This document shows positions 1 through 60,271 of a stretch of 60,271 nucleotides of DNA, piece after piece; positions within the stretch are counted from its first letter, which is position 1, and each line of letters starts with the position of its first letter. A program made the translations under genes and the position numbers. Below the pieces are notes generated by a model. That model saw only the letters and a list, made by a program, of their open reading frames with translations, was not told the DNA's origin and did not search any database. The stretch is from a virus: IMG/VR virus record IMGVR_UViG_3300044825_000512, positions 1 through 60,271 of that record; one strand, given 5' to 3'.

Positions 1-127
1 CCAAGGTCGATATGAAGAAACGGGGTGTCGCTTCGCCTGACCGTGCTGAGGCAATACTCTTAGCCCTCTACGAAAACCGCTCCGTCATTCAAAGCATCGC
101 GCCAATCTCGATAGGACAATCAAACCC
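1..127. repeat. Direct terminal repeat identical to 60145..60271 (circular-assembly overlap or short DTR)
   Basis: The first 127 nt (ccaaggtcgatatgaag...caatcaaaccc) recur exactly as the last 127 nt of the window. Confidence 0.95.
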
Positions 128-146
128 ATGGAATATGAATCTGTAA
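1..146 (+). CDS. terL: 3-prime end of the terminase large subunit ORF (continuation of 58686..60271 across the circular junction)
   Basis: The frame of the 58686 ORF continues through the repeat. It reads ...SIGQSNPWNMNL and stops at TAA 144..146. Confidence 0.8.
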   Translation, partial: KVDMKKRGVASPDRAEAILLALYENRSVIQSIAPISIGQSNPWNMNL

Positions 147-520
147 AACGCTCCGACTGGGATTTAGATTTACGCTATGGGCAAGAGGGCGAAATCATTG
201 TCAATAATTTTCTAACATCTCCCATCGAGACTATCGAAGTCAAGCGCGATAGAAGGTGGAAGGAAACGGGAAACCTTTACATTGAAACCGAATGTTGGTC
301 AGATGCTTTGGGTTGTTGGTATGCCTCGGGTATTAGTTCAACCAAGGCGAGCCATTGGTCTTTTGTCCTTGAGGATTTAGTTTTAATTGTGCCAACTGAC
401 AACATCAGAAAAGCCCTAGGCATTTACGGATTGAAGAAAGAGATGAATCGCCCTGAGTATTCAACTAAGGGTTATTTGATAACAGTTGATAACTTATTGC
501 GGATTACTTGGGGTCATTAG
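128..520 (+). CDS. Hypothetical protein, possible PD-(D/E)XK-type nuclease fold
   Basis: 130-aa ORF. GQEGE...IEVKRD...NLYIETE resembles an E-x-K nuclease core, a weak by-eye call. The start overlaps the terL 3-prime end. Confidence 0.6.
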   Translation: MEYESVKRSDWDLDLRYGQEGEIIVNNFLTSPIETIEVKRDRRWKETGNLYIETECWSDALGCWYASGISSTKASHWSFVLEDLVLIVPTDNIRKALGIYGLKKEMNRPEYSTKGYLITVDNLLRITWGH

Positions 521-709
521 AAAGTCGAGTAGTTGTTCGACAATCAAGACATCCCGAGTAACTCCATCTTGAGTCATTGGGTGAGAGTAATCTCCAGCAA
601 AGGCTTGAATCTCTCGGACAATCAAAGAGCGAGCGATTAGGCGCTCGCGCTCCATAATCTTTTCTAGGAGAGCCTTGAGTTCATCCTCGAGCATCTTCAT
701 CCTCGTCAA
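494..709 (-). CDS. Hypothetical protein
   Basis: 71-aa ORF at the distal end of the leftward block. The start is probably ATG at 700 or 694 rather than TTG at 709. It converges on 128..520. Confidence 0.5.
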   Translation of the reverse strand: MTRMKMLEDELKALLEKIMERERLIARSLIVREIQAFAGDYSHPMTQDGVTRDVLIVEQLLDFLMTPSNPQ

Positions 710-803
710 AGTTCCAATCTAGTTCAATCCATCGTGATTCACGAAGCGCCTTGATTGATACGGCGAGCGCAACAATGCTAATAAGCAGGGCGAAGATTTC
801 CAT
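681..803 (-). CDS. Small membrane protein (below ORF-track cutoff)
   Basis: Hand-translated 40-aa ORF, MEIFALLISIVALAVSIKALRESRW..., with an N-terminal TM helix and AGGA about 6 nt upstream. Confidence 0.35.
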   Translation of the reverse strand: MEIFALLISIVALAVSIKALRESRWIELDWNFDEDEDARG

Positions 804-859
804 TGTTTATCCTAACTCTTGATAGACGGAGCCTACCTCGCTTGCGATAGATAAACCAT

Positions 860-1228
860 TTACGCATCGGCGCGTTCCGCATATTTCTCAAGGCATTTAT
901 TTCTCCACCAAGCACCCGTTGGTGTTTTGGCTGGAGTCAATACTTTGATGAAAGATTGAGGAGCCTCGTAGAAGAATGGCTCTTCATCTTCTCCCATGAC
1001 CTTGATTGCGACTTGCCCATTCTTACGCTTGGTCAAAAAGACACACGCAAAGACTGAGTTGTTTTCCAATCGGCGAAGGGCGACATAGAAAGCCTTTTGA
1101 CCTCCGACATTTTTACCTTCGAAGATTCTGACGGCTTCATAGATTCCGTCATAAGTTCTGCGAATGTAATGCTCGATGAATTTCTTGGTGGTGATATTGG
1201 CACCGACCTGAGTTACATCCCATCCCAT
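860..1228 (-). CDS. Hypothetical protein
   Basis: 122-aa ORF. It abuts the stop of 1229..1717 (TAAATG), which suggests an operon. Confidence 0.7.
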   Translation of the reverse strand: MGWDVTQVGANITTKKFIEHYIRRTYDGIYEAVRIFEGKNVGGQKAFYVALRRLENNSVFACVFLTKRKNGQVAIKVMGEDEEPFFYEAPQSFIKVLTPAKTPTGAWWRNKCLEKYAERADA

Positions 1229-1717
1229 TTATGCCACCGCCTTTTCTTGAATCGCCTGAGTAACAGCCTGTAAAACTTCGATTGGTAACTGTCCGACTGT
1301 TTCATAAGTCCCGACATATTTACCGCTGATTTGTTCAATCGCCTCTTGAAATTCTTTCAAGGCTGGTAAATAAACTTCCTGATGGAACTTTTGTCTTTCA
1401 GCCTGAGCGACTTTTGCCTTAGCCTGAGTAATTTCCCATTGAGCCTTGTATTCAACAAGACCAACTTCATATTCAGCCCATGGAATCCACAACTGGCTCA
1501 ACTGAAGAACTTTTTGAACTTTACCGCCGTAGCCTTGAACTTCGACAAGAACGCCATTGCCTTTCTGAGTTTGATAGTTTCTGCTAAAACCTTTTTCGTA
1601 AGGTTCAACAGCGACGATAGTTGCTTTGTAGTGGTTACCCCACGCTGTATATTCATGCTGTCTCTTGTTGCTGTAAGCCCATTCTTGACCCACCGCTAAC
1701 TGACTTCTTTTAGCCAT
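1229..1717 (-). CDS. Hypothetical protein
   Basis: 162-aa ORF with a GAGAGGAG Shine-Dalgarno and the conserved promoter motif upstream. Confidence 0.8.
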   Translation of the reverse strand: MAKRSQLAVGQEWAYSNKRQHEYTAWGNHYKATIVAVEPYEKGFSRNYQTQKGNGVLVEVQGYGGKVQKVLQLSQLWIPWAEYEVGLVEYKAQWEITQAKAKVAQAERQKFHQEVYLPALKEFQEAIEQISGKYVGTYETVGQLPIEVLQAVTQAIQEKAVA

Positions 1718-1743
1718 TTCGTTCTCCTCTCTAAGAACAGGTT

Positions 1744-1768
1744 CAGTATATCAAATCGGGGTTGGTTA
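1744..1768 (-). promoter_or_regulatory. Conserved phage promoter/operator motif (AACC..CCCGATTTGATATACTG)
   Basis: The minus strand reads taaccaaccccgatttgaTATACTg with TGn-extended -10 geometry. A GAGAGGAG leader and the ATG at 1717 follow. Confidence 0.6.
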
Positions 1769-1774
1769 TTCAAC

Positions 1775-2200
1775 TCAAGCGGCGAGTGTCTCCTTGTAAG
1801 AGACCCCGCGCTCGATGATGCCTAGGCGCTTGAGTGAATCGTTTTGCCAATCCACTTGATAAGCGACCCAACTAGACCCCGCGTATCCAAACTTCTCGTT
1901 GGATTCGAGCAGGTAAGCGAACTCAGCGCCCGACTTAGGAGCCTGAGCGAACTCAGCGAATGAGCCGTACTTGACCGATTCTTGACCTGATTCGCCTCGA
2001 GCCTGATAGGTGTCTACCTTGGTTGGCTTGGCGTGAAGGCTTGAGCGATTGCCGAACTTGAGCAACTTGCGAGTTTCCTTCTCACCATAGAACAGGGTTA
2101 GAACAGTTCCGACATAAGTTGGATAACCGTCCCAATGATTGTAAATCGTTTCGATTGAGCCGTCTTTATTCTTGATTCCGATTAGTGAGCGTGTAGCCAT
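1775..2200 (-). CDS. Hypothetical protein
   Basis: 141-aa ORF, MATRSLIGIKNKDGSIETIYNHWDGYP.... TAATG-coupled to the upstream small ORF. Confidence 0.75.
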   Translation of the reverse strand: MATRSLIGIKNKDGSIETIYNHWDGYPTYVGTVLTLFYGEKETRKLLKFGNRSSLHAKPTKVDTYQARGESGQESVKYGSFAEFAQAPKSGAEFAYLLESNEKFGYAGSSWVAYQVDWQNDSLKRLGIIERGVSYKETLAA

Positions 2201-2298
2201 TATTTTGTGCCTCCCTCTTTGAGTTTCTCGATGATGGCTTCCTTGATTTTGTCGGTGTCCTCTTTTGAGACCCCGATTCCTATGACTTCGATATTCAT
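2200..2298 (-). CDS. Small hypothetical protein (below ORF-track cutoff)
   Basis: Hand-translated 32-aa ORF, MNIEVIGIGVSKEDTDKIKEAIIEKLKEGGTK. ATGA overlap with 2295..2528 and TAATG overlap with 1775..2200. Confidence 0.5.
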   Translation of the reverse strand: MNIEVIGIGVSKEDTDKIKEAIIEKLKEGGTK

Positions 2299-2528
2299 GC
2301 GATTACCACACATTCAGGATTCTGAAGGATGATGTCTCGAACGAACTCTCTATCGACGCTATCGCCTCCGCCGTAAGTAGTAGCGGTGCTGATATAAGTT
2401 TTGATTGCGTTAGTGATGACCTCGACTGTTGCTCCCTTGATTGGGAACACGCCAGTCACGGGATTGTAGAAACTATCTACATATTCAACGAAATCAAGAA
2501 TCTCGTTATTTTCAATCTGAACTGTCAT
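2295..2528 (-). CDS. Hypothetical protein
   Basis: The internal ATG at 2528 (MTVQIENNEILDF...) is preceded by GAGAGGAGGACGG. The longer track ORF to 2621 would run through the promoter motif. Confidence 0.7.
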   Translation of the reverse strand: MTVQIENNEILDFVEYVDSFYNPVTGVFPIKGATVEVITNAIKTYISTATTYGGGDSVDREFVRDIILQNPECVVIA

Positions 2529-2552
2529 TTCCGTCCTCCTCTCGGACAACAC

Positions 2553-2575
2553 CAGTATAACACAACGGGGGTTAG
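2553..2575 (-). promoter_or_regulatory. Conserved phage promoter/operator motif
   Basis: The minus strand reads CTAACCCCCGTTGTGTTATACTG, about 25 nt upstream of the ATG at 2528. Confidence 0.6.
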
Positions 2576-2656
2576 AAATCATCCCAATACACAAATAATT
2601 TTGTACGCACAATGTACGCACAATTCGAACATCTGTTCGGCTGATACCCTTAGCCC

Positions 2657-3085
2657 ATGACCCTTACGCCAGCAGTCTCCAAACTTTTGAAGGCTTCATG
2701 CCCAACCGCGACTCAGGATGTAAGGGCTAACCTTGAGAACCGCGCAATAGCGATTAGAGACGCGAAATACGGTCCTCTCAACCCTCAAGAGCCGAACGAT
2801 GCCTACTGGTCTGAAATCGCCTCTGAGTGGGGTGTAAGCCCTGAAGAAGCCAAGAAGCAACGGTGTGGCAACTGCGCGGCGTTTATCCAAACCTCCGAGA
2901 TGCTCCAATGTATCGAGGGCGGACTCGCCCAAGGCGATAACCGCCAAACCGCTTGGGATGTAACCGAGGCAGGGGAACTTGGATATTGCGAGGCTTTCGA
3001 TTTCAAATGTGCCAGCGCTCGCACCTGTCGGGCTTGGATTGTGGGTGGTCCCGTTACAGATAGAAACCGAGGACGCCTTGAGTAG
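2657..3085 (+). CDS. Cysteine-rich hypothetical protein
   Basis: 142-aa ORF with RCGNCAAF...GYCEAFDFKCASARTCRAW. It reads as a genuine Cys-cluster domain, unlike the antisense ORF 2696..3187. Confidence 0.65.
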   Translation: MTLTPAVSKLLKASCPTATQDVRANLENRAIAIRDAKYGPLNPQEPNDAYWSEIASEWGVSPEEAKKQRCGNCAAFIQTSEMLQCIEGGLAQGDNRQTAWDVTEAGELGYCEAFDFKCASARTCRAWIVGGPVTDRNRGRLE

Positions 3086-3218
3086 CGGAAAGTACAAAAC
3101 CAAACACCCGTTCAACCCAATCCAAATCAAAGATGGCTTCATTGTTCGTCTAAGTAAGGATGGTCGTATCAAAGAAAAGATAGACACCTACCCACCAACG
3201 AACAAGAAGGAAAAATGA
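3078..3218 (+). CDS. Small hypothetical protein (TTG start)
   Basis: TTG at 3078 follows GAGGA. Product is SSGKYKTKHPFNPIQIKDGFIVRLSKDGRIKEKIDTYPPTNKKEK. The stop forms an ATGA overlap with 3215. Confidence 0.4.
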   Translation: MSSGKYKTKHPFNPIQIKDGFIVRLSKDGRIKEKIDTYPPTNKKEK

Positions 3219-3718
3219 GTATCTATGTAACTTCGCCTCGCCCGTACTATGGAGCATTTCAAGATTCGACAACACAAACAATCGCAAGCACAACAACGGC
3301 TTATCCAGTCAAATTCAATACAACAGATTACGCAAACAAGGTCAGCGTCGTAAGTGATGGAACGAATCCAACTAGAGTCACGGTAGAAAATCGCGGTATT
3401 TACAACATTCAATTTAGTTTCCAGTTGGCTAATGCTTCAGCAAGCACCGAGAATGATGTTGATATTTGGCTTCGAATTGATGGGGTCGATGTGGCTGGTT
3501 CAAACGGACAGGTTTCAATAGTGCCAAGCCACGGAGGAACTTCAGGAAAATTGTTACCTAGTTGGAATTATATTCTTGAACTTATGGCAGGTCAGTATTT
3601 TCAACTTATGTGGAGAGCAACTAGTACGGATGTCACCATGCCATTTATTGCGTCTCAAATCAATCCAGTTCGACCAACAACACCAAGCGCTATCGTGACA
3701 GTTACTCAGGTGAGTTAG
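3215..3718 (+). CDS. C1q/TNF-like (BclA C-terminal-domain-like) jelly-roll protein
   Basis: 167 aa. The pattern TTQTIAS...VKFNT...RGIYNIQFSFQL...WLRIDGVDVAGS...LMAGQYFQLMW matches the C1q-like beta-sandwich signature by eye. Confidence 0.6.
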   Translation: MSIYVTSPRPYYGAFQDSTTQTIASTTTAYPVKFNTTDYANKVSVVSDGTNPTRVTVENRGIYNIQFSFQLANASASTENDVDIWLRIDGVDVAGSNGQVSIVPSHGGTSGKLLPSWNYILELMAGQYFQLMWRATSTDVTMPFIASQINPVRPTTPSAIVTVTQVS

Positions 3719-3927
3719 TGGTGACCGAGATGATTGAAACGCCTTTCGAGGTTTTCGAAAGTTGTGATAGATGCGGAGCGAGGGCAAAGGTCGGAGCCAC
3801 TTTTCTCAACGGCGAACTATACTTTTGTGGGCATCACGCAAAGACTTTACAACCTCACTTGATTGCGAAGGCGATAACTATTTATGACCCCGAACGATAT
3901 ATGGAAAAACAGGAACCACTCGGCTGA
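3718..3927 (+). CDS. Zinc-ribbon protein (CDRCGARA...FCGHH)
   Basis: 69 aa with a GTG start overlapping the previous stop (TAGTG). As I recall, this Cys/His pattern is typical of a small actinobacterial/actinophage family. Confidence 0.65.
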   Translation: MVTEMIETPFEVFESCDRCGARAKVGATFLNGELYFCGHHAKTLQPHLIAKAITIYDPERYMEKQEPLG

Positions 3928-3994
3928 TTGTTACCGAGTAATTCCTGTTCCCGATAGAACTTACTTTGAGTCCCGCGTAATCTGCGTATGCGGA

Positions 3995-4177
3995 TTAGAT
4001 GGATTCAATTATGGTGCTAATTACAGAACTAATGACAATCAAGATAAAACTACCCAACAAGGTGATGCCCCATAAGTAGCGCAGTTCAGGGAACTTTGCT
4101 GGTGGACGCTTTGCCTTGATGCGTGGCTTATTGATTATCTGACTGAACTTTTGGTCAATGACCTCTTGGTTTTCCAT
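3995..4177 (-). CDS. Small C-tail-anchored membrane protein
   Basis: 60 aa with a C-terminal hydrophobic stretch, WGITLLGSFILIVISSVISTII. GAGAGGAAAC SD and promoter motif upstream. Confidence 0.7.
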   Translation of the reverse strand: MENQEVIDQKFSQIINKPRIKAKRPPAKFPELRYLWGITLLGSFILIVISSVISTIIESI

Positions 4178-4196
4178 AGTTTCCTCTCTAGTTGTA

Positions 4197-4220
4197 CAGA
4201 ATATACAACACGGGTAGGAT
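4197..4220 (-). promoter_or_regulatory. Conserved phage promoter/operator motif (variant)
   Basis: The minus strand reads CCTACCCGTGTTGTATATTCTG, immediately after the stop of 4222..4788. Confidence 0.5.
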
Positions 4221-4221
4221 A

Positions 4222-4788
4222 CTACTTATTCCTTGATGTCGCAACCTTCTTCTTGGATTGTTCTAAAAACATAAATGGCGCAGATGTATAGGCGTCATAC
4301 TTCGAAGCAATCTTGAGAGCCTCTTCAACAGTTGCTCCTTGAGCGAGCGCTCCAATCGCATAACTAGAACCCGAGCCAACGCCATAGAATCCTTTTGAAT
4401 CAAGAGCGATAGACATATCATCGGCGAGTTCAAAGACGGTGCCACCGATAGCGATAAGAAAAGCGAATTTAGTTTCGCCATCATCATCGGCTTCATTCCA
4501 CTTGTATTCGTTATCCTTGAAACATTGTTTCAAAGATGGAACAACTCGAGCAATCATGAAATGGTACAAATCATCTAATTCAGCATTGCTTGGTTTTGGT
4601 GGCATCCAAATGTGTTGAGCAATATCGCAAGGCGCACATTCGCCACTTCCAGCAATTATGAATTCCCCGCGCTTTGAAATCTTGACCATCTGCGGATGAT
4701 TAGCAACACGACCACTTCCAGCCGTCACTTGAGAATCAGCACCGAATAAAACCTTGTCCCGATACTGGACGGCTACGATTGTGGTCAT
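4222..4788 (-). CDS. Proteasome beta-subunit / HslV-like Ntn-hydrolase peptidase
   Basis: 188 aa. N-terminus MTTIVAV (Thr nucleophile after Met removal, as in HslV MTTIVSV), GADSQVT, conserved Lys in MVKISKRG, and YGVGSGSSYAIGAL. Confidence 0.8.
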   Translation of the reverse strand: MTTIVAVQYRDKVLFGADSQVTAGSGRVANHPQMVKISKRGEFIIAGSGECAPCDIAQHIWMPPKPSNAELDDLYHFMIARVVPSLKQCFKDNEYKWNEADDDGETKFAFLIAIGGTVFELADDMSIALDSKGFYGVGSGSSYAIGALAQGATVEEALKIASKYDAYTSAPFMFLEQSKKKVATSRNK

Positions 4789-4804
4789 GCCCTAATCGTA
4801 ACTC

Positions 4805-5728
4805 CTAGGGTTTCACAACCTCGGTAGGAAGCGCCATAAGTCCGAATGAGGCGTTCTTCCACACCTCGGGAGTTCCCGTATCAGGCAAGTAACCGCCAGC
4901 CCCGCCAAGCAGAATTGGCATATTTGGGAATTGCTCACGGATAAGGCGCATTGAGTTGAAATATCCCTCGGGCGTGTACTTGAGATTCGATAGCGGGTCA
5001 TCGGCTAAACCGTCAGCACCGCAAGCAACGAAAATCATTGTTGGATTGAATTCTTCACACGCTGTAAGGAATCCCTCGGTTGCGCTAATCAAAGCATCGT
5101 CACCTGACCCTGAAGCAAGCGGGAAGTTATAGGCGCGATTATTCCAATCGCTGAGTAAACCCGTGCCTGGGAAAATCCCGTACTCATGAACTGAGTAAGT
5201 CAGAACATTCTTGTTACGGCGCAAGAGCATTTCGGTACCGTCACCATGGTGAGCATCGCAATCGAAGATAGCAACACGGTGTTCATATTCGTTGGTTGCT
5301 TTAGTTGCGGCGATAGCAAAGTCAGCGAAGATACAGAATCCGCTTGAGTAGTCACGCATCGCGTGATGCTTGGCTCCAGCAAAGTTGATGGCAAGCAAAG
5401 TTTTCTTGTCAATCAAAGTATCGAGCGCAGTCAAAGTACCGCTCACAAACAACTTGGCTAGTTCGCCTAGGTCGTGGCGTTGTCCGCTCCACTCAGTAGA
5501 TTCGCCTCGTACAGTCACATCGAATACATACGACATATCGTGAACAAGATGAAGGTCATCGGTAGAGCAATGCTCAGGTTCTATCTCCCAAACATTGAGT
5601 CGGCGCTTTTGCGCTTCAAGGACTAATTGATTGCGAGCATGAAGAAACCTGCGCCCTTGAGTTGGATGCGTTTTGTCAAAAACCCAATTCGCATACTCAG
5701 GCGAATGAACCAGTATTGCGTGTTCCAT
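4805..5728 (-). CDS. Histone-deacetylase (HDAC/AcuC/acetylpolyamine amidohydrolase) family deacetylase
   Basis: 307 aa with all family motifs: GAKHHA, FDCDAHHGDGT, ACGADGLADDPL and GGAGGY (catalytic Tyr). Confidence 0.85.
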   Translation of the reverse strand: MEHAILVHSPEYANWVFDKTHPTQGRRFLHARNQLVLEAQKRRLNVWEIEPEHCSTDDLHLVHDMSYVFDVTVRGESTEWSGQRHDLGELAKLFVSGTLTALDTLIDKKTLLAINFAGAKHHAMRDYSSGFCIFADFAIAATKATNEYEHRVAIFDCDAHHGDGTEMLLRRNKNVLTYSVHEYGIFPGTGLLSDWNNRAYNFPLASGSGDDALISATEGFLTACEEFNPTMIFVACGADGLADDPLSNLKYTPEGYFNSMRLIREQFPNMPILLGGAGGYLPDTGTPEVWKNASFGLMALPTEVVKP

Positions 5729-5747
5729 GTATTTCTCCTCTCTCTCT

Positions 5748-5778
5748 AATATAAACCTAAGTTTATACTAATTATCAA
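5748..5778 (-). promoter_or_regulatory. AT-rich sigma70-like promoter for the deacetylase/peptidase pair
   Basis: The minus strand reads TTGATA-N17-TTTATA(TT), followed by the GAGAGAGGAG SD and the ATG at 5728. Confidence 0.35.
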
Positions 5779-5779
5779 T

Positions 5780-6040
5780 TTATCTCAAATCGCACTTTGG
5801 ACATTTGAGTGTGTAGTTCTCCTGAATCAATTCAGTCTTACATTCACCACAGAAAAGATTCGTGTGTTTTGTTTTGCTCACTCGAGTTTCCTCCCAAGCA
5901 TCCTCGGCAGACCATAGCGGTTGATATTTTGCGTCGGCTTTATCTTTTGCCTCTTGCTCATCCTCAGCATAGATTCGAACCGTTTTCTCCGCCACAATCT
6001 GAACGGTAAACCATTTTTTGCGTGGAGTCACGATAGCCAC
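5780..6040 (-). CDS. Hypothetical protein with C-terminal zinc ribbon
   Basis: 86 aa, CGECK...CPKC. GTG start at 6040, or GTG at 6031 with better AAGGAG spacing. Confidence 0.65.
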   Translation of the reverse strand: MAIVTPRKKWFTVQIVAEKTVRIYAEDEQEAKDKADAKYQPLWSAEDAWEETRVSKTKHTNLFCGECKTELIQENYTLKCPKCDLR

Positions 6041-6609
6041 TCCTTGAGTGTTGATTGCGGATAACCAATCTCATGTAGCCATGCGATGACTCGAGATTCG
6101 TAGTGTTCAGTCGTAAAGACATCTACGCTTTGTGAAAAGACATTGGATGTCTGCTCAGTCAAAACATAGAACGGATACGGTGTTGGAAAACTACCATCGG
6201 CAATCTCGTTCAAGAATCCATTGAACTTGGCTTTGCGCTGTGTTGTCTCATCAGCCCATCCAGTTGTCCAGCCTTGAGCGATAACCTTGACATTCTTGAA
6301 ATTATCGATTGTTGAGCCATGCCCACGCCAGCCGTCAGTCTGAACCCACTTGCGTACATCGACTCCATCTCCACATAAATCTTTGAAGAAGTCAGGAATC
6401 TCTAGGTCGTCGTCATAGATGACATAGTTACCGATTCGGCATGAATTGATTTCGCCACCGTGAACCAGTACGAGACTTGATGCGCTTTGTAAATCATCTT
6501 CTTGGCATCCGTAGCAAAGTACGCCATCTTTTACATTTGAGTAAGTATGGTCGCCATCTTCAAAGACATCTTCACAACTAACGCACTTTTGTTTTGTATC
6601 AGTTGTCAT
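6028..6609 (-). CDS. Hypothetical protein with N-terminal CxxC...CxxC
   Basis: 193-aa ORF, translationally coupled with its neighbours. Confidence 0.75.
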   Translation of the reverse strand: MTTDTKQKCVSCEDVFEDGDHTYSNVKDGVLCYGCQEDDLQSASSLVLVHGGEINSCRIGNYVIYDDDLEIPDFFKDLCGDGVDVRKWVQTDGWRGHGSTIDNFKNVKVIAQGWTTGWADETTQRKAKFNGFLNEIADGSFPTPYPFYVLTEQTSNVFSQSVDVFTTEHYESRVIAWLHEIGYPQSTLKEWLS

Positions 6610-6815
6610 TTCTCCCCCTTAGTAATTACGCCAGCCTCAAGAAGAGCCTCGGCAGTTCGTCCGTATGTACCTTGTAAAGACCAAGCCAAACCAGTATCTA
6701 CAAGATATTGGAATAACTCAATCACCTGTTCCTCTGTTGCCTCGCCAGTTTCGAATTCGATGATTCGAGTTGTGAGGTCAAACTTTCCCTCTGCGTTTAG
6801 TGTTGCTTCACTCAT
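6606..6815 (-). CDS. Hypothetical protein
   Basis: ATG at 6815 (MSEATLNAEGKFDL...) with GGAGAGGGAG SD. ATGA overlap with 6812..7150. The longer track ORF has an implausible Cys/Arg-rich N-terminus. Confidence 0.65.
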   Translation of the reverse strand: MSEATLNAEGKFDLTTRIIEFETGEATEEQVIELFQYLVDTGLAWSLQGTYGRTAEALLEAGVITKGEK

Positions 6816-7150
6816 GATTTCACTCCCTCTCCGAATGGAACATTGACATAGCAACTTGCTTTGTAAGCGACTTCGCCTACCTCTGTGAAGTAGACATCTT
6901 CGACAACGCCCTTGACCTTGACTACACCCTTGCGGACAAACTCGCGTCGCACAATCCATGTATCCATGAAGCCAAGAGTGATTGCTACTCGGTAGCCATG
7001 ACCGACAGGAAGTTGAACCTCGACAGTTTCGCCTTGGTCATTGACGACAGAATGAACGCGACCACCTGAGATGGCAAGAACATTCATCAAGCCGATTTGA
7101 TTGACGAGTTCTTTAGTATCGAAAACTCGCTGTTGATATTGATTCGTCAT
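6812..7150 (-). CDS. Hypothetical protein
   Basis: 112 aa. GAGAGGAGACAAA SD and promoter motif upstream. Confidence 0.75.
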   Translation of the reverse strand: MTNQYQQRVFDTKELVNQIGLMNVLAISGGRVHSVVNDQGETVEVQLPVGHGYRVAITLGFMDTWIVRREFVRKGVVKVKGVVEDVYFTEVGEVAYKASCYVNVPFGEGVKS

Positions 7151-7175
7151 TTTGTCTCCTCTCTAAGACAATCTG

Positions 7176-7197
7176 AGTATAACATAACTGGGGTTAG
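7176..7197 (-). promoter_or_regulatory. Conserved phage promoter/operator motif
   Basis: The minus strand reads CTAACCCCAGTTATGTTATACTC. The TAA inside the motif is the stop codon of 7194..7583. Confidence 0.65.
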
Positions 7198-7583
7198 GAA
7201 TTCACCTTTTCTTGAACCGAGAAAACCGCGCCTAAGCCGTATTCGCTCGGAAGGAACTTGATGTCAGCGTTTTCAGTCTTGACCCAACCGAAATCAGCGC
7301 AGGTGTAACTCTGACCGTCGATTTCGATTTCGTCGCCAACTGAAAGCGATGTGTGAGTTCTATCGGAAGCCAATCTTGGTTCGATGACTTTCCATAGATA
7401 GATTTCAAAAGCGTTAGCACCGAAGTCGGCTAGTTCGCTCTGAAGATTGGTTGCCTTGTAAATCGCATTGAGAAGAACCTCATGCGATGGGTTTGTGTCG
7501 TAGATGTCGAACTCAACGCTCGAAACATATCTACCACGCTCGATTTTATTACCGAACGCTTTCCAAGTGATTTTCACTTTCAT
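7194..7583 (-). CDS. Hypothetical protein
   Basis: 129-aa ORF with a 4-nt overlap with 7580..7795. Confidence 0.75.
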   Translation of the reverse strand: MKVKITWKAFGNKIERGRYVSSVEFDIYDTNPSHEVLLNAIYKATNLQSELADFGANAFEIYLWKVIEPRLASDRTHTSLSVGDEIEIDGQSYTCADFGWVKTENADIKFLPSEYGLGAVFSVQEKVNS

Positions 7584-7795
7584 TCTGATACCTCCTCATA
7601 AAGCCCGTGGCAAGGGCAGAGACAGCAATTTTTTTTAGCGAAATCGATGCCATGTCTATCCGCTAATTCTTGGGGAACAGACCAGCAAGAGTCATGTGAA
7701 TCCGCTTTACATTGCGGAGTAATTGATTTTGTTGGAACAAAACCTTTGTATTTGTAGACCTTACCCGTTACTGGGTCTTTGAGTCCCTTAGTCAT
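7580..7795 (-). CDS. Cysteine-rich hypothetical protein
   Basis: 71 aa (CCLCPCH). GAGAGGAGGACAAA SD and promoter motif upstream. Confidence 0.7.
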   Translation of the reverse strand: MTKGLKDPVTGKVYKYKGFVPTKSITPQCKADSHDSCWSVPQELADRHGIDFAKKNCCLCPCHGLYEEVSE

Positions 7796-7820
7796 TTTGT
7801 CCTCCTCTCAAGAACAATCT

Positions 7821-7843
7821 GAGTATATCACAACTAGGGTTAG
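7821..7843 (-). promoter_or_regulatory. Conserved phage promoter/operator motif
   Basis: The minus strand reads CTAACCCTAGTTGTGATATACTC, the same 21-mer as at 38827..38848. The TAA inside it is the stop of 7840..8160. Confidence 0.65.
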
Positions 7844-8160
7844 TTATTCTTCTTTACACGAACTTGAGAAACTTTGATTCCGTGTTGCTTGGCGTATCTC
7901 CTTTTGGCTTCAGCCAAGACCGCACGATTCTTTTTGGATTGCGCTGTGAGTTCCAAGAAGGCAATCACATTCGCAAAACTTTGAGCAATCTCAATGTTGT
8001 CATCTGAAGCGTAAAGCGCCAACCATTCCGCGGCGTGTTCTAACTGGTGAGCCTCGGGCGCTTGAGGAACGACGACTCCTTCAAGAATCGCAGTTTCAAC
8101 AGTATCGCTATCAGCCGACACTTTGTTGCCGTACTTGTAGTTCTTGTAATCAAGAGCCAT
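7840..8160 (-). CDS. Hypothetical protein
   Basis: ATG at 8160 (MALDYKNYKYGNK...). TAATG-coupled to the 8160..8294 ORF. Confidence 0.7.
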   Translation of the reverse strand: MALDYKNYKYGNKVSADSDTVETAILEGVVVPQAPEAHQLEHAAEWLALYASDDNIEIAQSFANVIAFLELTAQSKKNRAVLAEAKRRYAKQHGIKVSQVRVKKNN

Positions 8161-8294
8161 TATTTCAACCTCGCAATCTTCAAGGCGCTCTGAAATTGTT
8201 TTTCGAAAACAACCGCATAACAAGCCAAGCAAAGTTGTTCAGGAAACATTTCTAACTTTCCAACCACAACACCGCACTTGGAGCATTTCTCCAT
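8160..8294 (-). CDS. Small zinc-ribbon protein (below ORF-track cutoff)
   Basis: Hand-translated 44 aa, MEKCSKCGVVVGKLEMFPEQLCLACYAVVFEKQ.... GAGAGAGGAGG SD. It is the first gene after the leftward promoter. Confidence 0.55.
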   Translation of the reverse strand: MEKCSKCGVVVGKLEMFPEQLCLACYAVVFEKQFQSALKIARLK

Positions 8295-8318
8295 GGGGCG
8301 CCTCCTCTCTCTCGGCTC

Positions 8319-8340
8319 CAGTATACCAAACTGGGGTTAG
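8319..8340 (-). promoter_or_regulatory. Conserved promoter motif, leftward member of a divergent pair
   Basis: The minus strand reads CTAACCCCAGTTTGGTATACTG. Confidence 0.65.
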
Positions 8341-8434
8341 TAATACCAATCAGGATTAGGCTCGAAACCCGTGTCAAATCGTGGCGTGTCGGGTCGGAGT
8401 TGAGCGGGGCTGACTCAATTTTTGGAATCTTTCC

Positions 8435-8454
8435 AAACCCCCGTTTGGTATAAT
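8435..8454 (+). promoter_or_regulatory. Conserved promoter motif, rightward member of a divergent pair
   Basis: AAACCCCCGTTTGGTATAAT, with a TGgTATAAT extended -10 at 8446..8454. The GGGAGG SD and the ATG at 8475 follow. Confidence 0.7.
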
Positions 8455-8474
8455 GGGTCTGAAAGGGAGGAAAT

Positions 8475-9041
8475 ATGCCAAAGGTCAAAGACCAAGCAGG
8501 TCGGCTTTACGCCGCCGAAGAACTATCGGGCATCAAGTACGGCGAAGCCCTCACACTCAAAGAGTGTCAGAAATTCGTAGATAAGATTATTGCTCGAAAA
8601 TATGTAATCGATAAATACGGCATACAGGCACAGCGCCCGATTCTCGTTCTCGATGGTCGAGGTCGCCGAAAGGCTTGCGCTACTTTCTATTATGGAAAGC
8701 GAGCAATCAAATTACCGAAATGGGCTAGAGGAAAATATGTGATTCTTCATGAGGTCGCTCATCATCTGACAGACCTCAACGGACACAGAGCAGAGTTCGC
8801 ATCCTGTCTACTCGATTTAGTTCGACACTTCCTCGGACAAGAATCTGCCGATGCGCTTCAAGGTGCCTACCACCTCAAAGGTGTCAAGGTCATTGGAAAG
8901 AATGGAGCAGTCAAAGCCCGATGCCCACAATCAAGAAAAGATTGGGTAGCGCAGAAAAAAGAATCCGAGAGAATCAGGAAACAATTACAAGCAGTTGAGT
9001 CTTATCCTGATTTAGATAAATTAGTTGGGAGAAGCGCGTAG
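8475..9041 (+). CDS. HExxH zinc metallopeptidase (SprT-like / actinobacterial TIGR04338-like)
   Basis: 188 aa. AIKLPKWARGKYVILHEVAHHL carries the HExxH motif in the context I recall for the TIGR04338 family. Confidence 0.7.
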   Translation: MPKVKDQAGRLYAAEELSGIKYGEALTLKECQKFVDKIIARKYVIDKYGIQAQRPILVLDGRGRRKACATFYYGKRAIKLPKWARGKYVILHEVAHHLTDLNGHRAEFASCLLDLVRHFLGQESADALQGAYHLKGVKVIGKNGAVKARCPQSRKDWVAQKKESERIRKQLQAVESYPDLDKLVGRSA

Positions 9042-9055
9042 GTTAGACTTGGAGA

Positions 9056-9352
9056 GTGAAAAAACTCCAAGATATTTTGACTCGCATGGTTGCCGTCTTT
9101 ACAGTCGGCGCACTCGGCACCCTCGGTGCTGGTGCGGTCATGGGAGTTGAAACATGGGTCGCCTTATCGATGGCTGGATTGCTGGCAGTCGCATCCGTGG
9201 CAGAACGATTGGCTCGAGAATATCTCGATGATGGAAAACTAACTCTTGATGAAATCAATGGAGCGTTCAGTCCATTCGCAAAATCAGAAGAGGCTAGTCC
9301 TCTTTCTTCTCCCGACGAAGAGGATAAGTCAAAGCCCAAACGCCGAGCGTAG
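9056..9352 (+). CDS. Putative membrane protein
   Basis: 98 aa with two hydrophobic segments (VAVFTVGALGTLGAGAVMGV, WVALSMAGLLAVASV). The start (GTG at 9056) has poor SD spacing. The tail overlaps the convergent gene 9294..9467. Confidence 0.45.
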   Translation: MKKLQDILTRMVAVFTVGALGTLGAGAVMGVETWVALSMAGLLAVASVAERLAREYLDDGKLTLDEINGAFSPFAKSEEASPLSSPDEEDKSKPKRRA

Positions 9353-9467
9353 CCAAAATCGCGTAGCCGACAATTCCTTTCGCAGTTCCATCTAAAACAA
9401 TCCAAGCAACGAACATTCCAAGTAATGTCCAAAGTTGCCCAATCATGTCATTGATAAAGTTCTTCAC
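9294..9467 (-). CDS. Small two-TM membrane protein coupled to the secreted lectin protein
   Basis: Hand-translated: GTG overlapping the TAG of 9467..11650 (TAGTG), with AGGAGA 5 nt upstream. Product is ...MIGQLWTLLGMFVAWIVLDGTAKGIVGYAILATLGVWALTYPLRREKKED. Confidence 0.55.
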   Translation of the reverse strand: MKNFINDMIGQLWTLLGMFVAWIVLDGTAKGIVGYAILATLGVWALTYPLRREKKED

Positions 9468-11650
9468 TAAGGTCTCCTATATCCAGCACCGCCGATAGCG
9501 ACGGAAGCCATTGTAGTTGTTGCGATATTGCCAACGATTGTCGCGGCAATAATTGTTTTCGTTGCTTCTTCTCTTTCTTCAGGTGACATATCGGCACCGA
9601 GATTTCCAAGAGCAAAAATAAGTTGAGCAGGTGATTCGAATATCGCGCTGATAATTTCTGCTGGTGATGCGAGAAGTTCTAAAGCATCGGCAATCTCAGC
9701 GGTGATGATGACAGGGTTTCCATCTTCATCGGTTCGAACATCAACAGGGGTCTCGGCTGGAAGGTCGGCGAAATCAAGACCCGCTTCAATGAGTGCCGAG
9801 GCTGGCACCGCTTCCGCATCCGCGAATTGAGCAACAATCGCAGTCGCAATTATCTCGCGCTCCTCATCGTCGAGTTTTCCATCCGCTTTCGCAGATTCAA
9901 CAACAGAGGCAACTTCATCGGCTGTGACAGTTCCATCTTGTAAGATATCTTTTATTATTTCAGAGGGAGATTCTTCAGATGTCGGTTGTGGTTCAGGTGT
10001 TTGATTTGTCGGGTCAGTTTCCGTTGGGCTTTCAGAGGGTTGAGGCTCAGGTTCTTGAGAAGGCTCAGGAGTTGGCGTTGGCTCAGGGTCGGGAGAAGGT
10101 GACTCTTCAGGACTTGGACTTGGCTCAGGTTCAGGGGACGGAGTGGGAGTGGGTTCAGGTTCAGGACTTGGTTCAGGAGAAGGCTCAGGTGAAGGTTCAG
10201 GAGTTGGCTCGGGAGTCGGCTCTACCGAAGGGCTATCGCTTGGACTCGGAGCAGGGGTTGGTTCGGGACTTTGAATCGGCTCAGGTGACTGAGATGGAGT
10301 TGGGGTAGGCGATGGCGAAGGTGTGGGTTCAGTTGTGGACGGCTCAGGTTGCGGGGTCGGTTCAGGTTGAGGAATCGGAGTTGGCGAAGGTTGAGGGCTT
10401 GGCGAAGGTGAAGCCGTTGGTTCCGATGTTGGTTGAGGTTCAGGAGAAGGAGTGGAAGTTGGTTCCGACGGTGTTGGTGAAGGAGTCACCGTTGGTTCAG
10501 GTGTCGGGGTTGGTGTCGGAGTCGGCGACGGCTCAGGAGTTGGCTCGGGCTGAGGAGTTACTTGAGGTGTTGGAGCCGTGGAAGGACTAGCATCACCATA
10601 TTCAAGAATTACTTGAAGTCGCTTTACGATTCCACCGCAAGGGTCACCGAAGATTGCGTTGCTTGCTTGAATGACCGCATTATTTTGACCAAGGAAAATC
10701 TCGGAAACTTTTTGGATTGAACTTACAGCATGACATTGAGCATTGATTACAAAGTTCTCAGGTAATCCGTAACTAGCAAAAAATACATTGGTAAAAACTT
10801 TTCCAATCGGCGCAACAAGATTCAAAGATTCATTTTCGTTTGCCGTACCATTCACACTATTCGAAGGAGGTTGTGATGAATTGGACGGATTGGTTGTTGC
10901 TGTTGGGCTTTCTGATGGGGTGGGCTGTGGGCTTGATTCAGGGGTCGGCGAACTTGAAGGCGCGGGTTCAGTTGGCGATTGAGATGGAGTCGGCTCGGGT
11001 GATGGAGAGGATGAATCTGTTGGAGTCGGAGTTGCGGTGGACGAAGGCGACGGTGAAGGCTCGGGACTTGGACTTGGAGAGGGTTCGGGAGAAACAGTCG
11101 GAGTGGGCGAAGGAGAAGATTCAGGAGTTGGTGTCGGAGAAGCAATCACAGTCGGAGTATCAGATGTCGGAGACGCAGAAGGCTCAGGCGTTGGCGAAGG
11201 GGTGGGGGTGGGTGTTGGGGCAGGAGCAGGAGAACTCACCGAAACAGTAAAGACTGGTCCGTACCATCCAGCCCAAAAACCATTATCGATTCCCGATACA
11301 GAAATTGTTACTTGACCCGAAGCAACAGCGCTCACGCTGGTCTGCTCAATCGCATTGCCACTAAAACTTTGACCATTGATTGAAACGCTCCAGTTATCAG
11401 CAATCGGAGTACAACTACCAATACAGTTGGCGATAGTGTTATTGATTGCCACCGTTACAGTCGAGCCGTCGCTCACGGTTTTCACATAGGAAGCGCTACC
11501 GCCTCGGTAATCGAATTGAATCGAATCTCCCGAGACATTGCCATTGACCACGGATTCCCAAGACCCGCTGGCGCTCGCCGAATCGGACATGGGTAGGAGC
11601 GTCCACCCAAAGGCTAGGACGCAAACGGTCAAAACACGAAAAAGACGCAA
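9467..11650 (-). CDS. Secreted/cell-surface protein: signal peptide, beta-rich domain, PT/PS/PE linkers, SUEL-type (rhamnose/galactose) lectin domain, C-terminal hydrophobic anchor
   Basis: 727 aa with a TTG start. Signal peptide RLFRVLTVCVLAFGWTLLPMSDSASA. Lectin signature FASYG...C...SNAIFGDPCGGIVKRLQVILEY. C-terminus IIAATIVGNIATTTMASVAIGGAGYRRP. Confidence 0.85.
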   Translation of the reverse strand: MRLFRVLTVCVLAFGWTLLPMSDSASASGSWESVVNGNVSGDSIQFDYRGGSASYVKTVSDGSTVTVAINNTIANCIGSCTPIADNWSVSINGQSFSGNAIEQTSVSAVASGQVTISVSGIDNGFWAGWYGPVFTVSVSSPAPAPTPTPTPSPTPEPSASPTSDTPTVIASPTPTPESSPSPTPTVSPEPSPSPSPEPSPSPSSTATPTPTDSSSPSPEPTPSQSPTEPAPSSSPTPESSPQPTPSESPTATTNPSNSSQPPSNSVNGTANENESLNLVAPIGKVFTNVFFASYGLPENFVINAQCHAVSSIQKVSEIFLGQNNAVIQASNAIFGDPCGGIVKRLQVILEYGDASPSTAPTPQVTPQPEPTPEPSPTPTPTPTPEPTVTPSPTPSEPTSTPSPEPQPTSEPTASPSPSPQPSPTPIPQPEPTPQPEPSTTEPTPSPSPTPTPSQSPEPIQSPEPTPAPSPSDSPSVEPTPEPTPEPSPEPSPEPSPEPEPTPTPSPEPEPSPSPEESPSPDPEPTPTPEPSQEPEPQPSESPTETDPTNQTPEPQPTSEESPSEIIKDILQDGTVTADEVASVVESAKADGKLDDEEREIIATAIVAQFADAEAVPASALIEAGLDFADLPAETPVDVRTDEDGNPVIITAEIADALELLASPAEIISAIFESPAQLIFALGNLGADMSPEEREEATKTIIAATIVGNIATTTMASVAIGGAGYRRP
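9962..10594 (-). repeat. Pro/Thr/Ser/Glu-rich low-complexity coding repeat (linker 2)
   Basis: About 210 residues of (P-[TSE])n after the lectin domain. Degenerate 6-12 nt periodicity (ggttcagg/ggctcagg). Confidence 0.85.
10856..11233 (-). repeat. Pro/Thr/Ser-rich low-complexity coding repeat (linker 1)
   Basis: About 125 residues of PAPAPTPTPTPSPTPEPS... between the N-terminal domain and the lectin domain. Confidence 0.85.
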
Positions 11651-11715
11651 AGGCGACGAATCTCCCGAACGGGGTCACCTAGGACACGATTGGACTAATT
11701 GTACCTTTTCCCAAT

Positions 11716-11737
11716 TTGATGCTAAACTGGGGTTGTA
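11716..11737 (-). promoter_or_regulatory. Conserved promoter motif variant (AACCCCAGTTTAGCA) in a divergent intergenic region
   Basis: The minus strand reads ACAACCCCAGTTTAGCATCAA, the same core as 51173..51194. The plus strand also offers TAAACT upstream of the ATG at 11756. Confidence 0.45.
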
Positions 11738-11755
11738 AATACGAGAGGAGTCAAG

Positions 11756-12553
11756 ATGGCAGTCACAAAAGAGTTCGCAGTCAAGATTGATACCGAACTA
11801 TCTGCTCTTTATGACAAGCGCTGGAGTTTACGAAATGAATTAGAAAGCGCTAAGGATACAAAAGAGTTTTACGAGAAACACTATCCAAACAGAATTGAAG
11901 AAATCGCAAAGTACGAAAACAAGATTGAAGTTATCGCAGGAAAAATCCGCGAGGTGTATTTCGAGATTTGTAAGTTAGACGAAATCTATGACCAAGACCC
12001 TTGGACAAGAGCGTTCTTGGTAATCAATAGCAATGGTCATGTTCACAGTTCGATGGATTGCTCGACTTGCTTCGCAACTACCCGCTATCAATGGTTAGTT
12101 CAATACAGCAATGACGATGAGAAAACAATCGTCGAGGATGCTGGTCAAGACGCTTGTACGATTTGTTACCCAAGCGCTCCAGCGGAAGTCTTGAATCGCC
12201 CAAGCCGAATCGTTACCGCTGACAAGATTGCCAAGGCTAAAGTCAAAGAAGAGCGCGAGGCTAAGAAGGCAGAACGAATCGCCAAGGAAAAGGCAAACGC
12301 TCCAACAAAGAGCGGTGAGTTCCTTTACTTCAAAGACGGAAAATACACACAGGTCATCAAGACAGAGCGCACCGCAGTTAGCGAATGGCTCAATAATCAA
12401 TACTGGATTTTGAATTCCAGTAACCCTGAATCACAAGAATCCAAGAAACAAATCAATCAAATTATCTGCCAATCACTTGCCGAGAAGCATGGCGTGTCAT
12501 TTGACCAGCAGTTGAAAATACTGGAGAATAAGGCTAAGAAGAGGAGGGACTAA
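11756..12553 (+). CDS. Hypothetical protein (coiled-coil N-terminus, Cys cluster NGHVHSSMDCSTC...CTICYP)
   Basis: 265-aa ORF with a GAGAGGAG SD. Confidence 0.8.
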   Translation: MAVTKEFAVKIDTELSALYDKRWSLRNELESAKDTKEFYEKHYPNRIEEIAKYENKIEVIAGKIREVYFEICKLDEIYDQDPWTRAFLVINSNGHVHSSMDCSTCFATTRYQWLVQYSNDDEKTIVEDAGQDACTICYPSAPAEVLNRPSRIVTADKIAKAKVKEEREAKKAERIAKEKANAPTKSGEFLYFKDGKYTQVIKTERTAVSEWLNNQYWILNSSNPESQESKKQINQIICQSLAEKHGVSFDQQLKILENKAKKRRD

Positions 12554-13180
12554 ATGGAACTACCTGAGTTAGCAAAACTCATGGGTCAAGAACTTCATGA
12601 TGACCTCAAGCCTTATGTCGAGGAATCCTCATTCGGTTTGATGCTCCGTCACCCATTGGTTTATCAAGTACCGCTAGGAATTAGTGGCTACGCCAATTTG
12701 TACTACGAGCAGAAACTCAAGGATGTTGGCAAAGCGATTGAATCAGGAAACTTCGAAAGTTATGTGTGGCTACATGAGCGCCCATATCGACTCGAGGCTT
12801 TTGGAAAGATTGCTGATTCTCTTGATGACAAGCAATACTGGACATTGCTAGGAAAGATTTGGGTTGATACTGAGAACGGTTGGGCGAATCTTGCTCAATG
12901 GAAAAAGTTCTTTGGCTCAACAAGAGCCGATAGAAATTATTTGATGGATTCTGAAGAACTGATGGTTTTAGACAATCTGCCTCAGACCGTCACGGTTTAT
13001 CGAGGATGCCAAAAGGGACTGAATGAAAACGGAATCTCTTGGACTCTTGAAAAGGATAGGGCTGAATGGTTTGCGACACGATTTGGCAAAGAGGGCAAGG
13101 TTCTTGAAATGAGAATCAACAAGAGCAAAATTGTCGCTGTATTTACTGGACGGAATGAATCGGAGGTGGTGATTGTATGA
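12554..13180 (+). CDS. Hypothetical protein; C-terminal region has an R-S-ExE pattern suggestive of an ADP-ribosyltransferase
   Basis: 208 aa. The motifs occur in order in the last 65 residues: TVYRG, then GISWTLEKDRAEWFA, then GRNESEVVIV. Confidence 0.75.
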   Translation: MELPELAKLMGQELHDDLKPYVEESSFGLMLRHPLVYQVPLGISGYANLYYEQKLKDVGKAIESGNFESYVWLHERPYRLEAFGKIADSLDDKQYWTLLGKIWVDTENGWANLAQWKKFFGSTRADRNYLMDSEELMVLDNLPQTVTVYRGCQKGLNENGISWTLEKDRAEWFATRFGKEGKVLEMRINKSKIVAVFTGRNESEVVIV

Positions 13181-13314
13181 AGTGTTTTACTTGCGGAAGT
13201 GAATTCAGAATTACCTTTGTCAAAGGTAAGCCGTATTGCTTTCAATGTGAGATTGATGCCTCATTTGAAGCGTATGGATTAGTCAGACCAATCAGGAAAG
13301 AGAGGGCATCGTGA
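13177..13314 (+). CDS. Small zinc-ribbon protein (below ORF-track cutoff)
   Basis: Hand-translated 45 aa, MKCFTCGSEFRITFVKGKPYCFQCEIDA.... ATGA overlap with 12554..13180 and a GGAGGTGG SD. Confidence 0.55.
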   Translation: MKCFTCGSEFRITFVKGKPYCFQCEIDASFEAYGLVRPIRKERAS

Positions 13315-13478
13315 ATCAAGAACTAGGGATGATTGAAAACTATCTTCTCAAGAAGGGAGTCCGCTTGACCCCCAAAGGTCGAAAGTGGGCTGACAACGCC
13401 GAGGGAATCGCCTTCGCACTATTTATCCTCCTTGCTTTTGGCATTGTAGGGTCAATAGAGAGCGGAAAGTGGTTCTAG
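13311..13478 (+). CDS. Small membrane protein (below ORF-track cutoff)
   Basis: GTG overlapping the TGA stop, with a GAGAGGG SD. 55 aa with a C-terminal TM segment, IAFALFILLAFGIVGSI. Confidence 0.5.
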   Translation: MNQELGMIENYLLKKGVRLTPKGRKWADNAEGIAFALFILLAFGIVGSIESGKWF

Positions 13479-13611
13479 TGATACTCCTACCATGGATGAA
13501 GCGGAAAAGGGCGCTACGGGTCTCTCAAGGCTCGTTGAGGGCTATCAAAAGAGCCGAGCGTGAGAAGGCGCTCGCTTTGGAATCAGACACGCTTAGGGCT
13601 AGGTTGAATTC

Positions 13612-13632
13612 CCAACCATAGTTTGATATACT
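13612..13632 (+). promoter_or_regulatory. Conserved phage promoter/operator motif
   Basis: CCAACCATAGTTTGATATACT, followed by the leader ggtcttgttcttGAGAGGAGGacac and the ATG at 13658. Confidence 0.65.
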
Positions 13633-13657
13633 GGTCTTGTTCTTGAGAGGAGGACAC

Positions 13658-14071
13658 ATGACTCAAGTGGTCGAAAAGAAAAAGACTCTTGGCAAGCGTG
13701 AGTGCGCTCGCATTTACAAAGAGGCTTATGAGGCTGGCATCATCGCTGGCAAAAACGCAATTCCAACTCCAATGATTGTTGGAGAACCTACGACTCCACT
13801 TGGCAACGATATAGATTTCAAGAAGCAAACCTATTTCGTTTCTGAGGGTGCTTGCGGATTCGCTTGGATAAACATTTCTCCAGCGAGAGGTGCTTTCGTG
13901 AATTATCTAAAGAGCATCAACGCTGGACACAAAGGTTATTACGGCGGTTATGAAGTTTGGGTTCGAGAGTTCGGACAGAGCATAACTCGCAAAGAGGCTT
14001 TTGCTGGTGCGTTCGCTAAGGTTCTAAATAGTTACGGAATCAGCGCGAGCGCTGGAAGTAGGTTGGACTAA
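13658..14071 (+). CDS. Hypothetical protein
   Basis: ATG at 13658 (MTQVVEKKKTLGKRE...) directly after GAGAGGAGG. 137 aa. Confidence 0.8.
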   Translation: MTQVVEKKKTLGKRECARIYKEAYEAGIIAGKNAIPTPMIVGEPTTPLGNDIDFKKQTYFVSEGACGFAWINISPARGAFVNYLKSINAGHKGYYGGYEVWVREFGQSITRKEAFAGAFAKVLNSYGISASAGSRLD

Positions 14072-14074
14072 GAA

Positions 14075-14310
14075 TTCAGTCACCGACATCGACTCTCTTC
14101 CGTTGAGGACATGAGACCCGTCGGTGATTGAACAATCGCTCCACGAATCTCTTCTTAGGTTCGTGGGGCGTCACACATATCCCACTTTCCAACCTTTCAA
14201 AGATATGTGTGTGCGGTATCCTTTACGCGGGTACCCAAGTTCGGTGGGGTTGATGCCAGTTGCGCGTCCGTCCTCTCTCTAGCGCGATGTAAGTGCGCCC
14301 CCACCGAGCG
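14075..14310 (+). ncRNA. Structured GC-rich noncoding element (candidate riboswitch/leader RNA, possibly ydaO/c-di-AMP-like)
   Basis: Four consecutive stems: 14080-87/14120-27, 14137-47/14160-70, 14172-80/14203-11 and 14241-49/14299-307. Strings GCGGGUACCCAAG and GGUGGGGUUGAUGCC. It lies in the only gap of about 400 nt in the genome. Confidence 0.45.
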
Positions 14311-14322
14311 CCCCAAATATCC

Positions 14323-14353
14323 TTGACATTCATTCATCTTGATGATGTACCCT
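14323..14353 (+). promoter_or_regulatory. Sigma70-like promoter TTGACA-N19-TACCCT
   Basis: A perfect TTGACA at 14323..14328. The same TTGACA...GTACCCT arrangement occurs at 51165..51194. Confidence 0.4.
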
Positions 14354-14468
14354 AAAACTAAGGTTCGCAAAACACCTTATTTTCAAAAGCGGTGTCAGTC
14401 CGATACTGACAACATAGAAGTGCCGAAGCCATCGGTAACAAAATGTCCGCTCCGACAATCGGAGGAAT

Positions 14469-14924
14469 ATGCGATTCTATGAAAAACTTCGTCAGCCCAT
14501 TCCAGCCATCATTCTCGTTGCTGGAATCATCATTCTCAATCCATTTCATATCCCACCTGACCCAATAGCAAAAGCGGAAGAGATTCCAGTAATCAAACCC
14601 GTTTACATTGACCGCACTCCTGAAGCGGCAAAAGATTTTGCTCAAAAGCGCTTAGACGCTTATGGTTGGGATACACCTGCTCAATGGCAATGCCTTGAGT
14701 CGCTATGGACTAAAGAATCTAATTGGCGCCCTAATGCCTACAATAAAAAACCCGTTTATCAGAATGGAGAAAAACTTCATGCTGGTGGGATTCCTCAGAT
14801 ACTAGGGCTTGACCCCGATATAACTGTGGAGGCTCAGATTGAACGCGGTCTCATCTATATCGAAAGTCGCTACTCAAATCCATGCTCGGCGTGGCGCTTT
14901 TGGGAAAGAAATTTTTGGTACTAA
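14469..14924 (+). CDS. Membrane-anchored lysozyme-like / lytic transglycosylase (SLT-like) protein
   Basis: 151 aa. N-terminal TM segment PIPAIILVAGIIILNPF. Motif LWTKESNWRPNAYN...HAGGIPQ (Glu-Ser catalytic motif and GIPQ). Confidence 0.75.
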   Translation: MRFYEKLRQPIPAIILVAGIIILNPFHIPPDPIAKAEEIPVIKPVYIDRTPEAAKDFAQKRLDAYGWDTPAQWQCLESLWTKESNWRPNAYNKKPVYQNGEKLHAGGIPQILGLDPDITVEAQIERGLIYIESRYSNPCSAWRFWERNFWY

Positions 14925-14933
14925 CCTTCCCGA

Positions 14934-15203
14934 ATGGGAAATCAGGAAGAGCATAAAAAACCTTCAGTAATAGACGATGCGCTCGCCGAAATCGGGCGCA
15001 TCGCCTTTGTTGAACCAGCAATTTGTACAGGGTGGGTTCTTGTATCAGAATGGATGGGCGAGGGCGATAAGGATTACTGGACGCTAACTCTCGCCGATGA
15101 CCAAAATCCTGATTGGCGTCATCTTGGATTAGTTCATCACGGATTGAAAAATTGGGAGGGCAATGATGATGTCGGACTCAGAGACAAACCGACCAATGAA
15201 TGA
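14934..15203 (+). CDS. Hypothetical protein
   Basis: 89-aa ORF on the same strand as the surrounding operon. Confidence 0.65.
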   Translation: MGNQEEHKKPSVIDDALAEIGRIAFVEPAICTGWVLVSEWMGEGDKDYWTLTLADDQNPDWRHLGLVHHGLKNWEGNDDVGLRDKPTNE

Positions 15204-15297
15204 CAAAGAAAGAATCGATTTACTCAACAAACTTATCCGCGAGCGCTTTGGTGATTGGGCGACACGCAAAGACACAATCAAAGATTCTGAGAAATAA
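15163..15297 (+). CDS. Small hypothetical protein (below ORF-track cutoff)
   Basis: GGGAGGG SD, then ATG at 15163. 44 aa, MMMSDSETNRPMNDKERIDLLNKLIRERFGDW.... Confidence 0.4.
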   Translation: MMMSDSETNRPMNDKERIDLLNKLIRERFGDWATRKDTIKDSEK

Positions 15298-15314
15298 AGC
15301 GATAAAATTTCAAC

Positions 15315-15698
15315 ATGGGTTTACCTGAGTTTGTTGATGTTGCTCCGTGCCGTTCTGCCGACCCTTGGTTATTCGACCAATATCAAATCGACTTAGCGCA
15401 ACCAGCACTTTCGTATTGTTCCCGATGTAAGTTTTGGCAAGAGTGTGACTCTCTAGTTCAGCCTAAGACTAATCATTACGATGGAATTGTTGCGGGAAAA
15501 GTTTGGAGAAATGGTCGCGTATTGGCTAAGTTAGATTCCTCTTCCCCCAATCGCCTAGTAGTCGGAGAGGAACCTGATGAAGATATTGATGCCATGGAAT
15601 TTCGAGGGAGCGAGTTGTTGGGGGATAGATACGGATTTCTTCTTCCCCGAGAACCATGGGATAACGGAGGAGAACCGAGTAGCCAAGAAGATTTGTAA
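15315..15698 (+). CDS. WhiB-like Fe-S transcription factor (divergent paralog with long tail)
   Basis: C12-x23-C36-x2-C39-x5-C45 (APCRS...YCSRCKFWQEC). The turn motif is degenerate (GIVAG). The 55-aa tail overlaps the next gene by 122 nt. Confidence 0.7.
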   Translation: MGLPEFVDVAPCRSADPWLFDQYQIDLAQPALSYCSRCKFWQECDSLVQPKTNHYDGIVAGKVWRNGRVLAKLDSSSPNRLVVGEEPDEDIDAMEFRGSELLGDRYGFLLPREPWDNGGEPSSQEDL

Positions 15699-15852
15699 CT
15701 CATGTAGGTGGAAGCAAGAATGTCTGACCTATGCGTTACATTATCGAGTGCTTGGAATTTGGGGCGGAACTTCCGAATCAGAGCGCAAGAGAATGAGAAG
15801 AAAACTAAATATCATCCCTAAACCGATTACGAATGAGAGGAATGTCGCATGA
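15577..15852 (+). CDS. whiB: WhiB family transcription factor
   Basis: ASCWG...DFFFPE...ICNSCRWKQEC...GIWGG, with basic tail ERKRMRRKL. The GGAGAGGA SD lies 5 nt upstream of the ATG at 15577. Confidence 0.9.
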   Translation: MKILMPWNFEGASCWGIDTDFFFPENHGITEENRVAKKICNSCRWKQECLTYALHYRVLGIWGGTSESERKRMRRKLNIIPKPITNERNVA

Positions 15853-16292
15853 CAGCAATATCAATCGCTGGCAATCTCGCTGGTGACCCTGAACTTAGAT
15901 TTACTCCGAATGGCAAAGCCTGTGCCACTTTTACAGTCATCAGTTCTAAATCTACAAAGAAGCCCGATGGTACTTGGGAAAATACCGATGTCACTCCTTG
16001 GTCAATCAAGTGCTGGAATAAACTCGCTGAAAATGTTTGCGATTCTCTAAAGAAGGGAATGGGCGTAATTATCCAAGGCACCGCAGTTTGGGAATCTTGG
16101 GATGATAAAAACACGGGCGAGAAAAAAGGTCGCATGACGGTAACCGCTTTCAATGTCGGTGTTGATTTGAAGCGTCACATAGTCAATGTGGTTGATGTCC
16201 GACGCAATGGCGAGGGCGATATGGAAGTAGACCCATGGAGCGCCCCAACTTGGAAGAAGGAACCCGAGGTTCCTGAGTCGTTTCCTTTCTAA
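15849..16292 (+). CDS. ssb: Single-stranded DNA-binding protein
   Basis: OB-fold N-terminus ISIAGNLAGDPELRFTPNGKACATFTV and acidic/aromatic C-terminal tip PESFPF. Confidence 0.9.
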   Translation: MTAISIAGNLAGDPELRFTPNGKACATFTVISSKSTKKPDGTWENTDVTPWSIKCWNKLAENVCDSLKKGMGVIIQGTAVWESWDDKNTGEKKGRMTVTAFNVGVDLKRHIVNVVDVRRNGEGDMEVDPWSAPTWKKEPEVPESFPF

Positions 16293-16304
16293 CCCTGATA
16301 TAGT
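16289..16304 (+). promoter_or_regulatory. Conserved promoter motif (short-spacer variant)
   Basis: CTAACCCTGATATAGT, with the ssb TAA stop inside the motif. TGaTATAGT is an extended -10. Confidence 0.45.
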
Positions 16305-16341
16305 ATTATTAGGGTTGAAAAACTCTCGAAGGGAGTTGTAA

Positions 16342-16641
16342 ATGGCTTGGACTGATTATTTCGTAAAGGAATTACCTAGCGCGAAAACTGTCGTTTCACC
16401 TGATGGTCGTCCTTTTATTTCGATGGAGATTGCTCCAAAGGAATATGTGGAAGTTCATCTGACCACTAGCGAATTTGAATTACCATTCAAAGTTATCTTC
16501 AAGAGATTTGACCAACTTGGCGGATTGCTTGAAGAGCGCGAATACGCACAGGCTGGAACAAAAGATTTAGCGCGAAAGTGTGCCTTAGAGACAGCAACTT
16601 TCCGATTGAATTGTTTTGAATTTGTACTCGACGGAGAATAA
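16342..16641 (+). CDS. Hypothetical protein
   Basis: 99-aa ORF with a GAAGGGAG SD. Confidence 0.7.
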   Translation: MAWTDYFVKELPSAKTVVSPDGRPFISMEIAPKEYVEVHLTTSEFELPFKVIFKRFDQLGGLLEEREYAQAGTKDLARKCALETATFRLNCFEFVLDGE

Positions 16642-16663
16642 AAAGGCAAAAATCACCTAACGG

Positions 16664-16669
16664 TATAAT
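16664..16669 (+). promoter_or_regulatory. -10 box (cGGTATAAT) placed 6 nt before a start codon: leaderless-type promoter
   Basis: TATAAT-cgacgg-GTG(16676) with no SD. The same geometry occurs at 21125. Confidence 0.45.
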
Positions 16670-16675
16670 CGACGG

Positions 16676-16837
16676 GTGTACGATAACCTTTCGCCGAATC
16701 GTGATGGTGTCGTCTCTGTGCTTGGGACTTTTGCTATCCAAACTCATGAATTATATTCGGAGTTGGTAAAGGCGGGATTCAACGAGCAACAGGCAATCAG
16801 TATCGTTGTTGGATTAGCCAATAAAGATAGAGAGTAG
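16676..16837 (+). CDS. Small hypothetical protein, possibly leaderless (below ORF-track cutoff)
   Basis: GTG start. 53 aa, VYDNLSPNRDGVVSVLGTFAIQTHELYSELVKAGFNEQQAISIVVGLANKDRE. It ends 13 nt before the portal gene. Confidence 0.4.
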   Translation: MYDNLSPNRDGVVSVLGTFAIQTHELYSELVKAGFNEQQAISIVVGLANKDRE

Positions 16838-16850
16838 TCGAGAGGTATAG

Positions 16851-18290
16851 ATGGCAGACAAACCAACACCCGACCTTACAGAACTTGGCTCTACGGGTCT
16901 ACGCCGTTCAGGTGGAACCGTCTATGAAGAATTTCTTGTCAATCTCCGTGGAATTCGCGGAGCAAAAACTTATCGAGAAATGGCGGATAACGACCCGACC
17001 ATTGGCTCGATGTTATTCGCAATCGAAAAAGTTATTACTCGTCTTGAGTGGCGTGTAGACCCTTACACCGATGGTTCTGAAGATGGAGAGATTACAACCG
17101 AGGATAAAGAAGTAGCCGCGTTCGTAGAATCATGCTTGAACGATATGTCGGATTCATGGGATTCGACTTTATCTCAGATGCTTTCAATGTTGGTCTTTGG
17201 TTATTCATATCATGAAATTGTTTACAAAGTTCGTGGCGGAGATGTAAGAGACCCACGCAAGAATTCTAAATTCAATGATGGTCGTATTGGCTGGCGCAAG
17301 ATGCCTATTCGCGCTCAAGAGACTTTGTTCCGTTGGGTGATGGATGATGACGGTGGAATCCAAGGAATGATTCAAGTAGACCCTTCAACGGGCGGAACTC
17401 ACATGATTCCGATTGAGAAGGCTTTGCTATTCCGTACAACAACTCAAAAGAATAACCCTGAAGGTCGTTCAATTCTTCGTAATGCGTATCGCCCTTGGTT
17501 TTTCAAGCGCCGTATCGAAGAGATTGAAGCAATCGGTATTGAGCGTGACCTTGCTGGTCTACCTGTTGCCTATGTTCCACCTGAGTTTCTATCTTCAACA
17601 GCAACCGCTGAACAAGCATCAGTTCTCGCATCAATTCAAAACATCGTTACCTCTATCAAGCGTAACGAGCAAGAGGGAATCGTCATGCCTTCAATGTATG
17701 ACGACCAAGGACACAAAGTATTTGATTTAGTTCTTTTATCTTCAGGTGGTTCTCGTCAGTTCGATACAGACAAGATTATCCAGCGCTATGACCAAAGAAT
17801 CTCGATGTCCATTCTTTCAGACTTCATTCTTCTTGGTTCTGACCGTGTTGGTTCTTATGCCCTTGGAACTTCCAAGATGGATTTGTGGTCAATGGCTGTT
17901 GATTCAATCGCCAAGAACATTGCTGAGGTAATGAATCAGTATGCGATTCCACGCCTTCTCAAACTCAACGGAATGAATCCATCCCGCGCTCCATTCCTAA
18001 CCTATGGCGAAGTAAGCCATGTTGATTTGAATGAAATCTCTGCCTTCGTTGCGAACTTGGCTTCGGCTGGCGTTCTTGTTCCTGACCCTAAGTTGGAAGA
18101 GTATCTCCGCGAACTTGCTGGACTTCCACCTGCTGAACATGATGGACAGAATTTTGGTATGCCTCCGATGCCCGAGGGTGCTGGAATTCCTCCGATGCCT
18201 GAAGAGCCTCAAGGCGCAGGTGAAGAAGAATTGCCTCCACCTCCACCGACACCTGAAGGATTGAATCCGAATCTTCCTGAAGTTGGTTAG
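16851..18290 (+). CDS. Portal protein
   Basis: 479 aa. N-terminal YREMADNDPTIGSMLFAIEKVI is typical of portal families. An acidic/Pro-rich C-terminus, and it lies directly upstream of the MuF gene. Confidence 0.85.
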   Translation: MADKPTPDLTELGSTGLRRSGGTVYEEFLVNLRGIRGAKTYREMADNDPTIGSMLFAIEKVITRLEWRVDPYTDGSEDGEITTEDKEVAAFVESCLNDMSDSWDSTLSQMLSMLVFGYSYHEIVYKVRGGDVRDPRKNSKFNDGRIGWRKMPIRAQETLFRWVMDDDGGIQGMIQVDPSTGGTHMIPIEKALLFRTTTQKNNPEGRSILRNAYRPWFFKRRIEEIEAIGIERDLAGLPVAYVPPEFLSSTATAEQASVLASIQNIVTSIKRNEQEGIVMPSMYDDQGHKVFDLVLLSSGGSRQFDTDKIIQRYDQRISMSILSDFILLGSDRVGSYALGTSKMDLWSMAVDSIAKNIAEVMNQYAIPRLLKLNGMNPSRAPFLTYGEVSHVDLNEISAFVANLASAGVLVPDPKLEEYLRELAGLPPAEHDGQNFGMPPMPEGAGIPPMPEEPQGAGEEELPPPPPTPEGLNPNLPEVG

Positions 18291-18292
18291 AG

Positions 18293-19297
18293 ATGCCATT
18301 TCGTTTTGCGAAAGCGGAAAGACCTCGGCGGATTCCTCTAAGTCCTGAAGAGCAAGCCCTTGCCCGTACTCTTTATGAATCAATTCAAAGAGCAACAGAC
18401 AAAATATCAATGAAGCAACTGGAGCGCTTGCTCCGTAATCTTGACCCACAAACTTTAGAGCGCTTGGTAAGTGCTATCACTATTGCTAATCAGAAAAGAA
18501 TTCAAGAAGCATTATTAGCCTCGATTGATATTGGTGGCAATAAAGCGATTGAACAGATTCAAGATATTGCTCCTAAGTTAGCCCTTCCAGCCTTCACACC
18601 AAGTAAAGTAAAGATAACCAATAAAAAGCCTATGGCTAACATGGAGTTCACACAGGTTCCTATGTGGGCGCAATCTCGACGACCTAAAGTAGATTTCAAG
18701 ATGTCTTTCAATAAGACTAATCCAAACTCTTTAGCCTTTGCCGAGCGCCGTGCTGGAGAACTTGTAGTTGCTATTGATAACTTGAGTCGTATCGCAATTC
18801 GTCAAACAATTATTGATGCCTTCAATGAACAGTTAGATTACAGAGCAACAGCCAAGAGAATCAAGAATGTTGTGGGACTTCACCCTCAATGGGCTAAAGC
18901 AGTTACAAAATTTGAACGAGATGAATTCGCTCGTCTAGTTCGTAGCGGATTGAAAGAAGAGACCGCTCGCGCTCGCGCCATGGAACGAGCATCACGATAT
19001 TCAGATTCTCTCAAGAGTAAACGAGCCACCATGATTGCTCGTACAGAGATTCAAATTGCTCAGAATGAGGGACGCTATGAAGGATGGAAACAAGCGGCTG
19101 AAGAAGGATTCGTAGACCCTGAAGCACAAAAAATGTGGGTTACTGCTCCCGATGAAAGAACTTGCGATATATGCGCTCCGCTAGACGGAGAACTTGTTCC
19201 TTGGAATGGTTCATTCTCAATCGGACTTGAAGCGCCAATCGTTCACCCTAATTGCCGTTGTACCATGGTAATCATTCCACCCGAAAGACGCCGATGA
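18293..19297 (+). CDS. Head morphogenesis protein, SPP1 gp7 / Mu F-like (MuF)
   Basis: C-terminal signature MIARTEIQIAQNEG...DERTCDICAPLDGELV...HPNCRCT. Confidence 0.9.
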   Translation: MPFRFAKAERPRRIPLSPEEQALARTLYESIQRATDKISMKQLERLLRNLDPQTLERLVSAITIANQKRIQEALLASIDIGGNKAIEQIQDIAPKLALPAFTPSKVKITNKKPMANMEFTQVPMWAQSRRPKVDFKMSFNKTNPNSLAFAERRAGELVVAIDNLSRIAIRQTIIDAFNEQLDYRATAKRIKNVVGLHPQWAKAVTKFERDEFARLVRSGLKEETARARAMERASRYSDSLKSKRATMIARTEIQIAQNEGRYEGWKQAAEEGFVDPEAQKMWVTAPDERTCDICAPLDGELVPWNGSFSIGLEAPIVHPNCRCTMVIIPPERRR

Positions 19298-21117
19298 CAA
19301 CCACTATCAATCTTCCTATTGGCTATCGTCCAGTTCTAAAACATGGCGAGCATGACCAGTCAAGCCATGGCTCATGGGCGCACGGGGTTCAGGTAGAGCC
19401 TGAAGTGGTTCGCTCGGTTCTTGATAGGGTCAAAGAGAACGGTGGTCTCTCAGTAAGCCTCAAGGACGGCTCAGAGCCTACAAAAGGCTTCATGGTCGCT
19501 AAGGGCAAGAAGTACGCCGCAATCGTGAAGGCGGATGACTTCTTCGATGAAGCCAAGGGCGCAGAGATTCTTTCCTCATACATGAAACAGCATAAGGCTG
19601 ACCTAGCAACAGGGAAAAACTACCTCGGTTTATGGCACAATACCGAGGATGGACAGGTCTACCTTGATGTATCAGAAAACATCATGGATGAGGGAGAGGC
19701 TACTTCAAGAGGTCGTGAACGCGACCAAATTTCCATTTGGGATGTAGCAAACTTCAAGGAAGTACAGACAGGAGGAACAGGTGGCATCGAAAAAACTCGA
19801 GGCAGTCGAACTACCCGATATGTCAAACATGACAGACGAGCAGATAGACGCATACGCCAAAGAGATTTGGGCGAAACTCGCACAAGGCAAACAAGATTCG
19901 AAGTAATCTATTTTGACTTTGGGTTGAAACCCGTATTCAAACATGGGGAACATGACCAATCAGAGCATGGCAACTGGGCGCGTGGATTTACAGATAGCGA
20001 GCGCGAACTTATTGAACGCATGGATGGGGTTGGTCCTAGTCTTGAAGATTTAGATAATGTAATCAAAGATGATAGAGAAGTTTCAGACGACGAAATTCGT
20101 ATGATGGTTGATAATGACCGCGATATGTATGACATCATTCAAGGAATGGTTGATGACAAGATGGCTTATCATCAAGATGAAATTTCTAAAATGCCCGAAA
20201 ACGAACAAATTAGAGTTCGTGAACAAATGGAAGATATGGCTCGAGACCAATATATTTCTGAAAACTATGATGATTTAGCAGAGCGTGTTCGCCTTGAATC
20301 GGGAGATAGCGGAGCGGTGGATGCTTCCGAACTTACCCCTTATTTTGATGAAGTCTATTCAATAGAACATACTGGAACAAGTGCGAGCGGTGTCGAAGTA
20401 ACTCTCCGCAGTAGTGTTGAAGAAGTTTACAGAGACGGCGATGACATCATGGTTAGCGCTGGCGTTTACGATGAGGACAATAATCGAGTTGGTGAAGTTA
20501 GCCGAAGATTCTTCAAAGAAAATGGCACATGGAATGTTGAACACGCCTTACTTGCTTTAGAAAGTGATGATGTTCGAGGTACTGGCTTTGGCAAAGAATT
20601 CATTAGGCAATCTGAGGCTTGGTACACAGCAAAAGGCATGGGTTATATCGAAGTTGGTACAGCATGGGACGGCGCTCGCCATTGGGCTAGAGCGGGTTAT
20701 GATTTTGCGCCCGATAAGGTTGTAAGAAATCTCAGTACAATCGCAAACGAAGTAGCAATGAGTCCTGAATCCTATGGAGCAAACACACCAGCGGGTAAAG
20801 AATTTGATTCGATTATGTCTCGCGCTACAAACGATTATCGCCGAGATTCTGAAGGTAGACCAACTTGGTCTACGGTAAAAGATATGAAAGAAGATAACTT
20901 TCCTTTACCCGCCGAATTCGCCAACATTGGATATAAGAGTGGCGATACTGAATGGGCTGGAAAGAATTTGATGTATGGATTGAAAATGTATTATGTCAAG
21001 GCTCTTACCGCTGAAGGTCAAAAACTTCTTGAGGGTCCTATTGACCACGATGGGGATGGATTGATTTACGATGGAACAGCCCGTGAGAAACCAGCGCCTA
21101 GTGGCGGAAACAAATAA
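19294..21117 (+). CDS. Large head-module protein with two KHGEHDQS(S/E)HG motifs and a GNAT-like acetyltransferase-fold C-terminal domain
   Basis: ATGA-coupled start at 19294. Motifs at 19339..19380 and 19939..19980. GNAT motif A-like VRGTGFGKEF, then ...WARAGYDF. Confidence 0.75.
   Translation: MTTTINLPIGYRPVLKHGEHDQSSHGSWAHGVQVEPEVVRSVLDRVKENGGLSVSLKDGSEPTKGFMVAKGKKYAAIVKADDFFDEAKGAEILSSYMKQHKADLATGKNYLGLWHNTEDGQVYLDVSENIMDEGEATSRGRERDQISIWDVANFKEVQTGGTGGIEKTRGSRTTRYVKHDRRADRRIRQRDLGETRTRQTRFEVIYFDFGLKPVFKHGEHDQSEHGNWARGFTDSERELIERMDGVGPSLEDLDNVIKDDREVSDDEIRMMVDNDRDMYDIIQGMVDDKMAYHQDEISKMPENEQIRVREQMEDMARDQYISENYDDLAERVRLESGDSGAVDASELTPYFDEVYSIEHTGTSASGVEVTLRSSVEEVYRDGDDIMVSAGVYDEDNNRVGEVSRRFFKENGTWNVEHALLALESDDVRGTGFGKEFIRQSEAWYTAKGMGYIEVGTAWDGARHWARAGYDFAPDKVVRNLSTIANEVAMSPESYGANTPAGKEFDSIMSRATNDYRRDSEGRPTWSTVKDMKEDNFPLPAEFANIGYKSGDTEWAGKNLMYGLKMYYVKALTAEGQKLLEGPIDHDGDGLIYDGTAREKPAPSGGNK
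19781..19906 (+). CDS. Embedded +1-frame ORF with strong SD (overlapping gene, or sign of a frameshift in 19294..21117)
   Basis: AGGAGG-aacag-GTG. 41 aa, ASKKLEAVELPDMSNMTDEQIDAYAKEIWAKLAQGKQDSK. The co-linear zero frame is unusually Arg-rich. Confidence 0.3.
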   Translation: MASKKLEAVELPDMSNMTDEQIDAYAKEIWAKLAQGKQDSK

Positions 21118-21124
21118 ACTGCGG

Positions 21125-21130
21125 TATAAT
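21125..21130 (+). promoter_or_regulatory. -10 box (cGGTATAAT) 6 nt before a start codon: leaderless-type promoter
   Basis: TATAAT-tagatt-ATG(21137) with no SD. Confidence 0.45.
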
Positions 21131-21136
21131 TAGATT

Positions 21137-21301
21137 ATGACAAGTAGACGAGAGAAGATAAAAGCCATCCAAGAGGCTTATGCCAAATGGGAAGAGGGCG
21201 TTACTTTCACCTCTAATACTGGCGCGGGCGACGAAGATGAATCTAAAATTATGAGTGAAATACAAACCATCCTTCAAGGAAATAAACCGCAGTCAGAATA
21301 A
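21137..21301 (+). CDS. Small hypothetical protein, possibly leaderless (below ORF-track cutoff)
   Basis: 54 aa, MTSRREKIKAIQEAYAKWEEGVTFTSNTGAGDEDESKIMSEIQTILQGNKPQSE. Confidence 0.45.
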   Translation: MTSRREKIKAIQEAYAKWEEGVTFTSNTGAGDEDESKIMSEIQTILQGNKPQSE

Positions 21302-21320
21302 CATCCGCTATCCTTAGAAC

Positions 21321-22955
21321 ATGGCGGATATTGCTCCTAAACTGATTCACCTAAGCGCTGAGAAACTCAATGCGCTACATGAGCGTGTCCATAAGTCGGA
21401 AGCAACCCCCGCGATTATCGAGGTTCACCACACAATTCTCAATGAGATGGCTCGTCGCAAGATGGAGCGCCCTCAAGATGATTGGGATAAGTACGAGATT
21501 CTTGTTGATTCAATCGACAATGTAGACCTAACCACCCTTGGCGGATTACCAGCCGAAACAGTTCTTGAAGTCATCAAGGCGACAGGTGATACCGCTGGCA
21601 ATATCAAAACCTTCCTGACCGTCAATGGTTATCAGATGCGAGTAGAACCCGTTGAAAAGCGAATCCAACAAGAAGATGGAAAATGGATTGTTTACAACGA
21701 AGAGGGAACAAGAAGTTTTGGAAGTTACGATTCCAAAGAAGAGGCTGAAGAACGGCTTCGTCAGATTCATGCGTTTTCAAAAGCCGACGATACTTACACT
21801 CCACCAAAGGCAGTACGCGCCGCGGCGCAACGAGCGATTGAATGGATTGATAACGGTCTTGCTGGAGATGGATTTACTTCCGTCGGTAGAACAAGAGCGG
21901 GTCAATTAGCCCGTGGTGAAAACATCAGTATCGAAACTCTCAAGCGAATGAAATCATTCTTCTCTCGTCACGCAGTTGATGATAAAGCGGTTGGATTCAA
22001 TCGCGGAGAAAAAGGATTCCCTAGCGCTGGTCGAGTTGCGTGGGATGCTTGGGGTGGAGATGCTGGATTCGCATGGGCTGAATCAATGGTTGAGCGATAT
22101 GAGAATCGAGTAGAAAAACATGGAGACCATGACCAATCCTCACACGGAGCGTGGGCTGGCGGAAATGCTGGTGGAGAAGATGGTGGCTCATCTCGCCCCC
22201 GTATGGCAGATGATGTCAAGCCAAGTTCAGAGCGAAGCGCAGATGCCGTCAAACAAGCAGAGCGACTAAGAAGAGACGCAGAGGCAGTAGAACCCGCAGT
22301 CACTTCTTTGATGGAAGGTATTGCTAAAACTATCGGTGCTGATTTCGCAGTTCTCGATGGCAAGAGTTCTCTTGAACAAAGATTGAAGTCCACAGATTCA
22401 CTTGCTCGCAAGATTGATGCCGATGCTGAAAAAGACCATGGCGGAGATAGAGAGAAAGCGGCGAACGCAATCTCCGATGCTGTTCGATACACACTCAATG
22501 TTGATGAAGCCGATTACACAGATGGCGTAGAAAAAACTGTTGATGCTTTGGAAGCAACAGGTTGGAAAGTTGAATCAGTCAAAAACTTTTGGCAAGCGGG
22601 TGACCCTTACGATGGCACCAATATCAAACTTAGCAAAGACGGCGTGAAGGTTGAACTACAACTTCACACTCCACAATCTCACCGAGTCAAAGAGGTTGAT
22701 TTACACACAGATTATGAGACCTATCGTAAATCGACTGATAATGCTGAACGCAAGCAGATTTGGGACAGAATGGTTGAGAAGGCTAAGGCGATTCCACGCC
22801 CTGCCAATATGGGCAAACTTATGACCCTTGGAACCCTCGTAGTCCAAACCTACGAGACGGCTCAACAGGCTGGATTGACTAAATCAACTGGGGTTGATAT
22901 TCTATGGTCAATAACGAGAGGAGGTATAGCCGTATGCGGTATTTCGCAAAACTAG
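21321..22955 (+). CDS. Large head-module protein with KHGDHDQSSHG motif and C-terminal RelA/SpoT-like (small alarmone synthetase / toxSAS-like) nucleotidyltransferase domain
   Basis: 544 aa. Ordered RSH synthetase motifs: RLKSTDSLARKI, ISDAVRYTL, DPYDGTNIKL, VELQLHTPQS and HTDYETYR. The peptide motif is at 22116..22157. Confidence 0.8.
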   Translation: MADIAPKLIHLSAEKLNALHERVHKSEATPAIIEVHHTILNEMARRKMERPQDDWDKYEILVDSIDNVDLTTLGGLPAETVLEVIKATGDTAGNIKTFLTVNGYQMRVEPVEKRIQQEDGKWIVYNEEGTRSFGSYDSKEEAEERLRQIHAFSKADDTYTPPKAVRAAAQRAIEWIDNGLAGDGFTSVGRTRAGQLARGENISIETLKRMKSFFSRHAVDDKAVGFNRGEKGFPSAGRVAWDAWGGDAGFAWAESMVERYENRVEKHGDHDQSSHGAWAGGNAGGEDGGSSRPRMADDVKPSSERSADAVKQAERLRRDAEAVEPAVTSLMEGIAKTIGADFAVLDGKSSLEQRLKSTDSLARKIDADAEKDHGGDREKAANAISDAVRYTLNVDEADYTDGVEKTVDALEATGWKVESVKNFWQAGDPYDGTNIKLSKDGVKVELQLHTPQSHRVKEVDLHTDYETYRKSTDNAERKQIWDRMVEKAKAIPRPANMGKLMTLGTLVVQTYETAQQAGLTKSTGVDILWSITRGGIAVCGISQN

Positions 22956-23665
22956 GGGCTAACAATGAGGCGATAAACATTTATCGCTTTGAGGTTGGCG
23001 ACACAGAGATGGTCGAGGACAGATGGGATTTACGCAGTAGTTCTTGGGTCAATAATCCTGATGCCGATGTTGTTCGTTACCTAACGCAAGGCGAAGGTGA
23101 TTTCCAAGAGTTAGCCGAAGAGGTTGCTCGTCAGATTTTTCCTCAAGCCTTCACCGAAGAAGCAACAAAGGCTCTAGGTAAGTTTGATTTACAGAAAGCC
23201 GAAGGGGAAAAGCGTTACACCCTTGGAGCCATGTACATCCCTGATATGGAAGATGCTCATGGAGAGTGGACGGATTCCGATGAATTACAAAGAGCAGTTT
23301 GGGATTATGTAAGAAGCAATGACCGCCGTATTCGTTTACAGCACAACAAAGAAGTAGTCGCTGGCGAATGGGTTGAAGTCATGGCATTTCCATATTCACT
23401 TACAGTTCCAATCAAGACTCCCGAAGGAGAAGAGTTTCAACATACCTATCCACCGAACACGGTGTTCTTAGGTGTCATTTGGGAACCTTGGGCATGGAAC
23501 ATGGTTCAAGAAGGAAAGATTCGTGGGTATTCAATCGGTGGAAAAGCCGAGCGTTTATTTGTCGATATTGATTTAGAGAAAAACGACCCAACGGTGTCGG
23601 ATGTACATATTGATACAATTATGTCCCCGTCGAAAAAGAAGCCAAAAAAGGACGAAACTGTATGA
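22934..23665 (+). CDS. XkdF-like prohead protease
   Basis: GAGAGGAGG SD before the ATG at 22934. KRYTLGAMYIPDMEDAHGEWTD...RIRLQHN...IRGYSIGG matches my recollection of the PBSX XkdF family. Confidence 0.7.
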   Translation: MRYFAKLGANNEAINIYRFEVGDTEMVEDRWDLRSSSWVNNPDADVVRYLTQGEGDFQELAEEVARQIFPQAFTEEATKALGKFDLQKAEGEKRYTLGAMYIPDMEDAHGEWTDSDELQRAVWDYVRSNDRRIRLQHNKEVVAGEWVEVMAFPYSLTVPIKTPEGEEFQHTYPPNTVFLGVIWEPWAWNMVQEGKIRGYSIGGKAERLFVDIDLEKNDPTVSDVHIDTIMSPSKKKPKKDETV

Positions 23666-24096
23666 AAAAAGACTTGAGAATGTTAGGCGAACTCCGCAAG
23701 GGTCCACTAGCAGGTATGGACGAAGATGAATTCAAGATGATTGAAGCAGATGTCCGCAAGTTTGGTTTCAAGGGTTTGAGCGGTTACGCAAAGTCGATGG
23801 TTCAAGAGGCTATGCGCCGTTTGGGTAATACAATCAACAAAGCAGTAGAACAAAAATTAGAAGATTTCAATAAGACAATTTCTGTCGGCGATAAAGTTTC
23901 TTGGAGCGCATCAGGCGGTAAGGCTGAAGGTAAAGTTCTTCGCATCGAGCGCTCAGGTCGAATCAATGTTCCTGATTCATCATTCAACATTCAAGGTACC
24001 GAGGATGACCCTGCGGTGCTAATCGCTTTGTATCGTGACGGTAAGCCAACCGATACAAAGGTTGGACACAAGATGTCCACACTAAAAAAAAAGTAG
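23662..24096 (+). CDS. DUF2945/Tudor-like domain protein (zero-frame product)
   Basis: 144 aa. GDKVSWSASGGKAEGKVLRIE...EDDPAVLIALYRDGKPTDTKVGHKMSTL resembles the hypervirulence-associated Tudor domain. Confidence 0.75.
   Translation: MKKDLRMLGELRKGPLAGMDEDEFKMIEADVRKFGFKGLSGYAKSMVQEAMRRLGNTINKAVEQKLEDFNKTISVGDKVSWSASGGKAEGKVLRIERSGRINVPDSSFNIQGTEDDPAVLIALYRDGKPTDTKVGHKMSTLKKK
24087..24093 (+). promoter_or_regulatory. Candidate -1 programmed ribosomal frameshift heptamer A_AAA_AAG
   Basis: In-frame X_XXY_YYZ slippery site within a 9-A run, one codon before the TAG. The -1 frame is open for 72 more codons and has no start codon of its own. Confidence 0.55.
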
Positions 24097-24311
24097 TTCT
24101 TGAGAAGCACGGTGACCACGACCAATCTAGTCACGGTCACGGCAACGGTGGAGATGATTCTGAAGGTGAAGATTCATCAGAGCCAAAAAATCTAAAACCA
24201 AAGTTTGTACCTTACGATGATGACTCCGAAGGTGAGTTTGAAGATTTAGATTACGATGACCCTAAGTACATGGACACCATGGACTACGCTAGACCCAAGA
24301 AAAAGGGGTAA
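24093..24311 (+). CDS. -1 frame extension of 23662..24096 carrying the fourth KHGDHDQSSHG motif
   Basis: Reads VVLEKHGDHDQSSHGHGNGGDDSEGEDSSEPKNLKPKFVPYDDDSEGEFEDLDYDDPKYMDTMDYARPKKKG. There is no ATG/GTG/TTG in frame between the upstream stop (24042) and 24093. Confidence 0.55.
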   Translation, partial: VVLEKHGDHDQSSHGHGNGGDDSEGEDSSEPKNLKPKFVPYDDDSEGEFEDLDYDDPKYMDTMDYARPKKKG

Positions 24312-24313
24312 AG

Positions 24314-24580
24314 ATGTCAAGCATTATTGATGACACAATCGCAATACTCTCATCAATGAATCTTGTCGCCAAGAAAGTCTCAACCCCGCCTGGGTATGCT
24401 GGACTTCAAGTTGATTTACCTCATGATGCCCAAGCCTTTTTTATTTGGACAAAAATCGACAAAGATGATTTCCACTTTAGAATGGCTCGTTTTTGGGAGA
24501 ACGAAAACCCCTTCTCAATGTGGGTTTCTCCTAATCTAATTGAAGCCCTAGCCAAGACTCGAGTTTTGACCAATCAGTAA
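24314..24580 (+). CDS. Hypothetical protein
   Basis: 88-aa ORF with AAGGGG before the ATG. Confidence 0.65.
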   Translation: MSSIIDDTIAILSSMNLVAKKVSTPPGYAGLQVDLPHDAQAFFIWTKIDKDDFHFRMARFWENENPFSMWVSPNLIEALAKTRVLTNQ

Positions 24581-24686
24581 AAAGGGTGGAAATTACACTT
24601 ATGGTATTCTTCATCTGTCAAGACCCGAGGTTAGTTTTATTAGCCGTATGCTAAAAAGACTGCCTCTAGTTTGTTAGGAGCAACCT

Positions 24687-25490
24687 TTGGCAAAGCCTCG
24701 CACTCGTAAAATGGTGAATCTTTCCATCGAGGAAACAAGTGGCGTAGACCATCCCGCTCATTTACATGAAGGCTGGCTTGTAATGAAGTCAGCATCCGAA
24801 TCTGAAGTTCAGAGGGTTCTCGACAAATCGCTCACCGAGGAGGACTCCAACATGGAGGAAACAACTACCACGGCACCTGAAGAGCAGGTTGAAAAAACCG
24901 TTGAGGAAGAACTTGCGGCGGCTCAAGCCCGTATCGCAGAACTCGAAGCCAAACTCGCCGAAAAGGAAGAAAAGCCTAAATTGGAAGTTGAAATGGCGAT
25001 GGGTCAAGACTCAATGGAACCAAAGAAAGAAGAAGAGGACTACATGAAGTCCGCTCCTGCTCCAGTTGTCAAAATGATTGAGGACTTGCGTAAGCAAGCA
25101 GAGTCAGCAACCGCTGAACTTCGTAAAGAACGCGAAGCCCGTGCTGACGCACAAGCAGTTGAAAAAGCAAAGGGTTGGGCTAACCTCAATCTCAATGCTG
25201 AATTAGTAGGACCAGCGCTTCGTCGCTTGTCAGAAACAGATTCAGACTTAGCAAAGAGTGTTGAAGAAATTCTTTCTTCAGTCAATGCTCAGGCTGAATC
25301 AGCATCTATTTTTGCGGAAATCGGCAAGTCCGCGGACATCAATAAAGGAAATGCTTACGAGCGTATGACCTCGATGGCAAAGTCCGCTGTTGATGAGGGT
25401 GTAGCAAAGTCATTCGCGCAAGCAATGGCTGATATTGCTACAAAGAACCCTGACCTTTACAGCCAATACCTATCCGAGAAAGGTGCCTAA
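24687..25490 (+). CDS. Capsid scaffolding protein
   Basis: TTG start after AGGAG. Acidic coiled-coil (AAAQARIAELEAKLAEKEEK). N-terminal ETSGVDHPAH motif. It sits between the protease and the capsid genes. Confidence 0.75.
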   Translation: MAKPRTRKMVNLSIEETSGVDHPAHLHEGWLVMKSASESEVQRVLDKSLTEEDSNMEETTTTAPEEQVEKTVEEELAAAQARIAELEAKLAEKEEKPKLEVEMAMGQDSMEPKKEEEDYMKSAPAPVVKMIEDLRKQAESATAELRKEREARADAQAVEKAKGWANLNLNAELVGPALRRLSETDSDLAKSVEEILSSVNAQAESASIFAEIGKSADINKGNAYERMTSMAKSAVDEGVAKSFAQAMADIATKNPDLYSQYLSEKGA

Positions 25491-25493
25491 AAC

Positions 25494-25889
25494 ATGGCAT
25501 ACGAAATCTCTAATTACTCGGTAAAGGTCACCCTCGTCGCAGGTGCCGACCTTTCCAGTAAGCAGTACACATTCGTCAAGTTGGATTCATCAGGTCAAGC
25601 AGTCGCCGCGGCGGCCGCAACCGATATTCCAATCGGCGTACTACAAAATGCTCCAACATCAGGACAGGAAGCAGAAGTTCTTGTCGTTGGCGGAACAAAG
25701 ATTGTCGCTGGTGCGGCAATCGGCGAAGGCGCACTTGTTGGTACATCTTCAGCAGGTAAGGCAGTTGCTTTAGTTGCTGGTACAGATACCACAAAGTATG
25801 TTGTTGGAACTCTTCTGACCGAATCTGCGGCAGATGGAAACATCGTCACAGCCGTAATCAACTGCGCTAATCCAGGCAGAGCGGCATAA
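25494..25889 (+). CDS. Head decoration / capsid cement protein (DUF2190-like)
   Basis: 131 aa, Gly/Ala/Val-rich beta protein (IGVLQNAPTSGQEAEVLVVGGTKIVAG...). It is immediately upstream of the major capsid gene. Confidence 0.7.
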   Translation: MAYEISNYSVKVTLVAGADLSSKQYTFVKLDSSGQAVAAAAATDIPIGVLQNAPTSGQEAEVLVVGGTKIVAGAAIGEGALVGTSSAGKAVALVAGTDTTKYVVGTLLTESAADGNIVTAVINCANPGRAA

Positions 25890-25904
25890 GGGGGAAAATA
25901 AAAA

Positions 25905-26882
25905 ATGCCACAGCCAAATATCAATTCCGTCCATGTGGACGCAATCCTTACAAATATCTCGGTTGCTTACTTACAGAACCAAGATAACTTTATCGCTGAC
26001 AAGGTATTCCCAGTAATTCCTGTCGATAAGAAGAGCGATAAATACTTCACTTACACCAAGAACGATTGGTTCCGCGATGAGGCTCAACGCCGTGCGCCTG
26101 GAACTGAATCTGCTGGTGGAGGTTACAATCTTTCAACTGGAACTTACTCAGCAGATGTTTGGGCGTTCCATAAAGATGTAGATGACCAAACAGTTGCTAA
26201 CGCAGACGCTCCTCTAAATCCTCTTCGTGAGGCAACAGAGTTCGTTACTCGCCGTTTGCTTCTTCGCCGTGAACTTCAATGGGTCTCAGACTTCTTTGGA
26301 ACTGGCGTATGGGCTGACGATGTAACTGGCGTTGCTGGCGCACCATCTTCAGGTGAGACAAAGCAATGGTCTGATTACACTTCATCTGACCCAATCTCAG
26401 ACATTGAGAATGGTAAGGCTGAAATCTTGTCTAACACAGGAATGGAAGCGAACACTTTGGTTCTTGGATACGATGTATTCAAGTCACTAAAGAATCACCC
26501 TGACCTTGTAGACCGCATCAAGTACACATCTTCACAGACAATCACAACCGATATGTTGGCGGCTATGTTCGACATTCCTCGCGTTATGGTTGCTAAGGCA
26601 GTCAAGGCTACAAACAACGAAGGCGCTACCGAAGCATACGGTTTCGCTCACGGCAAGAAGGCTCTTCTTTGCCATGTTGCTCCTCAGCCTGGGCTACTAA
26701 CCCCTTCCGCTGGATACACATTCGCATGGACTGGCGTATCAGGCGGACTCGGCGCAACAATCGGAACTTCACAGTTCCGTATGGAATCCATCAAGTCAGA
26801 CCGTGTTGAAGCAGAAATGGCTTTCGATAACAAAGTCATCTCTTCTGACCTCGGCTACTTTTGGAACACAATCGTCGCTTAG
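25905..26882 (+). CDS. Major capsid protein
   Basis: 325 aa. Position after scaffold and decoration genes, N-terminus ...LTNISVAYLQNQDNFIADKVFPVIPV typical of the E-like capsid family, and a strong terminator downstream. Confidence 0.85.
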   Translation: MPQPNINSVHVDAILTNISVAYLQNQDNFIADKVFPVIPVDKKSDKYFTYTKNDWFRDEAQRRAPGTESAGGGYNLSTGTYSADVWAFHKDVDDQTVANADAPLNPLREATEFVTRRLLLRRELQWVSDFFGTGVWADDVTGVAGAPSSGETKQWSDYTSSDPISDIENGKAEILSNTGMEANTLVLGYDVFKSLKNHPDLVDRIKYTSSQTITTDMLAAMFDIPRVMVAKAVKATNNEGATEAYGFAHGKKALLCHVAPQPGLLTPSAGYTFAWTGVSGGLGATIGTSQFRMESIKSDRVEAEMAFDNKVISSDLGYFWNTIVA

Positions 26883-26895
26883 TTCAAACAAAGAA

Positions 26896-26936
26896 GGGGG
26901 TGAGACTTTTGAAGGTCTCACTCCCTTCCTTTATTT
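26896..26936 (+). terminator. Rho-independent terminator after the capsid gene
   Basis: 11-bp stem gggggtgagac/gtctcactccc (one G-U pair), 8-nt loop, then ttcctttattt. Confidence 0.8.
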
Positions 26937-26947
26937 AGGAGAAATCA

Positions 26948-27292
26948 ATGGCATTAGTAAACAGACTTTCCAAGGGCGAAGTAGCAGTCGGAGCATTACA
27001 GGTTGGCGACAACGATATGGTTTACGGTATCGAATTCGGAACTGTATCTATCGACCCTGCTAACCTCAACGCAACAACCCGTGGTGCTACAACTTTCACA
27101 CTAACTGGTGCGGCAACAACCGACATCATCATTGTGAACCCACCATCGGATTTGAACGATGATTTGATTTTCTGTGGAGCGGCTGTAACAGCGGCGGATA
27201 CAGTAACAATCTATCTTTACAATCCAACCGCAGGGGCAATCAACCAAGCGGCGGCAACATTCTCATATTGCTGGATTGACACAACTGAGTAA
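26948..27292 (+). CDS. Hypothetical structural protein
   Basis: 114-aa beta-rich ORF with a GGAG SD. Confidence 0.7.
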   Translation: MALVNRLSKGEVAVGALQVGDNDMVYGIEFGTVSIDPANLNATTRGATTFTLTGAATTDIIIVNPPSDLNDDLIFCGAAVTAADTVTIYLYNPTAGAINQAAATFSYCWIDTTE

Positions 27293-27293
27293 T

Positions 27294-27506
27294 ATGAAAG
27301 CACAAATTCTAAAATCAATGATTGTTGATGGTCGCAAACTTGTGGCTGGAGACATCGTAGAGGTCAAGGGTTGGCGCCACGCTAAGTCGTTGGCTAACAA
27401 CCGCTACATCAAATTGATTGAAGATGATGCTCCAAAAGCAGTAGAAGAAGTAGCCGAAGAACCAAAACCAAAGGCTACAAAGAAAGTAAAAAAAGACGCT
27501 GAATAG
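27294..27506 (+). CDS. Hypothetical protein with Lys/Glu-rich tail
   Basis: ATG at 27294, 1 nt after the previous TAA. 70 aa. Confidence 0.6.
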   Translation: MKAQILKSMIVDGRKLVAGDIVEVKGWRHAKSLANNRYIKLIEDDAPKAVEEVAEEPKPKATKKVKKDAE

Positions 27507-27510
27507 TGCG

Positions 27511-27548
27511 AAGGGCGATTCGGTAAAATGAGTCGCCCTTTCTTTCTT
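27511..27548 (+). terminator. Rho-independent terminator
   Basis: Stem aagggcga/tcgccctt with a 14-nt loop, followed by tctttctt. Confidence 0.7.
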
Positions 27549-27558
27549 AGGAGTTTAT

Positions 27559-27831
27559 ATGGCTGTATCACACCAAAGAGTTTCAGTAGGAACCACCGCT
27601 ACTAAACTTACTTCCGATTATGATGGCAAAGACGGTCAGACCATCAATGTCCAAAACCCTTCAGGTGGCGCAGATGTTTACCTTGGTGGAGAAGGCGTAA
27701 CCACAACAAGTTATGGCTATCTACTCAAGGCGGATACAAGTTTTTCCATTGAACTACAAGATGATGAAAAACTTTATGGAGTCGTTGCTTCAAGCACACA
27801 AACTGTAAATATCATTCGTCAAGGTACTTGA
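27559..27831 (+). CDS. Hypothetical structural protein
   Basis: 90-aa ORF with an AGGAG SD. Confidence 0.7.
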   Translation: MAVSHQRVSVGTTATKLTSDYDGKDGQTINVQNPSGGADVYLGGEGVTTTSYGYLLKADTSFSIELQDDEKLYGVVASSTQTVNIIRQGT

Positions 27832-27834
27832 TAA

Positions 27835-28380
27835 ATGGCTTTACCAGCATCGCTTTCGACCTGTACCGTTGTTGGAACTTATGTTGATTTGATTGGTAAT
27901 CCAGTTCGAGGTTCAATCAACTTTACCCCTCAGACAATCCTCAAAGAGACAACAGCGAATGTAATTATTATCCCAGTTGTAATTCAAAAAACTTTTGATG
28001 CGACTGGCTCATTCTCTGTTGTTTTGCCTGTCACAAGCGATACTGATGTAACACCTCAACCTTTTATTTATACAATCGAAGAAAACTTTACGGGTGGCAG
28101 AACAATCGAAATTGCTTTGCCTCTATCAGTCGCAGGAACCACTCAAAACCTCGCAGACTTGCTTCCAGCGCTTTCTTCAGTAGATGCCCAGTCTTACATA
28201 TCGGTAGACGCTTATCAGGCTCTACTAGCCCGATATAACGACGCTGAGAATATCCGTGTCCTCGTAGTCGATGCGGATGAATATGCCGATGATGCTCAAA
28301 CTTATGCGACAGACGCCTCTAAAGCGGCGGGCGCTCTAAGCAACTATAATTCAAATCAATTTATGTTGATGGGGGTCTAA
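27835..28380 (+). CDS. Fibre/minor tail-like protein (paralog of 28580..29257)
   Basis: The N-terminal 110 aa align with 28580..29257 (MALP-SL-T--V-G-YVD--GN---G---FT...TYT-EE-F-GGRT). C-terminal tail FMLMGV. Confidence 0.7.
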   Translation: MALPASLSTCTVVGTYVDLIGNPVRGSINFTPQTILKETTANVIIIPVVIQKTFDATGSFSVVLPVTSDTDVTPQPFIYTIEENFTGGRTIEIALPLSVAGTTQNLADLLPALSSVDAQSYISVDAYQALLARYNDAENIRVLVVDADEYADDAQTYATDASKAAGALSNYNSNQFMLMGV

Positions 28381-28381
28381 C

Positions 28382-28579
28382 ATGGCAGAACCGTATGTAC
28401 CCATAGCCAGTTACAACACTTACAATTCCTTATTGACTGAACTTGAGGTCACCACAGATTATGCGGAAACAAACGCAGATGATTTAGATACGGCAGTTAC
28501 AAATACGCTTACACATAAACAAACAGCAGAAAACGCTGTGGCTTCAAAGTTTGATTTATTTTTTTTGGTGGGGTGCTAA
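28382..28579 (+). CDS. Small fibre-associated protein
   Basis: 65 aa. The C-terminal tail FFLVGC matches the tails of neighbouring fibre proteins. Confidence 0.6.
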   Translation: MAEPYVPIASYNTYNSLLTELEVTTDYAETNADDLDTAVTNTLTHKQTAENAVASKFDLFFLVGC

Positions 28580-29257
28580 ATGGCGCTCGCACCTAGCCTA
28601 ACCACGGTTCAAATTACTGGTAATTATGTAGATTTTGAAGGCAATGCTATTCAAGGTCAGGTGCGATTTACTCTTGGCGATGTTCTTCGTAACGGTACAG
28701 ATGACCAAATGGTTGCTCCCTCTAGCGTGGTCGTAGCGCTATCGGCAGGTGCTTTCAGCGTGACCTTACCTGCCACAAACGACCCTGATGTTGTCCCTGT
28801 AAATTTCACCTACACGGTTGAGGAATCATTTCCTGGGGGTAGAACTTACACAATATCGGTGCCGTATGACACCGTTGGTTCATTGGATTTGGCTGACCTT
28901 AGCCCTACTCCAACCCTTAGCGATACATTCACTCAGGCTATTGACCAAACAAGTTGGTCTGCGCTTGAAGATGATATTGATGCTCTCGATGTCGAAATCA
29001 ATCAGACAACAGACAAAATTCTTGCTTCAGGAAAGTATTGGTACATAGGTTCTTCATACGCTACCTACACAGCGCTTGATACAGCCTTTGCTACCTATAC
29101 CGCTTTGACCGCTGGAACTTATAGTTTGGATGGCGATGACATTTCTGCTTTTGTAACTTCAGCAGAGGCTTATGAAGCGTCAGCCCAAGCAAGCGCCACA
29201 ACAGCCACAAATACCGCGACTGGTACAATCAGTCCATTACTTCTAATCGGAGGATAA
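28580..29257 (+). CDS. Fibre/minor tail-like protein (paralog of 27835..28380)
   Basis: 225 aa with the shared N-terminal domain. C-terminal tail LLLIGG. Confidence 0.7.
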   Translation: MALAPSLTTVQITGNYVDFEGNAIQGQVRFTLGDVLRNGTDDQMVAPSSVVVALSAGAFSVTLPATNDPDVVPVNFTYTVEESFPGGRTYTISVPYDTVGSLDLADLSPTPTLSDTFTQAIDQTSWSALEDDIDALDVEINQTTDKILASGKYWYIGSSYATYTALDTAFATYTALTAGTYSLDGDDISAFVTSAEAYEASAQASATTATNTATGTISPLLLIGG

Positions 29258-29261
29258 CCGT

Positions 29262-29591
29262 ATGGCAACTACTTACAAGGTATTGGGGCAATCCAATCCT
29301 TCAGCCACGACGCTCACAACTCTGTATACCTGCCCTGCTTCGACACAAACGGTTATCTCAACCATCACAATCTGTAATCAAGCAGGAACTTCAGGAACAT
29401 ACAGAATCGCTGTGCGTCCAAACGGAGCCACAGTTGCTCCTGAACACTATCTAGTTTATGACGCTACGATTCAAGCCAATACCACCACGGCTTATACATT
29501 AGGTATCACTATCGATGCGTCCGATGTAGTTTCTGTCTACGCATCATCTACTTCAATTTCGTTCAACGCGTTCGGAAGCGAGATAGCATAA
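29262..29591 (+). CDS. Small beta-rich structural protein
   Basis: 109 aa. LTTLYTCPASTQTVISTITICNQ...VSVYASSTSISFNAFGSEI. Confidence 0.65.
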   Translation: MATTYKVLGQSNPSATTLTTLYTCPASTQTVISTITICNQAGTSGTYRIAVRPNGATVAPEHYLVYDATIQANTTTAYTLGITIDASDVVSVYASSTSISFNAFGSEIA

Positions 29592-29592
29592 T

Positions 29593-30741
29593 ATGGCAAT
29601 CACCATCAACGGAGGTGCTGGAGTAACCGCTGATGCGGTAGCCACCCTTAGCAACAAAACACTCGAAGCACCAGTAATCAACAATGCTACTTTTACGGGA
29701 CAGCAATCAGGATTACAGGTTGCTTTTAATGACGCTATTGTTTTTGAAGGAACGACTGCCGACGCTAATGAACTTACTCTTAGCGCAGGAGAGCCTACTG
29801 CTGACAGAACTGTAACTCTGCCTAACGCAACCACCACCCTTGTTGGTCGTGATACAACAGATACGCTAACAAATAAAACTTTGACTTCGCCAGTTATCTC
29901 AACGATTGTCAATACTGGAACCTTGACACTCCCAACGACAACTGGAACTGTTGCTCTAACTTCCGATATTACGGTCACAGCATCTTCGACAAATACATTT
30001 ACAAATAAGTCAATCAGTCTCACGACAAATACTGTTAGCGGAACAATCGCTGAGTTCAATACAGCGGTAAGTGATGCTGATTTTGCTACTTTGGCTGGAA
30101 GTGAAACTCTTACTAACAAAACTCTAACAAGTCCAACAGTAACAGGGCTGACCCTAAATGACGCAAGTATAGTTTTTGAGGGTGCCACGGCTGATGCTTT
30201 TGAAACAACTTTAACGGTAACAGACCCAACGGCTGACAGAACTATTACATTTCCTGATGCTACAACAACAGTAGTAGGAACAGATACAACTCAGACATTA
30301 ACTAATAAAACATTGACCTCACCGACAGTTTCAGGTGGAACTTTAGCCGAAAGTATTATTAGGTCTCTTGAAGAAGATGTTAATGTTGTTGCTTCTGCCG
30401 CAACTGGAACTATCAACTTTGATATTTCTACTGCGTCTGTTTGGTATTACACATCAAATGCCACAGCAAACCATACTTTGAACTTTAGATGGTCAAGCGG
30501 GACATCACTCAATAGCGCATTAGCAACAGGAGATGCCATTACAGTTGTATGGTTGAACACCAATGGCTCAACCGCTTACTACCCTAACACCATTCAAATC
30601 GATGGAAATGCTGTGACGCCGAAAGTGCCATCTGCTATTTCATCAGGAAATGCTTCTGCTATTGATGCGTATTCATTTACCATCATTAAAACAGCATCGG
30701 CAACTTTTACGGTATTAGAAACACAAACTAAGTTCGCCTAA
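29593..30741 (+). CDS. Tail fibre protein with TLTNKTLTSP-type repeats
   Basis: 382 aa. At least five (T/S)L(T/S)NKTL(T/E)(S/A)P repeats and duplicated IVFEG(T/A)TAD...TDPTADRT(I/V)T(L/F)P modules shared with 34776..35321. Confidence 0.8.
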   Translation: MAITINGGAGVTADAVATLSNKTLEAPVINNATFTGQQSGLQVAFNDAIVFEGTTADANELTLSAGEPTADRTVTLPNATTTLVGRDTTDTLTNKTLTSPVISTIVNTGTLTLPTTTGTVALTSDITVTASSTNTFTNKSISLTTNTVSGTIAEFNTAVSDADFATLAGSETLTNKTLTSPTVTGLTLNDASIVFEGATADAFETTLTVTDPTADRTITFPDATTTVVGTDTTQTLTNKTLTSPTVSGGTLAESIIRSLEEDVNVVASAATGTINFDISTASVWYYTSNATANHTLNFRWSSGTSLNSALATGDAITVVWLNTNGSTAYYPNTIQIDGNAVTPKVPSAISSGNASAIDAYSFTIIKTASATFTVLETQTKFA

Positions 30742-30751
30742 AGGGGAAACA

Positions 30752-31330
30752 ATGCCTATTCTTGGTTCGCTGGCGACTAGAGGTTTTGGTGTAGGAGTTG
30801 GCTCATCTGCCACTCCTTATCTTGGTCCTTATGGCGCTTTTGATGCTTTGGCTTCAACTACTGTTGGAGCAGGTGGTGTTTCTTATGTAGAGTTCTCGGG
30901 AATACCAACAGGCTACAAACATCTCCAACTAAGATGTACGATGGTTTGTTCTGCTGTCAATAATATGTATCTCCAAGTTGGAGTAAGTAGTATTGATGAA
31001 TCAGCCAATAATCATGGTTGGCATCAGTTGTATAGCGATTCTTCAAGCGTATTGGCTAATGGTGTTGGTTCAACCAACTTTGTTTATATTGGTTACAATA
31101 ACACCGCCACATACCCCAATGCTTCTATTGTAGACATTTATGATTATACTGACCCAAATAAATACACTACAATGAAAACATTGGCTGGTGGCGATTCAAA
31201 CGGTACTGGCTTTGTTCAGTTTTGGGGAGGACATTGGAAACAAAGTTTGCCCGTAAATGTTTTGAGAATTACCCCAGGCTCAGGTACATTTAGTCAGCAT
31301 GGCGTATTTTCGCTGTACGGAATACGATAG
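30752..31330 (+). CDS. Fibre-module protein (N-domain-only paralog of the two glycine-rich proteins)
   Basis: 192 aa ending FSLYGIR, homologous to the N-domains of 31339 and 32749. Confidence 0.7.
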   Translation: MPILGSLATRGFGVGVGSSATPYLGPYGAFDALASTTVGAGGVSYVEFSGIPTGYKHLQLRCTMVCSAVNNMYLQVGVSSIDESANNHGWHQLYSDSSSVLANGVGSTNFVYIGYNNTATYPNASIVDIYDYTDPNKYTTMKTLAGGDSNGTGFVQFWGGHWKQSLPVNVLRITPGSGTFSQHGVFSLYGIR

Positions 31331-31338
31331 GTAAATAA

Positions 31339-32736
31339 ATGCCACAAAATACTTATGTAGCCTTAGACCAAGTGACTTTAGAAAGCAATGGCGGTCCTGT
31401 CACTTTTAGTAACATTCCACAAACATATACAGATTTGCGTATTGTGATAAGTGGCGGTTTTACAAACTCAGGTTATTTAATCGGATTCCGAGTTGGAAAT
31501 GGCTCAGTAGATACCTCAAGCAACTACTCGTATGTAACTGGTCGAGGTCCTACTACATCTGCGATGCGAAAAAATAATATGACTTTTGGTGGTTTATTGA
31601 GTCAAGGTTCAAATACACTCAATAATGTTGTCATTGTTGATTTAATGAACTATTCAAGCACTTCTACTAATAAAACTTGGCTTTCACGATATGGCAGTTC
31701 CAGTATTCACGCAGAAATGGTAAATGGTCTTTGGCGTAGTAACAGCGCAATCAACATTATTTCTATTGCTGAATGTGGAGATGGTGGTAGCGGTACTTTT
31801 AACACAGGAAATCTTCTTGCTGGTTCGACTTTCACTTTGTATGGAATCAAGGCTTGGGTTTCAGAAGGCACAACAAAGGCAACAGGTGGCTATGTGTATG
31901 AAGATTCAACACATTATTATCATGCTTTTTTATCTTCAGGAACCTTTACTCCATTACAGTCTTTGACAGCAGATATTCTTGTCGTTGCTGGTGGCGGTGG
32001 TGGTGGTTACTTCCATGGTGGCGGTGGAGCGGGCGGTCTTTTGGCATTTTCATCACAGTCTCTTAGCGCTACAAACTACACTTGTACGGTTGGTAGCGGT
32101 GGTGCTGGTGATATAAATACAGTAGGCGCCGCAAGTGATGGAAGTTCTTCGCAGTTTGGCGCTTTGACTGCCACGGTTGGTGGTGGTGGTGGTGGTTCTT
32201 TTGCCAATGATGGAAATAACGATGGTCGCGCTGGCGGTTCAGGCGGTGGCGGTGGTGGTGCTGATGACGGTGGCGCTATTGGTACAGGCGGTGCTAATAC
32301 ATCAGGTCAAGGTTTTGCTGGTGGAAATGGTACAAAGCGAAGTACATATCATGCTGGCGGTGGCGGTGGTGGCGCTGGTGGTGCTGGACAAACCTCTCCT
32401 GATGCTGATACTCCAGGAAACGGTGGTATAGGAGCAACATCTTCATTTATTCAAGCAATCGGAGTGGCTTGTAATCTCGGACAAAATGTTGGTGGCACAT
32501 ATTATTTTGCTGGCGGTGGTGGCGGTGGTGCTAATAGCGCTACAACACGCGGAGTTTTGAAAAACGGTGGCGCTGGTGGCGGTGGTGGTGGTGGTTATGG
32601 AACTACTAATACTAATGGCGAATCAGGTTTAGGAAATACTGGCGGTGGCGCTGGTGGAAACGCTAGGGATGATGGCAACACAACCCAAAAATCCCGTGGT
32701 GGTTCAGGAATCATCGTCATTCGGTATGCGAAGTAA
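31339..32736 (+). CDS. Glycine-rich minor tail/fibre protein
   Basis: 465 aa. N-domain ending FTLYGIK, then YYHAFLSSGTFTPL, then long GGGG(A/S)G tracts ending GGSGIIVIRYAK. Confidence 0.8.
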   Translation: MPQNTYVALDQVTLESNGGPVTFSNIPQTYTDLRIVISGGFTNSGYLIGFRVGNGSVDTSSNYSYVTGRGPTTSAMRKNNMTFGGLLSQGSNTLNNVVIVDLMNYSSTSTNKTWLSRYGSSSIHAEMVNGLWRSNSAINIISIAECGDGGSGTFNTGNLLAGSTFTLYGIKAWVSEGTTKATGGYVYEDSTHYYHAFLSSGTFTPLQSLTADILVVAGGGGGGYFHGGGGAGGLLAFSSQSLSATNYTCTVGSGGAGDINTVGAASDGSSSQFGALTATVGGGGGGSFANDGNNDGRAGGSGGGGGGADDGGAIGTGGANTSGQGFAGGNGTKRSTYHAGGGGGGAGGAGQTSPDADTPGNGGIGATSSFIQAIGVACNLGQNVGGTYYFAGGGGGGANSATTRGVLKNGGAGGGGGGGYGTTNTNGESGLGNTGGGAGGNARDDGNTTQKSRGGSGIIVIRYAK

Positions 32737-32748
32737 AGGAGATAAATA

Positions 32749-34167
32749 ATGGCAGAAAATCATGTTCTTTTAGAAAGCGTTTATCTCACACAAACTGTTT
32801 CCTCTGTAACTTTTGATAATATCCCACAAACAGGATATACAGATTTGCGTTTAGTAATGAGTGTGCGTAAATCTGATTCTACTACTTTATCTTCAAGTTA
32901 TATTACTTTTAATGGCTCTACTACTGGTTATGGCACTAAAAGATTATATGGCAATGGCGCAGGTGCGAATAGCGATACAAACCCAACTGGAACCGCCTCC
33001 GCTTACATAGGAAGTTCGAACTCCGCTACTTCATTAGCAAACTTATTTTCGTCTGTGGAAGTTTATATTCCTAACTATACATCCACTTCTGCTAAACCCT
33101 TTTGGTCAGAAATGATTCAAGAAGATAATGTCACTAATGGGTATCAGTTCATAATCGGAAATAGTTGGAGCGGTACTTCTGCTATATCATCAATAACAAT
33201 AACAGGTGATGCCAACTATGTTGCTTATAGTAGTTTTCATCTTTATGGAATAGCAAAGAGTTCAATAACACCCGTAACTGGACCATTCGCAGAAGGTGGC
33301 AACATTGTTGCCAATGATGGAACTTATTGGTATCACGCGTTTTTAAGTTCAGGAACATTTACTCCTCTCAAGGCTTTGACTTGTGATTATGTTGCCGTTG
33401 CTGGCGGTGGTGGTGGCGGCTCGGTTTATTACGGCGGTGGTGGTGGTGCTGGCGGAGTAGTTTCCAATAGCGCACAACAATTAACGACTAATACCAATTA
33501 CACAGTTATCGTAGGTGCTGGTGGAACTTCTGTTTATTCAAGCGCAAATGCGGCAACAAGTGGCTCAAATTCTAATTTTACAGGTGGAACTTTATCTTTG
33601 ACGGCGGCAGTTGGCGGTGGTCGTGGCGGACAATACGCATCTCCAACTGGAGGTGCTAGCGGTGGCTCAGGCGGTGGCGGTGGTGGCTCAGGTGGCGGAG
33701 ATAATGTTTGGACAGGTGGTTCAGGAACTTCAGGACAAGGTAATGCTGGTGGAAATGCTTTAGCGTATTACACAGTAGATGACCAAAAGTATTCAGGCGG
33801 TGGCGGTGGTGGCGCATCTGCGGCTGGTGGTCGTGGTTTTTCATTACAAGGCGGAACTGGCGGTGCTGGAACTAGCGCATACTCAACTTGGGGTTCTGCG
33901 ACAAACACAGGACAAAATTCAGGTGGAACTTACTACTATGCTGGTGGTGGTGGCGGCGGAACGGCAACAGGTAACGCTGGAAATGGAACACCTGGAACTG
34001 CTGGTGTAGGTGGTGGTGGTGTTGGCGGAAATCCAGTATCAGGTACAGCAAGTGGAACCGCTAATACAGGTGGTGGCGGTGGTGGTGGTTCATCGGCAAC
34101 CGCATCATTAGGAACAGGCGGTCAAGGTGGTTCAGGAATAGTTATTATCAGATACTCAATGGTGTAA
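32749..34167 (+). CDS. Glycine-rich minor tail/fibre protein (paralog)
   Basis: 472 aa. N-domain ending FHLYGIAK, then WYHAFLSSGTFTPL and Gly tracts ending GGSGIVIIRYSMV. Confidence 0.8.
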   Translation: MAENHVLLESVYLTQTVSSVTFDNIPQTGYTDLRLVMSVRKSDSTTLSSSYITFNGSTTGYGTKRLYGNGAGANSDTNPTGTASAYIGSSNSATSLANLFSSVEVYIPNYTSTSAKPFWSEMIQEDNVTNGYQFIIGNSWSGTSAISSITITGDANYVAYSSFHLYGIAKSSITPVTGPFAEGGNIVANDGTYWYHAFLSSGTFTPLKALTCDYVAVAGGGGGGSVYYGGGGGAGGVVSNSAQQLTTNTNYTVIVGAGGTSVYSSANAATSGSNSNFTGGTLSLTAAVGGGRGGQYASPTGGASGGSGGGGGGSGGGDNVWTGGSGTSGQGNAGGNALAYYTVDDQKYSGGGGGGASAAGGRGFSLQGGTGGAGTSAYSTWGSATNTGQNSGGTYYYAGGGGGGTATGNAGNGTPGTAGVGGGGVGGNPVSGTASGTANTGGGGGGGSSATASLGTGGQGGSGIVIIRYSMV

Positions 34168-34179
34168 AGGAGAATAAAA

Positions 34180-34527
34180 ATGTCACATTGGGCAGAAATT
34201 GACGAGAACAATGTTGTTCTCCGTGTACTTGTTGGGAACAATAGCGAACCCGACGAGGGTAAAGCATTTATGGAATCGTTAGGCGGAACATGGGTGAAAA
34301 CTTCATACAACGCCGCTACAAATGGATTCCGTAAACACTTTGCGGGTGTTGGATACACTTATGATTCAGAAAAAGATGCTTTTATCCCACCAAAACCATT
34401 TCAATCATGGAGTTTGAATGAACAAACCTGTCAATGGGAGGCTCCTGTTCCATATCCTACTGACGGTAAAATATATTCATGGAACGAAGAAACTCAGAAC
34501 TGGATTGGGGGAATGAATGATGAGTGA
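34180..34527 (+). CDS. Hypothetical protein (fibre cluster)
   Basis: 115 aa, Trp-rich C-terminus (QWEAPVPYPTDGKIYSWNEETQNW). Confidence 0.65.
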   Translation: MSHWAEIDENNVVLRVLVGNNSEPDEGKAFMESLGGTWVKTSYNAATNGFRKHFAGVGYTYDSEKDAFIPPKPFQSWSLNEQTCQWEAPVPYPTDGKIYSWNEETQNWIGGMNDE

Positions 34528-34756
34528 TGTACCTAGAAAACTCGTAGTAAATCTTGCCACGGGAACACAACAATATGTTGATTTAACCCCTGCCGAGATT
34601 GCTGAACGCGACCAAAATGCGGCGGCACATTCAGAATATCTAGCAACTCTTCAAGCAGAGTCAGAAGCAAAAGAAGCATTAAAAGTTTCTGCTCGGGCTA
34701 AACTGATTGCTGGAGAAAATCTTACAGAAGAAGAAGCAAACGCACTTCTTCCATAA
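34517..34756 (+). CDS. Hypothetical protein
   Basis: 79-aa ORF overlapping the previous gene by 11 nt. Confidence 0.6.
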   Translation: MMSDVPRKLVVNLATGTQQYVDLTPAEIAERDQNAAAHSEYLATLQAESEAKEALKVSARAKLIAGENLTEEEANALLP

Positions 34757-34775
34757 TATAAGTTAGGGGTATAAA

Positions 34776-35321
34776 ATGGCAGGAACAACAACTAAGGGTT
34801 TGCGGTATCCAACCGCAGGGGATAATCCTGCCGTCCACACCGATATTCAGAACCTAGCAACGGATGTAGATACAGAACTAGATAACTACATCCTTGCTTC
34901 CGCTCCATCATTTACAAGCACAATCACTCTTGGCGCTGGCGCAAACATAGTTTTTGAAGGTACGACAGATGATGGATTTGAAACAACTCTTGCTGTAACC
35001 GACCCTACGGCTGACCGCATCGTAACTTTGCCTAACGCAACTACTACTCTTGTTGGTCGAGACACCACCGATACCTTGACCAACAAGACCTTAACTTCTC
35101 CAACTATCAGCAACGCGACATTCACAGGTCAGCAAAGCGGATTACAGATTGCTTTCAATGATTCAATCGTCTTTGAAGGCACAACCGCCGACGCTTATGA
35201 ATTGACCTTATCGGCTGGAGAACCGACCTCGGATGTAACAGTTACCTTGCCAAATGAAACAGATATTCTTGCTAATCAAAACTTTGTTAGAACATCTATG
35301 TTTATGTTGGGTGGAATGTAA
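34776..35321 (+). CDS. Tail fibre-like protein (shares repeat modules with 29593..30741)
   Basis: 181 aa. TDPTADRIVTLPNATTTLVGRDTTDTLTNKTLTSPTISNATFTGQQSGLQIAFND nearly repeats 29593..30741. C-terminal tail FMLGGM. Confidence 0.8.
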   Translation: MAGTTTKGLRYPTAGDNPAVHTDIQNLATDVDTELDNYILASAPSFTSTITLGAGANIVFEGTTDDGFETTLAVTDPTADRIVTLPNATTTLVGRDTTDTLTNKTLTSPTISNATFTGQQSGLQIAFNDSIVFEGTTADAYELTLSAGEPTSDVTVTLPNETDILANQNFVRTSMFMLGGM

Positions 35322-35767
35322 TGACATTCACCTATTCAGGAGACCCAAGCACATCTACCCGTAATTATGTGCGCTTTCTCCTCAACGATACAGATTCAAC
35401 GGACGCGCTCTTTAGCGATGAAGAACTCAACTATGTCATCACCGAATGGGGCGGAGACGCCTATAACGCGGCTCGAGAACTTGCCGAAATCCTTATTGCT
35501 CGCTTTAGTCGTCTAGCCGACAGTAGTTCTAAGAGTGTTGGCGATATTTCGGTATCTGAATCTTATTCAGCAAAAGTCACACACTATAAAGAATTGGCTA
35601 ATAGTTTTCTTCAAAGACAAATGCGTAAGTCCCCACCTAAACCATGGGCTAATAGCGAAAGCCTCAAGTCCACAGATGATAGAAACATCTCGGACTTCAA
35701 CACCGATTTCTATGTCGGTATTACGGATAACCCAAACAGCAATTACGAACAACGCGTTCCTGAATAG
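35321..35767 (+). CDS. Head-tail adaptor (connector) protein
   Basis: 148 aa. YVRFLLNDTDSTDALFSDEELNYVI is the typical N-terminus of adaptor families. First of four neck-size genes. Confidence 0.6.
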   Translation: MTFTYSGDPSTSTRNYVRFLLNDTDSTDALFSDEELNYVITEWGGDAYNAARELAEILIARFSRLADSSSKSVGDISVSESYSAKVTHYKELANSFLQRQMRKSPPKPWANSESLKSTDDRNISDFNTDFYVGITDNPNSNYEQRVPE

Positions 35768-35775
35768 GCAAAGCC

Positions 35776-36105
35776 ATGGATGCCATATATCCCAAGGTAG
35801 CCGAATTCATGACCGATACGGTCACCTTCACGGCAAAAGCCTCCGTCGATAAATACAACAAACCTACCTTTGCTAACTCAAGCACAACGGTTACAGGTCG
35901 ATTGATTTACGATACAACTAAGTCCAAAGATGTTCAGGGGATTGAGGTTGTAGATATTGGACGATTCGTTACCTATGGTCCCGCGACATCAATCACGGTG
36001 AGTCATAGAATGGTCGTCGGGGCGGACACTTTTACCATCAACGCAATAGACAATATCGCCGATGAAAACGGAGCGCATCACACCGTAATTAGATTCGGGC
36101 GGTAA
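35776..36105 (+). CDS. Head closure / head-tail joining protein
   Basis: 109 aa. The call rests on size and position in the neck cassette. Confidence 0.5.
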   Translation: MDAIYPKVAEFMTDTVTFTAKASVDKYNKPTFANSSTTVTGRLIYDTTKSKDVQGIEVVDIGRFVTYGPATSITVSHRMVVGADTFTINAIDNIADENGAHHTVIRFGR

Positions 36106-36107
36106 AC

Positions 36108-36518
36108 ATGGCAAAGTCGTCCTTTCGGCTCGACCTTACAGGTGATGAAGATTTAGTCAATGCTCTCAAGGCTGGCAAAGAACACACGCCTCAAGCAATA
36201 GCCCAAGCAATATGGGAAGAAGCAAACATGATTTTTGCTAAGTCACAAATCCTTGTTCCAGTTGATACAGGAGTTCTTCGTGGCTCAGGTGGTGTATCGG
36301 CTCCACAAATGGGAACCCAAGGTTATTTTGTAGATATTTTCTATGGTGGTCCCGCCGCACCTTACGCTCTTTATGTTCATGAGATTATCGGTAATTATCA
36401 CAATCCACCGACACAGGCTAAATATCTTGAGCAACCAGTTATGGAAGCAATGCCCTCTATCCAACAAAACATACGCGGTAGAATAATCGACATCATCGAG
36501 AAAGGTCATAGGGGCTAA
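36108..36518 (+). CDS. HK97 gp10-like neck/tail-component protein
   Basis: 136 aa. The PVDTGVLRGSG motif is characteristic of the gp10 family. Confidence 0.7.
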   Translation: MAKSSFRLDLTGDEDLVNALKAGKEHTPQAIAQAIWEEANMIFAKSQILVPVDTGVLRGSGGVSAPQMGTQGYFVDIFYGGPAAPYALYVHEIIGNYHNPPTQAKYLEQPVMEAMPSIQQNIRGRIIDIIEKGHRG

Positions 36519-36943
36519 TGGCAACCATACTTGAATCGGTAGGCGACTACCTTCAAAACACAGCAAGTGCCTTTGGCGCCCACGCATCCCAAGGCACCCT
36601 TGGAACGAGTATTTTTCTAGGTGTTCTACCTGAAACACCCGATGCTTGCGTAGCAATCTATGAGAACGCTGGCAGTTCTCCAACCTTCACAATGGGGGCT
36701 GGTGGTATTCGTATTGACTATCCAATGCTTCAAATTATCTGCCGTGCTGGTCGAGAAGATTATCCAACGGCTAGAGACAAAGCAGAAAATATCCGCGTTT
36801 TACTCGCGTCGGTGCTTGAAACTACAATCTCAGGGGTACATATTATGCGTATTGAACCGATGGGTTCGGTCAATATGTTGGGAGTCGATAACAAGTATCG
36901 ACCACTAATCTCGGTGAATTTCCGATGTCTAGTGAGAATGTAG
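36518..36943 (+). CDS. Tail terminator / tail completion-like protein
   Basis: 141 aa. ATGG-coupled and last gene of the neck cassette. Confidence 0.55.
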   Translation: MATILESVGDYLQNTASAFGAHASQGTLGTSIFLGVLPETPDACVAIYENAGSSPTFTMGAGGIRIDYPMLQIICRAGREDYPTARDKAENIRVLLASVLETTISGVHIMRIEPMGSVNMLGVDNKYRPLISVNFRCLVRM

Positions 36944-37107
36944 CAACGGAGCCACAGGCTCCAAGAGAGAGAGACCCTTATGGCAGAATCGCAATCACAG
37001 ATGAGTTCCAGCGATGCTGGAAATGTGACAGGCTCCTCTTCGAAAGCGCGACGCGCCCGTGGAGTATCCGATGCCCAAGATGTAAGTCCAAAAATAAATC
37101 AGGATGA
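36925..37107 (+). CDS. Zinc-ribbon protein (possibly the N-terminal part of a frameshifted gene)
   Basis: 60 aa. CWKCDRLL...RCPRCKSKNKSG. Confidence 0.55.
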   Translation: MSSENVATEPQAPRERDPYGRIAITDEFQRCWKCDRLLFESATRPWSIRCPRCKSKNKSG

Positions 37108-37366
37108 TTTCTTCAAAGATTTAGATGCGTTAGTTGGCGCTGGACGCGAACAAGGTGGATGTTCAATAGGTATTTTAGTTTCTAAATTAGATGAACCACT
37201 TCGTTCAAAACTTACTCAAATTATGAAGAATGAAAAAGTAAACTCGGCTCGACTTACTGAGGTTATGTTAGCCTATGGGCTTCAAGTATCTTCCAGCGAT
37301 GTCATGAGAAGGCATCGGCGAAGGCTCCTAGGTAAAGATGGGTGTAAGTGTCCGCGTGAATCTTGA
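36980..37366 (+). CDS. Helix-turn-helix-like protein; only the part after about 37100 looks genuine
   Basis: The natural-looking sequence INQDDFFKDLDALVGAGREQGGCSIGILVSKL...ARLTEVMLAYGLQVSSSDVMRRHRRR begins exactly where the Zn-ribbon ORF stops. There is no start codon there. Confidence 0.45.
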   Translation: MAESQSQMSSSDAGNVTGSSSKARRARGVSDAQDVSPKINQDDFFKDLDALVGAGREQGGCSIGILVSKLDEPLRSKLTQIMKNEKVNSARLTEVMLAYGLQVSSSDVMRRHRRRLLGKDGCKCPRES

Positions 37367-38549
37367 TGATGCCTTAGATAATCTTCTCAAAACTTCTGAG
37401 ATGAATTCAGTTCAAAAAACTGAACCAAGACAAAGACAGGCTGAATGGTTGCCTGGGGTCACTTGGCAAGGAGAAGAAGGAACAGTTACAACTCAACCAA
37501 TGGAGGGCGATAACGCGCCTGATTGGTCAGGAGTTCTACGAATGTGGGGATTAGACCCCGAGCATTTCCAAGTAGTAGAACCAGTTCTTTTCAATGTGTG
37601 GGGCGATACTTTAGGTATTCTCAATCGCCAATGGAAGGGCAAAGTAGTTCGCAAAGGCAAACAAGAAGTTGCTGATATTGAAGCCCTTATTCAAGAAATC
37701 AAAAAACATAAGCCACGCGAGCGCAAGCCAATTACGGGTGGGGCAAGCCTCGTTGTATGTGCTTCAGATTGGCAAACAGGTAAAAGAGATGGGGACGGTC
37801 TCAAAGGTTTAGTTGGACGATGGCTTCAGGCTATCGATGATGTTGAATTTAGAATCAAAGAATTGAAGAAGATAGGACGCCCGATTGATTCAATCACCGT
37901 CCTTTGCCTTGGCGATTTAGTTGAAGGATGCGACGGTCATTACGACATTCAAACTTTCACAGTCGAAGTTGATAGAAGAGACCAAGTAAAAATTGCTCGT
38001 CGTCTTTTGAGAGATGCTCTTATCCGTTGGTCAAAGGTAGTTCCTGAGATAACAGTTGCGGCGATTGGTGGAAACCACGGTGAAAACCGTAAGAACGGAA
38101 AAGCCTTTACTACTCTCAATGACAATGACGATGTTGCCCTAGTTGAATCAGTAGCAGAAATCTTTCAAGCCAATCCTGAAGCCTACGGTCATATCCGTTT
38201 TGCTATCCCAACCGATGAGTTGAGTTTGACCGTCGAAGTTCATGGAAAGATTATTGGAATCACTCACGGTCACCTTGCTCGCAGTTCAGGAAGTCCTGAA
38301 TCTAAACTTCGTCGCTGGATTGCTGACCAAACTCTCGGACGCCAAGCAATCGGAGATTGTGACATTTTGGTGACTGGTCATTATCATTCGTTTCGTCTAG
38401 CAGATTGGGGAGGAGTCAAATGGCTACAAGCACCAGCCCTCGACGGGGGAAGCGTGTGGTGGAGACAATCAACGGGGGAAATTGCGGATGTGGGTGTACT
38501 GACATTCCTAGTGTCGAGCGAGGGAGTCTCGGACATCCAACTCTTATGA
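37338..38549 (+). CDS. Calcineurin-like metallophosphoesterase (Mre11/SbcD-like)
   Basis: 403 aa with motifs in order: CLGDLVEG, IGGNHGEN, ITHGH and VTGHYH. Confidence 0.8.
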   Translation: MGVSVRVNLDDALDNLLKTSEMNSVQKTEPRQRQAEWLPGVTWQGEEGTVTTQPMEGDNAPDWSGVLRMWGLDPEHFQVVEPVLFNVWGDTLGILNRQWKGKVVRKGKQEVADIEALIQEIKKHKPRERKPITGGASLVVCASDWQTGKRDGDGLKGLVGRWLQAIDDVEFRIKELKKIGRPIDSITVLCLGDLVEGCDGHYDIQTFTVEVDRRDQVKIARRLLRDALIRWSKVVPEITVAAIGGNHGENRKNGKAFTTLNDNDDVALVESVAEIFQANPEAYGHIRFAIPTDELSLTVEVHGKIIGITHGHLARSSGSPESKLRRWIADQTLGRQAIGDCDILVTGHYHSFRLADWGGVKWLQAPALDGGSVWWRQSTGEIADVGVLTFLVSSEGVSDIQLL

Positions 38550-38830
38550 ACGACCCAAGAGACATTGCTTTATACGCCGCTGAATTGGTCTCAGGAGACC
38601 GTCAGGACGCGTATGGACATCCCTTAGATAATCTCACCCGAGCATCAAAGATATGGTCTGTAATCCTTGGCTGTGAGGTTTCTGCCGAGCAAGTTGCCCT
38701 CTGTATGGTCGGAATGAAGATAGCCCGTGAGGTCAATCAATCTAAGCCCGATACGGTGGTGGATGGGATTGGCTATTTCCTGACCCTTGGAATGATTCAA
38801 GAAGAGCGCCTCAGAAGAGAGAATAACTAA
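38546..38830 (+). CDS. Conserved phage protein of unknown function
   Basis: ATGA-coupled ATG at 38546. SGDRQDAYGHPLDNLTRASKIWSVILG...VALCMVGMKIARE is a motif I recognise from many phages, without a known function. Confidence 0.7.
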   Translation: MNDPRDIALYAAELVSGDRQDAYGHPLDNLTRASKIWSVILGCEVSAEQVALCMVGMKIAREVNQSKPDTVVDGIGYFLTLGMIQEERLRRENN

Positions 38831-38848
38831 CCCTAGTTGTGATATACT
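38827..38848 (+). promoter_or_regulatory. Conserved phage promoter/operator motif
   Basis: CTAACCCTAGTTGTGATATACT (the TAA is the stop of 38546..38830), followed by cccGAGAGGAGGgcaag and the ATG at 38874. Confidence 0.65.
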
Positions 38849-38873
38849 TGCCTTGTCCCGAGAGGAGGGCAAG

Positions 38874-40007
38874 ATGAGAGAGTTCAGAATCTCCAGCGTC
38901 AATGTAGAGAAAACTCTTGCCAAGGCTCAAAAGATTGCTGAGCGCGGTAAGCGCAAAGGCTTGAGCGGTGGCTTTGCTTGTCGTATCGAATCCCGTGAAG
39001 AAATCATCAACGGGATTGTCTATGAATATCCAGTTCTTATTATTGAAGGCGAAACAGTCAAATACAACGGCTACAAATTCTTGGCTGTTGCTGAGGTAAT
39101 CGAAGGTCAGGTTTTGACCCGTTCGATTGCTGGCTCGACTGAAATCAAGCCAAGCGATGTCAAGGTCGGTTATTGCGAGCATTGCCAAACCAATCGCGCT
39201 CGCAAGAGTGTTTTGTTTGTCCAGCACGAAGAATCAGGAGCCATCAAGCAGGTCGGCTCAACCTGTATCAAAGATTTCCTAGGTTGGGAGTTCTCAGCAA
39301 CCGCCTTGGTTACCGAACAAGATTTCGAAGAAGAGTTTGGCGGTAACTTCGGTGTGGGCTTCTCAGGTATCGGAACTTTGAGCGTAGCGACCTTGGCAAT
39401 CAAGGTAGTCAAGGACATCGGCTACATCAAGGAAATCACAAAAGATACAGTTTTGAATTACTTCTTCGGTTCTTATAGTCGCAAGGCTGAACTAGAGAAA
39501 ATCTACGGCACCGAGTTCTCTGAGGCAGAAAAAGCCGAAGGTCAGGCTCTTATCGAGTTTGCTCAGAAATTCGAAGGCGATTCTAGTTACGCTCAGAATT
39601 TACGGGCTGTGGCTCAGTTACGCTACCAGCGCTACGACACCATCGGAATCTTCATCTCAGCAATCAAGGCTCAACAGAGATTGATTGAGCAAGAGATTGC
39701 CAAGGAAACAGCCAAGATTTACAAGTCCGAGCAGATTGCTCCAGTCGGCGAGCGCGTCGAGTTGCCAGTCAAGGTCTTATCAAGCAACACCTTCGAGACC
39801 CAGTTCGGCAGTACAACTCTTTGGACTTTCGAAAGCGGAGATTACAAAGTCAAGTGGTTTGATTCAGGATACTCCTTCAGGGCTGAAATTGGCGACGAGT
39901 TCATAATCAAGGGAACAGTCAAAGGCTCCGATGAATACAAGGGAACCTTCTCGACGCTCTTATCAAGAGTCAAGAAAGTCGAAGTAAAAGAATTAGTATC
40001 AAAATAA
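38874..40007 (+). CDS. Hypothetical protein with CEHC...C motif
   Basis: 377 aa from the ATG at 38874. GYCEHCQTNRARKSVLFVQHEESGAIKQVGSTCIKDFLG. Confidence 0.8.
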   Translation: MREFRISSVNVEKTLAKAQKIAERGKRKGLSGGFACRIESREEIINGIVYEYPVLIIEGETVKYNGYKFLAVAEVIEGQVLTRSIAGSTEIKPSDVKVGYCEHCQTNRARKSVLFVQHEESGAIKQVGSTCIKDFLGWEFSATALVTEQDFEEEFGGNFGVGFSGIGTLSVATLAIKVVKDIGYIKEITKDTVLNYFFGSYSRKAELEKIYGTEFSEAEKAEGQALIEFAQKFEGDSSYAQNLRAVAQLRYQRYDTIGIFISAIKAQQRLIEQEIAKETAKIYKSEQIAPVGERVELPVKVLSSNTFETQFGSTTLWTFESGDYKVKWFDSGYSFRAEIGDEFIIKGTVKGSDEYKGTFSTLLSRVKKVEVKELVSK

Positions 40008-40122
40008 GTATGCGGTACACTTTGATTACTGTGCGCTAGTCGCCCGAGTTTTCGTCTCTTCCGTGTCCGAGTGACCTGACGGTTACTTGGGTTACCCATG
40101 TGCCGTTACGGAGGAGGTTTGA

Positions 40123-40434
40123 ATGGCTCGCTATCGAGTCTTACAGGGTATTGATTACCCGCCAAACAAACGCGCCGAGGCTGGAAAGATTGTAGAAGAT
40201 TTACCAGCAACTTCGGTCAAGTGGCTTTTAGAATCAGGCATTATTGAAGATGCCGATAAGCCAGCAAAGAAAATCGAAACACCCGTCGTTGAAGAACCAA
40301 AGGTTGAACCAGTCGCAGAGGTCGTTGAAGAACCCGCTGTCGAAGAAAGTTTTGACCCTGATGCCAAAGATATTGATGGCGACGGTTTTCTCCAAGACGG
40401 TACCCCATTTCAACGCCCAGTTGAGGAGAAATAA
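40123..40434 (+). CDS. Hypothetical acidic protein
   Basis: 103 aa with a GGAGGAGG SD and a Glu/Pro/Val-rich centre. Confidence 0.7.
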   Translation: MARYRVLQGIDYPPNKRAEAGKIVEDLPATSVKWLLESGIIEDADKPAKKIETPVVEEPKVEPVAEVVEEPAVEESFDPDAKDIDGDGFLQDGTPFQRPVEEK

Positions 40435-41165
40435 TGCCTACATTCCGCCACGGTAAAAATGTCAATGTCTTTCTTGATGAGTTTGATTTTTCTACCTACT
40501 TCAATAGCGTAAGCGCATCGACTTCAATCGATACAGCCGAGACAAGTGCTTTTGGAACCAGCGCGAAAACCTATGTGGTTGGACACCGCGATGGAACCGT
40601 ATCTCTTGGAGGTATGTTCGAAGGTACCGCTTCTACTGGTACAGATGAATTTTTTGATGACGCTCTTGGTAACGCAACCAAGACCCAAGTAATCATTGCC
40701 CCTGAAGGTCATTCAAATGGCGCAGGAGCAATCATGCTCAAAGCGGACGATACATCTTATGAGGTATCAAGTGCTATCTCAGATATTGTCCAAGTAAGCG
40801 CAGAATTCCAATCAACAGATGCCGTCGAACACGGAAAGATTCTTTCTTCAGGTTCAACGGTTACCGCGACTGGAAATGGAACAAGCGTAGATAACGGAGC
40901 CTCAACCACAAATGGTGGCGCAGGTTTCTTGTCAGTTCCAGTAAACACACGCAATGGAAATATCACAGTAAAAATCCAGCACTCAGCGGATAACTCAACT
41001 TTTGCTGACTTGGTTACTTTTACCGTGGTTACAAGCACAACCAAGACTTCTGAAAGAGTCGAGGTTGCGGCAGGTACAACAGTAAACAGATACCTACGAG
41101 TGAATTACACAGTCGCAGGTTCAACAGGCTCGGCTACCCCTGTGGTGGCTTTTACTAGGAGGTAA
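40434..41165 (+). CDS. Major tail (tube) protein, long paralog
   Basis: 243 aa. The N-terminus MPTFRHGKNV...DTAETSAFGTSAKTYVVG is shared with 41174..41590. It has an extra C-terminal domain. Confidence 0.75.
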   Translation: MPTFRHGKNVNVFLDEFDFSTYFNSVSASTSIDTAETSAFGTSAKTYVVGHRDGTVSLGGMFEGTASTGTDEFFDDALGNATKTQVIIAPEGHSNGAGAIMLKADDTSYEVSSAISDIVQVSAEFQSTDAVEHGKILSSGSTVTATGNGTSVDNGASTTNGGAGFLSVPVNTRNGNITVKIQHSADNSTFADLVTFTVVTSTTKTSERVEVAAGTTVNRYLRVNYTVAGSTGSATPVVAFTRR

Positions 41166-41173
41166 AACAAACA

Positions 41174-41590
41174 ATGCCTACATTTCGTCATGGTAAATCC
41201 ACCGTATTCAAAGTAGATAATTCAGGTGGCACTCTTACCGATATTAGCAACACCCTTACAGATGTTTCATTTCCACAATCAGTCGATACCGCTGAAACCA
41301 GCGCTTTCGGCTCATCTGCTAAGTCGTATGTAGTTGGGCTATCAGACGCAACAGTTTCCGTATCAGGAAATTTTGATGCGACAGTTGATGCTCACCTTGC
41401 TGGAATCCTTGGACAGTCTGCGTCCGTATCTTTTGAGTACGGTCCTGAAGGTTCAACCGCAGGTATGGTCAAGTACACAGGAGAAGCAATCCTCACTTCT
41501 TACGAGAAGAGTGGTGCTATCGGAGATGTAGTGACATACTCAGCAGAGTTCCAAGTAACAGGTGCCGTAACACGCGGTACATACGCATAG
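41174..41590 (+). CDS. Major tail (tube) protein, short paralog
   Basis: 138 aa. MPTFRHGKST...DTAETSAFGSSAKSYVVG. It lies upstream of the chaperone and tape-measure genes. Confidence 0.75.
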   Translation: MPTFRHGKSTVFKVDNSGGTLTDISNTLTDVSFPQSVDTAETSAFGSSAKSYVVGLSDATVSVSGNFDATVDAHLAGILGQSASVSFEYGPEGSTAGMVKYTGEAILTSYEKSGAIGDVVTYSAEFQVTGAVTRGTYA

Positions 41591-41656
41591 TTGGAATTGA
41601 TTCAAAAAAACTAAATAAATTATCGTGACCAACCTAGTGTCCCAAGGAGAAAAGAT

Positions 41657-42022
41657 ATGACAGATTTACGCGCCAAGATATTTGAGGCTGACGACATTAC
41701 GAAGGAACTATTGGAAGTCCCTGAATGGGGAGTAACAGTAGAGATTCGTTCGATGACGGCAGGACAAAGAGCAACACTTACTGAAGGAATTAGTTCCACA
41801 ACAGATAAAGTGGATGTTTCAAATATGTACGCCAAAACTGTAATCGCAACCGTGTTCGACCCTGAAACGGGTCTACCAATTTTTACGGACAAAGACCGTG
41901 AAGCCATCCTTTCAAAGAACGGCGCTGTAATTGAGCGCCTTGCTACAAAGGCTCTTGGAAGTTCAGGTCTAAGTGAGAAGGCGGTAGACCAAGCACAGGC
42001 TCGATTTCCTCAAGAATCCTGA
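41657..42022 (+). CDS. Tail assembly chaperone (gpG-like)
   Basis: 121 aa, directly upstream of the tape-measure gene. A downstream overlapping ORF has no start codon of its own. Confidence 0.75.
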   Translation: MTDLRAKIFEADDITKELLEVPEWGVTVEIRSMTAGQRATLTEGISSTTDKVDVSNMYAKTVIATVFDPETGLPIFTDKDREAILSKNGAVIERLATKALGSSGLSEKAVDQAQARFPQES

Positions 42023-42200
42023 GAAACGGTTTCTTTTCGAGTTAGCAGAAAAGTTAGGACGGACGGTGGGAGAACTTCTTTACGGAAGTAAATCCCACCG
42101 CCCTCTTAGCAGTATGGAATTGACAGAGTGGAACGCGTTTTACATCTTGAAAGAAAAAGAACGCGAGAAAGCCGAGAGAAGAGCAAAGGCTAGGAGATAA
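42006..42200 (+). CDS. Frameshift extension of the tail assembly chaperone (gpT-like part), +1 frame
   Basis: The +1 frame is open from 41988 and ends at TAA 42198..42200, abutting the tape-measure ATG. It reads ...EKRFLFELAEKLGRTVGELLYGSKSHRPLSSMELTEWNAFYILKEKEREKAERRAKARR. Confidence 0.6.
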   Translation, partial: FLKNPEKRFLFELAEKLGRTVGELLYGSKSHRPLSSMELTEWNAFYILKEKEREKAERRAKARR

Positions 42201-45200
42201 ATGGCTGAATCACCAACCATGGAAGTCCGCGCTCGGTTATCGGCGGACTCAGCCCAGTTCACTCAAGGCATGGATAAAGCCGTAAAATCGGCTAACGAAT
42301 TCCAACAAGCCTCTTCAAAATTACAAAGTTCGCTGACTGCCATTGGCGTTGCTTCAGGCGCGGCAATGGCAGGTCTTATCGCTTTCGGAATGAAATCATT
42401 CAAAGCGGCCGCAGAGGTTGAGCGTTTAGATTTAGCACTTCAAGCAGTTGGGGCATCAAGCGGTAAAGGATATGAAACTCTCAAAAGCGCATCTGACGCC
42501 ATGCGAGAAGTTGGTATCCAAGCGGCGGTTGCTCAAAAGACAACACTCAAATTCGCTCAATCAAATATAGATTTATCAAAGTCCGCTGACCTTGCGAGAG
42601 TTGCTCAAGACTTATCCGTAGCATCATCAATGAGCGCAGAGGAAGCGCTTCAAGCGGTGACCTTTGCTATTACAACTGGCAATACAAGAATCCTTCGTCA
42701 AGTAGGTATCACAACAGGCGCTACCGAAGCCTACGACAGATACGCGGCGACTCTTGGAAAAACTGGTTCACAACTAAACATGACCGAACGGCGTCAGGCT
42801 GTTCTCAATCTTGTTACAAAAGAAGGCGCTAAAGCGGCGGGCGCTTATGCTTTGGCTTTACAGTCTCCAGCAAAGTTAGTAACTCTCTTTGGCGACCTAC
42901 ACAATGAGTTACAAGTTTCTATGGGTATGGCTCTTGTCAAGGGCTTTGGACCAATCATCAAGTCCGCATTTAGATTTGAACAAACACTTGTCAAAGCAGT
43001 TGGCTCAGGCGGAAAACTTGAAGTTATTGTTGAAGCCTTACAAAAAGTCTTTGTAAAACTAACTGAACCTATTGCTAAAGCAATAGATAAATTTAGTGAT
43101 TTCATGGATAGTTTAGATTTGACTGGCAAGGGCGTCAATGACATTGCTGGAACAATAGAAAAAGTTCTCCCAGTCATTGCTATGTTTGGAACTTATTTTG
43201 CTACTAAAGCAAGTAAACCTATTTTTGGAAGTGTTCCTATTTTTGGCAAATTATTAGAAAAAATCAATCCAATAGGTGCGGCTTTTGTTGCTATGGCAAT
43301 GACATCAACTCAAGTTCAATCTGCTATTGGAAGATTACTTACCGCGCTAAAACCACTTCTTTCGGTTGGGCAAAGCGTAAGCGATATTTTTGGCAAAGTT
43401 ATGGCAGTAGCAGTTTCTATTGTTGCCAAGGCTATCGATTTATTAGCAACAGCAGTTAGTAAAATAATTGGATTTTTTCAAAAATATAAAACAGTTGCTT
43501 ATGTTCTAGTTGGAGCAATCGCGGCTGTCACCGCAGGAATCATTGCTTACAAAATTCAAACAGGTTTATCTACCGTAATCACAAATCTAAAAACTGGCGC
43601 AACTGAAAGACTCAACGCGGCTATGTTGGTTTTGAAAAGCACGGTATTTCTTTATGTAGTTGCCTTGGTTGCTCTCGTAGCGGCGTTTGTCTATGCGTGG
43701 AAGAACAGCGAAACTTTCCGTGAAGTATTTACAAATGTATTCAATACAGTTGCTCAAGTAGTTGGAACGGCTTTATCTTTTGTTTTGACCGCTTTAGGTA
43801 ACTTGATGATTGCCTTTGGACAAACAATCAGTCCAGCCACCTCCTTTGGTCAAACTCTTATTAGCGTAGTTCAATTTATTTATCAGGCTTATGTCACCGC
43901 AGTTCAAGGAATCATCAAGGGTCTCATCATGTTCTTGAGCGCTTTGCGCTATGTAATGAGCGGACAGACAGCCTTTGGCAAAGTAGTCCGAGCAGTTCTG
44001 AACTTTGTATTCAAAGCCTTCGCAACCGTTGTTGGTGGAATCCTCAAGTTCATCGGATTTTTCCTTGAGGGTCTAGGTATGTTGCTTGATACTCATGGAA
44101 TTGTTGGCAAAGTAATTGGAATGATTCTTGATTTCTTATGGAAAACTTTTGCTACGGTTATTGGCGGAATTATCAAATTTATTGGTATCTTCATTGAATT
44201 CCTTGGCAATCTGTTAGACACAAACAACATTGTCGGTATGACCATTGCCAAGATTCTTGACTTCTTGATTGATGCTTTTGCTACCGTGTTTGGCGGTATC
44301 TTCAAATACATAGGAACTTTTATTGGTTTCTTAGGCGACCTGCTTGATAGCAATTCTTTTGTCGGTAAAGCCATTGCCAAAATTATCAATTTTATTGCTC
44401 AAGTTTATTTTACTTTAGTTGAAAAAGTAAGTGGATTCTTAGCAAAAATTATTGGGGCTTTAGTTGATTGGGTAAAAGGAAATCGTCAATCTTTAGAAAT
44501 TGCCATAGATTTATTCAATAACTTTGCTGAAGGAGTTGGCAAGGCTCTTGCGTTTATTCCGCAAATTCTTGGGCAAACACTTCAACAAGTTGGTAATTGG
44601 TTGAATTCTATTGCTAAATTAGTAGCAGACAAAGTTCAGGGTATTGCTGACAAATTGCGTAGCAATCCTCTGACTATGGTACTTGCTGGTCCAGTTGAGG
44701 CATTGGCAACAGGAATAAGAAAGTTGGGCGAAACGGCTCAGAAAACTTCTGAAACAATTTCTAAACCATTTATTACTTTTGCTTCAAAAATAACAGGGGC
44801 AACAAAACAAATTATTTCTGATGGAGCATTAGGCGGTTTGATTTCTAAATTAGAAACAACCCGTAATGCTTTAGTTGCTGTTAGCAAAACCGCAAGCGGA
44901 TTGAAAGAAAAAGAATTTGGAACTGATTTAGTCAATTTCATTTCAGGTGGTCTAAAAAAGATTGGCGACACTTCAAAGAAAATTGGCGACACAATCCTCG
45001 AAGTAACCAAAGTTCCCATTGCTGAAGGATTAGTTCAGGCTATTTCCGACGCCCTTACCTCAGTTGGTGGCTTTGCGAAGAAGGCTGGAGAAACAGTTTT
45101 AGAGGCTGGCGACATCAAGATGGGTACTGAGTTAGTTCAGTTGTTATCCGATGCCTCAAAGATTATTGGTGGAGCAGTAAGTAAGGTCGGTTCGTTTGTA

Positions 45201-46241
45201 ACCGAACTAAAACAGTTTGAGGTTGGCGATATTCTCGGTGACCTTGTTGAAAATGTAGTTGATTTTGCTATTCCTAAGTTGGAGCAACTTTACAATGTTC
45301 TTGAAGGAATCAAGGATGTAGAGGTTGGTAAGTTCCTCGTTGAGAATCTCAGCGAGATGAGCATTATGGCTGGCGAAAAAATTCTTGCTTTTGCGAGCGC
45401 AGTCAAATCATTTACAACTGGAAATGTTCTTGGGAAATTTACCGATGCTTTTGGAAGTTTGGCAGATGAACTCAAGAAGGGTCTTGGCTTTGGAGATATT
45501 CTTGCTGAAGAAGCAAAGAAGGCAGAAGCCCTAGCCAACGCAAACGCGGCTGATGATGATGCGGCAAACGCAATCCAAGACCGTGCCGATTTGATGAAAA
45601 AAATCCGCGAGGCTATGACGGCAGGTATTGAGTCAATGCGCGATGTCCTCACAGATTTACAAGATGCGGCTAAACAGTTTGCTGATTCACTAAAGGACAC
45701 AATCCTAAGTTTTGCTGGTCTCAAGGGAGTTGAATTACCTGATGGATTTATTCCAAAGGCTAAATCACTTATCGAGAATATGCGTATGCGTTTGGATAAA
45801 AGCCAACAATTCGCTAATCAGATTCTTACTCTTCAAGGATTAGGACTTGATGCTAAAGCAATTCAAGACCTTGTTGAAGAGGGACCAATCAAGGGCGCTC
45901 AACTTGCGGCGTCAATTCTTGGTGGCGGTGCCGAGGCTATTGCTCAAATCAACGAACTACAAAAGCAGATTAGTTTCACAGGTGCGGCGATTGGTATGTA
46001 CGGTTCTGAAGCGGCGTTTGGTGCCAAGATTGCTAACGCTCAAATGAATCTTGCTGAAGTTACTGACGCTTCTATGGGAGTTCGTGGCTTGGCTGGAAAC
46101 AACATTGTTATTGAGCAGGGCGCCTTTGTTGTCAATGTTGATACAACTGGATTGAATACAGTTGATGAAAAGGCTGACCTCATCACACAAAGAATTCAAG
46201 AGACATTCGCTATCTTGGCAAAGGAGTTGGCTAACAGATAA
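42201..46241 (+). CDS. Tape measure protein
   Basis: 1346 aa. Helical and hydrophobic repeats, and its position after the chaperone pair. Confidence 0.95.
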   Translation: MAESPTMEVRARLSADSAQFTQGMDKAVKSANEFQQASSKLQSSLTAIGVASGAAMAGLIAFGMKSFKAAAEVERLDLALQAVGASSGKGYETLKSASDAMREVGIQAAVAQKTTLKFAQSNIDLSKSADLARVAQDLSVASSMSAEEALQAVTFAITTGNTRILRQVGITTGATEAYDRYAATLGKTGSQLNMTERRQAVLNLVTKEGAKAAGAYALALQSPAKLVTLFGDLHNELQVSMGMALVKGFGPIIKSAFRFEQTLVKAVGSGGKLEVIVEALQKVFVKLTEPIAKAIDKFSDFMDSLDLTGKGVNDIAGTIEKVLPVIAMFGTYFATKASKPIFGSVPIFGKLLEKINPIGAAFVAMAMTSTQVQSAIGRLLTALKPLLSVGQSVSDIFGKVMAVAVSIVAKAIDLLATAVSKIIGFFQKYKTVAYVLVGAIAAVTAGIIAYKIQTGLSTVITNLKTGATERLNAAMLVLKSTVFLYVVALVALVAAFVYAWKNSETFREVFTNVFNTVAQVVGTALSFVLTALGNLMIAFGQTISPATSFGQTLISVVQFIYQAYVTAVQGIIKGLIMFLSALRYVMSGQTAFGKVVRAVLNFVFKAFATVVGGILKFIGFFLEGLGMLLDTHGIVGKVIGMILDFLWKTFATVIGGIIKFIGIFIEFLGNLLDTNNIVGMTIAKILDFLIDAFATVFGGIFKYIGTFIGFLGDLLDSNSFVGKAIAKIINFIAQVYFTLVEKVSGFLAKIIGALVDWVKGNRQSLEIAIDLFNNFAEGVGKALAFIPQILGQTLQQVGNWLNSIAKLVADKVQGIADKLRSNPLTMVLAGPVEALATGIRKLGETAQKTSETISKPFITFASKITGATKQIISDGALGGLISKLETTRNALVAVSKTASGLKEKEFGTDLVNFISGGLKKIGDTSKKIGDTILEVTKVPIAEGLVQAISDALTSVGGFAKKAGETVLEAGDIKMGTELVQLLSDASKIIGGAVSKVGSFVTELKQFEVGDILGDLVENVVDFAIPKLEQLYNVLEGIKDVEVGKFLVENLSEMSIMAGEKILAFASAVKSFTTGNVLGKFTDAFGSLADELKKGLGFGDILAEEAKKAEALANANAADDDAANAIQDRADLMKKIREAMTAGIESMRDVLTDLQDAAKQFADSLKDTILSFAGLKGVELPDGFIPKAKSLIENMRMRLDKSQQFANQILTLQGLGLDAKAIQDLVEEGPIKGAQLAASILGGGAEAIAQINELQKQISFTGAAIGMYGSEAAFGAKIANAQMNLAEVTDASMGVRGLAGNNIVIEQGAFVVNVDTTGLNTVDEKADLITQRIQETFAILAKELANR
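43980..44366 (+). repeat. Three tandem 129-nt (43-aa) coding repeats inside the tape measure gene, plus a partial fourth
   Basis: Units beginning KVVRAVLNFVFKAFATVVGGILKFIGFFLEGLGMLLDTHGIVG, KVIGMILDFLWKTFATVIGGIIKFIGIFIEFLGNLLDTNNIVG and MTIAKILDFLIDAFATVFGGIFKYIGTFIGFLGDLLDSNSFVG. Confidence 0.85.
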
Positions 46242-47812
46242 TGGCTACCTACACACTTCGCCCCAACGCTAACTGGAACAACGCCTCGGCTTTTACAATC
46301 TCAGGTGGTTCAGGTTCAGTTCATGCGGCGCTCGCCGATAGTTCAGACTCCACATACATAACCCGTACCAGCACAACAGTTCCCGCTTCTTATGAGGCAG
46401 AGTTCGGAACACAAACTTTGCTCTCCACCGAGAAGGTTGAGTATGTCAATCTTCGCGCACGGGCAAGCATTGGTACAACTGGCAACATCCAGTTGAGCCT
46501 TGGAGTTATCACAGACCGCAATGGTCGTACCGTGAGTTACTCAGTCCCATATTCAAAGTCAAATACTTTGGCTACAACCACCCTTGATACAGCGCTCAAA
46601 CTTACAAGCGCTCCAAACGGTCAAGCATGGAGTCAAACCCTGATTGATAATCTTGTAGTCAAGTTCACCGATACAGCAACAGCAAGCGGTGACCGCGCTA
46701 ATCTTTATGAACTTTTTATTGATGTTGTTACAACCAATCAACCAAGCGTCACGGTAACAGCCCCAAGCGGAACCATTACAGATACAACATTTCCTTCAAT
46801 CACTTGGACTTATTCAGACGCAGATGGTGATGCTCAGAACGCTTATGAAATCAAAGTATTTGATTCCACAACTTACGGCGCAGGTACTTTCAGTCCTGAT
46901 ACATCTACGCCAACAGTTGAAACAGGAATAGTTACATCTAGCAACGACGGTCAAACTCTTGAAGCAGACTTAGCCGATGCGACAACTTATCGCGCTTATG
47001 TTCGAGTTGCTCAATTACTCAATGGTTCAAATTACTTTAGCAACTGGGCTTATAGTCAATTCACGATTGATGTTGATGCTCCAGCCACCCCATTGATTAC
47101 CGCGTTCTACGATAGCGATTTAGGCGCAGTCACTCTTACTGTCTTTGGTCGAACAAATGTTCTAAGTGCTAACCAAGCCTCTCTTGAAACAAATACAACT
47201 GGATGGGCGGCGGTTACAAATTGCGCGATTGCTCGTTCAACTGCTCAGGCTTCAACAGGTAGCGCCTCTCTTGAAATCACAGCGAGCGCGGCGGGTGATG
47301 TAGTTGCTTCAACAACCACAGCAACCAAGTTCACAGTCACCGCTAACCAAGAGTTCTCAGCGATTGCTGACTTCCGTGCTGGTACAACTTCTCGTACCGC
47401 TCAAGTTGGTATTCGTTATTTGAATTCAGCGGGTACAACAGTTTCAACAACTTACGGAACTGGAGTCACCGCAACAAGTTCGGCTTGGGTAACTGCTAAC
47501 GCCACAGTAGTTGCTCCTCCAACGGCTACCCACGCACAAGTATTTGTCAAAGTTACAAGCGCTGGTTCTGCTGAAGTTCACTATGTAGACAAGATTGCTT
47601 TCCACGCTGGAGATACTCCAGTTTGGACTCGCGGAGGTTTTAGTAATTTTATTTTCGATGTTGAGCGTTCAGATGATGCGGGTACAACTTACAGCGCAAT
47701 CCGCAATAGTCCCGCCACGGCTGATAGTTCACAAATTGCTCAAATCAATGACTACGAAGTTCCTCTTGATGAAACAATCAGGTATCGTGCGAAAGCGAGG
47801 GCTGACATCTAA
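46241..47812 (+). CDS. Minor tail protein with FN3-like and carbohydrate-binding-module-like domains
   Basis: 523 aa. FN3-like PSVTVTAPSGTITDTTFPSITWTYSDADGDAQNAYEIKVF. CBM4/9-like NQASLETNTTGWAAV...GSASLEITA...VHYVDKIAFH. Confidence 0.8.
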   Translation: MATYTLRPNANWNNASAFTISGGSGSVHAALADSSDSTYITRTSTTVPASYEAEFGTQTLLSTEKVEYVNLRARASIGTTGNIQLSLGVITDRNGRTVSYSVPYSKSNTLATTTLDTALKLTSAPNGQAWSQTLIDNLVVKFTDTATASGDRANLYELFIDVVTTNQPSVTVTAPSGTITDTTFPSITWTYSDADGDAQNAYEIKVFDSTTYGAGTFSPDTSTPTVETGIVTSSNDGQTLEADLADATTYRAYVRVAQLLNGSNYFSNWAYSQFTIDVDAPATPLITAFYDSDLGAVTLTVFGRTNVLSANQASLETNTTGWAAVTNCAIARSTAQASTGSASLEITASAAGDVVASTTTATKFTVTANQEFSAIADFRAGTTSRTAQVGIRYLNSAGTTVSTTYGTGVTATSSAWVTANATVVAPPTATHAQVFVKVTSAGSAEVHYVDKIAFHAGDTPVWTRGGFSNFIFDVERSDDAGTTYSAIRNSPATADSSQIAQINDYEVPLDETIRYRAKARADI

Positions 47813-48237
47813 TGGCAACCATTTCCTCGGGGTATACAACCTCTGAACCAATTCTTGTAGATAACCCTGCTACTTGGTCTTTTACCGCTCCTGAAAACCC
47901 TGACATCAAGGTAGTTGGAGTAACAGTTGAACAACCATTGAGTCAAAATATCGTTGAGGCTTACGGTGTGTTCAAACCACTTGGGGCTTCGAAGTCAGTT
48001 GTTATATCCCAATCAATCTATGGAGTTGATGGAACCTATCAGTTCACGGTTCAAGGTGAAACTGATTGGGACGAGTTGTATCCAGTTCTTACCTATCAAG
48101 GAACTCTTCATGTTCATGACCCATTAGGTCGTCAGAAATATGTTCGGTTTGTAGATAGAAACTGGACAGAATCAGGCAATATCAATAACTTGATTCGAGT
48201 CATCAAAGTCACCTACTTTGAAGTTGATGCGCCGTAA
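47812..48237 (+). CDS. Minor tail protein
   Basis: 141 aa, ATGG-coupled within the tail module. Confidence 0.7.
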   Translation: MATISSGYTTSEPILVDNPATWSFTAPENPDIKVVGVTVEQPLSQNIVEAYGVFKPLGASKSVVISQSIYGVDGTYQFTVQGETDWDELYPVLTYQGTLHVHDPLGRQKYVRFVDRNWTESGNINNLIRVIKVTYFEVDAP

Positions 48238-49355
48238 TGTATCCAGTTTCCGATTCCTTCAAAGAGACAGTTCGGAAATCCCATGTCACTAAGGTCAAGG
48301 TTGAAATCTATGACATGGCGAACGGAACGATTCTCAGTACAGCGCAACCGATTGCTGGCTCTGTAACTATCGATAACCGTCGTTCTATACGGCGTGAATG
48401 TACTCTTGAGTTTGTTGATATAGATGGAACTCTGACTCCACAAAATAATATCTCCGCAGTTCTTTTGCCTTACAACCGAGAAGTCAAAATTTACCGAGGC
48501 ATTGTTTTTCCTGATGGCACCGAGGAATTAGTTCCTCTTGGCGTCTTTGTTATTACAAGCGTTGATATTACCGATACCGCTCAAGGCATCAAGATTTCAA
48601 TAAAAGGTTCTGACCGCAGTTTGATTCTTGCTCGAGCCAAGTTCACAAACCATGAGTTCTTTATTGAGGATGCTACTCCTAAAGAAACAGCCATTGAACA
48701 GATTTTGAAATACCGTTACCCACAAGTCAAAACAATTTTTCCAGCAACGGGGCAAGTAACGACTTTGCTCTATCCAACTCTTGACCAGTCATCTGACCCA
48801 TGGCGTGAAGCGCTCAAGATTGCTGAGTCGGCTTCAATGGATTTATATTTTGATGAGAACGGAATTGCTCGCATGAGACCGATTCCTGACCCTGACCTTG
48901 GTACACCTTTAGAAACCTATACCGATGGCAATGAGTCTGTACTTATTCAAATCAATCGCTCATTGACTACGGATGAGTCATACAACGGAGTTATCTTTAC
49001 AGGCGAGGGAACCAACTTGAGCATCGGAGTTATTGGTGAGGCTTGGGATGATAACCCCGCGTCGCCCACCTATCGTAAAACTTATGGCGAAGTTCCCAAA
49101 TTCATGAGTTCTCCAGTTGTCTTGACTGTTGCTGAAGCCCAAGAAGCGGCGAAGGCTGAATTGAAAAAAGTTATCGGAGCGACAGAAAAAATCACATGGG
49201 ACCAGATTGTGAATCCTGCTCATGATGTTTACGACTTGGTAAAGGTGACTCGTACTCCGCTTGGAGTAGACAAGATTCTTATGCTTGATTCAATTTCAAT
49301 TCCTCTTGATGCCAAGGGTACGATGAACGCAGTCGGCAGAAGTAGGAGATTCTGA
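48237..49355 (+). CDS. Minor tail protein (baseplate hub/Tal-like, DUF5047-like N-terminus)
   Basis: 372 aa. The N-terminus YPVSDSFKETVRKSHVTKVKVEIYD...GSVTIDNRRSIRRECTLEF matches the actinophage minor tail family as I recall it. Confidence 0.7.
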   Translation: MYPVSDSFKETVRKSHVTKVKVEIYDMANGTILSTAQPIAGSVTIDNRRSIRRECTLEFVDIDGTLTPQNNISAVLLPYNREVKIYRGIVFPDGTEELVPLGVFVITSVDITDTAQGIKISIKGSDRSLILARAKFTNHEFFIEDATPKETAIEQILKYRYPQVKTIFPATGQVTTLLYPTLDQSSDPWREALKIAESASMDLYFDENGIARMRPIPDPDLGTPLETYTDGNESVLIQINRSLTTDESYNGVIFTGEGTNLSIGVIGEAWDDNPASPTYRKTYGEVPKFMSSPVVLTVAEAQEAAKAELKKVIGATEKITWDQIVNPAHDVYDLVKVTRTPLGVDKILMLDSISIPLDAKGTMNAVGRSRRF

Positions 49356-50026
49356 TGGATTTGAATTATCTTGTAACTCAAATCAAAGCCAACCCTCAAG
49401 GGTTGAGAGTTCGCCAAGGAAAAGTCGTAGTTGTAAATTCAGATAGAACTATGGATGTTCAAATTGCTGGCGATACAAACACATTGCCTTCAGTTCGATA
49501 CTTGAGCAACTATGCCCCAAAGCCTGATGACCAAGTTTGGCTTTTGAATAACGGCGCTGACTTGATGGGCTTTGGAATGATTGCTGGCGCTGACAGAACT
49601 TTGGCTCCTACGGCTTCTCGTTCAACTGCTCAAACAATCCCTACCGCAACTCAGACTAAAGTTCAGTTTGATGCTGTTGATTCGGATGGATGGAATTGTT
49701 GGGATTTGAGTCCCAACCCAACTCGCCTTACAGTCCCCCTGACTGGTCGCTACATCATCACAGGTAATGTGGCTTTTGAAGCGGCTAGTGCTGGACATCG
49801 CGCTATCAACATTTTGAAAAACAATACAGTTGAGTTGGCTCGCTCAGACTTCAATCCAGTATCTAACTCAATCGACACACACAGCACAGTTACTTGCCAC
49901 GCAGTTTCCCTAACCAAAGGAGAGTATGTAGAGTTACGCGTATGGCAAAACAGCGGAAGTGACTTGGACATCATGAACACGGGTGACCATAATCCAAAGA
50001 TGAGCCTTATCTACCTTGGTTCATGA
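49355..50026 (+). CDS. Tail fibre/receptor-binding protein with C1q/TNF-like C-terminal domain
   Basis: 223 aa. TAQTIPTATQTKVQFDAV...LTGRYIITGNVAFE...LTKGEYVELRVWQ. Last gene of the tail module. Confidence 0.7.
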   Translation: MDLNYLVTQIKANPQGLRVRQGKVVVVNSDRTMDVQIAGDTNTLPSVRYLSNYAPKPDDQVWLLNNGADLMGFGMIAGADRTLAPTASRSTAQTIPTATQTKVQFDAVDSDGWNCWDLSPNPTRLTVPLTGRYIITGNVAFEAASAGHRAINILKNNTVELARSDFNPVSNSIDTHSTVTCHAVSLTKGEYVELRVWQNSGSDLDIMNTGDHNPKMSLIYLGS

Positions 50027-50068
50027 AACCATAGGTTAGAATTTACCCACCTACTCTTAGGAGATGAA

Positions 50069-50350
50069 ATGAATAACAAACAAAAAGCAATGCTCGCTTC
50101 GTATGGACGGTCATTCCTAGCGGCAGTTACAACAGCGTTTATGATTACAGGCGGAGACATCTTCGCTCTCGATACAGATTCACTCAAGGCAATTTTAGCG
50201 GCGGGCGTTTCAGCCGTACTTCCAGTCGCACTCAGAGCGGCAAATCCAAACGACCCTGCTTTTGGCAAGGTAGCAGATGCGATTACCGCCTCAGTTACAA
50301 AAAAGATTACTACTCCAACTAAGAAGGCTTCGGTCAAGAAAAAGGCATAA
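50069..50350 (+). CDS. Holin-like membrane protein
   Basis: 93 aa with two hydrophobic helices and a Lys-rich tail. It is immediately upstream of the endolysin. Confidence 0.65.
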   Translation: MNNKQKAMLASYGRSFLAAVTTAFMITGGDIFALDTDSLKAILAAGVSAVLPVALRAANPNDPAFGKVADAITASVTKKITTPTKKASVKKKA

Positions 50351-50880
50351 TGACAATCGAAAAAGTTCTTGAAGCGGCGAAAGCCGAGGTAGATGCCAAG
50401 TTCCGCGAAGGTGCCAATAACGACACCAAGTTCGGAAAATGGTTTGGGATGAACAATCAACCTTGGTGCGCTATGTATGTTTCATGGTGCTTCAAAGAAG
50501 CAGGACTCTCTAACCTCATCGCGGCGCAGACCAAAAAAGGTTTTGCTTCTTGTGATGTTGGATTGAAGTGGTTCGCAAAGAAGGGTCAGATTGTTCCAGT
50601 CGGTCAGGCAAAGGCTGGAGACATTGCGTTCTTCCAGTTCGACGATGATGCCATGGCTGACCATGTTGGAATTGTTTTGAAGAATGACGGGAAGGGAACT
50701 CTTTGGGTCTATGAGGGAAATACCAGCGGTGACAACGCAGGAAGTCAATCTAATGGAGATGGCGCTTTCCTCAAGAAGAGAGCCTACAAACTCATCATGG
50801 GAGTTGCTCGTCCAGCATATCCATCATCTGAACCAGTTGCTAAGTCGGCTGACGAGGCAAAGGCGAAAGCGAAAAAATAA
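50350..50880 (+). CDS. Endolysin, CHAP-domain amidase/peptidase
   Basis: NNQPWCAMYVSWCF (Cys nucleophile) and GDIAFFQFDDDAMADHVGIV (His). Confidence 0.85.
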   Translation: MTIEKVLEAAKAEVDAKFREGANNDTKFGKWFGMNNQPWCAMYVSWCFKEAGLSNLIAAQTKKGFASCDVGLKWFAKKGQIVPVGQAKAGDIAFFQFDDDAMADHVGIVLKNDGKGTLWVYEGNTSGDNAGSQSNGDGAFLKKRAYKLIMGVARPAYPSSEPVAKSADEAKAKAKK

Positions 50881-51161
50881 TGGCAGAAGAGATTCAACCA
50901 ACTTTAGGAGAAGTTATGCGTCGGCTTGACGACCTCACAATGGAAGTCAAGCAGATGAACCTAAATGTGAGTCAGACCTATCTTCGCAAAGATGTCTATG
51001 ATTCAGATACGGAAAGAATCTCTCAAGCCATGGAACACATAACAGACCGTCTTGAAAAGATGGAGAGTCGCTCCGAGTGGGTCATTCGTACCGTCGGAGC
51101 GCTCTTCATTGCCACAGTTGTCGGTGCCTCCATGTATGTTGGACAAATCATCGGGTTGTAG
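50880..51161 (+). CDS. C-tail-anchored membrane protein (lysis accessory/holin-like)
   Basis: 93 aa. A coiled N-terminus, then the TM segment VIRTVGALFIATVVGASMYVGQIIGL. Confidence 0.6.
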   Translation: MAEEIQPTLGEVMRRLDDLTMEVKQMNLNVSQTYLRKDVYDSDTERISQAMEHITDRLEKMESRSEWVIRTVGALFIATVVGASMYVGQIIGL

Positions 51162-51164
51162 GGC

Positions 51165-51194
51165 TTGACAATCTAAACCCCAGTTTAGTACCCT
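51165..51194 (+). promoter_or_regulatory. Promoter: TTGACA-N18-TACCCT overlapping the AACCCCAGTTTAG motif
   Basis: ggcTTGACAatCTAAACCCCAGTTTAGTACCCT, followed by GAGAGGAG and the ATG at 51218. Confidence 0.6.
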
Positions 51195-51217
51195 CTCCCA
51201 TAACGAGAGGAGTCCAC

Positions 51218-51760
51218 ATGGACAACGCAACAAACGCAGTACCAGTTGATGATTTTGAAATCATCGAAGAACCAGCCCGTGAGCCATTCATCGTAGATGA
51301 TGATTCAAAAGCAGATTGGGCTATGAGAAAACTTGCCTCTATCCGACGCAAGCAAGCCGATAACAAAGCCATCTTTGATAAGGAAATTCAGAGAGTCACA
51401 GAATGGCTTGAGAAGGTCAATACAGCCCTTGAAAGAGATGCTGAATGGTTTGAGGCTAACCTAAAGCCATACGCGCTCCTACAACGCTCTGAGGGGCGTA
51501 AATCGGTAGTTCTGCCCCACGGCACCATCAAGACCACCGCAGGTCGCGTCAAGTTTGATATTGAGAACGAAGAACAGTTCATCGCATGGGCTGAGACCAG
51601 CGCACCTGAATTAGTTCGAATCAAAAAAGAAATTGATAAAAAAGCCCTAGGTGCTTTGAATCAAGATGCTGATAAGGTAATATCAACCCAAGGTGAAATT
51701 GTGCCATCGGTCAAAGTTGTACCTGCCGAGGTATCAGTCTCATTTGTAATCGCAGAGTAG
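51218..51760 (+). CDS. Gam-like / Gp157-like host-nuclease inhibitor (recombination accessory)
   Basis: 180 aa from the ATG at 51218. Coiled-coil N-terminus plus ...VVLPHGTIKTTAGRVKFDIENEEQFIAWAE...VRIKKEIDKKAL. Upstream of the ERF gene. Confidence 0.55.
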   Translation: MDNATNAVPVDDFEIIEEPAREPFIVDDDSKADWAMRKLASIRRKQADNKAIFDKEIQRVTEWLEKVNTALERDAEWFEANLKPYALLQRSEGRKSVVLPHGTIKTTAGRVKFDIENEEQFIAWAETSAPELVRIKKEIDKKALGALNQDADKVISTQGEIVPSVKVVPAEVSVSFVIAE

Positions 51761-51771
51761 AGAGAGGAACT

Positions 51772-52443
51772 ATGGAAACCAAAGCATTATCAATCGCGCA
51801 AGCCCTCAATGAAGTCATGAAGGCAGTTGGAGGCATCGCAAAGAAAGACCGCAATCAAGCCCAAGGATTCAATTTCCGTGGAATTGATTCAGTAGTAAAC
51901 GCAGTATCTCCACAACTACAAAAGTTTGGAGTCATTGTTGTACCGACAGTTGAGGACTATTCCTATGACACAGTTGAGATTGGTCGTAATCGAACAGCGA
52001 TGGGTCATGTCAAAGTCCGAGTTACTTATACATTCATCGGTTCTAACGGTGACGCTATCAAAACAACAGTTGTCGGTGAAGCAATGGACTCAGGTGATAA
52101 GGCGACAGCCAAGGCAATGTCAGTCGCATTTAGAACCGCATTGCTCCAAGCACTTTGCCTACCAACAGATGAACCCGACCCTGACGCACAATCCTATGAG
52201 CGTTCCTCCGCTGATGATGTCTTAGCGCCTAGCGCAATTCTTACCAAGATTCATCAAGCGACTGATTTGGATTCACTTGCTTCAATCGGGCAGTACATCA
52301 CAGCGAACAAGGATAAGTTCAATCCCGAGTTGCTTGAACAATTCCGCGCTAAGTTCAAAGAACAACAGACCAAGTTGAACCCACCGAAATTGGAAGAGGA
52401 TGCCAATGTCGATACAACAGATACAACCCGAGTTACCGTATAA
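51772..52443 (+). CDS. erf: ERF-family single-strand annealing recombinase
   Basis: AQALNEVMKAVGGIAKKDRN...FNFRGIDSVVNAV...DKATAKAMSVAFRTALLQALCLPT. Confidence 0.85.
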   Translation: METKALSIAQALNEVMKAVGGIAKKDRNQAQGFNFRGIDSVVNAVSPQLQKFGVIVVPTVEDYSYDTVEIGRNRTAMGHVKVRVTYTFIGSNGDAIKTTVVGEAMDSGDKATAKAMSVAFRTALLQALCLPTDEPDPDAQSYERSSADDVLAPSAILTKIHQATDLDSLASIGQYITANKDKFNPELLEQFRAKFKEQQTKLNPPKLEEDANVDTTDTTRVTV

Positions 52444-52783
52444 CGGAACTTCAGGGCATAGCGGAACAGAGACAAGTAAAGGGCGAGCGCTCGACGCAGA
52501 CAGGTCAGGAAAGACTGCGTTGCGTCAGGCGCAAGCCTTGAACCTGCTCGGTCAAAGACAGGTCACAGGAATTACTTGGAAAGAATTTTCTGAGATTACT
52601 GGACTTCATCATGGAACTGCTTCGGGTGTATTGTCCGTCCTCCATAAAGCGGGACGCATTGCGCGACTCAAAGAGACTCGCAAGGGCTGTAAAGTCTATG
52701 TTGATTTGAGATGTATCAATGGTCGAGTAGTTGAAATTCAAGGGCGAAAGAAATGTTGCCCTCATTGCGGAGGTAATTTGTGA
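52400..52783 (+). CDS. Winged-helix DNA-binding protein with C-terminal CxxC
   Basis: GITWKEFSEITGLHHGTASGVLSVLHKAGRIARL. The start is ATG at 52400 or 52406. It overlaps the erf 3-prime end. Confidence 0.7.
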   Translation: MPMSIQQIQPELPYNGTSGHSGTETSKGRALDADRSGKTALRQAQALNLLGQRQVTGITWKEFSEITGLHHGTASGVLSVLHKAGRIARLKETRKGCKVYVDLRCINGRVVEIQGRKKCCPHCGGNL

Positions 52784-53496
52784 GCATACGATGGATAACA
52801 AAAGTTTGGAGCGACTCTCCTTATGATGGCACCAAACTTTTGATTCATCTTGCGCTCGCCGATATATCTCATGATGATGGACGCTTCTTTGCTTCTCAGT
52901 CAAACCTTGCTTCCAAGGGTCGTTGCTCTATCGAGTATGTCCGAAAGGTCATCAACGAGATGATTGCCGACGGTCATTTGAAGATAATCACCAAGGGAAA
53001 CTCTCGAGGCAACGCCACGGTGTACCAGTTGATTTGGAAGAAACTACCCAACTCAGTTGGGGAGGAACAAAGTTTAGGAGAGGTAGAACTCCCCAACTCG
53101 GAGGGGGACAACTCCCCAACTCTGATGCCCTCACTCCCCAACTCCACTCCGTACCATCCGTCCTATACATCCGTCCTATCTACAACAAAGAGCGACGAGA
53201 CTGCTATCGCAGTCGTCGCCGATTGGGAACAAGTTGCTAAACAATGGTGGGAAAAGCAAAGAGTCAAACCTTTAGGAAAAGGCGCTTGGCACTCGCTTCT
53301 TCAGATATGTAAAGCGGCAGAGGCTCGAGGGTATTCCAAAGAGCAGATTGAACAAGCACTTGATTACATCGGAACAGTTCCGACTATGAGACAGATGGAT
53401 TTAGTTTTACGAGGAGTGGGGGTCAAGACAAAACATGAACAGTCTGCTCATCGAGCGATTGAACTCGCAGAGAAACTCAGAGATGAATCTATCTGA
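52780..53496 (+). CDS. Replication initiator-like protein (N-terminal HTH_36-type wHTH)
   Basis: WITKVWSDSPYDGTKLLIHLALADISHDDGRFFASQSNLASKGRCSIEYVRKVINEMIADGHL. The central region encodes repeated LPNS peptides over DNA iterons. Confidence 0.7.
   Translation: MSIRWITKVWSDSPYDGTKLLIHLALADISHDDGRFFASQSNLASKGRCSIEYVRKVINEMIADGHLKIITKGNSRGNATVYQLIWKKLPNSVGEEQSLGEVELPNSEGDNSPTLMPSLPNSTPYHPSYTSVLSTTKSDETAIAVVADWEQVAKQWWEKQRVKPLGKGAWHSLLQICKAAEARGYSKEQIEQALDYIGTVPTMRQMDLVLRGVGVKTKHEQSAHRAIELAEKLRDESI
53044..53144 (+). repeat. Four phased direct repeats CT(A/C)CCCAACTC (candidate origin iterons) inside the initiator gene
   Basis: Copies start at 53044, 53089, 53112 and 53134, with spacings of 45, 23 and 22 bp. 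The first sits in the palindrome CCCAACTcAGTTGGG. Confidence 0.7.
53155..53180 (+). repeat. Tandem 13-bp repeat CATCCGTCCTAT(A/C) x2
   Basis: catccgtcctata and catccgtcctatc lie immediately after the iterons. Confidence 0.8.
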
Positions 53497-53875
53497 CATC
53501 GCAATCCTTCTCGGTTACATCGGCATCTATGACCTACGCATCCAAGTGGATGAACTCAAGGTTCGCGCTTGGGCGCAGTCTTTAGATTCTGATATTGATT
53601 TGGAAGAAGCAAAGAAAATTGTTTCTGCCCATTACTCCAATCATGACACGGCTATCAACCCATCTCACATAAATCGGGAGTGGCGTCATAGACTAGCCAG
53701 CCGTAGAGAACGCGAGCGCTCGCAGAGAATGTCTCTTGAGTATGAAGAGAATGAAAAGCGGAAGGCATCTCCTGAAGCGGTTGCGAAGTATATGGCGGAG
53801 ATACGACAAATTTTGAATAGAGGAACTGATGCTTCTTTGGAAACTGATAATGGACAGGTGGCATCTGACTCATGA
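53483..53875 (+). CDS. Hypothetical protein
   Basis: ATG at 53483 (MNLSDIAILLGYIGIYDLRIQVDELKVRAW...), with a 14-nt overlap with the initiator gene. Confidence 0.65.
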   Translation: MNLSDIAILLGYIGIYDLRIQVDELKVRAWAQSLDSDIDLEEAKKIVSAHYSNHDTAINPSHINREWRHRLASRRERERSQRMSLEYEENEKRKASPEAVAKYMAEIRQILNRGTDASLETDNGQVASDS

Positions 53876-53988
53876 AGATATTTCGATTTGTCGATTGGTA
53901 TTACAAGTGGCGGAACAGACGAGCGCAAAAGTATGCCCTGCTTGCTTGGACGCCATCGCGGATGAAAGACTCCAATGGCAAAGCCTAA
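53872..53988 (+). CDS. Small basic ORF (below ORF-track cutoff)
   Basis: ATGA overlap with the previous stop. 38 aa, MKIFRFVDWYYKWRNRRAQKY.... A competing ORF, 53829..54071, exists in another frame. Confidence 0.3.
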   Translation: MKIFRFVDWYYKWRNRRAQKYALLAWTPSRMKDSNGKA

Positions 53989-54361
53989 ACTTAGAGTTGA
54001 TGATGAGACTCGATTCGCAGTTCTCGCCCGAGCCTTCTACAAGTGCGAAAGATGTGGACGAGACTTCCTAGGATTTCCAGTCTCAGTTCATCACAGACGC
54101 CCTCGAATGATGGGTGGCAGTCGCAACGAGGACTTACATAAACCAGCGAATCTTATTGTTTTATGCGGGTCAGGGACTTCAGGTTGTCACGGTTGGGTTG
54201 AATCCAATCGAGATAAAGCAAGGGAGTTGGGCTACCTGATTCAAAAAGTTGAGTCTGCTCATGAGATTCCTTTTCAGGATAACAATGCGATTTGGTGGTA
54301 CATCGACAACGATTGTCAGAAAAGACAACTTGACACAACTCAAGGTGTACCTCATGTTTAG
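53975..54361 (+). CDS. HNH endonuclease
   Basis: CERCGR...VSVHHRRPR...NLIVLCGSGTSGCHGWVE. Confidence 0.85.
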   Translation: MAKPKLRVDDETRFAVLARAFYKCERCGRDFLGFPVSVHHRRPRMMGGSRNEDLHKPANLIVLCGSGTSGCHGWVESNRDKARELGYLIQKVESAHEIPFQDNNAIWWYIDNDCQKRQLDTTQGVPHV

Positions 54362-54364
54362 TCT

Positions 54365-54772
54365 ATGGATTGCCTTTGCTACGCAGACGACGCTGAACAA
54401 CTCATCTATCGACTTGAGTTGGCACAGCGCCCTTACACGACCAATGCGGAGCGTTCGGGCAACAGATGGGAAAGAGCGAAAATCACAAAAGAGTGGCGCT
54501 CGGCTTTTCAACTATTGGCTAAATATGAGAAGATACCCCCTATGGCGTGGATTAGCGTCACAGTTGAACCTCACCAAAAAGGCGGGAGGCTTCAAGATGT
54601 AGGTGCTTGTAATCCATCAGTCAAAGCGGCGATTGACGGAATAATTGATGCGGGAGTTCTTCCTGACGATTCTCCGCAATATGTTCGCTCATTGATTTTT
54701 TTACCGCCAAAGAACGATAGAAATTCGTTAGTGATTTATATTCGAGGAGCAAAGAAAGAGAGGACGATATGA
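54365..54772 (+). CDS. rusA: RusA-like Holliday junction resolvase
   Basis: PYTTNAERSGNRWERAKITKEWR...DVGACNPSVKAAIDGIIDAGVLPDDSPQYV. Confidence 0.8.
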   Translation: MDCLCYADDAEQLIYRLELAQRPYTTNAERSGNRWERAKITKEWRSAFQLLAKYEKIPPMAWISVTVEPHQKGGRLQDVGACNPSVKAAIDGIIDAGVLPDDSPQYVRSLIFLPPKNDRNSLVIYIRGAKKERTI

Positions 54773-54975
54773 ATTGGGACTTGATATGGACAGCAGTTGG
54801 TTTATCCATTGCTGGTTTTTTCATACTACCGTTTTATATTGCTATGCTAATCGCTTACAAAAAAGCGATGCTAAAAATTGAATTGGAGTTTGTCGCAACG
54901 GCGAATCAGATTCATAAGAAAGTTAGATTTGATGATGCTGTCGAACGCCTGTTCGAAGAAGGAGAAGCGATATGA
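54769..54975 (+). CDS. Small membrane protein
   Basis: 68 aa with the TM segment WTAVGLSIAGFFILPFYIAMLIAY. ATGA-coupled on both sides. Confidence 0.65.
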   Translation: MNWDLIWTAVGLSIAGFFILPFYIAMLIAYKKAMLKIELEFVATANQIHKKVRFDDAVERLFEEGEAI

Positions 54976-55271
54976 GTACAGTAATGGAAGCAACGGAGTT
55001 AGACGGCAAGGGACTTGATGAGGTCAAACTTTTGACCGATGCGATTAGAACACATCAATCGCAGATTCAAGATTTAGGTAAGCGTCGTAAGCAGTTGATT
55101 CTTCGACTACGCAAACAACGCATCACCTACCGAGAGATTGCTGAAGCAATGGGTGTATCAGAGCAGTTGATTTACAAAATTATCCGCAACGATATTGACC
55201 GAGTACCTGAGTACGATGCTGAAGGCAACTTGATTCGTAGACGAGGACGACCAGCGAAACCGCTTGTCTAA
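54972..55271 (+). CDS. HTH DNA-binding protein (sigma-70 region 4 / LuxR-like)
   Basis: ITYREIAEAMGVSEQLIYKIIRN, with basic tail RRRGRPAKP. Confidence 0.7.
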   Translation: MSTVMEATELDGKGLDEVKLLTDAIRTHQSQIQDLGKRRKQLILRLRKQRITYREIAEAMGVSEQLIYKIIRNDIDRVPEYDAEGNLIRRRGRPAKPLV

Positions 55272-56341
55272 TGAAGTTCATTGAACTTTTTGCTGGTATC
55301 GGCGCATTTCGACTTGGACTTGAAAGAACAGGTCATGAGTGCGTTTGGGCTAATGAATGGCTAGAGAGACCGAGGAGTATTTATGCCCGAAATTTCGGAG
55401 AACAACCTGACGGACGAGATATTAGAGATGTTTCCGCTGGAGACATTCCTGATGCCGACCTCCTCGTTGGAGGATTCCCTTGTGCGACTTTTTCAGTTGC
55501 GGGAAAGCGAACTGGATTCTCTTTGGATGACACCCGAGGGACACTCGCTTTTGAAATGTTTAGACTCGCTCACGAAAAATCAATACCGTATATCCTCTTT
55601 GAGAATGTCAAAGGACTCCTCAACCACGACGGAGGAAGAACCTTCGAAATCATCCTCGAAGTCTTGGATGGCTTGGGGTATGACTGTCAATGGGAATTGC
55701 TTGACAGCCAAAATTTCGGAGTCCCGCAACACCGAGAAAGGGTTTTCCTTATCGGACATCTTAGAGGAAACCCCCGACCAAAAGTATTTCCTATCGGAAC
55801 AGCAAGTGGAAGCAATGCTGAGTCGAACAAGGAAGAACGAGAAGGAAGGCAGGGGTTTTTCTCCCACATTTCTCCGACCCTTGACGCCCACTACTACAAA
55901 GGAGGAAACTCCCGACAATATGTAGTCGAGCAGTTCATCCGCCGAGATAACGCTTTTAGAACTTTTGAGAATGTTGCTCCAACACTTCTCGCTCACATGG
56001 GAACTGGCGGTAACAATGTTCCTTTCGTGAGACCAGTCTTGGATGTAGCCCGAGTAAATAAGAAACCAAACGGGCGACTCATCAAAGATGATGGAGACCC
56101 GATGTACACGATTACAGCACAAGACCGACACGGAGTTCTCACAGGTGATAGTGAAGGTTTTGCTCTAAGAAAACTAACTCCTTTGGAGTGTGAACGACTT
56201 CAAGGTTTACCTGATGGATGGACGGAGTATTACGAAGATGGACGAAGAGTTTCAGATTCCGAAAGATACGAACGGTGCGGGAGAACCATCACTATCCCAG
56301 TCGTGGAAGCGATTGGTCGAAGGCTTCATGAGTTCTACTGA
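55271..56341 (+). CDS. DNA (cytosine-5) methyltransferase-family enzyme with atypical motifs IV (PCA) and X (G-R instead of G-N)
   Basis: Motifs: I FAGIGAF, IV GGFPCATFS (Cys71, TGT 55481..55483), VI ENVKGL, VIII QHRERVFLIG, then LTPLECERLQGLPDGW. The motif X region reads RCGRTITIPV (Arg338, AGA 56282..56284). Confidence 0.9.
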   Translation: MKFIELFAGIGAFRLGLERTGHECVWANEWLERPRSIYARNFGEQPDGRDIRDVSAGDIPDADLLVGGFPCATFSVAGKRTGFSLDDTRGTLAFEMFRLAHEKSIPYILFENVKGLLNHDGGRTFEIILEVLDGLGYDCQWELLDSQNFGVPQHRERVFLIGHLRGNPRPKVFPIGTASGSNAESNKEEREGRQGFFSHISPTLDAHYYKGGNSRQYVVEQFIRRDNAFRTFENVAPTLLAHMGTGGNNVPFVRPVLDVARVNKKPNGRLIKDDGDPMYTITAQDRHGVLTGDSEGFALRKLTPLECERLQGLPDGWTEYYEDGRRVSDSERYERCGRTITIPVVEAIGRRLHEFY

Positions 56342-56975
56342 GCCATTCTCATTCGATACGATTCAAAACTTTGATGAGCATATTGCTCAATCAATCCCGA
56401 ACTATCACACACTAACTGAAGCCATCTGTGACTTGAGTACATACTTCATGACCGAAGATACTCAAGTGATTGACTTGGGTTGCTCAACTGGCAAACTACT
56501 TGAGCGACTTCCACACCGCGGTAAGAAAATTGGAATTGATATAGCCGACAATCTTTTGCCTGAGTCCCATCATGAAACTATCTATGTTCGCAAAGACCTT
56601 CGAGCCTTCAACGGTTTTGGTAAGTCGAGCCTCATCCTCTCGCTCTTCACACTTCAGTTCATTCCGTATGAGGACAGACCACACATCCTAAGCGTCATCT
56701 ATGAATCTCTAGTTGAGGGTGGGGCTTTTATATGGGCTGAGAAAGTTCGAGAAGAATCGGGCGAACTCGAGCAGGTTATCAACGGCGCTCATTACGATTT
56801 CAAACGCAAAGCCTTTACCGCTGAACAGATACTCAACAAAGAGCGCGACCTACGCCCGATGATGAAAGTAAACTCATCAGTTCGAAATCAGATATTGGCA
56901 GAGAACGCAGGGTTCACAGTAAGTACGATGTTTTGGAAGTTCTACAATTTCGAGGCTTGGTTGTATATCAAATGA
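56328..56975 (+). CDS. cmoA: CmoA-like carboxy-S-adenosylmethionine synthase / class I SAM-dependent enzyme
   Basis: 215 aa that aligns along its whole length with E. coli CmoA from memory. Matching strings: QSIPNY, QVIDLGCSTG, FTLQFI, GGAFIWAEK, HYDFKR, AGF and FYNF. It overlaps the MTase gene by 14 nt. Confidence 0.8.
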   Translation: MSSTEPFSFDTIQNFDEHIAQSIPNYHTLTEAICDLSTYFMTEDTQVIDLGCSTGKLLERLPHRGKKIGIDIADNLLPESHHETIYVRKDLRAFNGFGKSSLILSLFTLQFIPYEDRPHILSVIYESLVEGGAFIWAEKVREESGELEQVINGAHYDFKRKAFTAEQILNKERDLRPMMKVNSSVRNQILAENAGFTVSTMFWKFYNFEAWLYIK

Positions 56976-58159
56976 AAGCGAAGATAAAAGTTGGACAAGT
57001 TGATTCAGTTCCTATCGCATCCCTTGAGGCGTACCCGACAAATCCTCGTCGTGGCGATATTGAAGCGATTGCTCAATCTCTCAAAGCCCATGGGCAGTAC
57101 AGACCGATTGTTGTACAAGTTGGCTCTAACTTTATCCTCGCGGGGAATCACACATACAAAGCGGCGAGGAAACTCGGCTGGAAGAAAATCAAAGTCACCT
57201 ATGTCGATGTAGATGAAGAGAGCGCTCGCAAGATTGTCTTGGCTGATAATCGATTGACCGACCTTGCCACTTACAACGAGCCATTGCTCAAGAATCTTTT
57301 ATCGGCTTTACCTGAACTCGATGGCACGGGCTTTACTCAATCTGAGGTTGAGACTTTAGATAGGCTCATGACTGGCAAGGATAAAGACCCTATAAGCGAT
57401 TCTAAGTCTTTACCTAGCGACCCTGAAGTAAAGGTTAGCGCTTGGAAGTTTACGGTTGAACTCGAGGCTTACAAGGCTTGGAAGGAGCAGTTATACACCG
57501 AGGCTCCGACAAAACAGAAAGCCATCAAAGCAATCAAAACCCGATTGGGATTACCTGAACGCAAACCAGTTGAACCTCAACCTCACCTTGAGCGTTCTGA
57601 TTCAACTCCTGAAGATATAGAGACAGTTCCAATCAACGAGGTCAAAGTTCACCCTCTCAACCCGCGTGAGGGCGATATAGGCTCAATCATCACCTCCCTT
57701 GAGGTAATGGGTCAGTACCGACCTATCGTGGTCAATAAGCGCACCAAGCACATTCTTTCGGGAAACCATACTTATCAAGGAGCAGTCCAGTTGGGATGGG
57801 AGAAGATTGCCGTTCATTGGGTTGATGTTGATGATGTCGAGGAGATAAAGATTTTGATTGTGGATAATCGAACAAGCGACTTGGCAACTTATGACCCGCA
57901 GGAACTCAACAAACTTTTGACTTCAACAGGATTGAAGGGAACAGGATTTACCGCTGAAGAGGTCGCAGAGATTCTCTCGGGTGGAAAATCCAAGCCTGGG
58001 CATATCCCCGTAGGTCGAACAACAATTCGAGTGGGTGAACATTCAATGAGAGTTCACACAGAGGATTTGAATGAATGGGCTAATTCAATCTATGGATGGA
58101 AAGATGTCGCTGAGTTATTATTGATACCACTAGAGGCGTGTACAACCGAGGTAGAATAA
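56972..58159 (+). CDS. Protein with two tandem ParB/Srx-like N-terminal domains
   Basis: ATGA-coupled. The domains are YPTNPRRGDIEAIAQSLKAHGQYRPIVV...LAGNHTYKAARKLGW and HPLNPREGDIGSIITSLEVMGQYRPIVV...LSGNHTYQGAVQLGW. Confidence 0.85.
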   Translation: MKAKIKVGQVDSVPIASLEAYPTNPRRGDIEAIAQSLKAHGQYRPIVVQVGSNFILAGNHTYKAARKLGWKKIKVTYVDVDEESARKIVLADNRLTDLATYNEPLLKNLLSALPELDGTGFTQSEVETLDRLMTGKDKDPISDSKSLPSDPEVKVSAWKFTVELEAYKAWKEQLYTEAPTKQKAIKAIKTRLGLPERKPVEPQPHLERSDSTPEDIETVPINEVKVHPLNPREGDIGSIITSLEVMGQYRPIVVNKRTKHILSGNHTYQGAVQLGWEKIAVHWVDVDDVEEIKILIVDNRTSDLATYDPQELNKLLTSTGLKGTGFTAEEVAEILSGGKSKPGHIPVGRTTIRVGEHSMRVHTEDLNEWANSIYGWKDVAELLLIPLEACTTEVE

Positions 58160-58163
58160 AGCC

Positions 58164-58682
58164 ATGACGACGGCAGTAGTAAAGAAGAAGAGCGGTAAAC
58201 CCAAGGGCAGACCAAAGGGGACAACCGTTCTACTCGACGACACAAGACGCGATGAACTTATCAATCTGATTGTTCTCGGTGTTCCAGTTAGCAAAGCGGT
58301 AGGCATGGTCAATCTTGCTGAGTCCACTTTCTACCATTGGATGAGCCGAGGAATGACAGAGCGGGATAGATTGGCGACGATTCCTGATGCCAAACCTAAA
58401 CCCGAGGAGAAAATATATTTAGATTTTTTAGAGTCTTTGACACGGGCGAGAAACGAAGCAATCGCTAAAAAGGTCGCAGTTATCTCAAGTGCGGCGAGTC
58501 AAGGTGATTGGAAAGCATCGGCTTGGTGGCTTGAGCGTCAGGTACCTGAAGAGTTCGGGCGCATTGATAAGCAAGAGGTTCTAAGCCATTCGGTGTCGGA
58601 GGTTCGAGTTACAGTCACCATGGGAGAACTTCAAGAGAAGATAGCCAAGGTTCTCGAGTCACGCAAAACAAGAAGCGCCTAA
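58164..58682 (+). CDS. terS: Terminase small subunit
   Basis: 172 aa. Basic N-terminus KKKSGKPKGRPKG and HTH GVPVSKAVGMVNLAESTFYHWM. Directly upstream of terL. Confidence 0.8.
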   Translation: MTTAVVKKKSGKPKGRPKGTTVLLDDTRRDELINLIVLGVPVSKAVGMVNLAESTFYHWMSRGMTERDRLATIPDAKPKPEEKIYLDFLESLTRARNEAIAKKVAVISSAASQGDWKASAWWLERQVPEEFGRIDKQEVLSHSVSEVRVTVTMGELQEKIAKVLESRKTRSA

Positions 58683-58685
58683 CTC

Positions 58686-60271
58686 ATGAGCGAGAGACTT
58701 CTCGATAAGTTCCTCGAAAGTGATTCCATCAAACAAGCCGAGTTGCTTGCGATGCTCACACCTGAAGAGCGCCATGCCTTATCGGTCATGCTTGATGCTG
58801 AGTTAGAGAATCCATGGGCTAGATGGCAAAGCGACCCAGTTGGATTCGTTGAAGAAGGATTGGGCGAGACTCTTTGGAGTAAACAGAAAGAGATTCTCAA
58901 TTCCCTTTTGATAAATAAAAGAACAGTAGTTCCAGCCTGTCACGCGCCTGGGAAATCTCACCTTGCGGCGAGAGCAGTTGCGTGGTGGTTATCAACGCAT
59001 CCAGCGGGAACAGCGGTAGCAATTACAACAGCGACTACACACCGACAGGTGAGAAACATTATGTGGCCGCATATTCGAAGAGTTCATGCTAAACATAATC
59101 TGCCTGGGGAAGCCGATACGGTTCAATGGAAAATCAATGGCACCGTAGTTGGATACGGATTTAGTCCGAGCGCTCATGATGAAACAGCGGTTCAGGGTAT
59201 CCACGCTCCAAACCTTTTAGTTGTTGTTGATGAGGCTGGAGGTTTATCGGACACAATCGGTGGCGCACTTGAATCTCTCATGACGGGTGGAAATACAAAA
59301 CTCCTTGTACTTGGAAACCCTCCAACAGATACAGAACAAACATGGTTCGAAAGAATCTGCTCGAGTCCGCTTTACAATGTGATTCCGATTGGTGCCTATG
59401 ACACTCCTAACTTTACGGGTGAGGCTACGGGCAGATGTCGCTCATGTCCTGATTACATAGAAGCCCACGAAGTCAAGACTCACCTCGTTGATAAAACTTG
59501 GGTTGATGATGTCATTTCTGAATTCGGTGAGGATTCGCCATTCGTTGAAGCCCGTGTACTAGCGCAGTTCCCTAAGTCGAGTACGGGCAAAGTCATCCCG
59601 TTCGCATGGGCTGAGTTATCTACCGAGAATGAAACACCGCTTGAATCTAATCTGATTCGCCTTGGGGTGGATATTGCTTCAGATGGTGGAGATGAGTTCG
59701 TTATTGCTAGGGCTGACGGATACAAGGTAAGCATTGCTCATCGCTCATCGGGCAAGCAAAACGCCAACGCGGTTGATGTGGCTGGCGTGGTCATGCGAGA
59801 GATTGAAACCTGTATCAAGATTCATCAAGACCGAGGATTACGAGACCGAGTTCGAGTCAAGGTCGATACCATCGGATTAGGTTGGGGTGTTGTATCCATG
59901 TTGGATAGATGGGTCAAGGAGCGCCAGTTACCCGCTGACATTATTGGAGTCAATGTAGCCGAGAAGCCTAAAGACCAAGCCAAGTTCAAGAATCAAAGAG
60001 CCGAGATGTGGTGGAACGCCCGACAGTTGATACAGCCCAAGGATGGCAAGCAGGATGTCCGATTGAATGTAGATAGATTTGTTCTCTCGCAGTTGGCAGG
60101 ACCAACCTATACATCGGACGCATCGGGTCGAGTCGTGATTGAATCCAAGGTCGATATGAAGAAACGGGGTGTCGCTTCGCCTGACCGTGCTGAGGCAATA
60201 CTCTTAGCCCTCTACGAAAACCGCTCCGTCATTCAAAGCATCGCGCCAATCTCGATAGGACAATCAAACCC
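58686..60271 (+). CDS. terL: Terminase large subunit (runs off the window end; completed at 1..146)
   Basis: Hand-translated. Walker A ACHAPGKSH, Walker B LLVVVDEAG, and nuclease-domain motifs RLGVDIASDGGDEF and VDTIGLGWGV. There is no stop before 60271. Confidence 0.9.
   Translation, partial: MSERLLDKFLESDSIKQAELLAMLTPEERHALSVMLDAELENPWARWQSDPVGFVEEGLGETLWSKQKEILNSLLINKRTVVPACHAPGKSHLAARAVAWWLSTHPAGTAVAITTATTHRQVRNIMWPHIRRVHAKHNLPGEADTVQWKINGTVVGYGFSPSAHDETAVQGIHAPNLLVVVDEAGGLSDTIGGALESLMTGGNTKLLVLGNPPTDTEQTWFERICSSPLYNVIPIGAYDTPNFTGEATGRCRSCPDYIEAHEVKTHLVDKTWVDDVISEFGEDSPFVEARVLAQFPKSSTGKVIPFAWAELSTENETPLESNLIRLGVDIASDGGDEFVIARADGYKVSIAHRSSGKQNANAVDVAGVVMREIETCIKIHQDRGLRDRVRVKVDTIGLGWGVVSMLDRWVKERQLPADIIGVNVAEKPKDQAKFKNQRAEMWWNARQLIQPKDGKQDVRLNVDRFVLSQLAGPTYTSDASGRVVIESKVDMKKRGVASPDRAEAILLALYENRSVIQSIAPISIGQSN
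60145..60271. repeat. Direct terminal repeat identical to 1..127
   Basis: Exact 127-nt match to the start of the window. Confidence 0.95.

What the first reader, a model, noticed from the sequence alone, without database searches (positions are those of the whole stretch)
55271..58159. C5-cytosine DNA methyltransferase with an Asn-to-Arg cofactor-pocket change, coupled to a CmoA-type carboxy-SAM synthase: candidate natural DNA 5-carboxymethylcytosine system
Seen in sequence: ORF 55271..56341 carries the C5-MTase motifs in canonical order (I FAGIGAF, IV GGFPCATFS, VI ENVKGL, VIII QHRERVF, then LTPLECERLQGLPDGW). Motif IV reads PCA instead of the usual PCQ. The motif X position reads C-G-R-T-I (Arg338), where canonical enzymes have G-N-(A/S)-V. 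The next ORF (56328..56975) overlaps it by 14 nt and aligns end to end with E. coli CmoA as I remember it: HIAQSIPNY vs MIQRSVPGY, QVIDLGCSTG vs QVYDLGCSLG, FTLQFI vs FTLQFL, GGAFIWAEK vs GGALVLSEK, HYDFKR vs HHDFKR, FYNF vs CFNF.

Established knowledge: CmoA converts SAM plus prephenate into carboxy-SAM for tRNA cmo5U34. As I recall, an engineered CpG methyltransferase (M.MpeI N374K/R) with the conserved motif X Asn changed to a basic residue switches to carboxy-SAM and writes 5-carboxymethylcytosine. That base was described as unnatural.

Inference: this phage brings its own Cx-SAM synthase next to an MTase that naturally carries the enabling basic residue. It may therefore carboxymethylate its own cytosines as an anti-restriction hypermodification. 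The ATGA-coupled double ParB/Srx protein and terS/terL immediately downstream place the module next to the DNA packaging genes.
Basis: partly seen in the sequence, partly recalled or inferred. Interest (0 to 1): 0.92.

Follow-up and report, generated by a model that had tools for sequence, protein, structure and literature searches.

The report
Phage CmoX–CmoA DNA carboxymethylcytosine module
A complete ~60-kb phage genome encodes a carboxy-SAM synthase beside a cytosine methyltransferase whose cofactor pocket looks rebuilt to transfer a carboxymethyl group; this kind of DNA-modification system was shown experimentally in another phage in December 2025, and the copy here belongs to a separate enzyme lineage and has no follow-up ligase.

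Summary
ORF 55271-56341 is a complete C5-cytosine methyltransferase. Its Arg338 sits in the column of M.HhaI Asn304, and its motif IV reads PCA instead of PCQ. ORF 56328-56975 is a CmoA homologue that overlaps it by 14 nt.

Yang et al. (Nat Commun, Dec 2025, PMC12783734) showed that Synechococcus phage S-B43 uses CmoA (Cx-SAM synthase) and CmoX (Arg350 contacts the carboxylate; PDB 8YF3) to write 5-carboxymethylcytosine. A ligase, CmoY, then converts it to a glycine amide.

What is new here is the variant:
- The window's enzyme is only 30% identical to SpCmoX and 55% identical to M.HhaI over the N-terminal catalytic domain.
- It has GFPC, not the SPPC motif that the published census required.
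- It sits in a monophyletic clade nested among canonical Q/N-type methyltransferases.
- It shares with SpCmoX the signature "small residue after the catalytic Cys plus E-R-x-G-R".
- In 65 of 65 related viral loci this signature is followed by a CmoA gene; in 0 of 13 canonical loci is it.
- The circular genome has no CmoY-like ligase, so free 5cxmC may be the final base.
- The double ParB is a backbone gene of Laroyevirus-like phages.

The parts
54972..55271 (+). 99-aa helix-turn-helix protein. Its stop (TAA 55269-55271) overlaps the methyltransferase ATG by 1 nt. Likely first gene of the translationally coupled run; its role in the module is unknown.
   Evidence: Pfam HTH_23, E 9.6e-09. phrog_6223 transcriptional repressor. 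Junction read. Conserved in the same position in L005-L010.
55271..56341 (+). CmoX-like DNA cytosine C5-(carboxy)methyltransferase, 356 aa, of the GFPC-A / E-R-x-G-R lineage.
   Evidence: Pfam PF00145, E 4.6e-71. TIGR00675, 257.8 bits. M.HhaI, E 2e-47. 8YF3, E 5e-11. Signature columns. CmoA linkage.
55478..55486 (+). Motif IV codons Pro70-Cys71-Ala72: the catalytic Cys followed by Ala where canonical enzymes have Gln (M.HhaI Gln82).
   Evidence: translation. Column 72 is Ala in 15/15 clade members, Gln in 105/105 canonical neighbours and Ser in SpCmoX. Gln82 lines the transferable-group pocket of M.HhaI (PMC3526304).
56270..56284 (+). Motif X codons Glu334-Arg335-Cys336-Gly337-Arg338. Arg338 replaces the conserved Asn (M.HhaI N304, SpCmoX R350) and is the presumed carboxylate-binding residue.
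   Evidence: HMMER alignment to M.HhaI. Alignment to SpCmoX. Discriminating columns 334, 335 and 338. E-R-x-G-R is invariant in 120 SpCmoX-lineage clusters. R350 contacts the Cx-SAM carboxymethyl group in 8YF3 (PMC12783734).
55757..56161 (+). Variable target-recognition region (about aa 163-297) with two 'PTL-A-H---GG' segments (aa ~201-215 and ~237-251). Relatives carry one, two or three such segments.
   Evidence: Alignment of length variants of 320-395 aa. Specificity not determined.
56328..56975 (+). CmoA homologue (predicted carboxy-SAM synthase), 215 aa. It overlaps the methyltransferase gene by 14 nt.
   Evidence: TIGR00740, E 7.8e-28. YecO/CmoA structures, E 1.6e-21 to 1.4e-17. 37% identity, E 1e-45, to the validated SpCmoA. 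phrog_4752, E 1.6e-56. SAM-contact residues conserved.
56972..58159 (+). 395-aa protein with two ParB_N (ParB/Srx) domains, start codon in ATGA with the CmoA stop. It is a backbone gene of this phage group. Membership of the modification module is unproven.
   Evidence: Pfam ParB_N x2. phrog_8071 end to end, E 5e-168. 41% identity, E 1e-88, to Laroye gp2. ParBc neighbours of CmoX are noted, with function unknown, in PMC12783734.
58164..58682 (+). Small terminase subunit (context: the next gene in the same co-directional run).
   Evidence: phrog_4102, E 1.5e-29.
58686..60271 (+). Large terminase subunit. It runs across the circular junction (window 1-127 repeats 60145-60271).
   Evidence: phrog_2. 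52-53% identity to Arthrobacter phage terL. 127-nt terminal overlap.

Best explanation
The two overlapping genes form a CmoA-CmoX DNA carboxymethylation module. The steps below are inferred from homology to validated enzymes; none was measured here.

1. The CmoA homologue converts host SAM plus prephenate into carboxy-SAM. This is inferred from 37% end-to-end identity to the experimentally validated SpCmoA and from conserved SAM-contact residues.
2. The methyltransferase binds Cx-SAM instead of SAM. The Asn that packs against the methyl group in canonical enzymes is Arg338, which would salt-bridge the carboxylate. The bulky Gln after the catalytic Cys is Ala72, which would make room. Positions -4 and -3 of motif X are Glu-Arg, as in the crystallised SpCmoX. 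All of this is inferred from alignment.
3. Cys71 attacks C6 of a flipped-out target cytosine, and C5 takes the carboxymethyl group. This is the standard C5-methyltransferase chemistry, with motifs I, IV, VI, VIII, IX and X all present.
4. Phage DNA then carries 5-carboxymethylcytosine at the enzyme's target sites, which are still unknown, and is shielded from host nucleases.
5. The complete circular genome contains no recognisable CmoY-type amide ligase. The free acid 5cxmC is therefore probably the end product here, unlike in S-B43, where it is converted to the glycine amide.

The genes are co-transcribed and translationally coupled with an upstream HTH gene and the downstream ParB-terS-terL genes. 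Expression would then fall around the time of DNA packaging; this timing is an inference.
For: Cofactor pocket:
- Arg338 aligns with M.HhaI Asn304 and SpCmoX Arg350.
- In 8YF3, Arg350 contacts the Cx-SAM carboxymethyl group. Wild-type SpCmoX accepts only Cx-SAM (PMC12783734).
- The engineered changes N374K in M.MpeI and N377K in M.MedI, at the same Asn, give or boost carboxymethyl transfer (PMC12015181).
- In M.HhaI, Gln82 and Asn304 flank the transferable group. Q82A lowers methylation about 16-fold, and N304A gave the largest activity gain with extended cofactors (PMC3526304).

Signature and conservation:
- Only five columns separate the window's clade (15 sequences) from 105 canonical neighbours: 72 Q->A, 321, 334 K->E, 335 ->R, 338 N->R. 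SpCmoX shares E334, R335 and R338 and has a small Ser at 72.
- The SpCmoX lineage keeps PCS and E-R-x-G-R in 120/120 clusters.
- All 120 close homologues of the window enzyme keep GFPCATFS and G-R.
- The SpCmoX cofactor contacts F25, E47, F48 and D69 correspond to F7, E29, W30 and D50.

Linkage to CmoA:
- 65/65 IMG/VR loci with the PCA/G-R enzyme have a CmoA homologue immediately downstream, although the CmoAs have diverged to about 22% identity. None of 13 PCQ/G-N loci has one.

CmoA itself:
- TIGR00740 gives E 7.8e-28 and 97.8 bits. The validated SpCmoA scores a similar 115.6 bits.
- Y39, D62, G64, S66, D89, D117 and F137 of E. coli CmoA are conserved (residue roles from PMC3663124).

No alternative substrate or follow-up enzyme in the genome:
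- No CmoB-type or second methyltransferase-fold gene and no tRNA gene.
- No CmoY-like ligase: tblastn with SpCmoY gives a best E of 0.067, and there is no ligase family in the Pfam or PHROG scans of the larger ORFs.
- The genome is complete, as shown by the 127-nt terminal overlap.
Against: - No biochemical or mass-spectrometric data exist for this phage or this enzyme lineage.
- The methyltransferase lacks the SPPC motif used to define candidate CmoX enzymes in the published census. It is only 30% identical to SpCmoX.
- The window CmoA scores below NCBIfam's curated CmoA cut-off (97.8 against 193.3 bits).
- In the family alignment it has Glu172, not Arg, in the column of E. coli Arg199, the residue that salt-bridges the carboxylate. 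The same is true of the validated SpCmoA, and the pairwise HMMER alignment places Arg173 there instead.
- Asn90 and Asn132 of E. coli CmoA are not conserved.
- SpCmoX R350N was inactive with both cofactors. Arg is therefore necessary in that scaffold, but its sufficiency for Cx-SAM selectivity in a HhaI-like scaffold is untested.
- About a dozen ORFs of unknown function remain, so an unrecognised downstream modifying enzyme cannot be excluded.
- The AlphaFold2 model was of low confidence (pLDDT 51.9). No structural check of the pocket was possible.
Confidence: 0.8

Rival explanations
1. 5cxmC is made but is only an intermediate. An unrecognised phage enzyme (one of the unknown-function ORFs, or the ATP/CTP-binding ParB/Srx-fold protein) or a host enzyme derivatises the carboxylate further, as CmoY does in S-B43, so the virion base is a hypermodified amide or ester.
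For: - In S-B43 only the glycine amide, not 5cxmdC, is found in virion DNA.
- Five more distant members of this same PCA/G-R lineage carry an Asn_synthase-type ligase between the methyltransferase and CmoA.
- ParBc-domain genes accompany 1,660 of the published CmoX contigs, with function unknown.
- Several window ORFs match only PHROGs of unknown function.
Against: - There is no CmoY-like sequence in the complete genome.
- No ATP-grasp, adenylate-forming or amidoligase family appears in the Pfam or PHROG scans.
- The double ParB is orthologous to a gene of phage Laroye, in which the stretches inspected show no annotated C5-methyltransferase or CmoA.
- Most loci of the lineage, including long contigs, have the methyltransferase-CmoA pair without a ligase.
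Confidence: 0.2
2. The methyltransferase is an ordinary SAM-dependent 5-methylcytosine enzyme. The CmoA homologue works independently of it, either remodelling host tRNA (cmo5U) or draining the host SAM pool as an anti-defence measure.
For: - All catalytic motifs of a normal C5-methyltransferase are present, and the N-terminal domain is 55% identical to M.HhaI.
- The authors of PMC12783734 raise SAM depletion by phage CmoA as an open possibility.
- PHROGs labels the CmoA family 'tRNA methyltransferase'.
Against: - The Asn that is invariant in 105/105 neighbouring canonical enzymes is Arg, and the Gln is Ala.
- Q82A alone cuts methylation about 16-fold in M.HhaI.
- Wild-type SpCmoX, with the same signature, does not use SAM at all.
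- The signature and CmoA co-occur in 65/65 loci against 0/13. Independent functions would not predict this.
- No CmoB homologue or tRNA gene is present.
Confidence: 0.06
3. The methyltransferase is catalytically dead or serves as a DNA-binding or regulatory protein, and the pocket substitutions reflect decay.
For: SpCmoX R350N shows that changes at this position can abolish activity.
Against: - The substitutions are fixed and co-vary across a clade that has diverged to about 48% identity.
- Catalytic Cys71, ENV, QxRxR and the SAM-binding residues are all invariant. This pattern indicates purifying selection on an active enzyme.
Confidence: 0.02

Closest known systems
CmoA-CmoX(-CmoY) system of Synechococcus phage S-B43 (Yang et al., Nat Commun 2025, PMC12783734; PDB 8YF3)
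   Same: - A phage-encoded CmoA sits next to a C5-methyltransferase homologue.
- Arg occupies the motif X Asn column, with E-R at -4/-3 and a small residue after the catalytic Cys.
- The CmoAs are 37% identical end to end.
- ParB-domain neighbours are reported for many such contigs.
   Different: - The methyltransferases are only 30% identical.
- Motif IV is GGFPCA here against GSPPCS in SpCmoX, so the window enzyme fails the SPPC filter of the published census.
- The window clade is nested among canonical HhaI-like enzymes, and SpCmoX is equidistant from all of them.
- The gene order here is X-A, against A-Y-X in S-B43.
- There is no CmoY ligase in the complete genome.
- The carrier is a ~60-kb Laroyevirus-like siphovirus, not a 214-kb cyanomyovirus.
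- The target sequence is unknown; SpCmoX targets GC.
Engineered carboxymethyltransferases M.MpeI N374K and M.MedI N377K (PMC12015181)
   Same: A basic residue replaces the motix X Asn and enables transfer from Cx-SAM to cytosine C5.
   Different: - Those are single laboratory substitutions (to Lys) in CpG-specific Mycoplasma enzymes that still methylate.
- The window enzyme is natural. It has Arg plus three further co-varying changes, and it comes with its own cofactor synthase.
M.HhaI and its pocket-engineered variants Q82A/Y254S/N304A (PMC3526304)
   Same: - It is the closest solved structure by sequence, with about 55% identity over residues 1-162 and E 2e-47.
- The two natural substitutions of the window enzyme fall exactly on two of the three positions engineered to accept larger transferable groups.
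   Different: - M.HhaI is a SAM-dependent GCGC methylase of a restriction-modification system.
- The target-recognition region is not alignable.
- The engineering used Ala at 304, not a charged residue.
Bacterial CmoA/CmoB tRNA cmo5U pathway (E. coli CmoA 4GEK/4IWN, H. influenzae YecO 1IM8)
   Same: Same fold and SAM-binding residues. CmoA family models are the best hits.
   Different: - No CmoB partner is present; the acceptor enzyme here is a DNA methyltransferase.
- The score is below the curated equivalog cut-off.
- The column of E. coli Arg199 is Glu in 59/65 phage CmoAs, including the validated SpCmoA.
Arthrobacter phages of genus Laroyevirus (Laroye, Salgado, Kovu)
   Same: - Portal 57-58% and terL 52-53% identical, with a similar genome size of ~60 kb.
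- The double-ParB gene is orthologous.
- DNA-modification-type genes are clustered just upstream of the terminase genes.
   Different: - Laroye carries ParB-like genes, a PAPS reductase and an unrelated methyltransferase there. Neither a C5-methyltransferase nor a CmoA is annotated in the stretches inspected.
- The window is 46% G+C, against about 65% in the Laroye stretch examined.

Membership tests
C5-cytosine DNA methyltransferase (Pfam PF00145 / TIGR00675) | Conserved motifs I (FxGxG), IV (PC), VI (ENV), VIII (QxRxR), IX and X in canonical order, with a score above the curated cut-off. | tested here: met
   PF00145 scores 240.3 bits against 22 over residues 1-352. TIGR00675 scores 257.8 bits against 100.65. 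Motifs read. They are invariant in the clade.
C5-cytosine DNA methyltransferase (canonical, SAM-dependent) | Gln after the catalytic Cys (PCQ) and Asn in motif X (G-N). | tested here: not met
   The window has Ala72 and Arg338. 105/105 neighbouring canonical clusters have Gln and Asn.
CmoX, DNA cytosine C5-carboxymethyltransferase (PMC12783734) | Arg at the position of SpCmoX R350 (M.HhaI N304), which contacts the Cx-SAM carboxylate. | tested here: met
CmoX, DNA cytosine C5-carboxymethyltransferase (PMC12783734) | The 'SPPC' motif IV used with R350 to define the 5,615 candidates of the published census. | tested here: not met
   The window has G-F-P-C (GGFPCATFS). The SpCmoX lineage has GSPPCSAFS in 120/120 clusters. 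This motif was a census filter and has no demonstrated mechanistic role.
CmoX, DNA cytosine C5-carboxymethyltransferase (PMC12783734) | Genomic association with a phage CmoA gene. | tested here: met
   14-nt overlap in the window. 65/65 related loci carry CmoA, against 0/13 canonical loci.
CmoX, DNA cytosine C5-carboxymethyltransferase (PMC12783734) | Cx-SAM-dependent formation of 5cxmC on DNA, with no activity on SAM. | not testable with these tools
   This needs enzyme assays or LC-MS/MS.
CmoA, carboxy-SAM synthase | Score above the curated equivalog cut-off of TIGR00740 or NF011995. | tested here: not met
   97.8 bits against 193.3, and 66.5 against 285. The experimentally validated SpCmoA also fails, with 115.6 and 102 bits. 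The cut-off therefore reflects bacterial orthologs, not activity.
CmoA, carboxy-SAM synthase | Residues that contact the SAM moiety in E. coli CmoA: Y39, D62, G64, S66, D89, N90, D117, N132, F137 (PMC3663124). | tested here: inconclusive
   Y26, D49, G51, S53, D71, D90 and F111 are conserved. N90 is Ile and N132 is Leu, as in SpCmoA (Leu, Leu).
CmoA, carboxy-SAM synthase | Arg199 of E. coli CmoA, which salt-bridges the carboxylate. | tested here: inconclusive
   The family alignment puts Glu172 in that column (Glu in 59/65 phage CmoAs and in SpCmoA), with invariant Lys171 before it. The pairwise HMMER alignment puts Arg173 there.
CmoA, carboxy-SAM synthase | Close, full-length homology to an enzyme with demonstrated Cx-SAM synthase activity. 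| tested here: met
   37% identity over 215/231 residues, E 1e-45, to SpCmoA. Activity of SpCmoA is reported in PMC12783734.
CmoY, 5cxmC amide ligase (Asn-synthase-like) | Presence of an Asn_synthase/AMP-forming ligase gene in the genome. | tested here: not met
   tblastn with SpCmoY against the window gives a best E of 0.067. No such family appears. A positive control exists in relatives: L071 matches Asn_synthase at E 2.3e-11.
ParB/Srx superfamily | ParB_N domain. | tested here: met
   Two ParB_N stretches. phrog_8071 matches at E 5e-168.

The most novel reading that the evidence does not exclude
The GFPC-A / E-R-x-G-R clade is a second, independently evolved origin of natural DNA carboxymethyltransferases. 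It arose from HhaI-like methyltransferases by the same four pocket changes as the cyanophage CmoX lineage, and the published SPPC-based census missed it. In ligase-less complete genomes such as this one, free 5-carboxymethylcytosine would be the final base in virion DNA. That negatively charged base has not yet been observed as an end product in any native phage, because S-B43 virions contain only the glycine amide.
Probability: 0.45. Interest if true: 0.55.

Novelty: new variant of a known kind. Interest (0 to 1): 0.42.

Why it matters
The kind of system is already established, so this window does not reveal a new DNA base. Its value lies in three points:
1. Convergence on the same few pocket residues (small residue at Gln82, Glu-Arg-x-Gly-Arg in motif X) in two methyltransferase lineages about 30% identical gives a sharper, scaffold-independent rule for recognising Cx-SAM-dependent enzymes. 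It also suggests that the published count of 5,615 candidates is an underestimate.
2. A HhaI-like scaffold with a modular target-recognition region could supply carboxymethyltransferases with new sequence specificities for sequencing and labelling methods that now rely on the engineered M.MpeI and M.MedI enzymes.
3. A complete genome without a ligase is a concrete candidate for testing whether free 5cxmC exists as a terminal modification in nature.

Tried and rejected
- **Near-identical DNA in GenBank phages:** none found. The best GenBank phage methyltransferases are at most 42% identical, so no cultured phage carries a close homologue of this enzyme.
- **Scan of GTDB genomes for the methyltransferase:** only four distant canonical homologues at 34-38% identity. 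This gave no host clue.
- **Cluster look-up of NCBI-sourced relatives:** no names or accessions that identify a host.
- **Supplementary files of PMC12783734:** searched for IMG/VR identifiers and for GFPC/SPPC strings to see whether this lineage was in the census. Nothing was found, but the data file is truncated, so this is uninformative.
- **Kim et al. 2013 (CmoA mechanism):** not held in the library. I used Byrne et al. 2013 instead.
- **AlphaFold2 on an alignment of 32 close homologues:** mean pLDDT 51.9, with the target-recognition region below 40. This is too poor for a fold search or pocket inspection, so I ran none.
- **Module copy number versus tetranucleotide avoidance:** I tested whether the number of target-recognition modules tracks which tetranucleotides are avoided. 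It does not. The 323-aa enzyme (L008, L009) goes with TGCA and TTAA being tolerated, the opposite of what protection by an extra module would predict. I therefore read the differences in avoidance as host restriction repertoires, not as methyltransferase specificity.
- **ParB as a dedicated module component:** considered and down-weighted because of the Laroye ortholog.
- **Laroye's amidoligase and glutamine amidotransferase:** no homologue in the window.

Full report
**1. Observation**

The ORF map shows a co-directional run of overlapping genes:
- HTH protein, 54972-55271
- methyltransferase, 55271-56341
- CmoA-like, 56328-56975
- double ParB, 56972-58159
- terS, 58164-58682
- terL, from 58686

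I read the junctions base by base. TAATG joins the HTH gene to the methyltransferase. ATG 56328 lies 14 nt before the methyltransferase stop. ATGA joins CmoA to ParB. No plus-strand terminator-like site and no excess of promoter-like sites occur in 51000-60271.

The methyltransferase matches Pfam DNA_methylase end to end (E 4.6e-71) and TIGR00675 (257.8 bits). HMMER against PDB sequences aligns residues 1-162 with M.HhaI at E 2e-47. It also aligns the C-terminal segment so that query Arg338 lies opposite M.HhaI Asn304.

**2. The kind of system is already published**

A full-text search found Yang et al., Nat Commun, December 2025 (PMC12783734). In Synechococcus phage S-B43 they showed the following:
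- A phage CmoA makes carboxy-SAM, with kcat 2.33 per s.
- A C5-methyltransferase homologue, CmoX, uses only Cx-SAM to write 5-carboxymethylcytosine at GC sites.
- The 1.9 Å structure 8YF3 shows Arg350, in place of M.HhaI Asn304, contacting the carboxymethyl group.
- An Asn-synthase-like ligase, CmoY, converts 5cxmC to its glycine amide, which is the only form found in virion DNA.

Their census lists 5,615 candidate CmoX sequences, defined by an SPPC motif plus R350. Neighbouring genes comprised 4,257 CmoA, 2,251 ligase and 1,660 ParBc genes.

**3. How the window's proteins compare with the validated ones**

The CmoA homologue is 37% identical over its whole length to SpCmoA (E 1e-45). It scores 97.8 bits on TIGR00740, below the curated cut-off of 193.3. 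The validated SpCmoA scores only 115.6, so that cut-off does not separate active phage enzymes.

I aligned 65 phage CmoA homologues with the E. coli and H. influenzae proteins.
- The SAM contacts Y39, D62, G64, S66, D89, D117 and F137 (roles from PMC3663124) are conserved in the window protein.
- N90 and N132 are hydrophobic, as in SpCmoA.
- The column of E. coli Arg199, the carboxylate partner, is Glu in 59/65 phage proteins, including SpCmoA, and is preceded by an invariant Lys.
- The pairwise HMMER alignment instead places window Arg173 opposite Arg199.

The carboxylate-binding residue of phage CmoAs is therefore unresolved. The window protein behaves like the validated phage enzyme in this respect.

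The methyltransferase is only 30% identical to SpCmoX (8YF3 E 5e-11). A three-way alignment shows PCA (window), PCS (SpCmoX) and PCQ (M.HhaI) in motif IV. In motif X it shows ERCGR, ERVGR and KQFGN. SpCmoX's cofactor contacts F25, E47, F48 and D69 correspond to F7, E29, W30 and D50.

**4. A clade-wide signature**

All 120 closest clusters (65-100% identity) keep GFPCATFS and G-R.

I then examined the 150 best representatives of 50%-identity clusters. PCA always goes with G-R, and PCQ goes almost always with G-N; three PCQ sequences carry Met, Asp or Gly there.

An alignment of 130 sequences has only five columns that are at least 90% one residue in the 15 A/R sequences and at most 5% that residue in the 105 Q/N sequences. 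These are 72 (Q to A), 321 (Y), 334 (K to E), 335 (to R) and 338 (N to R). SpCmoX shares E334, R335 and R338 and has a small residue at 72. The SpCmoX lineage itself keeps GSPPCSAFS and E-R-x-G-R in 120/120 clusters.

In M.HhaI, Gln82 and Asn304 (together with Tyr254) lie next to the transferable group. Q82A lowers methylation about 16-fold, and N304A most strongly improves transfer of larger groups (PMC3526304). Asn-to-Lys at the same column turns M.MpeI and M.MedI into carboxymethyltransferases (PMC12015181). The natural substitutions therefore sit exactly where engineering has shown cofactor selectivity to reside.

**5. Linkage to CmoA**

A scan of IMG/VR returned 80 loci.
- All 65 loci in which the enzyme shows both PCA and G-R have a CmoA homologue directly downstream. 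It lies at -10 to +59 nt, or about +810-840 nt when a ligase gene intervenes.
- This holds even though the CmoAs have diverged to about 22% identity to the window's. All those long enough to test also hit E. coli CmoA.
- None of the 13 PCQ loci has one.
- Five loci (L067, L070, L071, L074, L075) carry a gene 36-38% identical to SpCmoY between the two genes. The L071 copy matches Pfam Asn_synthase.

The loci are related by descent, so these counts are not independent events. What is informative is that adjacency persists across this much divergence.

**6. Independent origin**

I built a neighbour-joining tree on 212 catalytic-domain columns.
- The A/R sequences form one clade with no intruders.
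- Under midpoint rooting the clade lies seven nodes deep among Q/N-type enzymes.
- Its sister is a single PCQ sequence with K-R-I-G-M in motif X.
- SpCmoX is equally distant from the A/R clade (0.68), the Q/N enzymes (0.70) and M.HhaI (0.69). The window enzyme is at 0.36-0.54 from Q/N enzymes.

This pattern fits two separate acquisitions of the same pocket changes. It rests on a distance tree without support values, so I treat it as likely and not shown. Because the published census required SPPC, this lineage is excluded from it by construction.

**7. Genome context**

The window ends repeat 127 nt exactly, so it is a circular assembly of about 60,144 bp. A 60,146-bp contig from another sample carries the identical protein.

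The portal (57-58%) and terL (52-53%) are closest to Arthrobacter phages of genus Laroyevirus. The G+C content is 46%, so the host is probably a different actinobacterium, one with lower G+C; this is inference only.

The synteny HTH-methyltransferase-CmoA-ParB-terS-terL recurs in all six contigs retrieved from metagenome and sequencing-run assemblies (L005-L010).

The double ParB is 41% identical end to end to Laroye gp2. Laroye carries ParB-like genes, a PAPS reductase and an unrelated methyltransferase upstream of its terminase. Neither a C5-methyltransferase nor a CmoA is annotated in the stretches I inspected. The region just upstream of the terminase genes thus looks like a slot for DNA-modification genes in this phage group, and ParB is part of the backbone.

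The complete genome has no tRNA gene and no CmoB-like or second methyltransferase-fold gene. It has no CmoY-like ligase.

**8. Mechanism and confidence**

I put 0.8 on the reading that these two genes make Cx-SAM and transfer its carboxymethyl group to C5 of cytosines in phage DNA. Within that, I put about even odds on free 5cxmC being the end product.

The target sequence is unknown. The variable region contains repeated 'PTL-A-H-GG' segments, present in one to three copies among close relatives. From memory, this resembles multispecific phage methyltransferases, so more than one target is possible.

**9. Verdict**

What remains of interest is the distinct, apparently convergent enzyme lineage, the sharper residue signature, and the ligase-less complete genome.

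Noticed in passing
window 1-60271 (whole genome): Avoidance of short palindromes is extreme and all-or-none. ACGT, AGCT, CCGG, GATC and TGCA occur 0 times and GGCC 3 times, where 161-230 are expected from base composition; TTAA occurs 15 times. GCWGC and CASTG are absent (about 90-100 expected), and many 6-mer palindromes are absent. GCGC (244), TCGA (267), CGCG (129), CATG, CTAG and GTAC are tolerated. Which sites are avoided differs among close relatives: TGCA and TTAA are present in L008, L009 and L018. A plain GC specificity like that of SpCmoX would make the avoidance of AGCT, TGCA and GGCC unnecessary, so the tolerated C-containing sites are the candidates for protection.
   Followed up: partly
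window 1-127 and 60145-60271: An exact 127-nt direct overlap of the two window ends shows a circular assembly of a complete genome of about 60,144 bp. The terL ORF runs across the junction.
   Followed up: yes
window 4222-5728 (- strand): A histone-deacetylase-family gene (PF00850, E 2.1e-55, no PHROG match) lies next to an HslV/proteasome-like peptidase gene (phrog_1040, E 3.6e-29). Both genes recur in L005; L008 and L010 keep the deacetylase-family gene with a ~187-aa neighbour that has no recorded Pfam hit. This is an unusual pair for a phage, and its function is unknown.
   Followed up: no
window 55757-56161 (methyltransferase aa ~163-297): The target-recognition region is modular. A 'PTL-A-H---GG' segment is present once (P0120, 323 aa), twice (window) or three times (P0082 and P0115, 391-395 aa). 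A second block, 'NGRLIKDDGDPMYTITAQDRHGV', is present or absent among enzymes 71-88% identical to the window enzyme in local alignment.
   Followed up: partly
L095 7488-8495 and L096 6660-7658 (Staphylococcus phages vB-SscS-F1 and SPbeta-like): In these cultured Staphylococcus phages the methyltransferase lies next to CmoA, or one gene away. It keeps PCQ in motif IV and reads V-V-G-G-V-I-N in motif X, with neither Asn nor Arg at the key column. These may be a third type of CmoA-associated enzyme, one that the Arg criterion would miss.
   Followed up: partly
P0143 (293-aa metagenomic protein): The sister of the PCA/G-R clade in the distance tree keeps PCQ but has K-R-I-G-M in motif X (Arg at -3, Met instead of Asn). 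It may represent an intermediate state.
   Followed up: no
alignment of 65 phage CmoA homologues (loci L013-L077) with window 56328-56975: Phage CmoAs, including the validated SpCmoA, have Glu (59/65) where E. coli CmoA has the carboxylate-binding Arg199, preceded by an invariant Lys. A second, more divergent CmoA subgroup (for example L045-L077, with 'TWHWKIQQGA...KEMSLAG') accompanies the more distant methyltransferases.
   Followed up: partly
L093 226-6106 and L094 9915-11934 (Arthrobacter phage Laroye): The closest cultured phage group carries three ParB-like genes, a PAPS reductase and a methyltransferase just upstream of its terminase genes. It also carries an amidoligase plus a glutamine amidotransferase at the other genome end. 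This suggests a different, uncharacterised DNA-modification set in the same genomic slot.
   Followed up: no
L049 8358-9125 and L071 13005-13787: ArdC-like anti-restriction genes (PF08401) lie 1-2 kb downstream of the methyltransferase-CmoA pair in two distant members of the lineage.
   Followed up: no
window 31339-32736 and 32749-34167: Two adjacent paralogous genes encode glycine-rich-domain proteins (PF21722) in the tail region.
   Followed up: no
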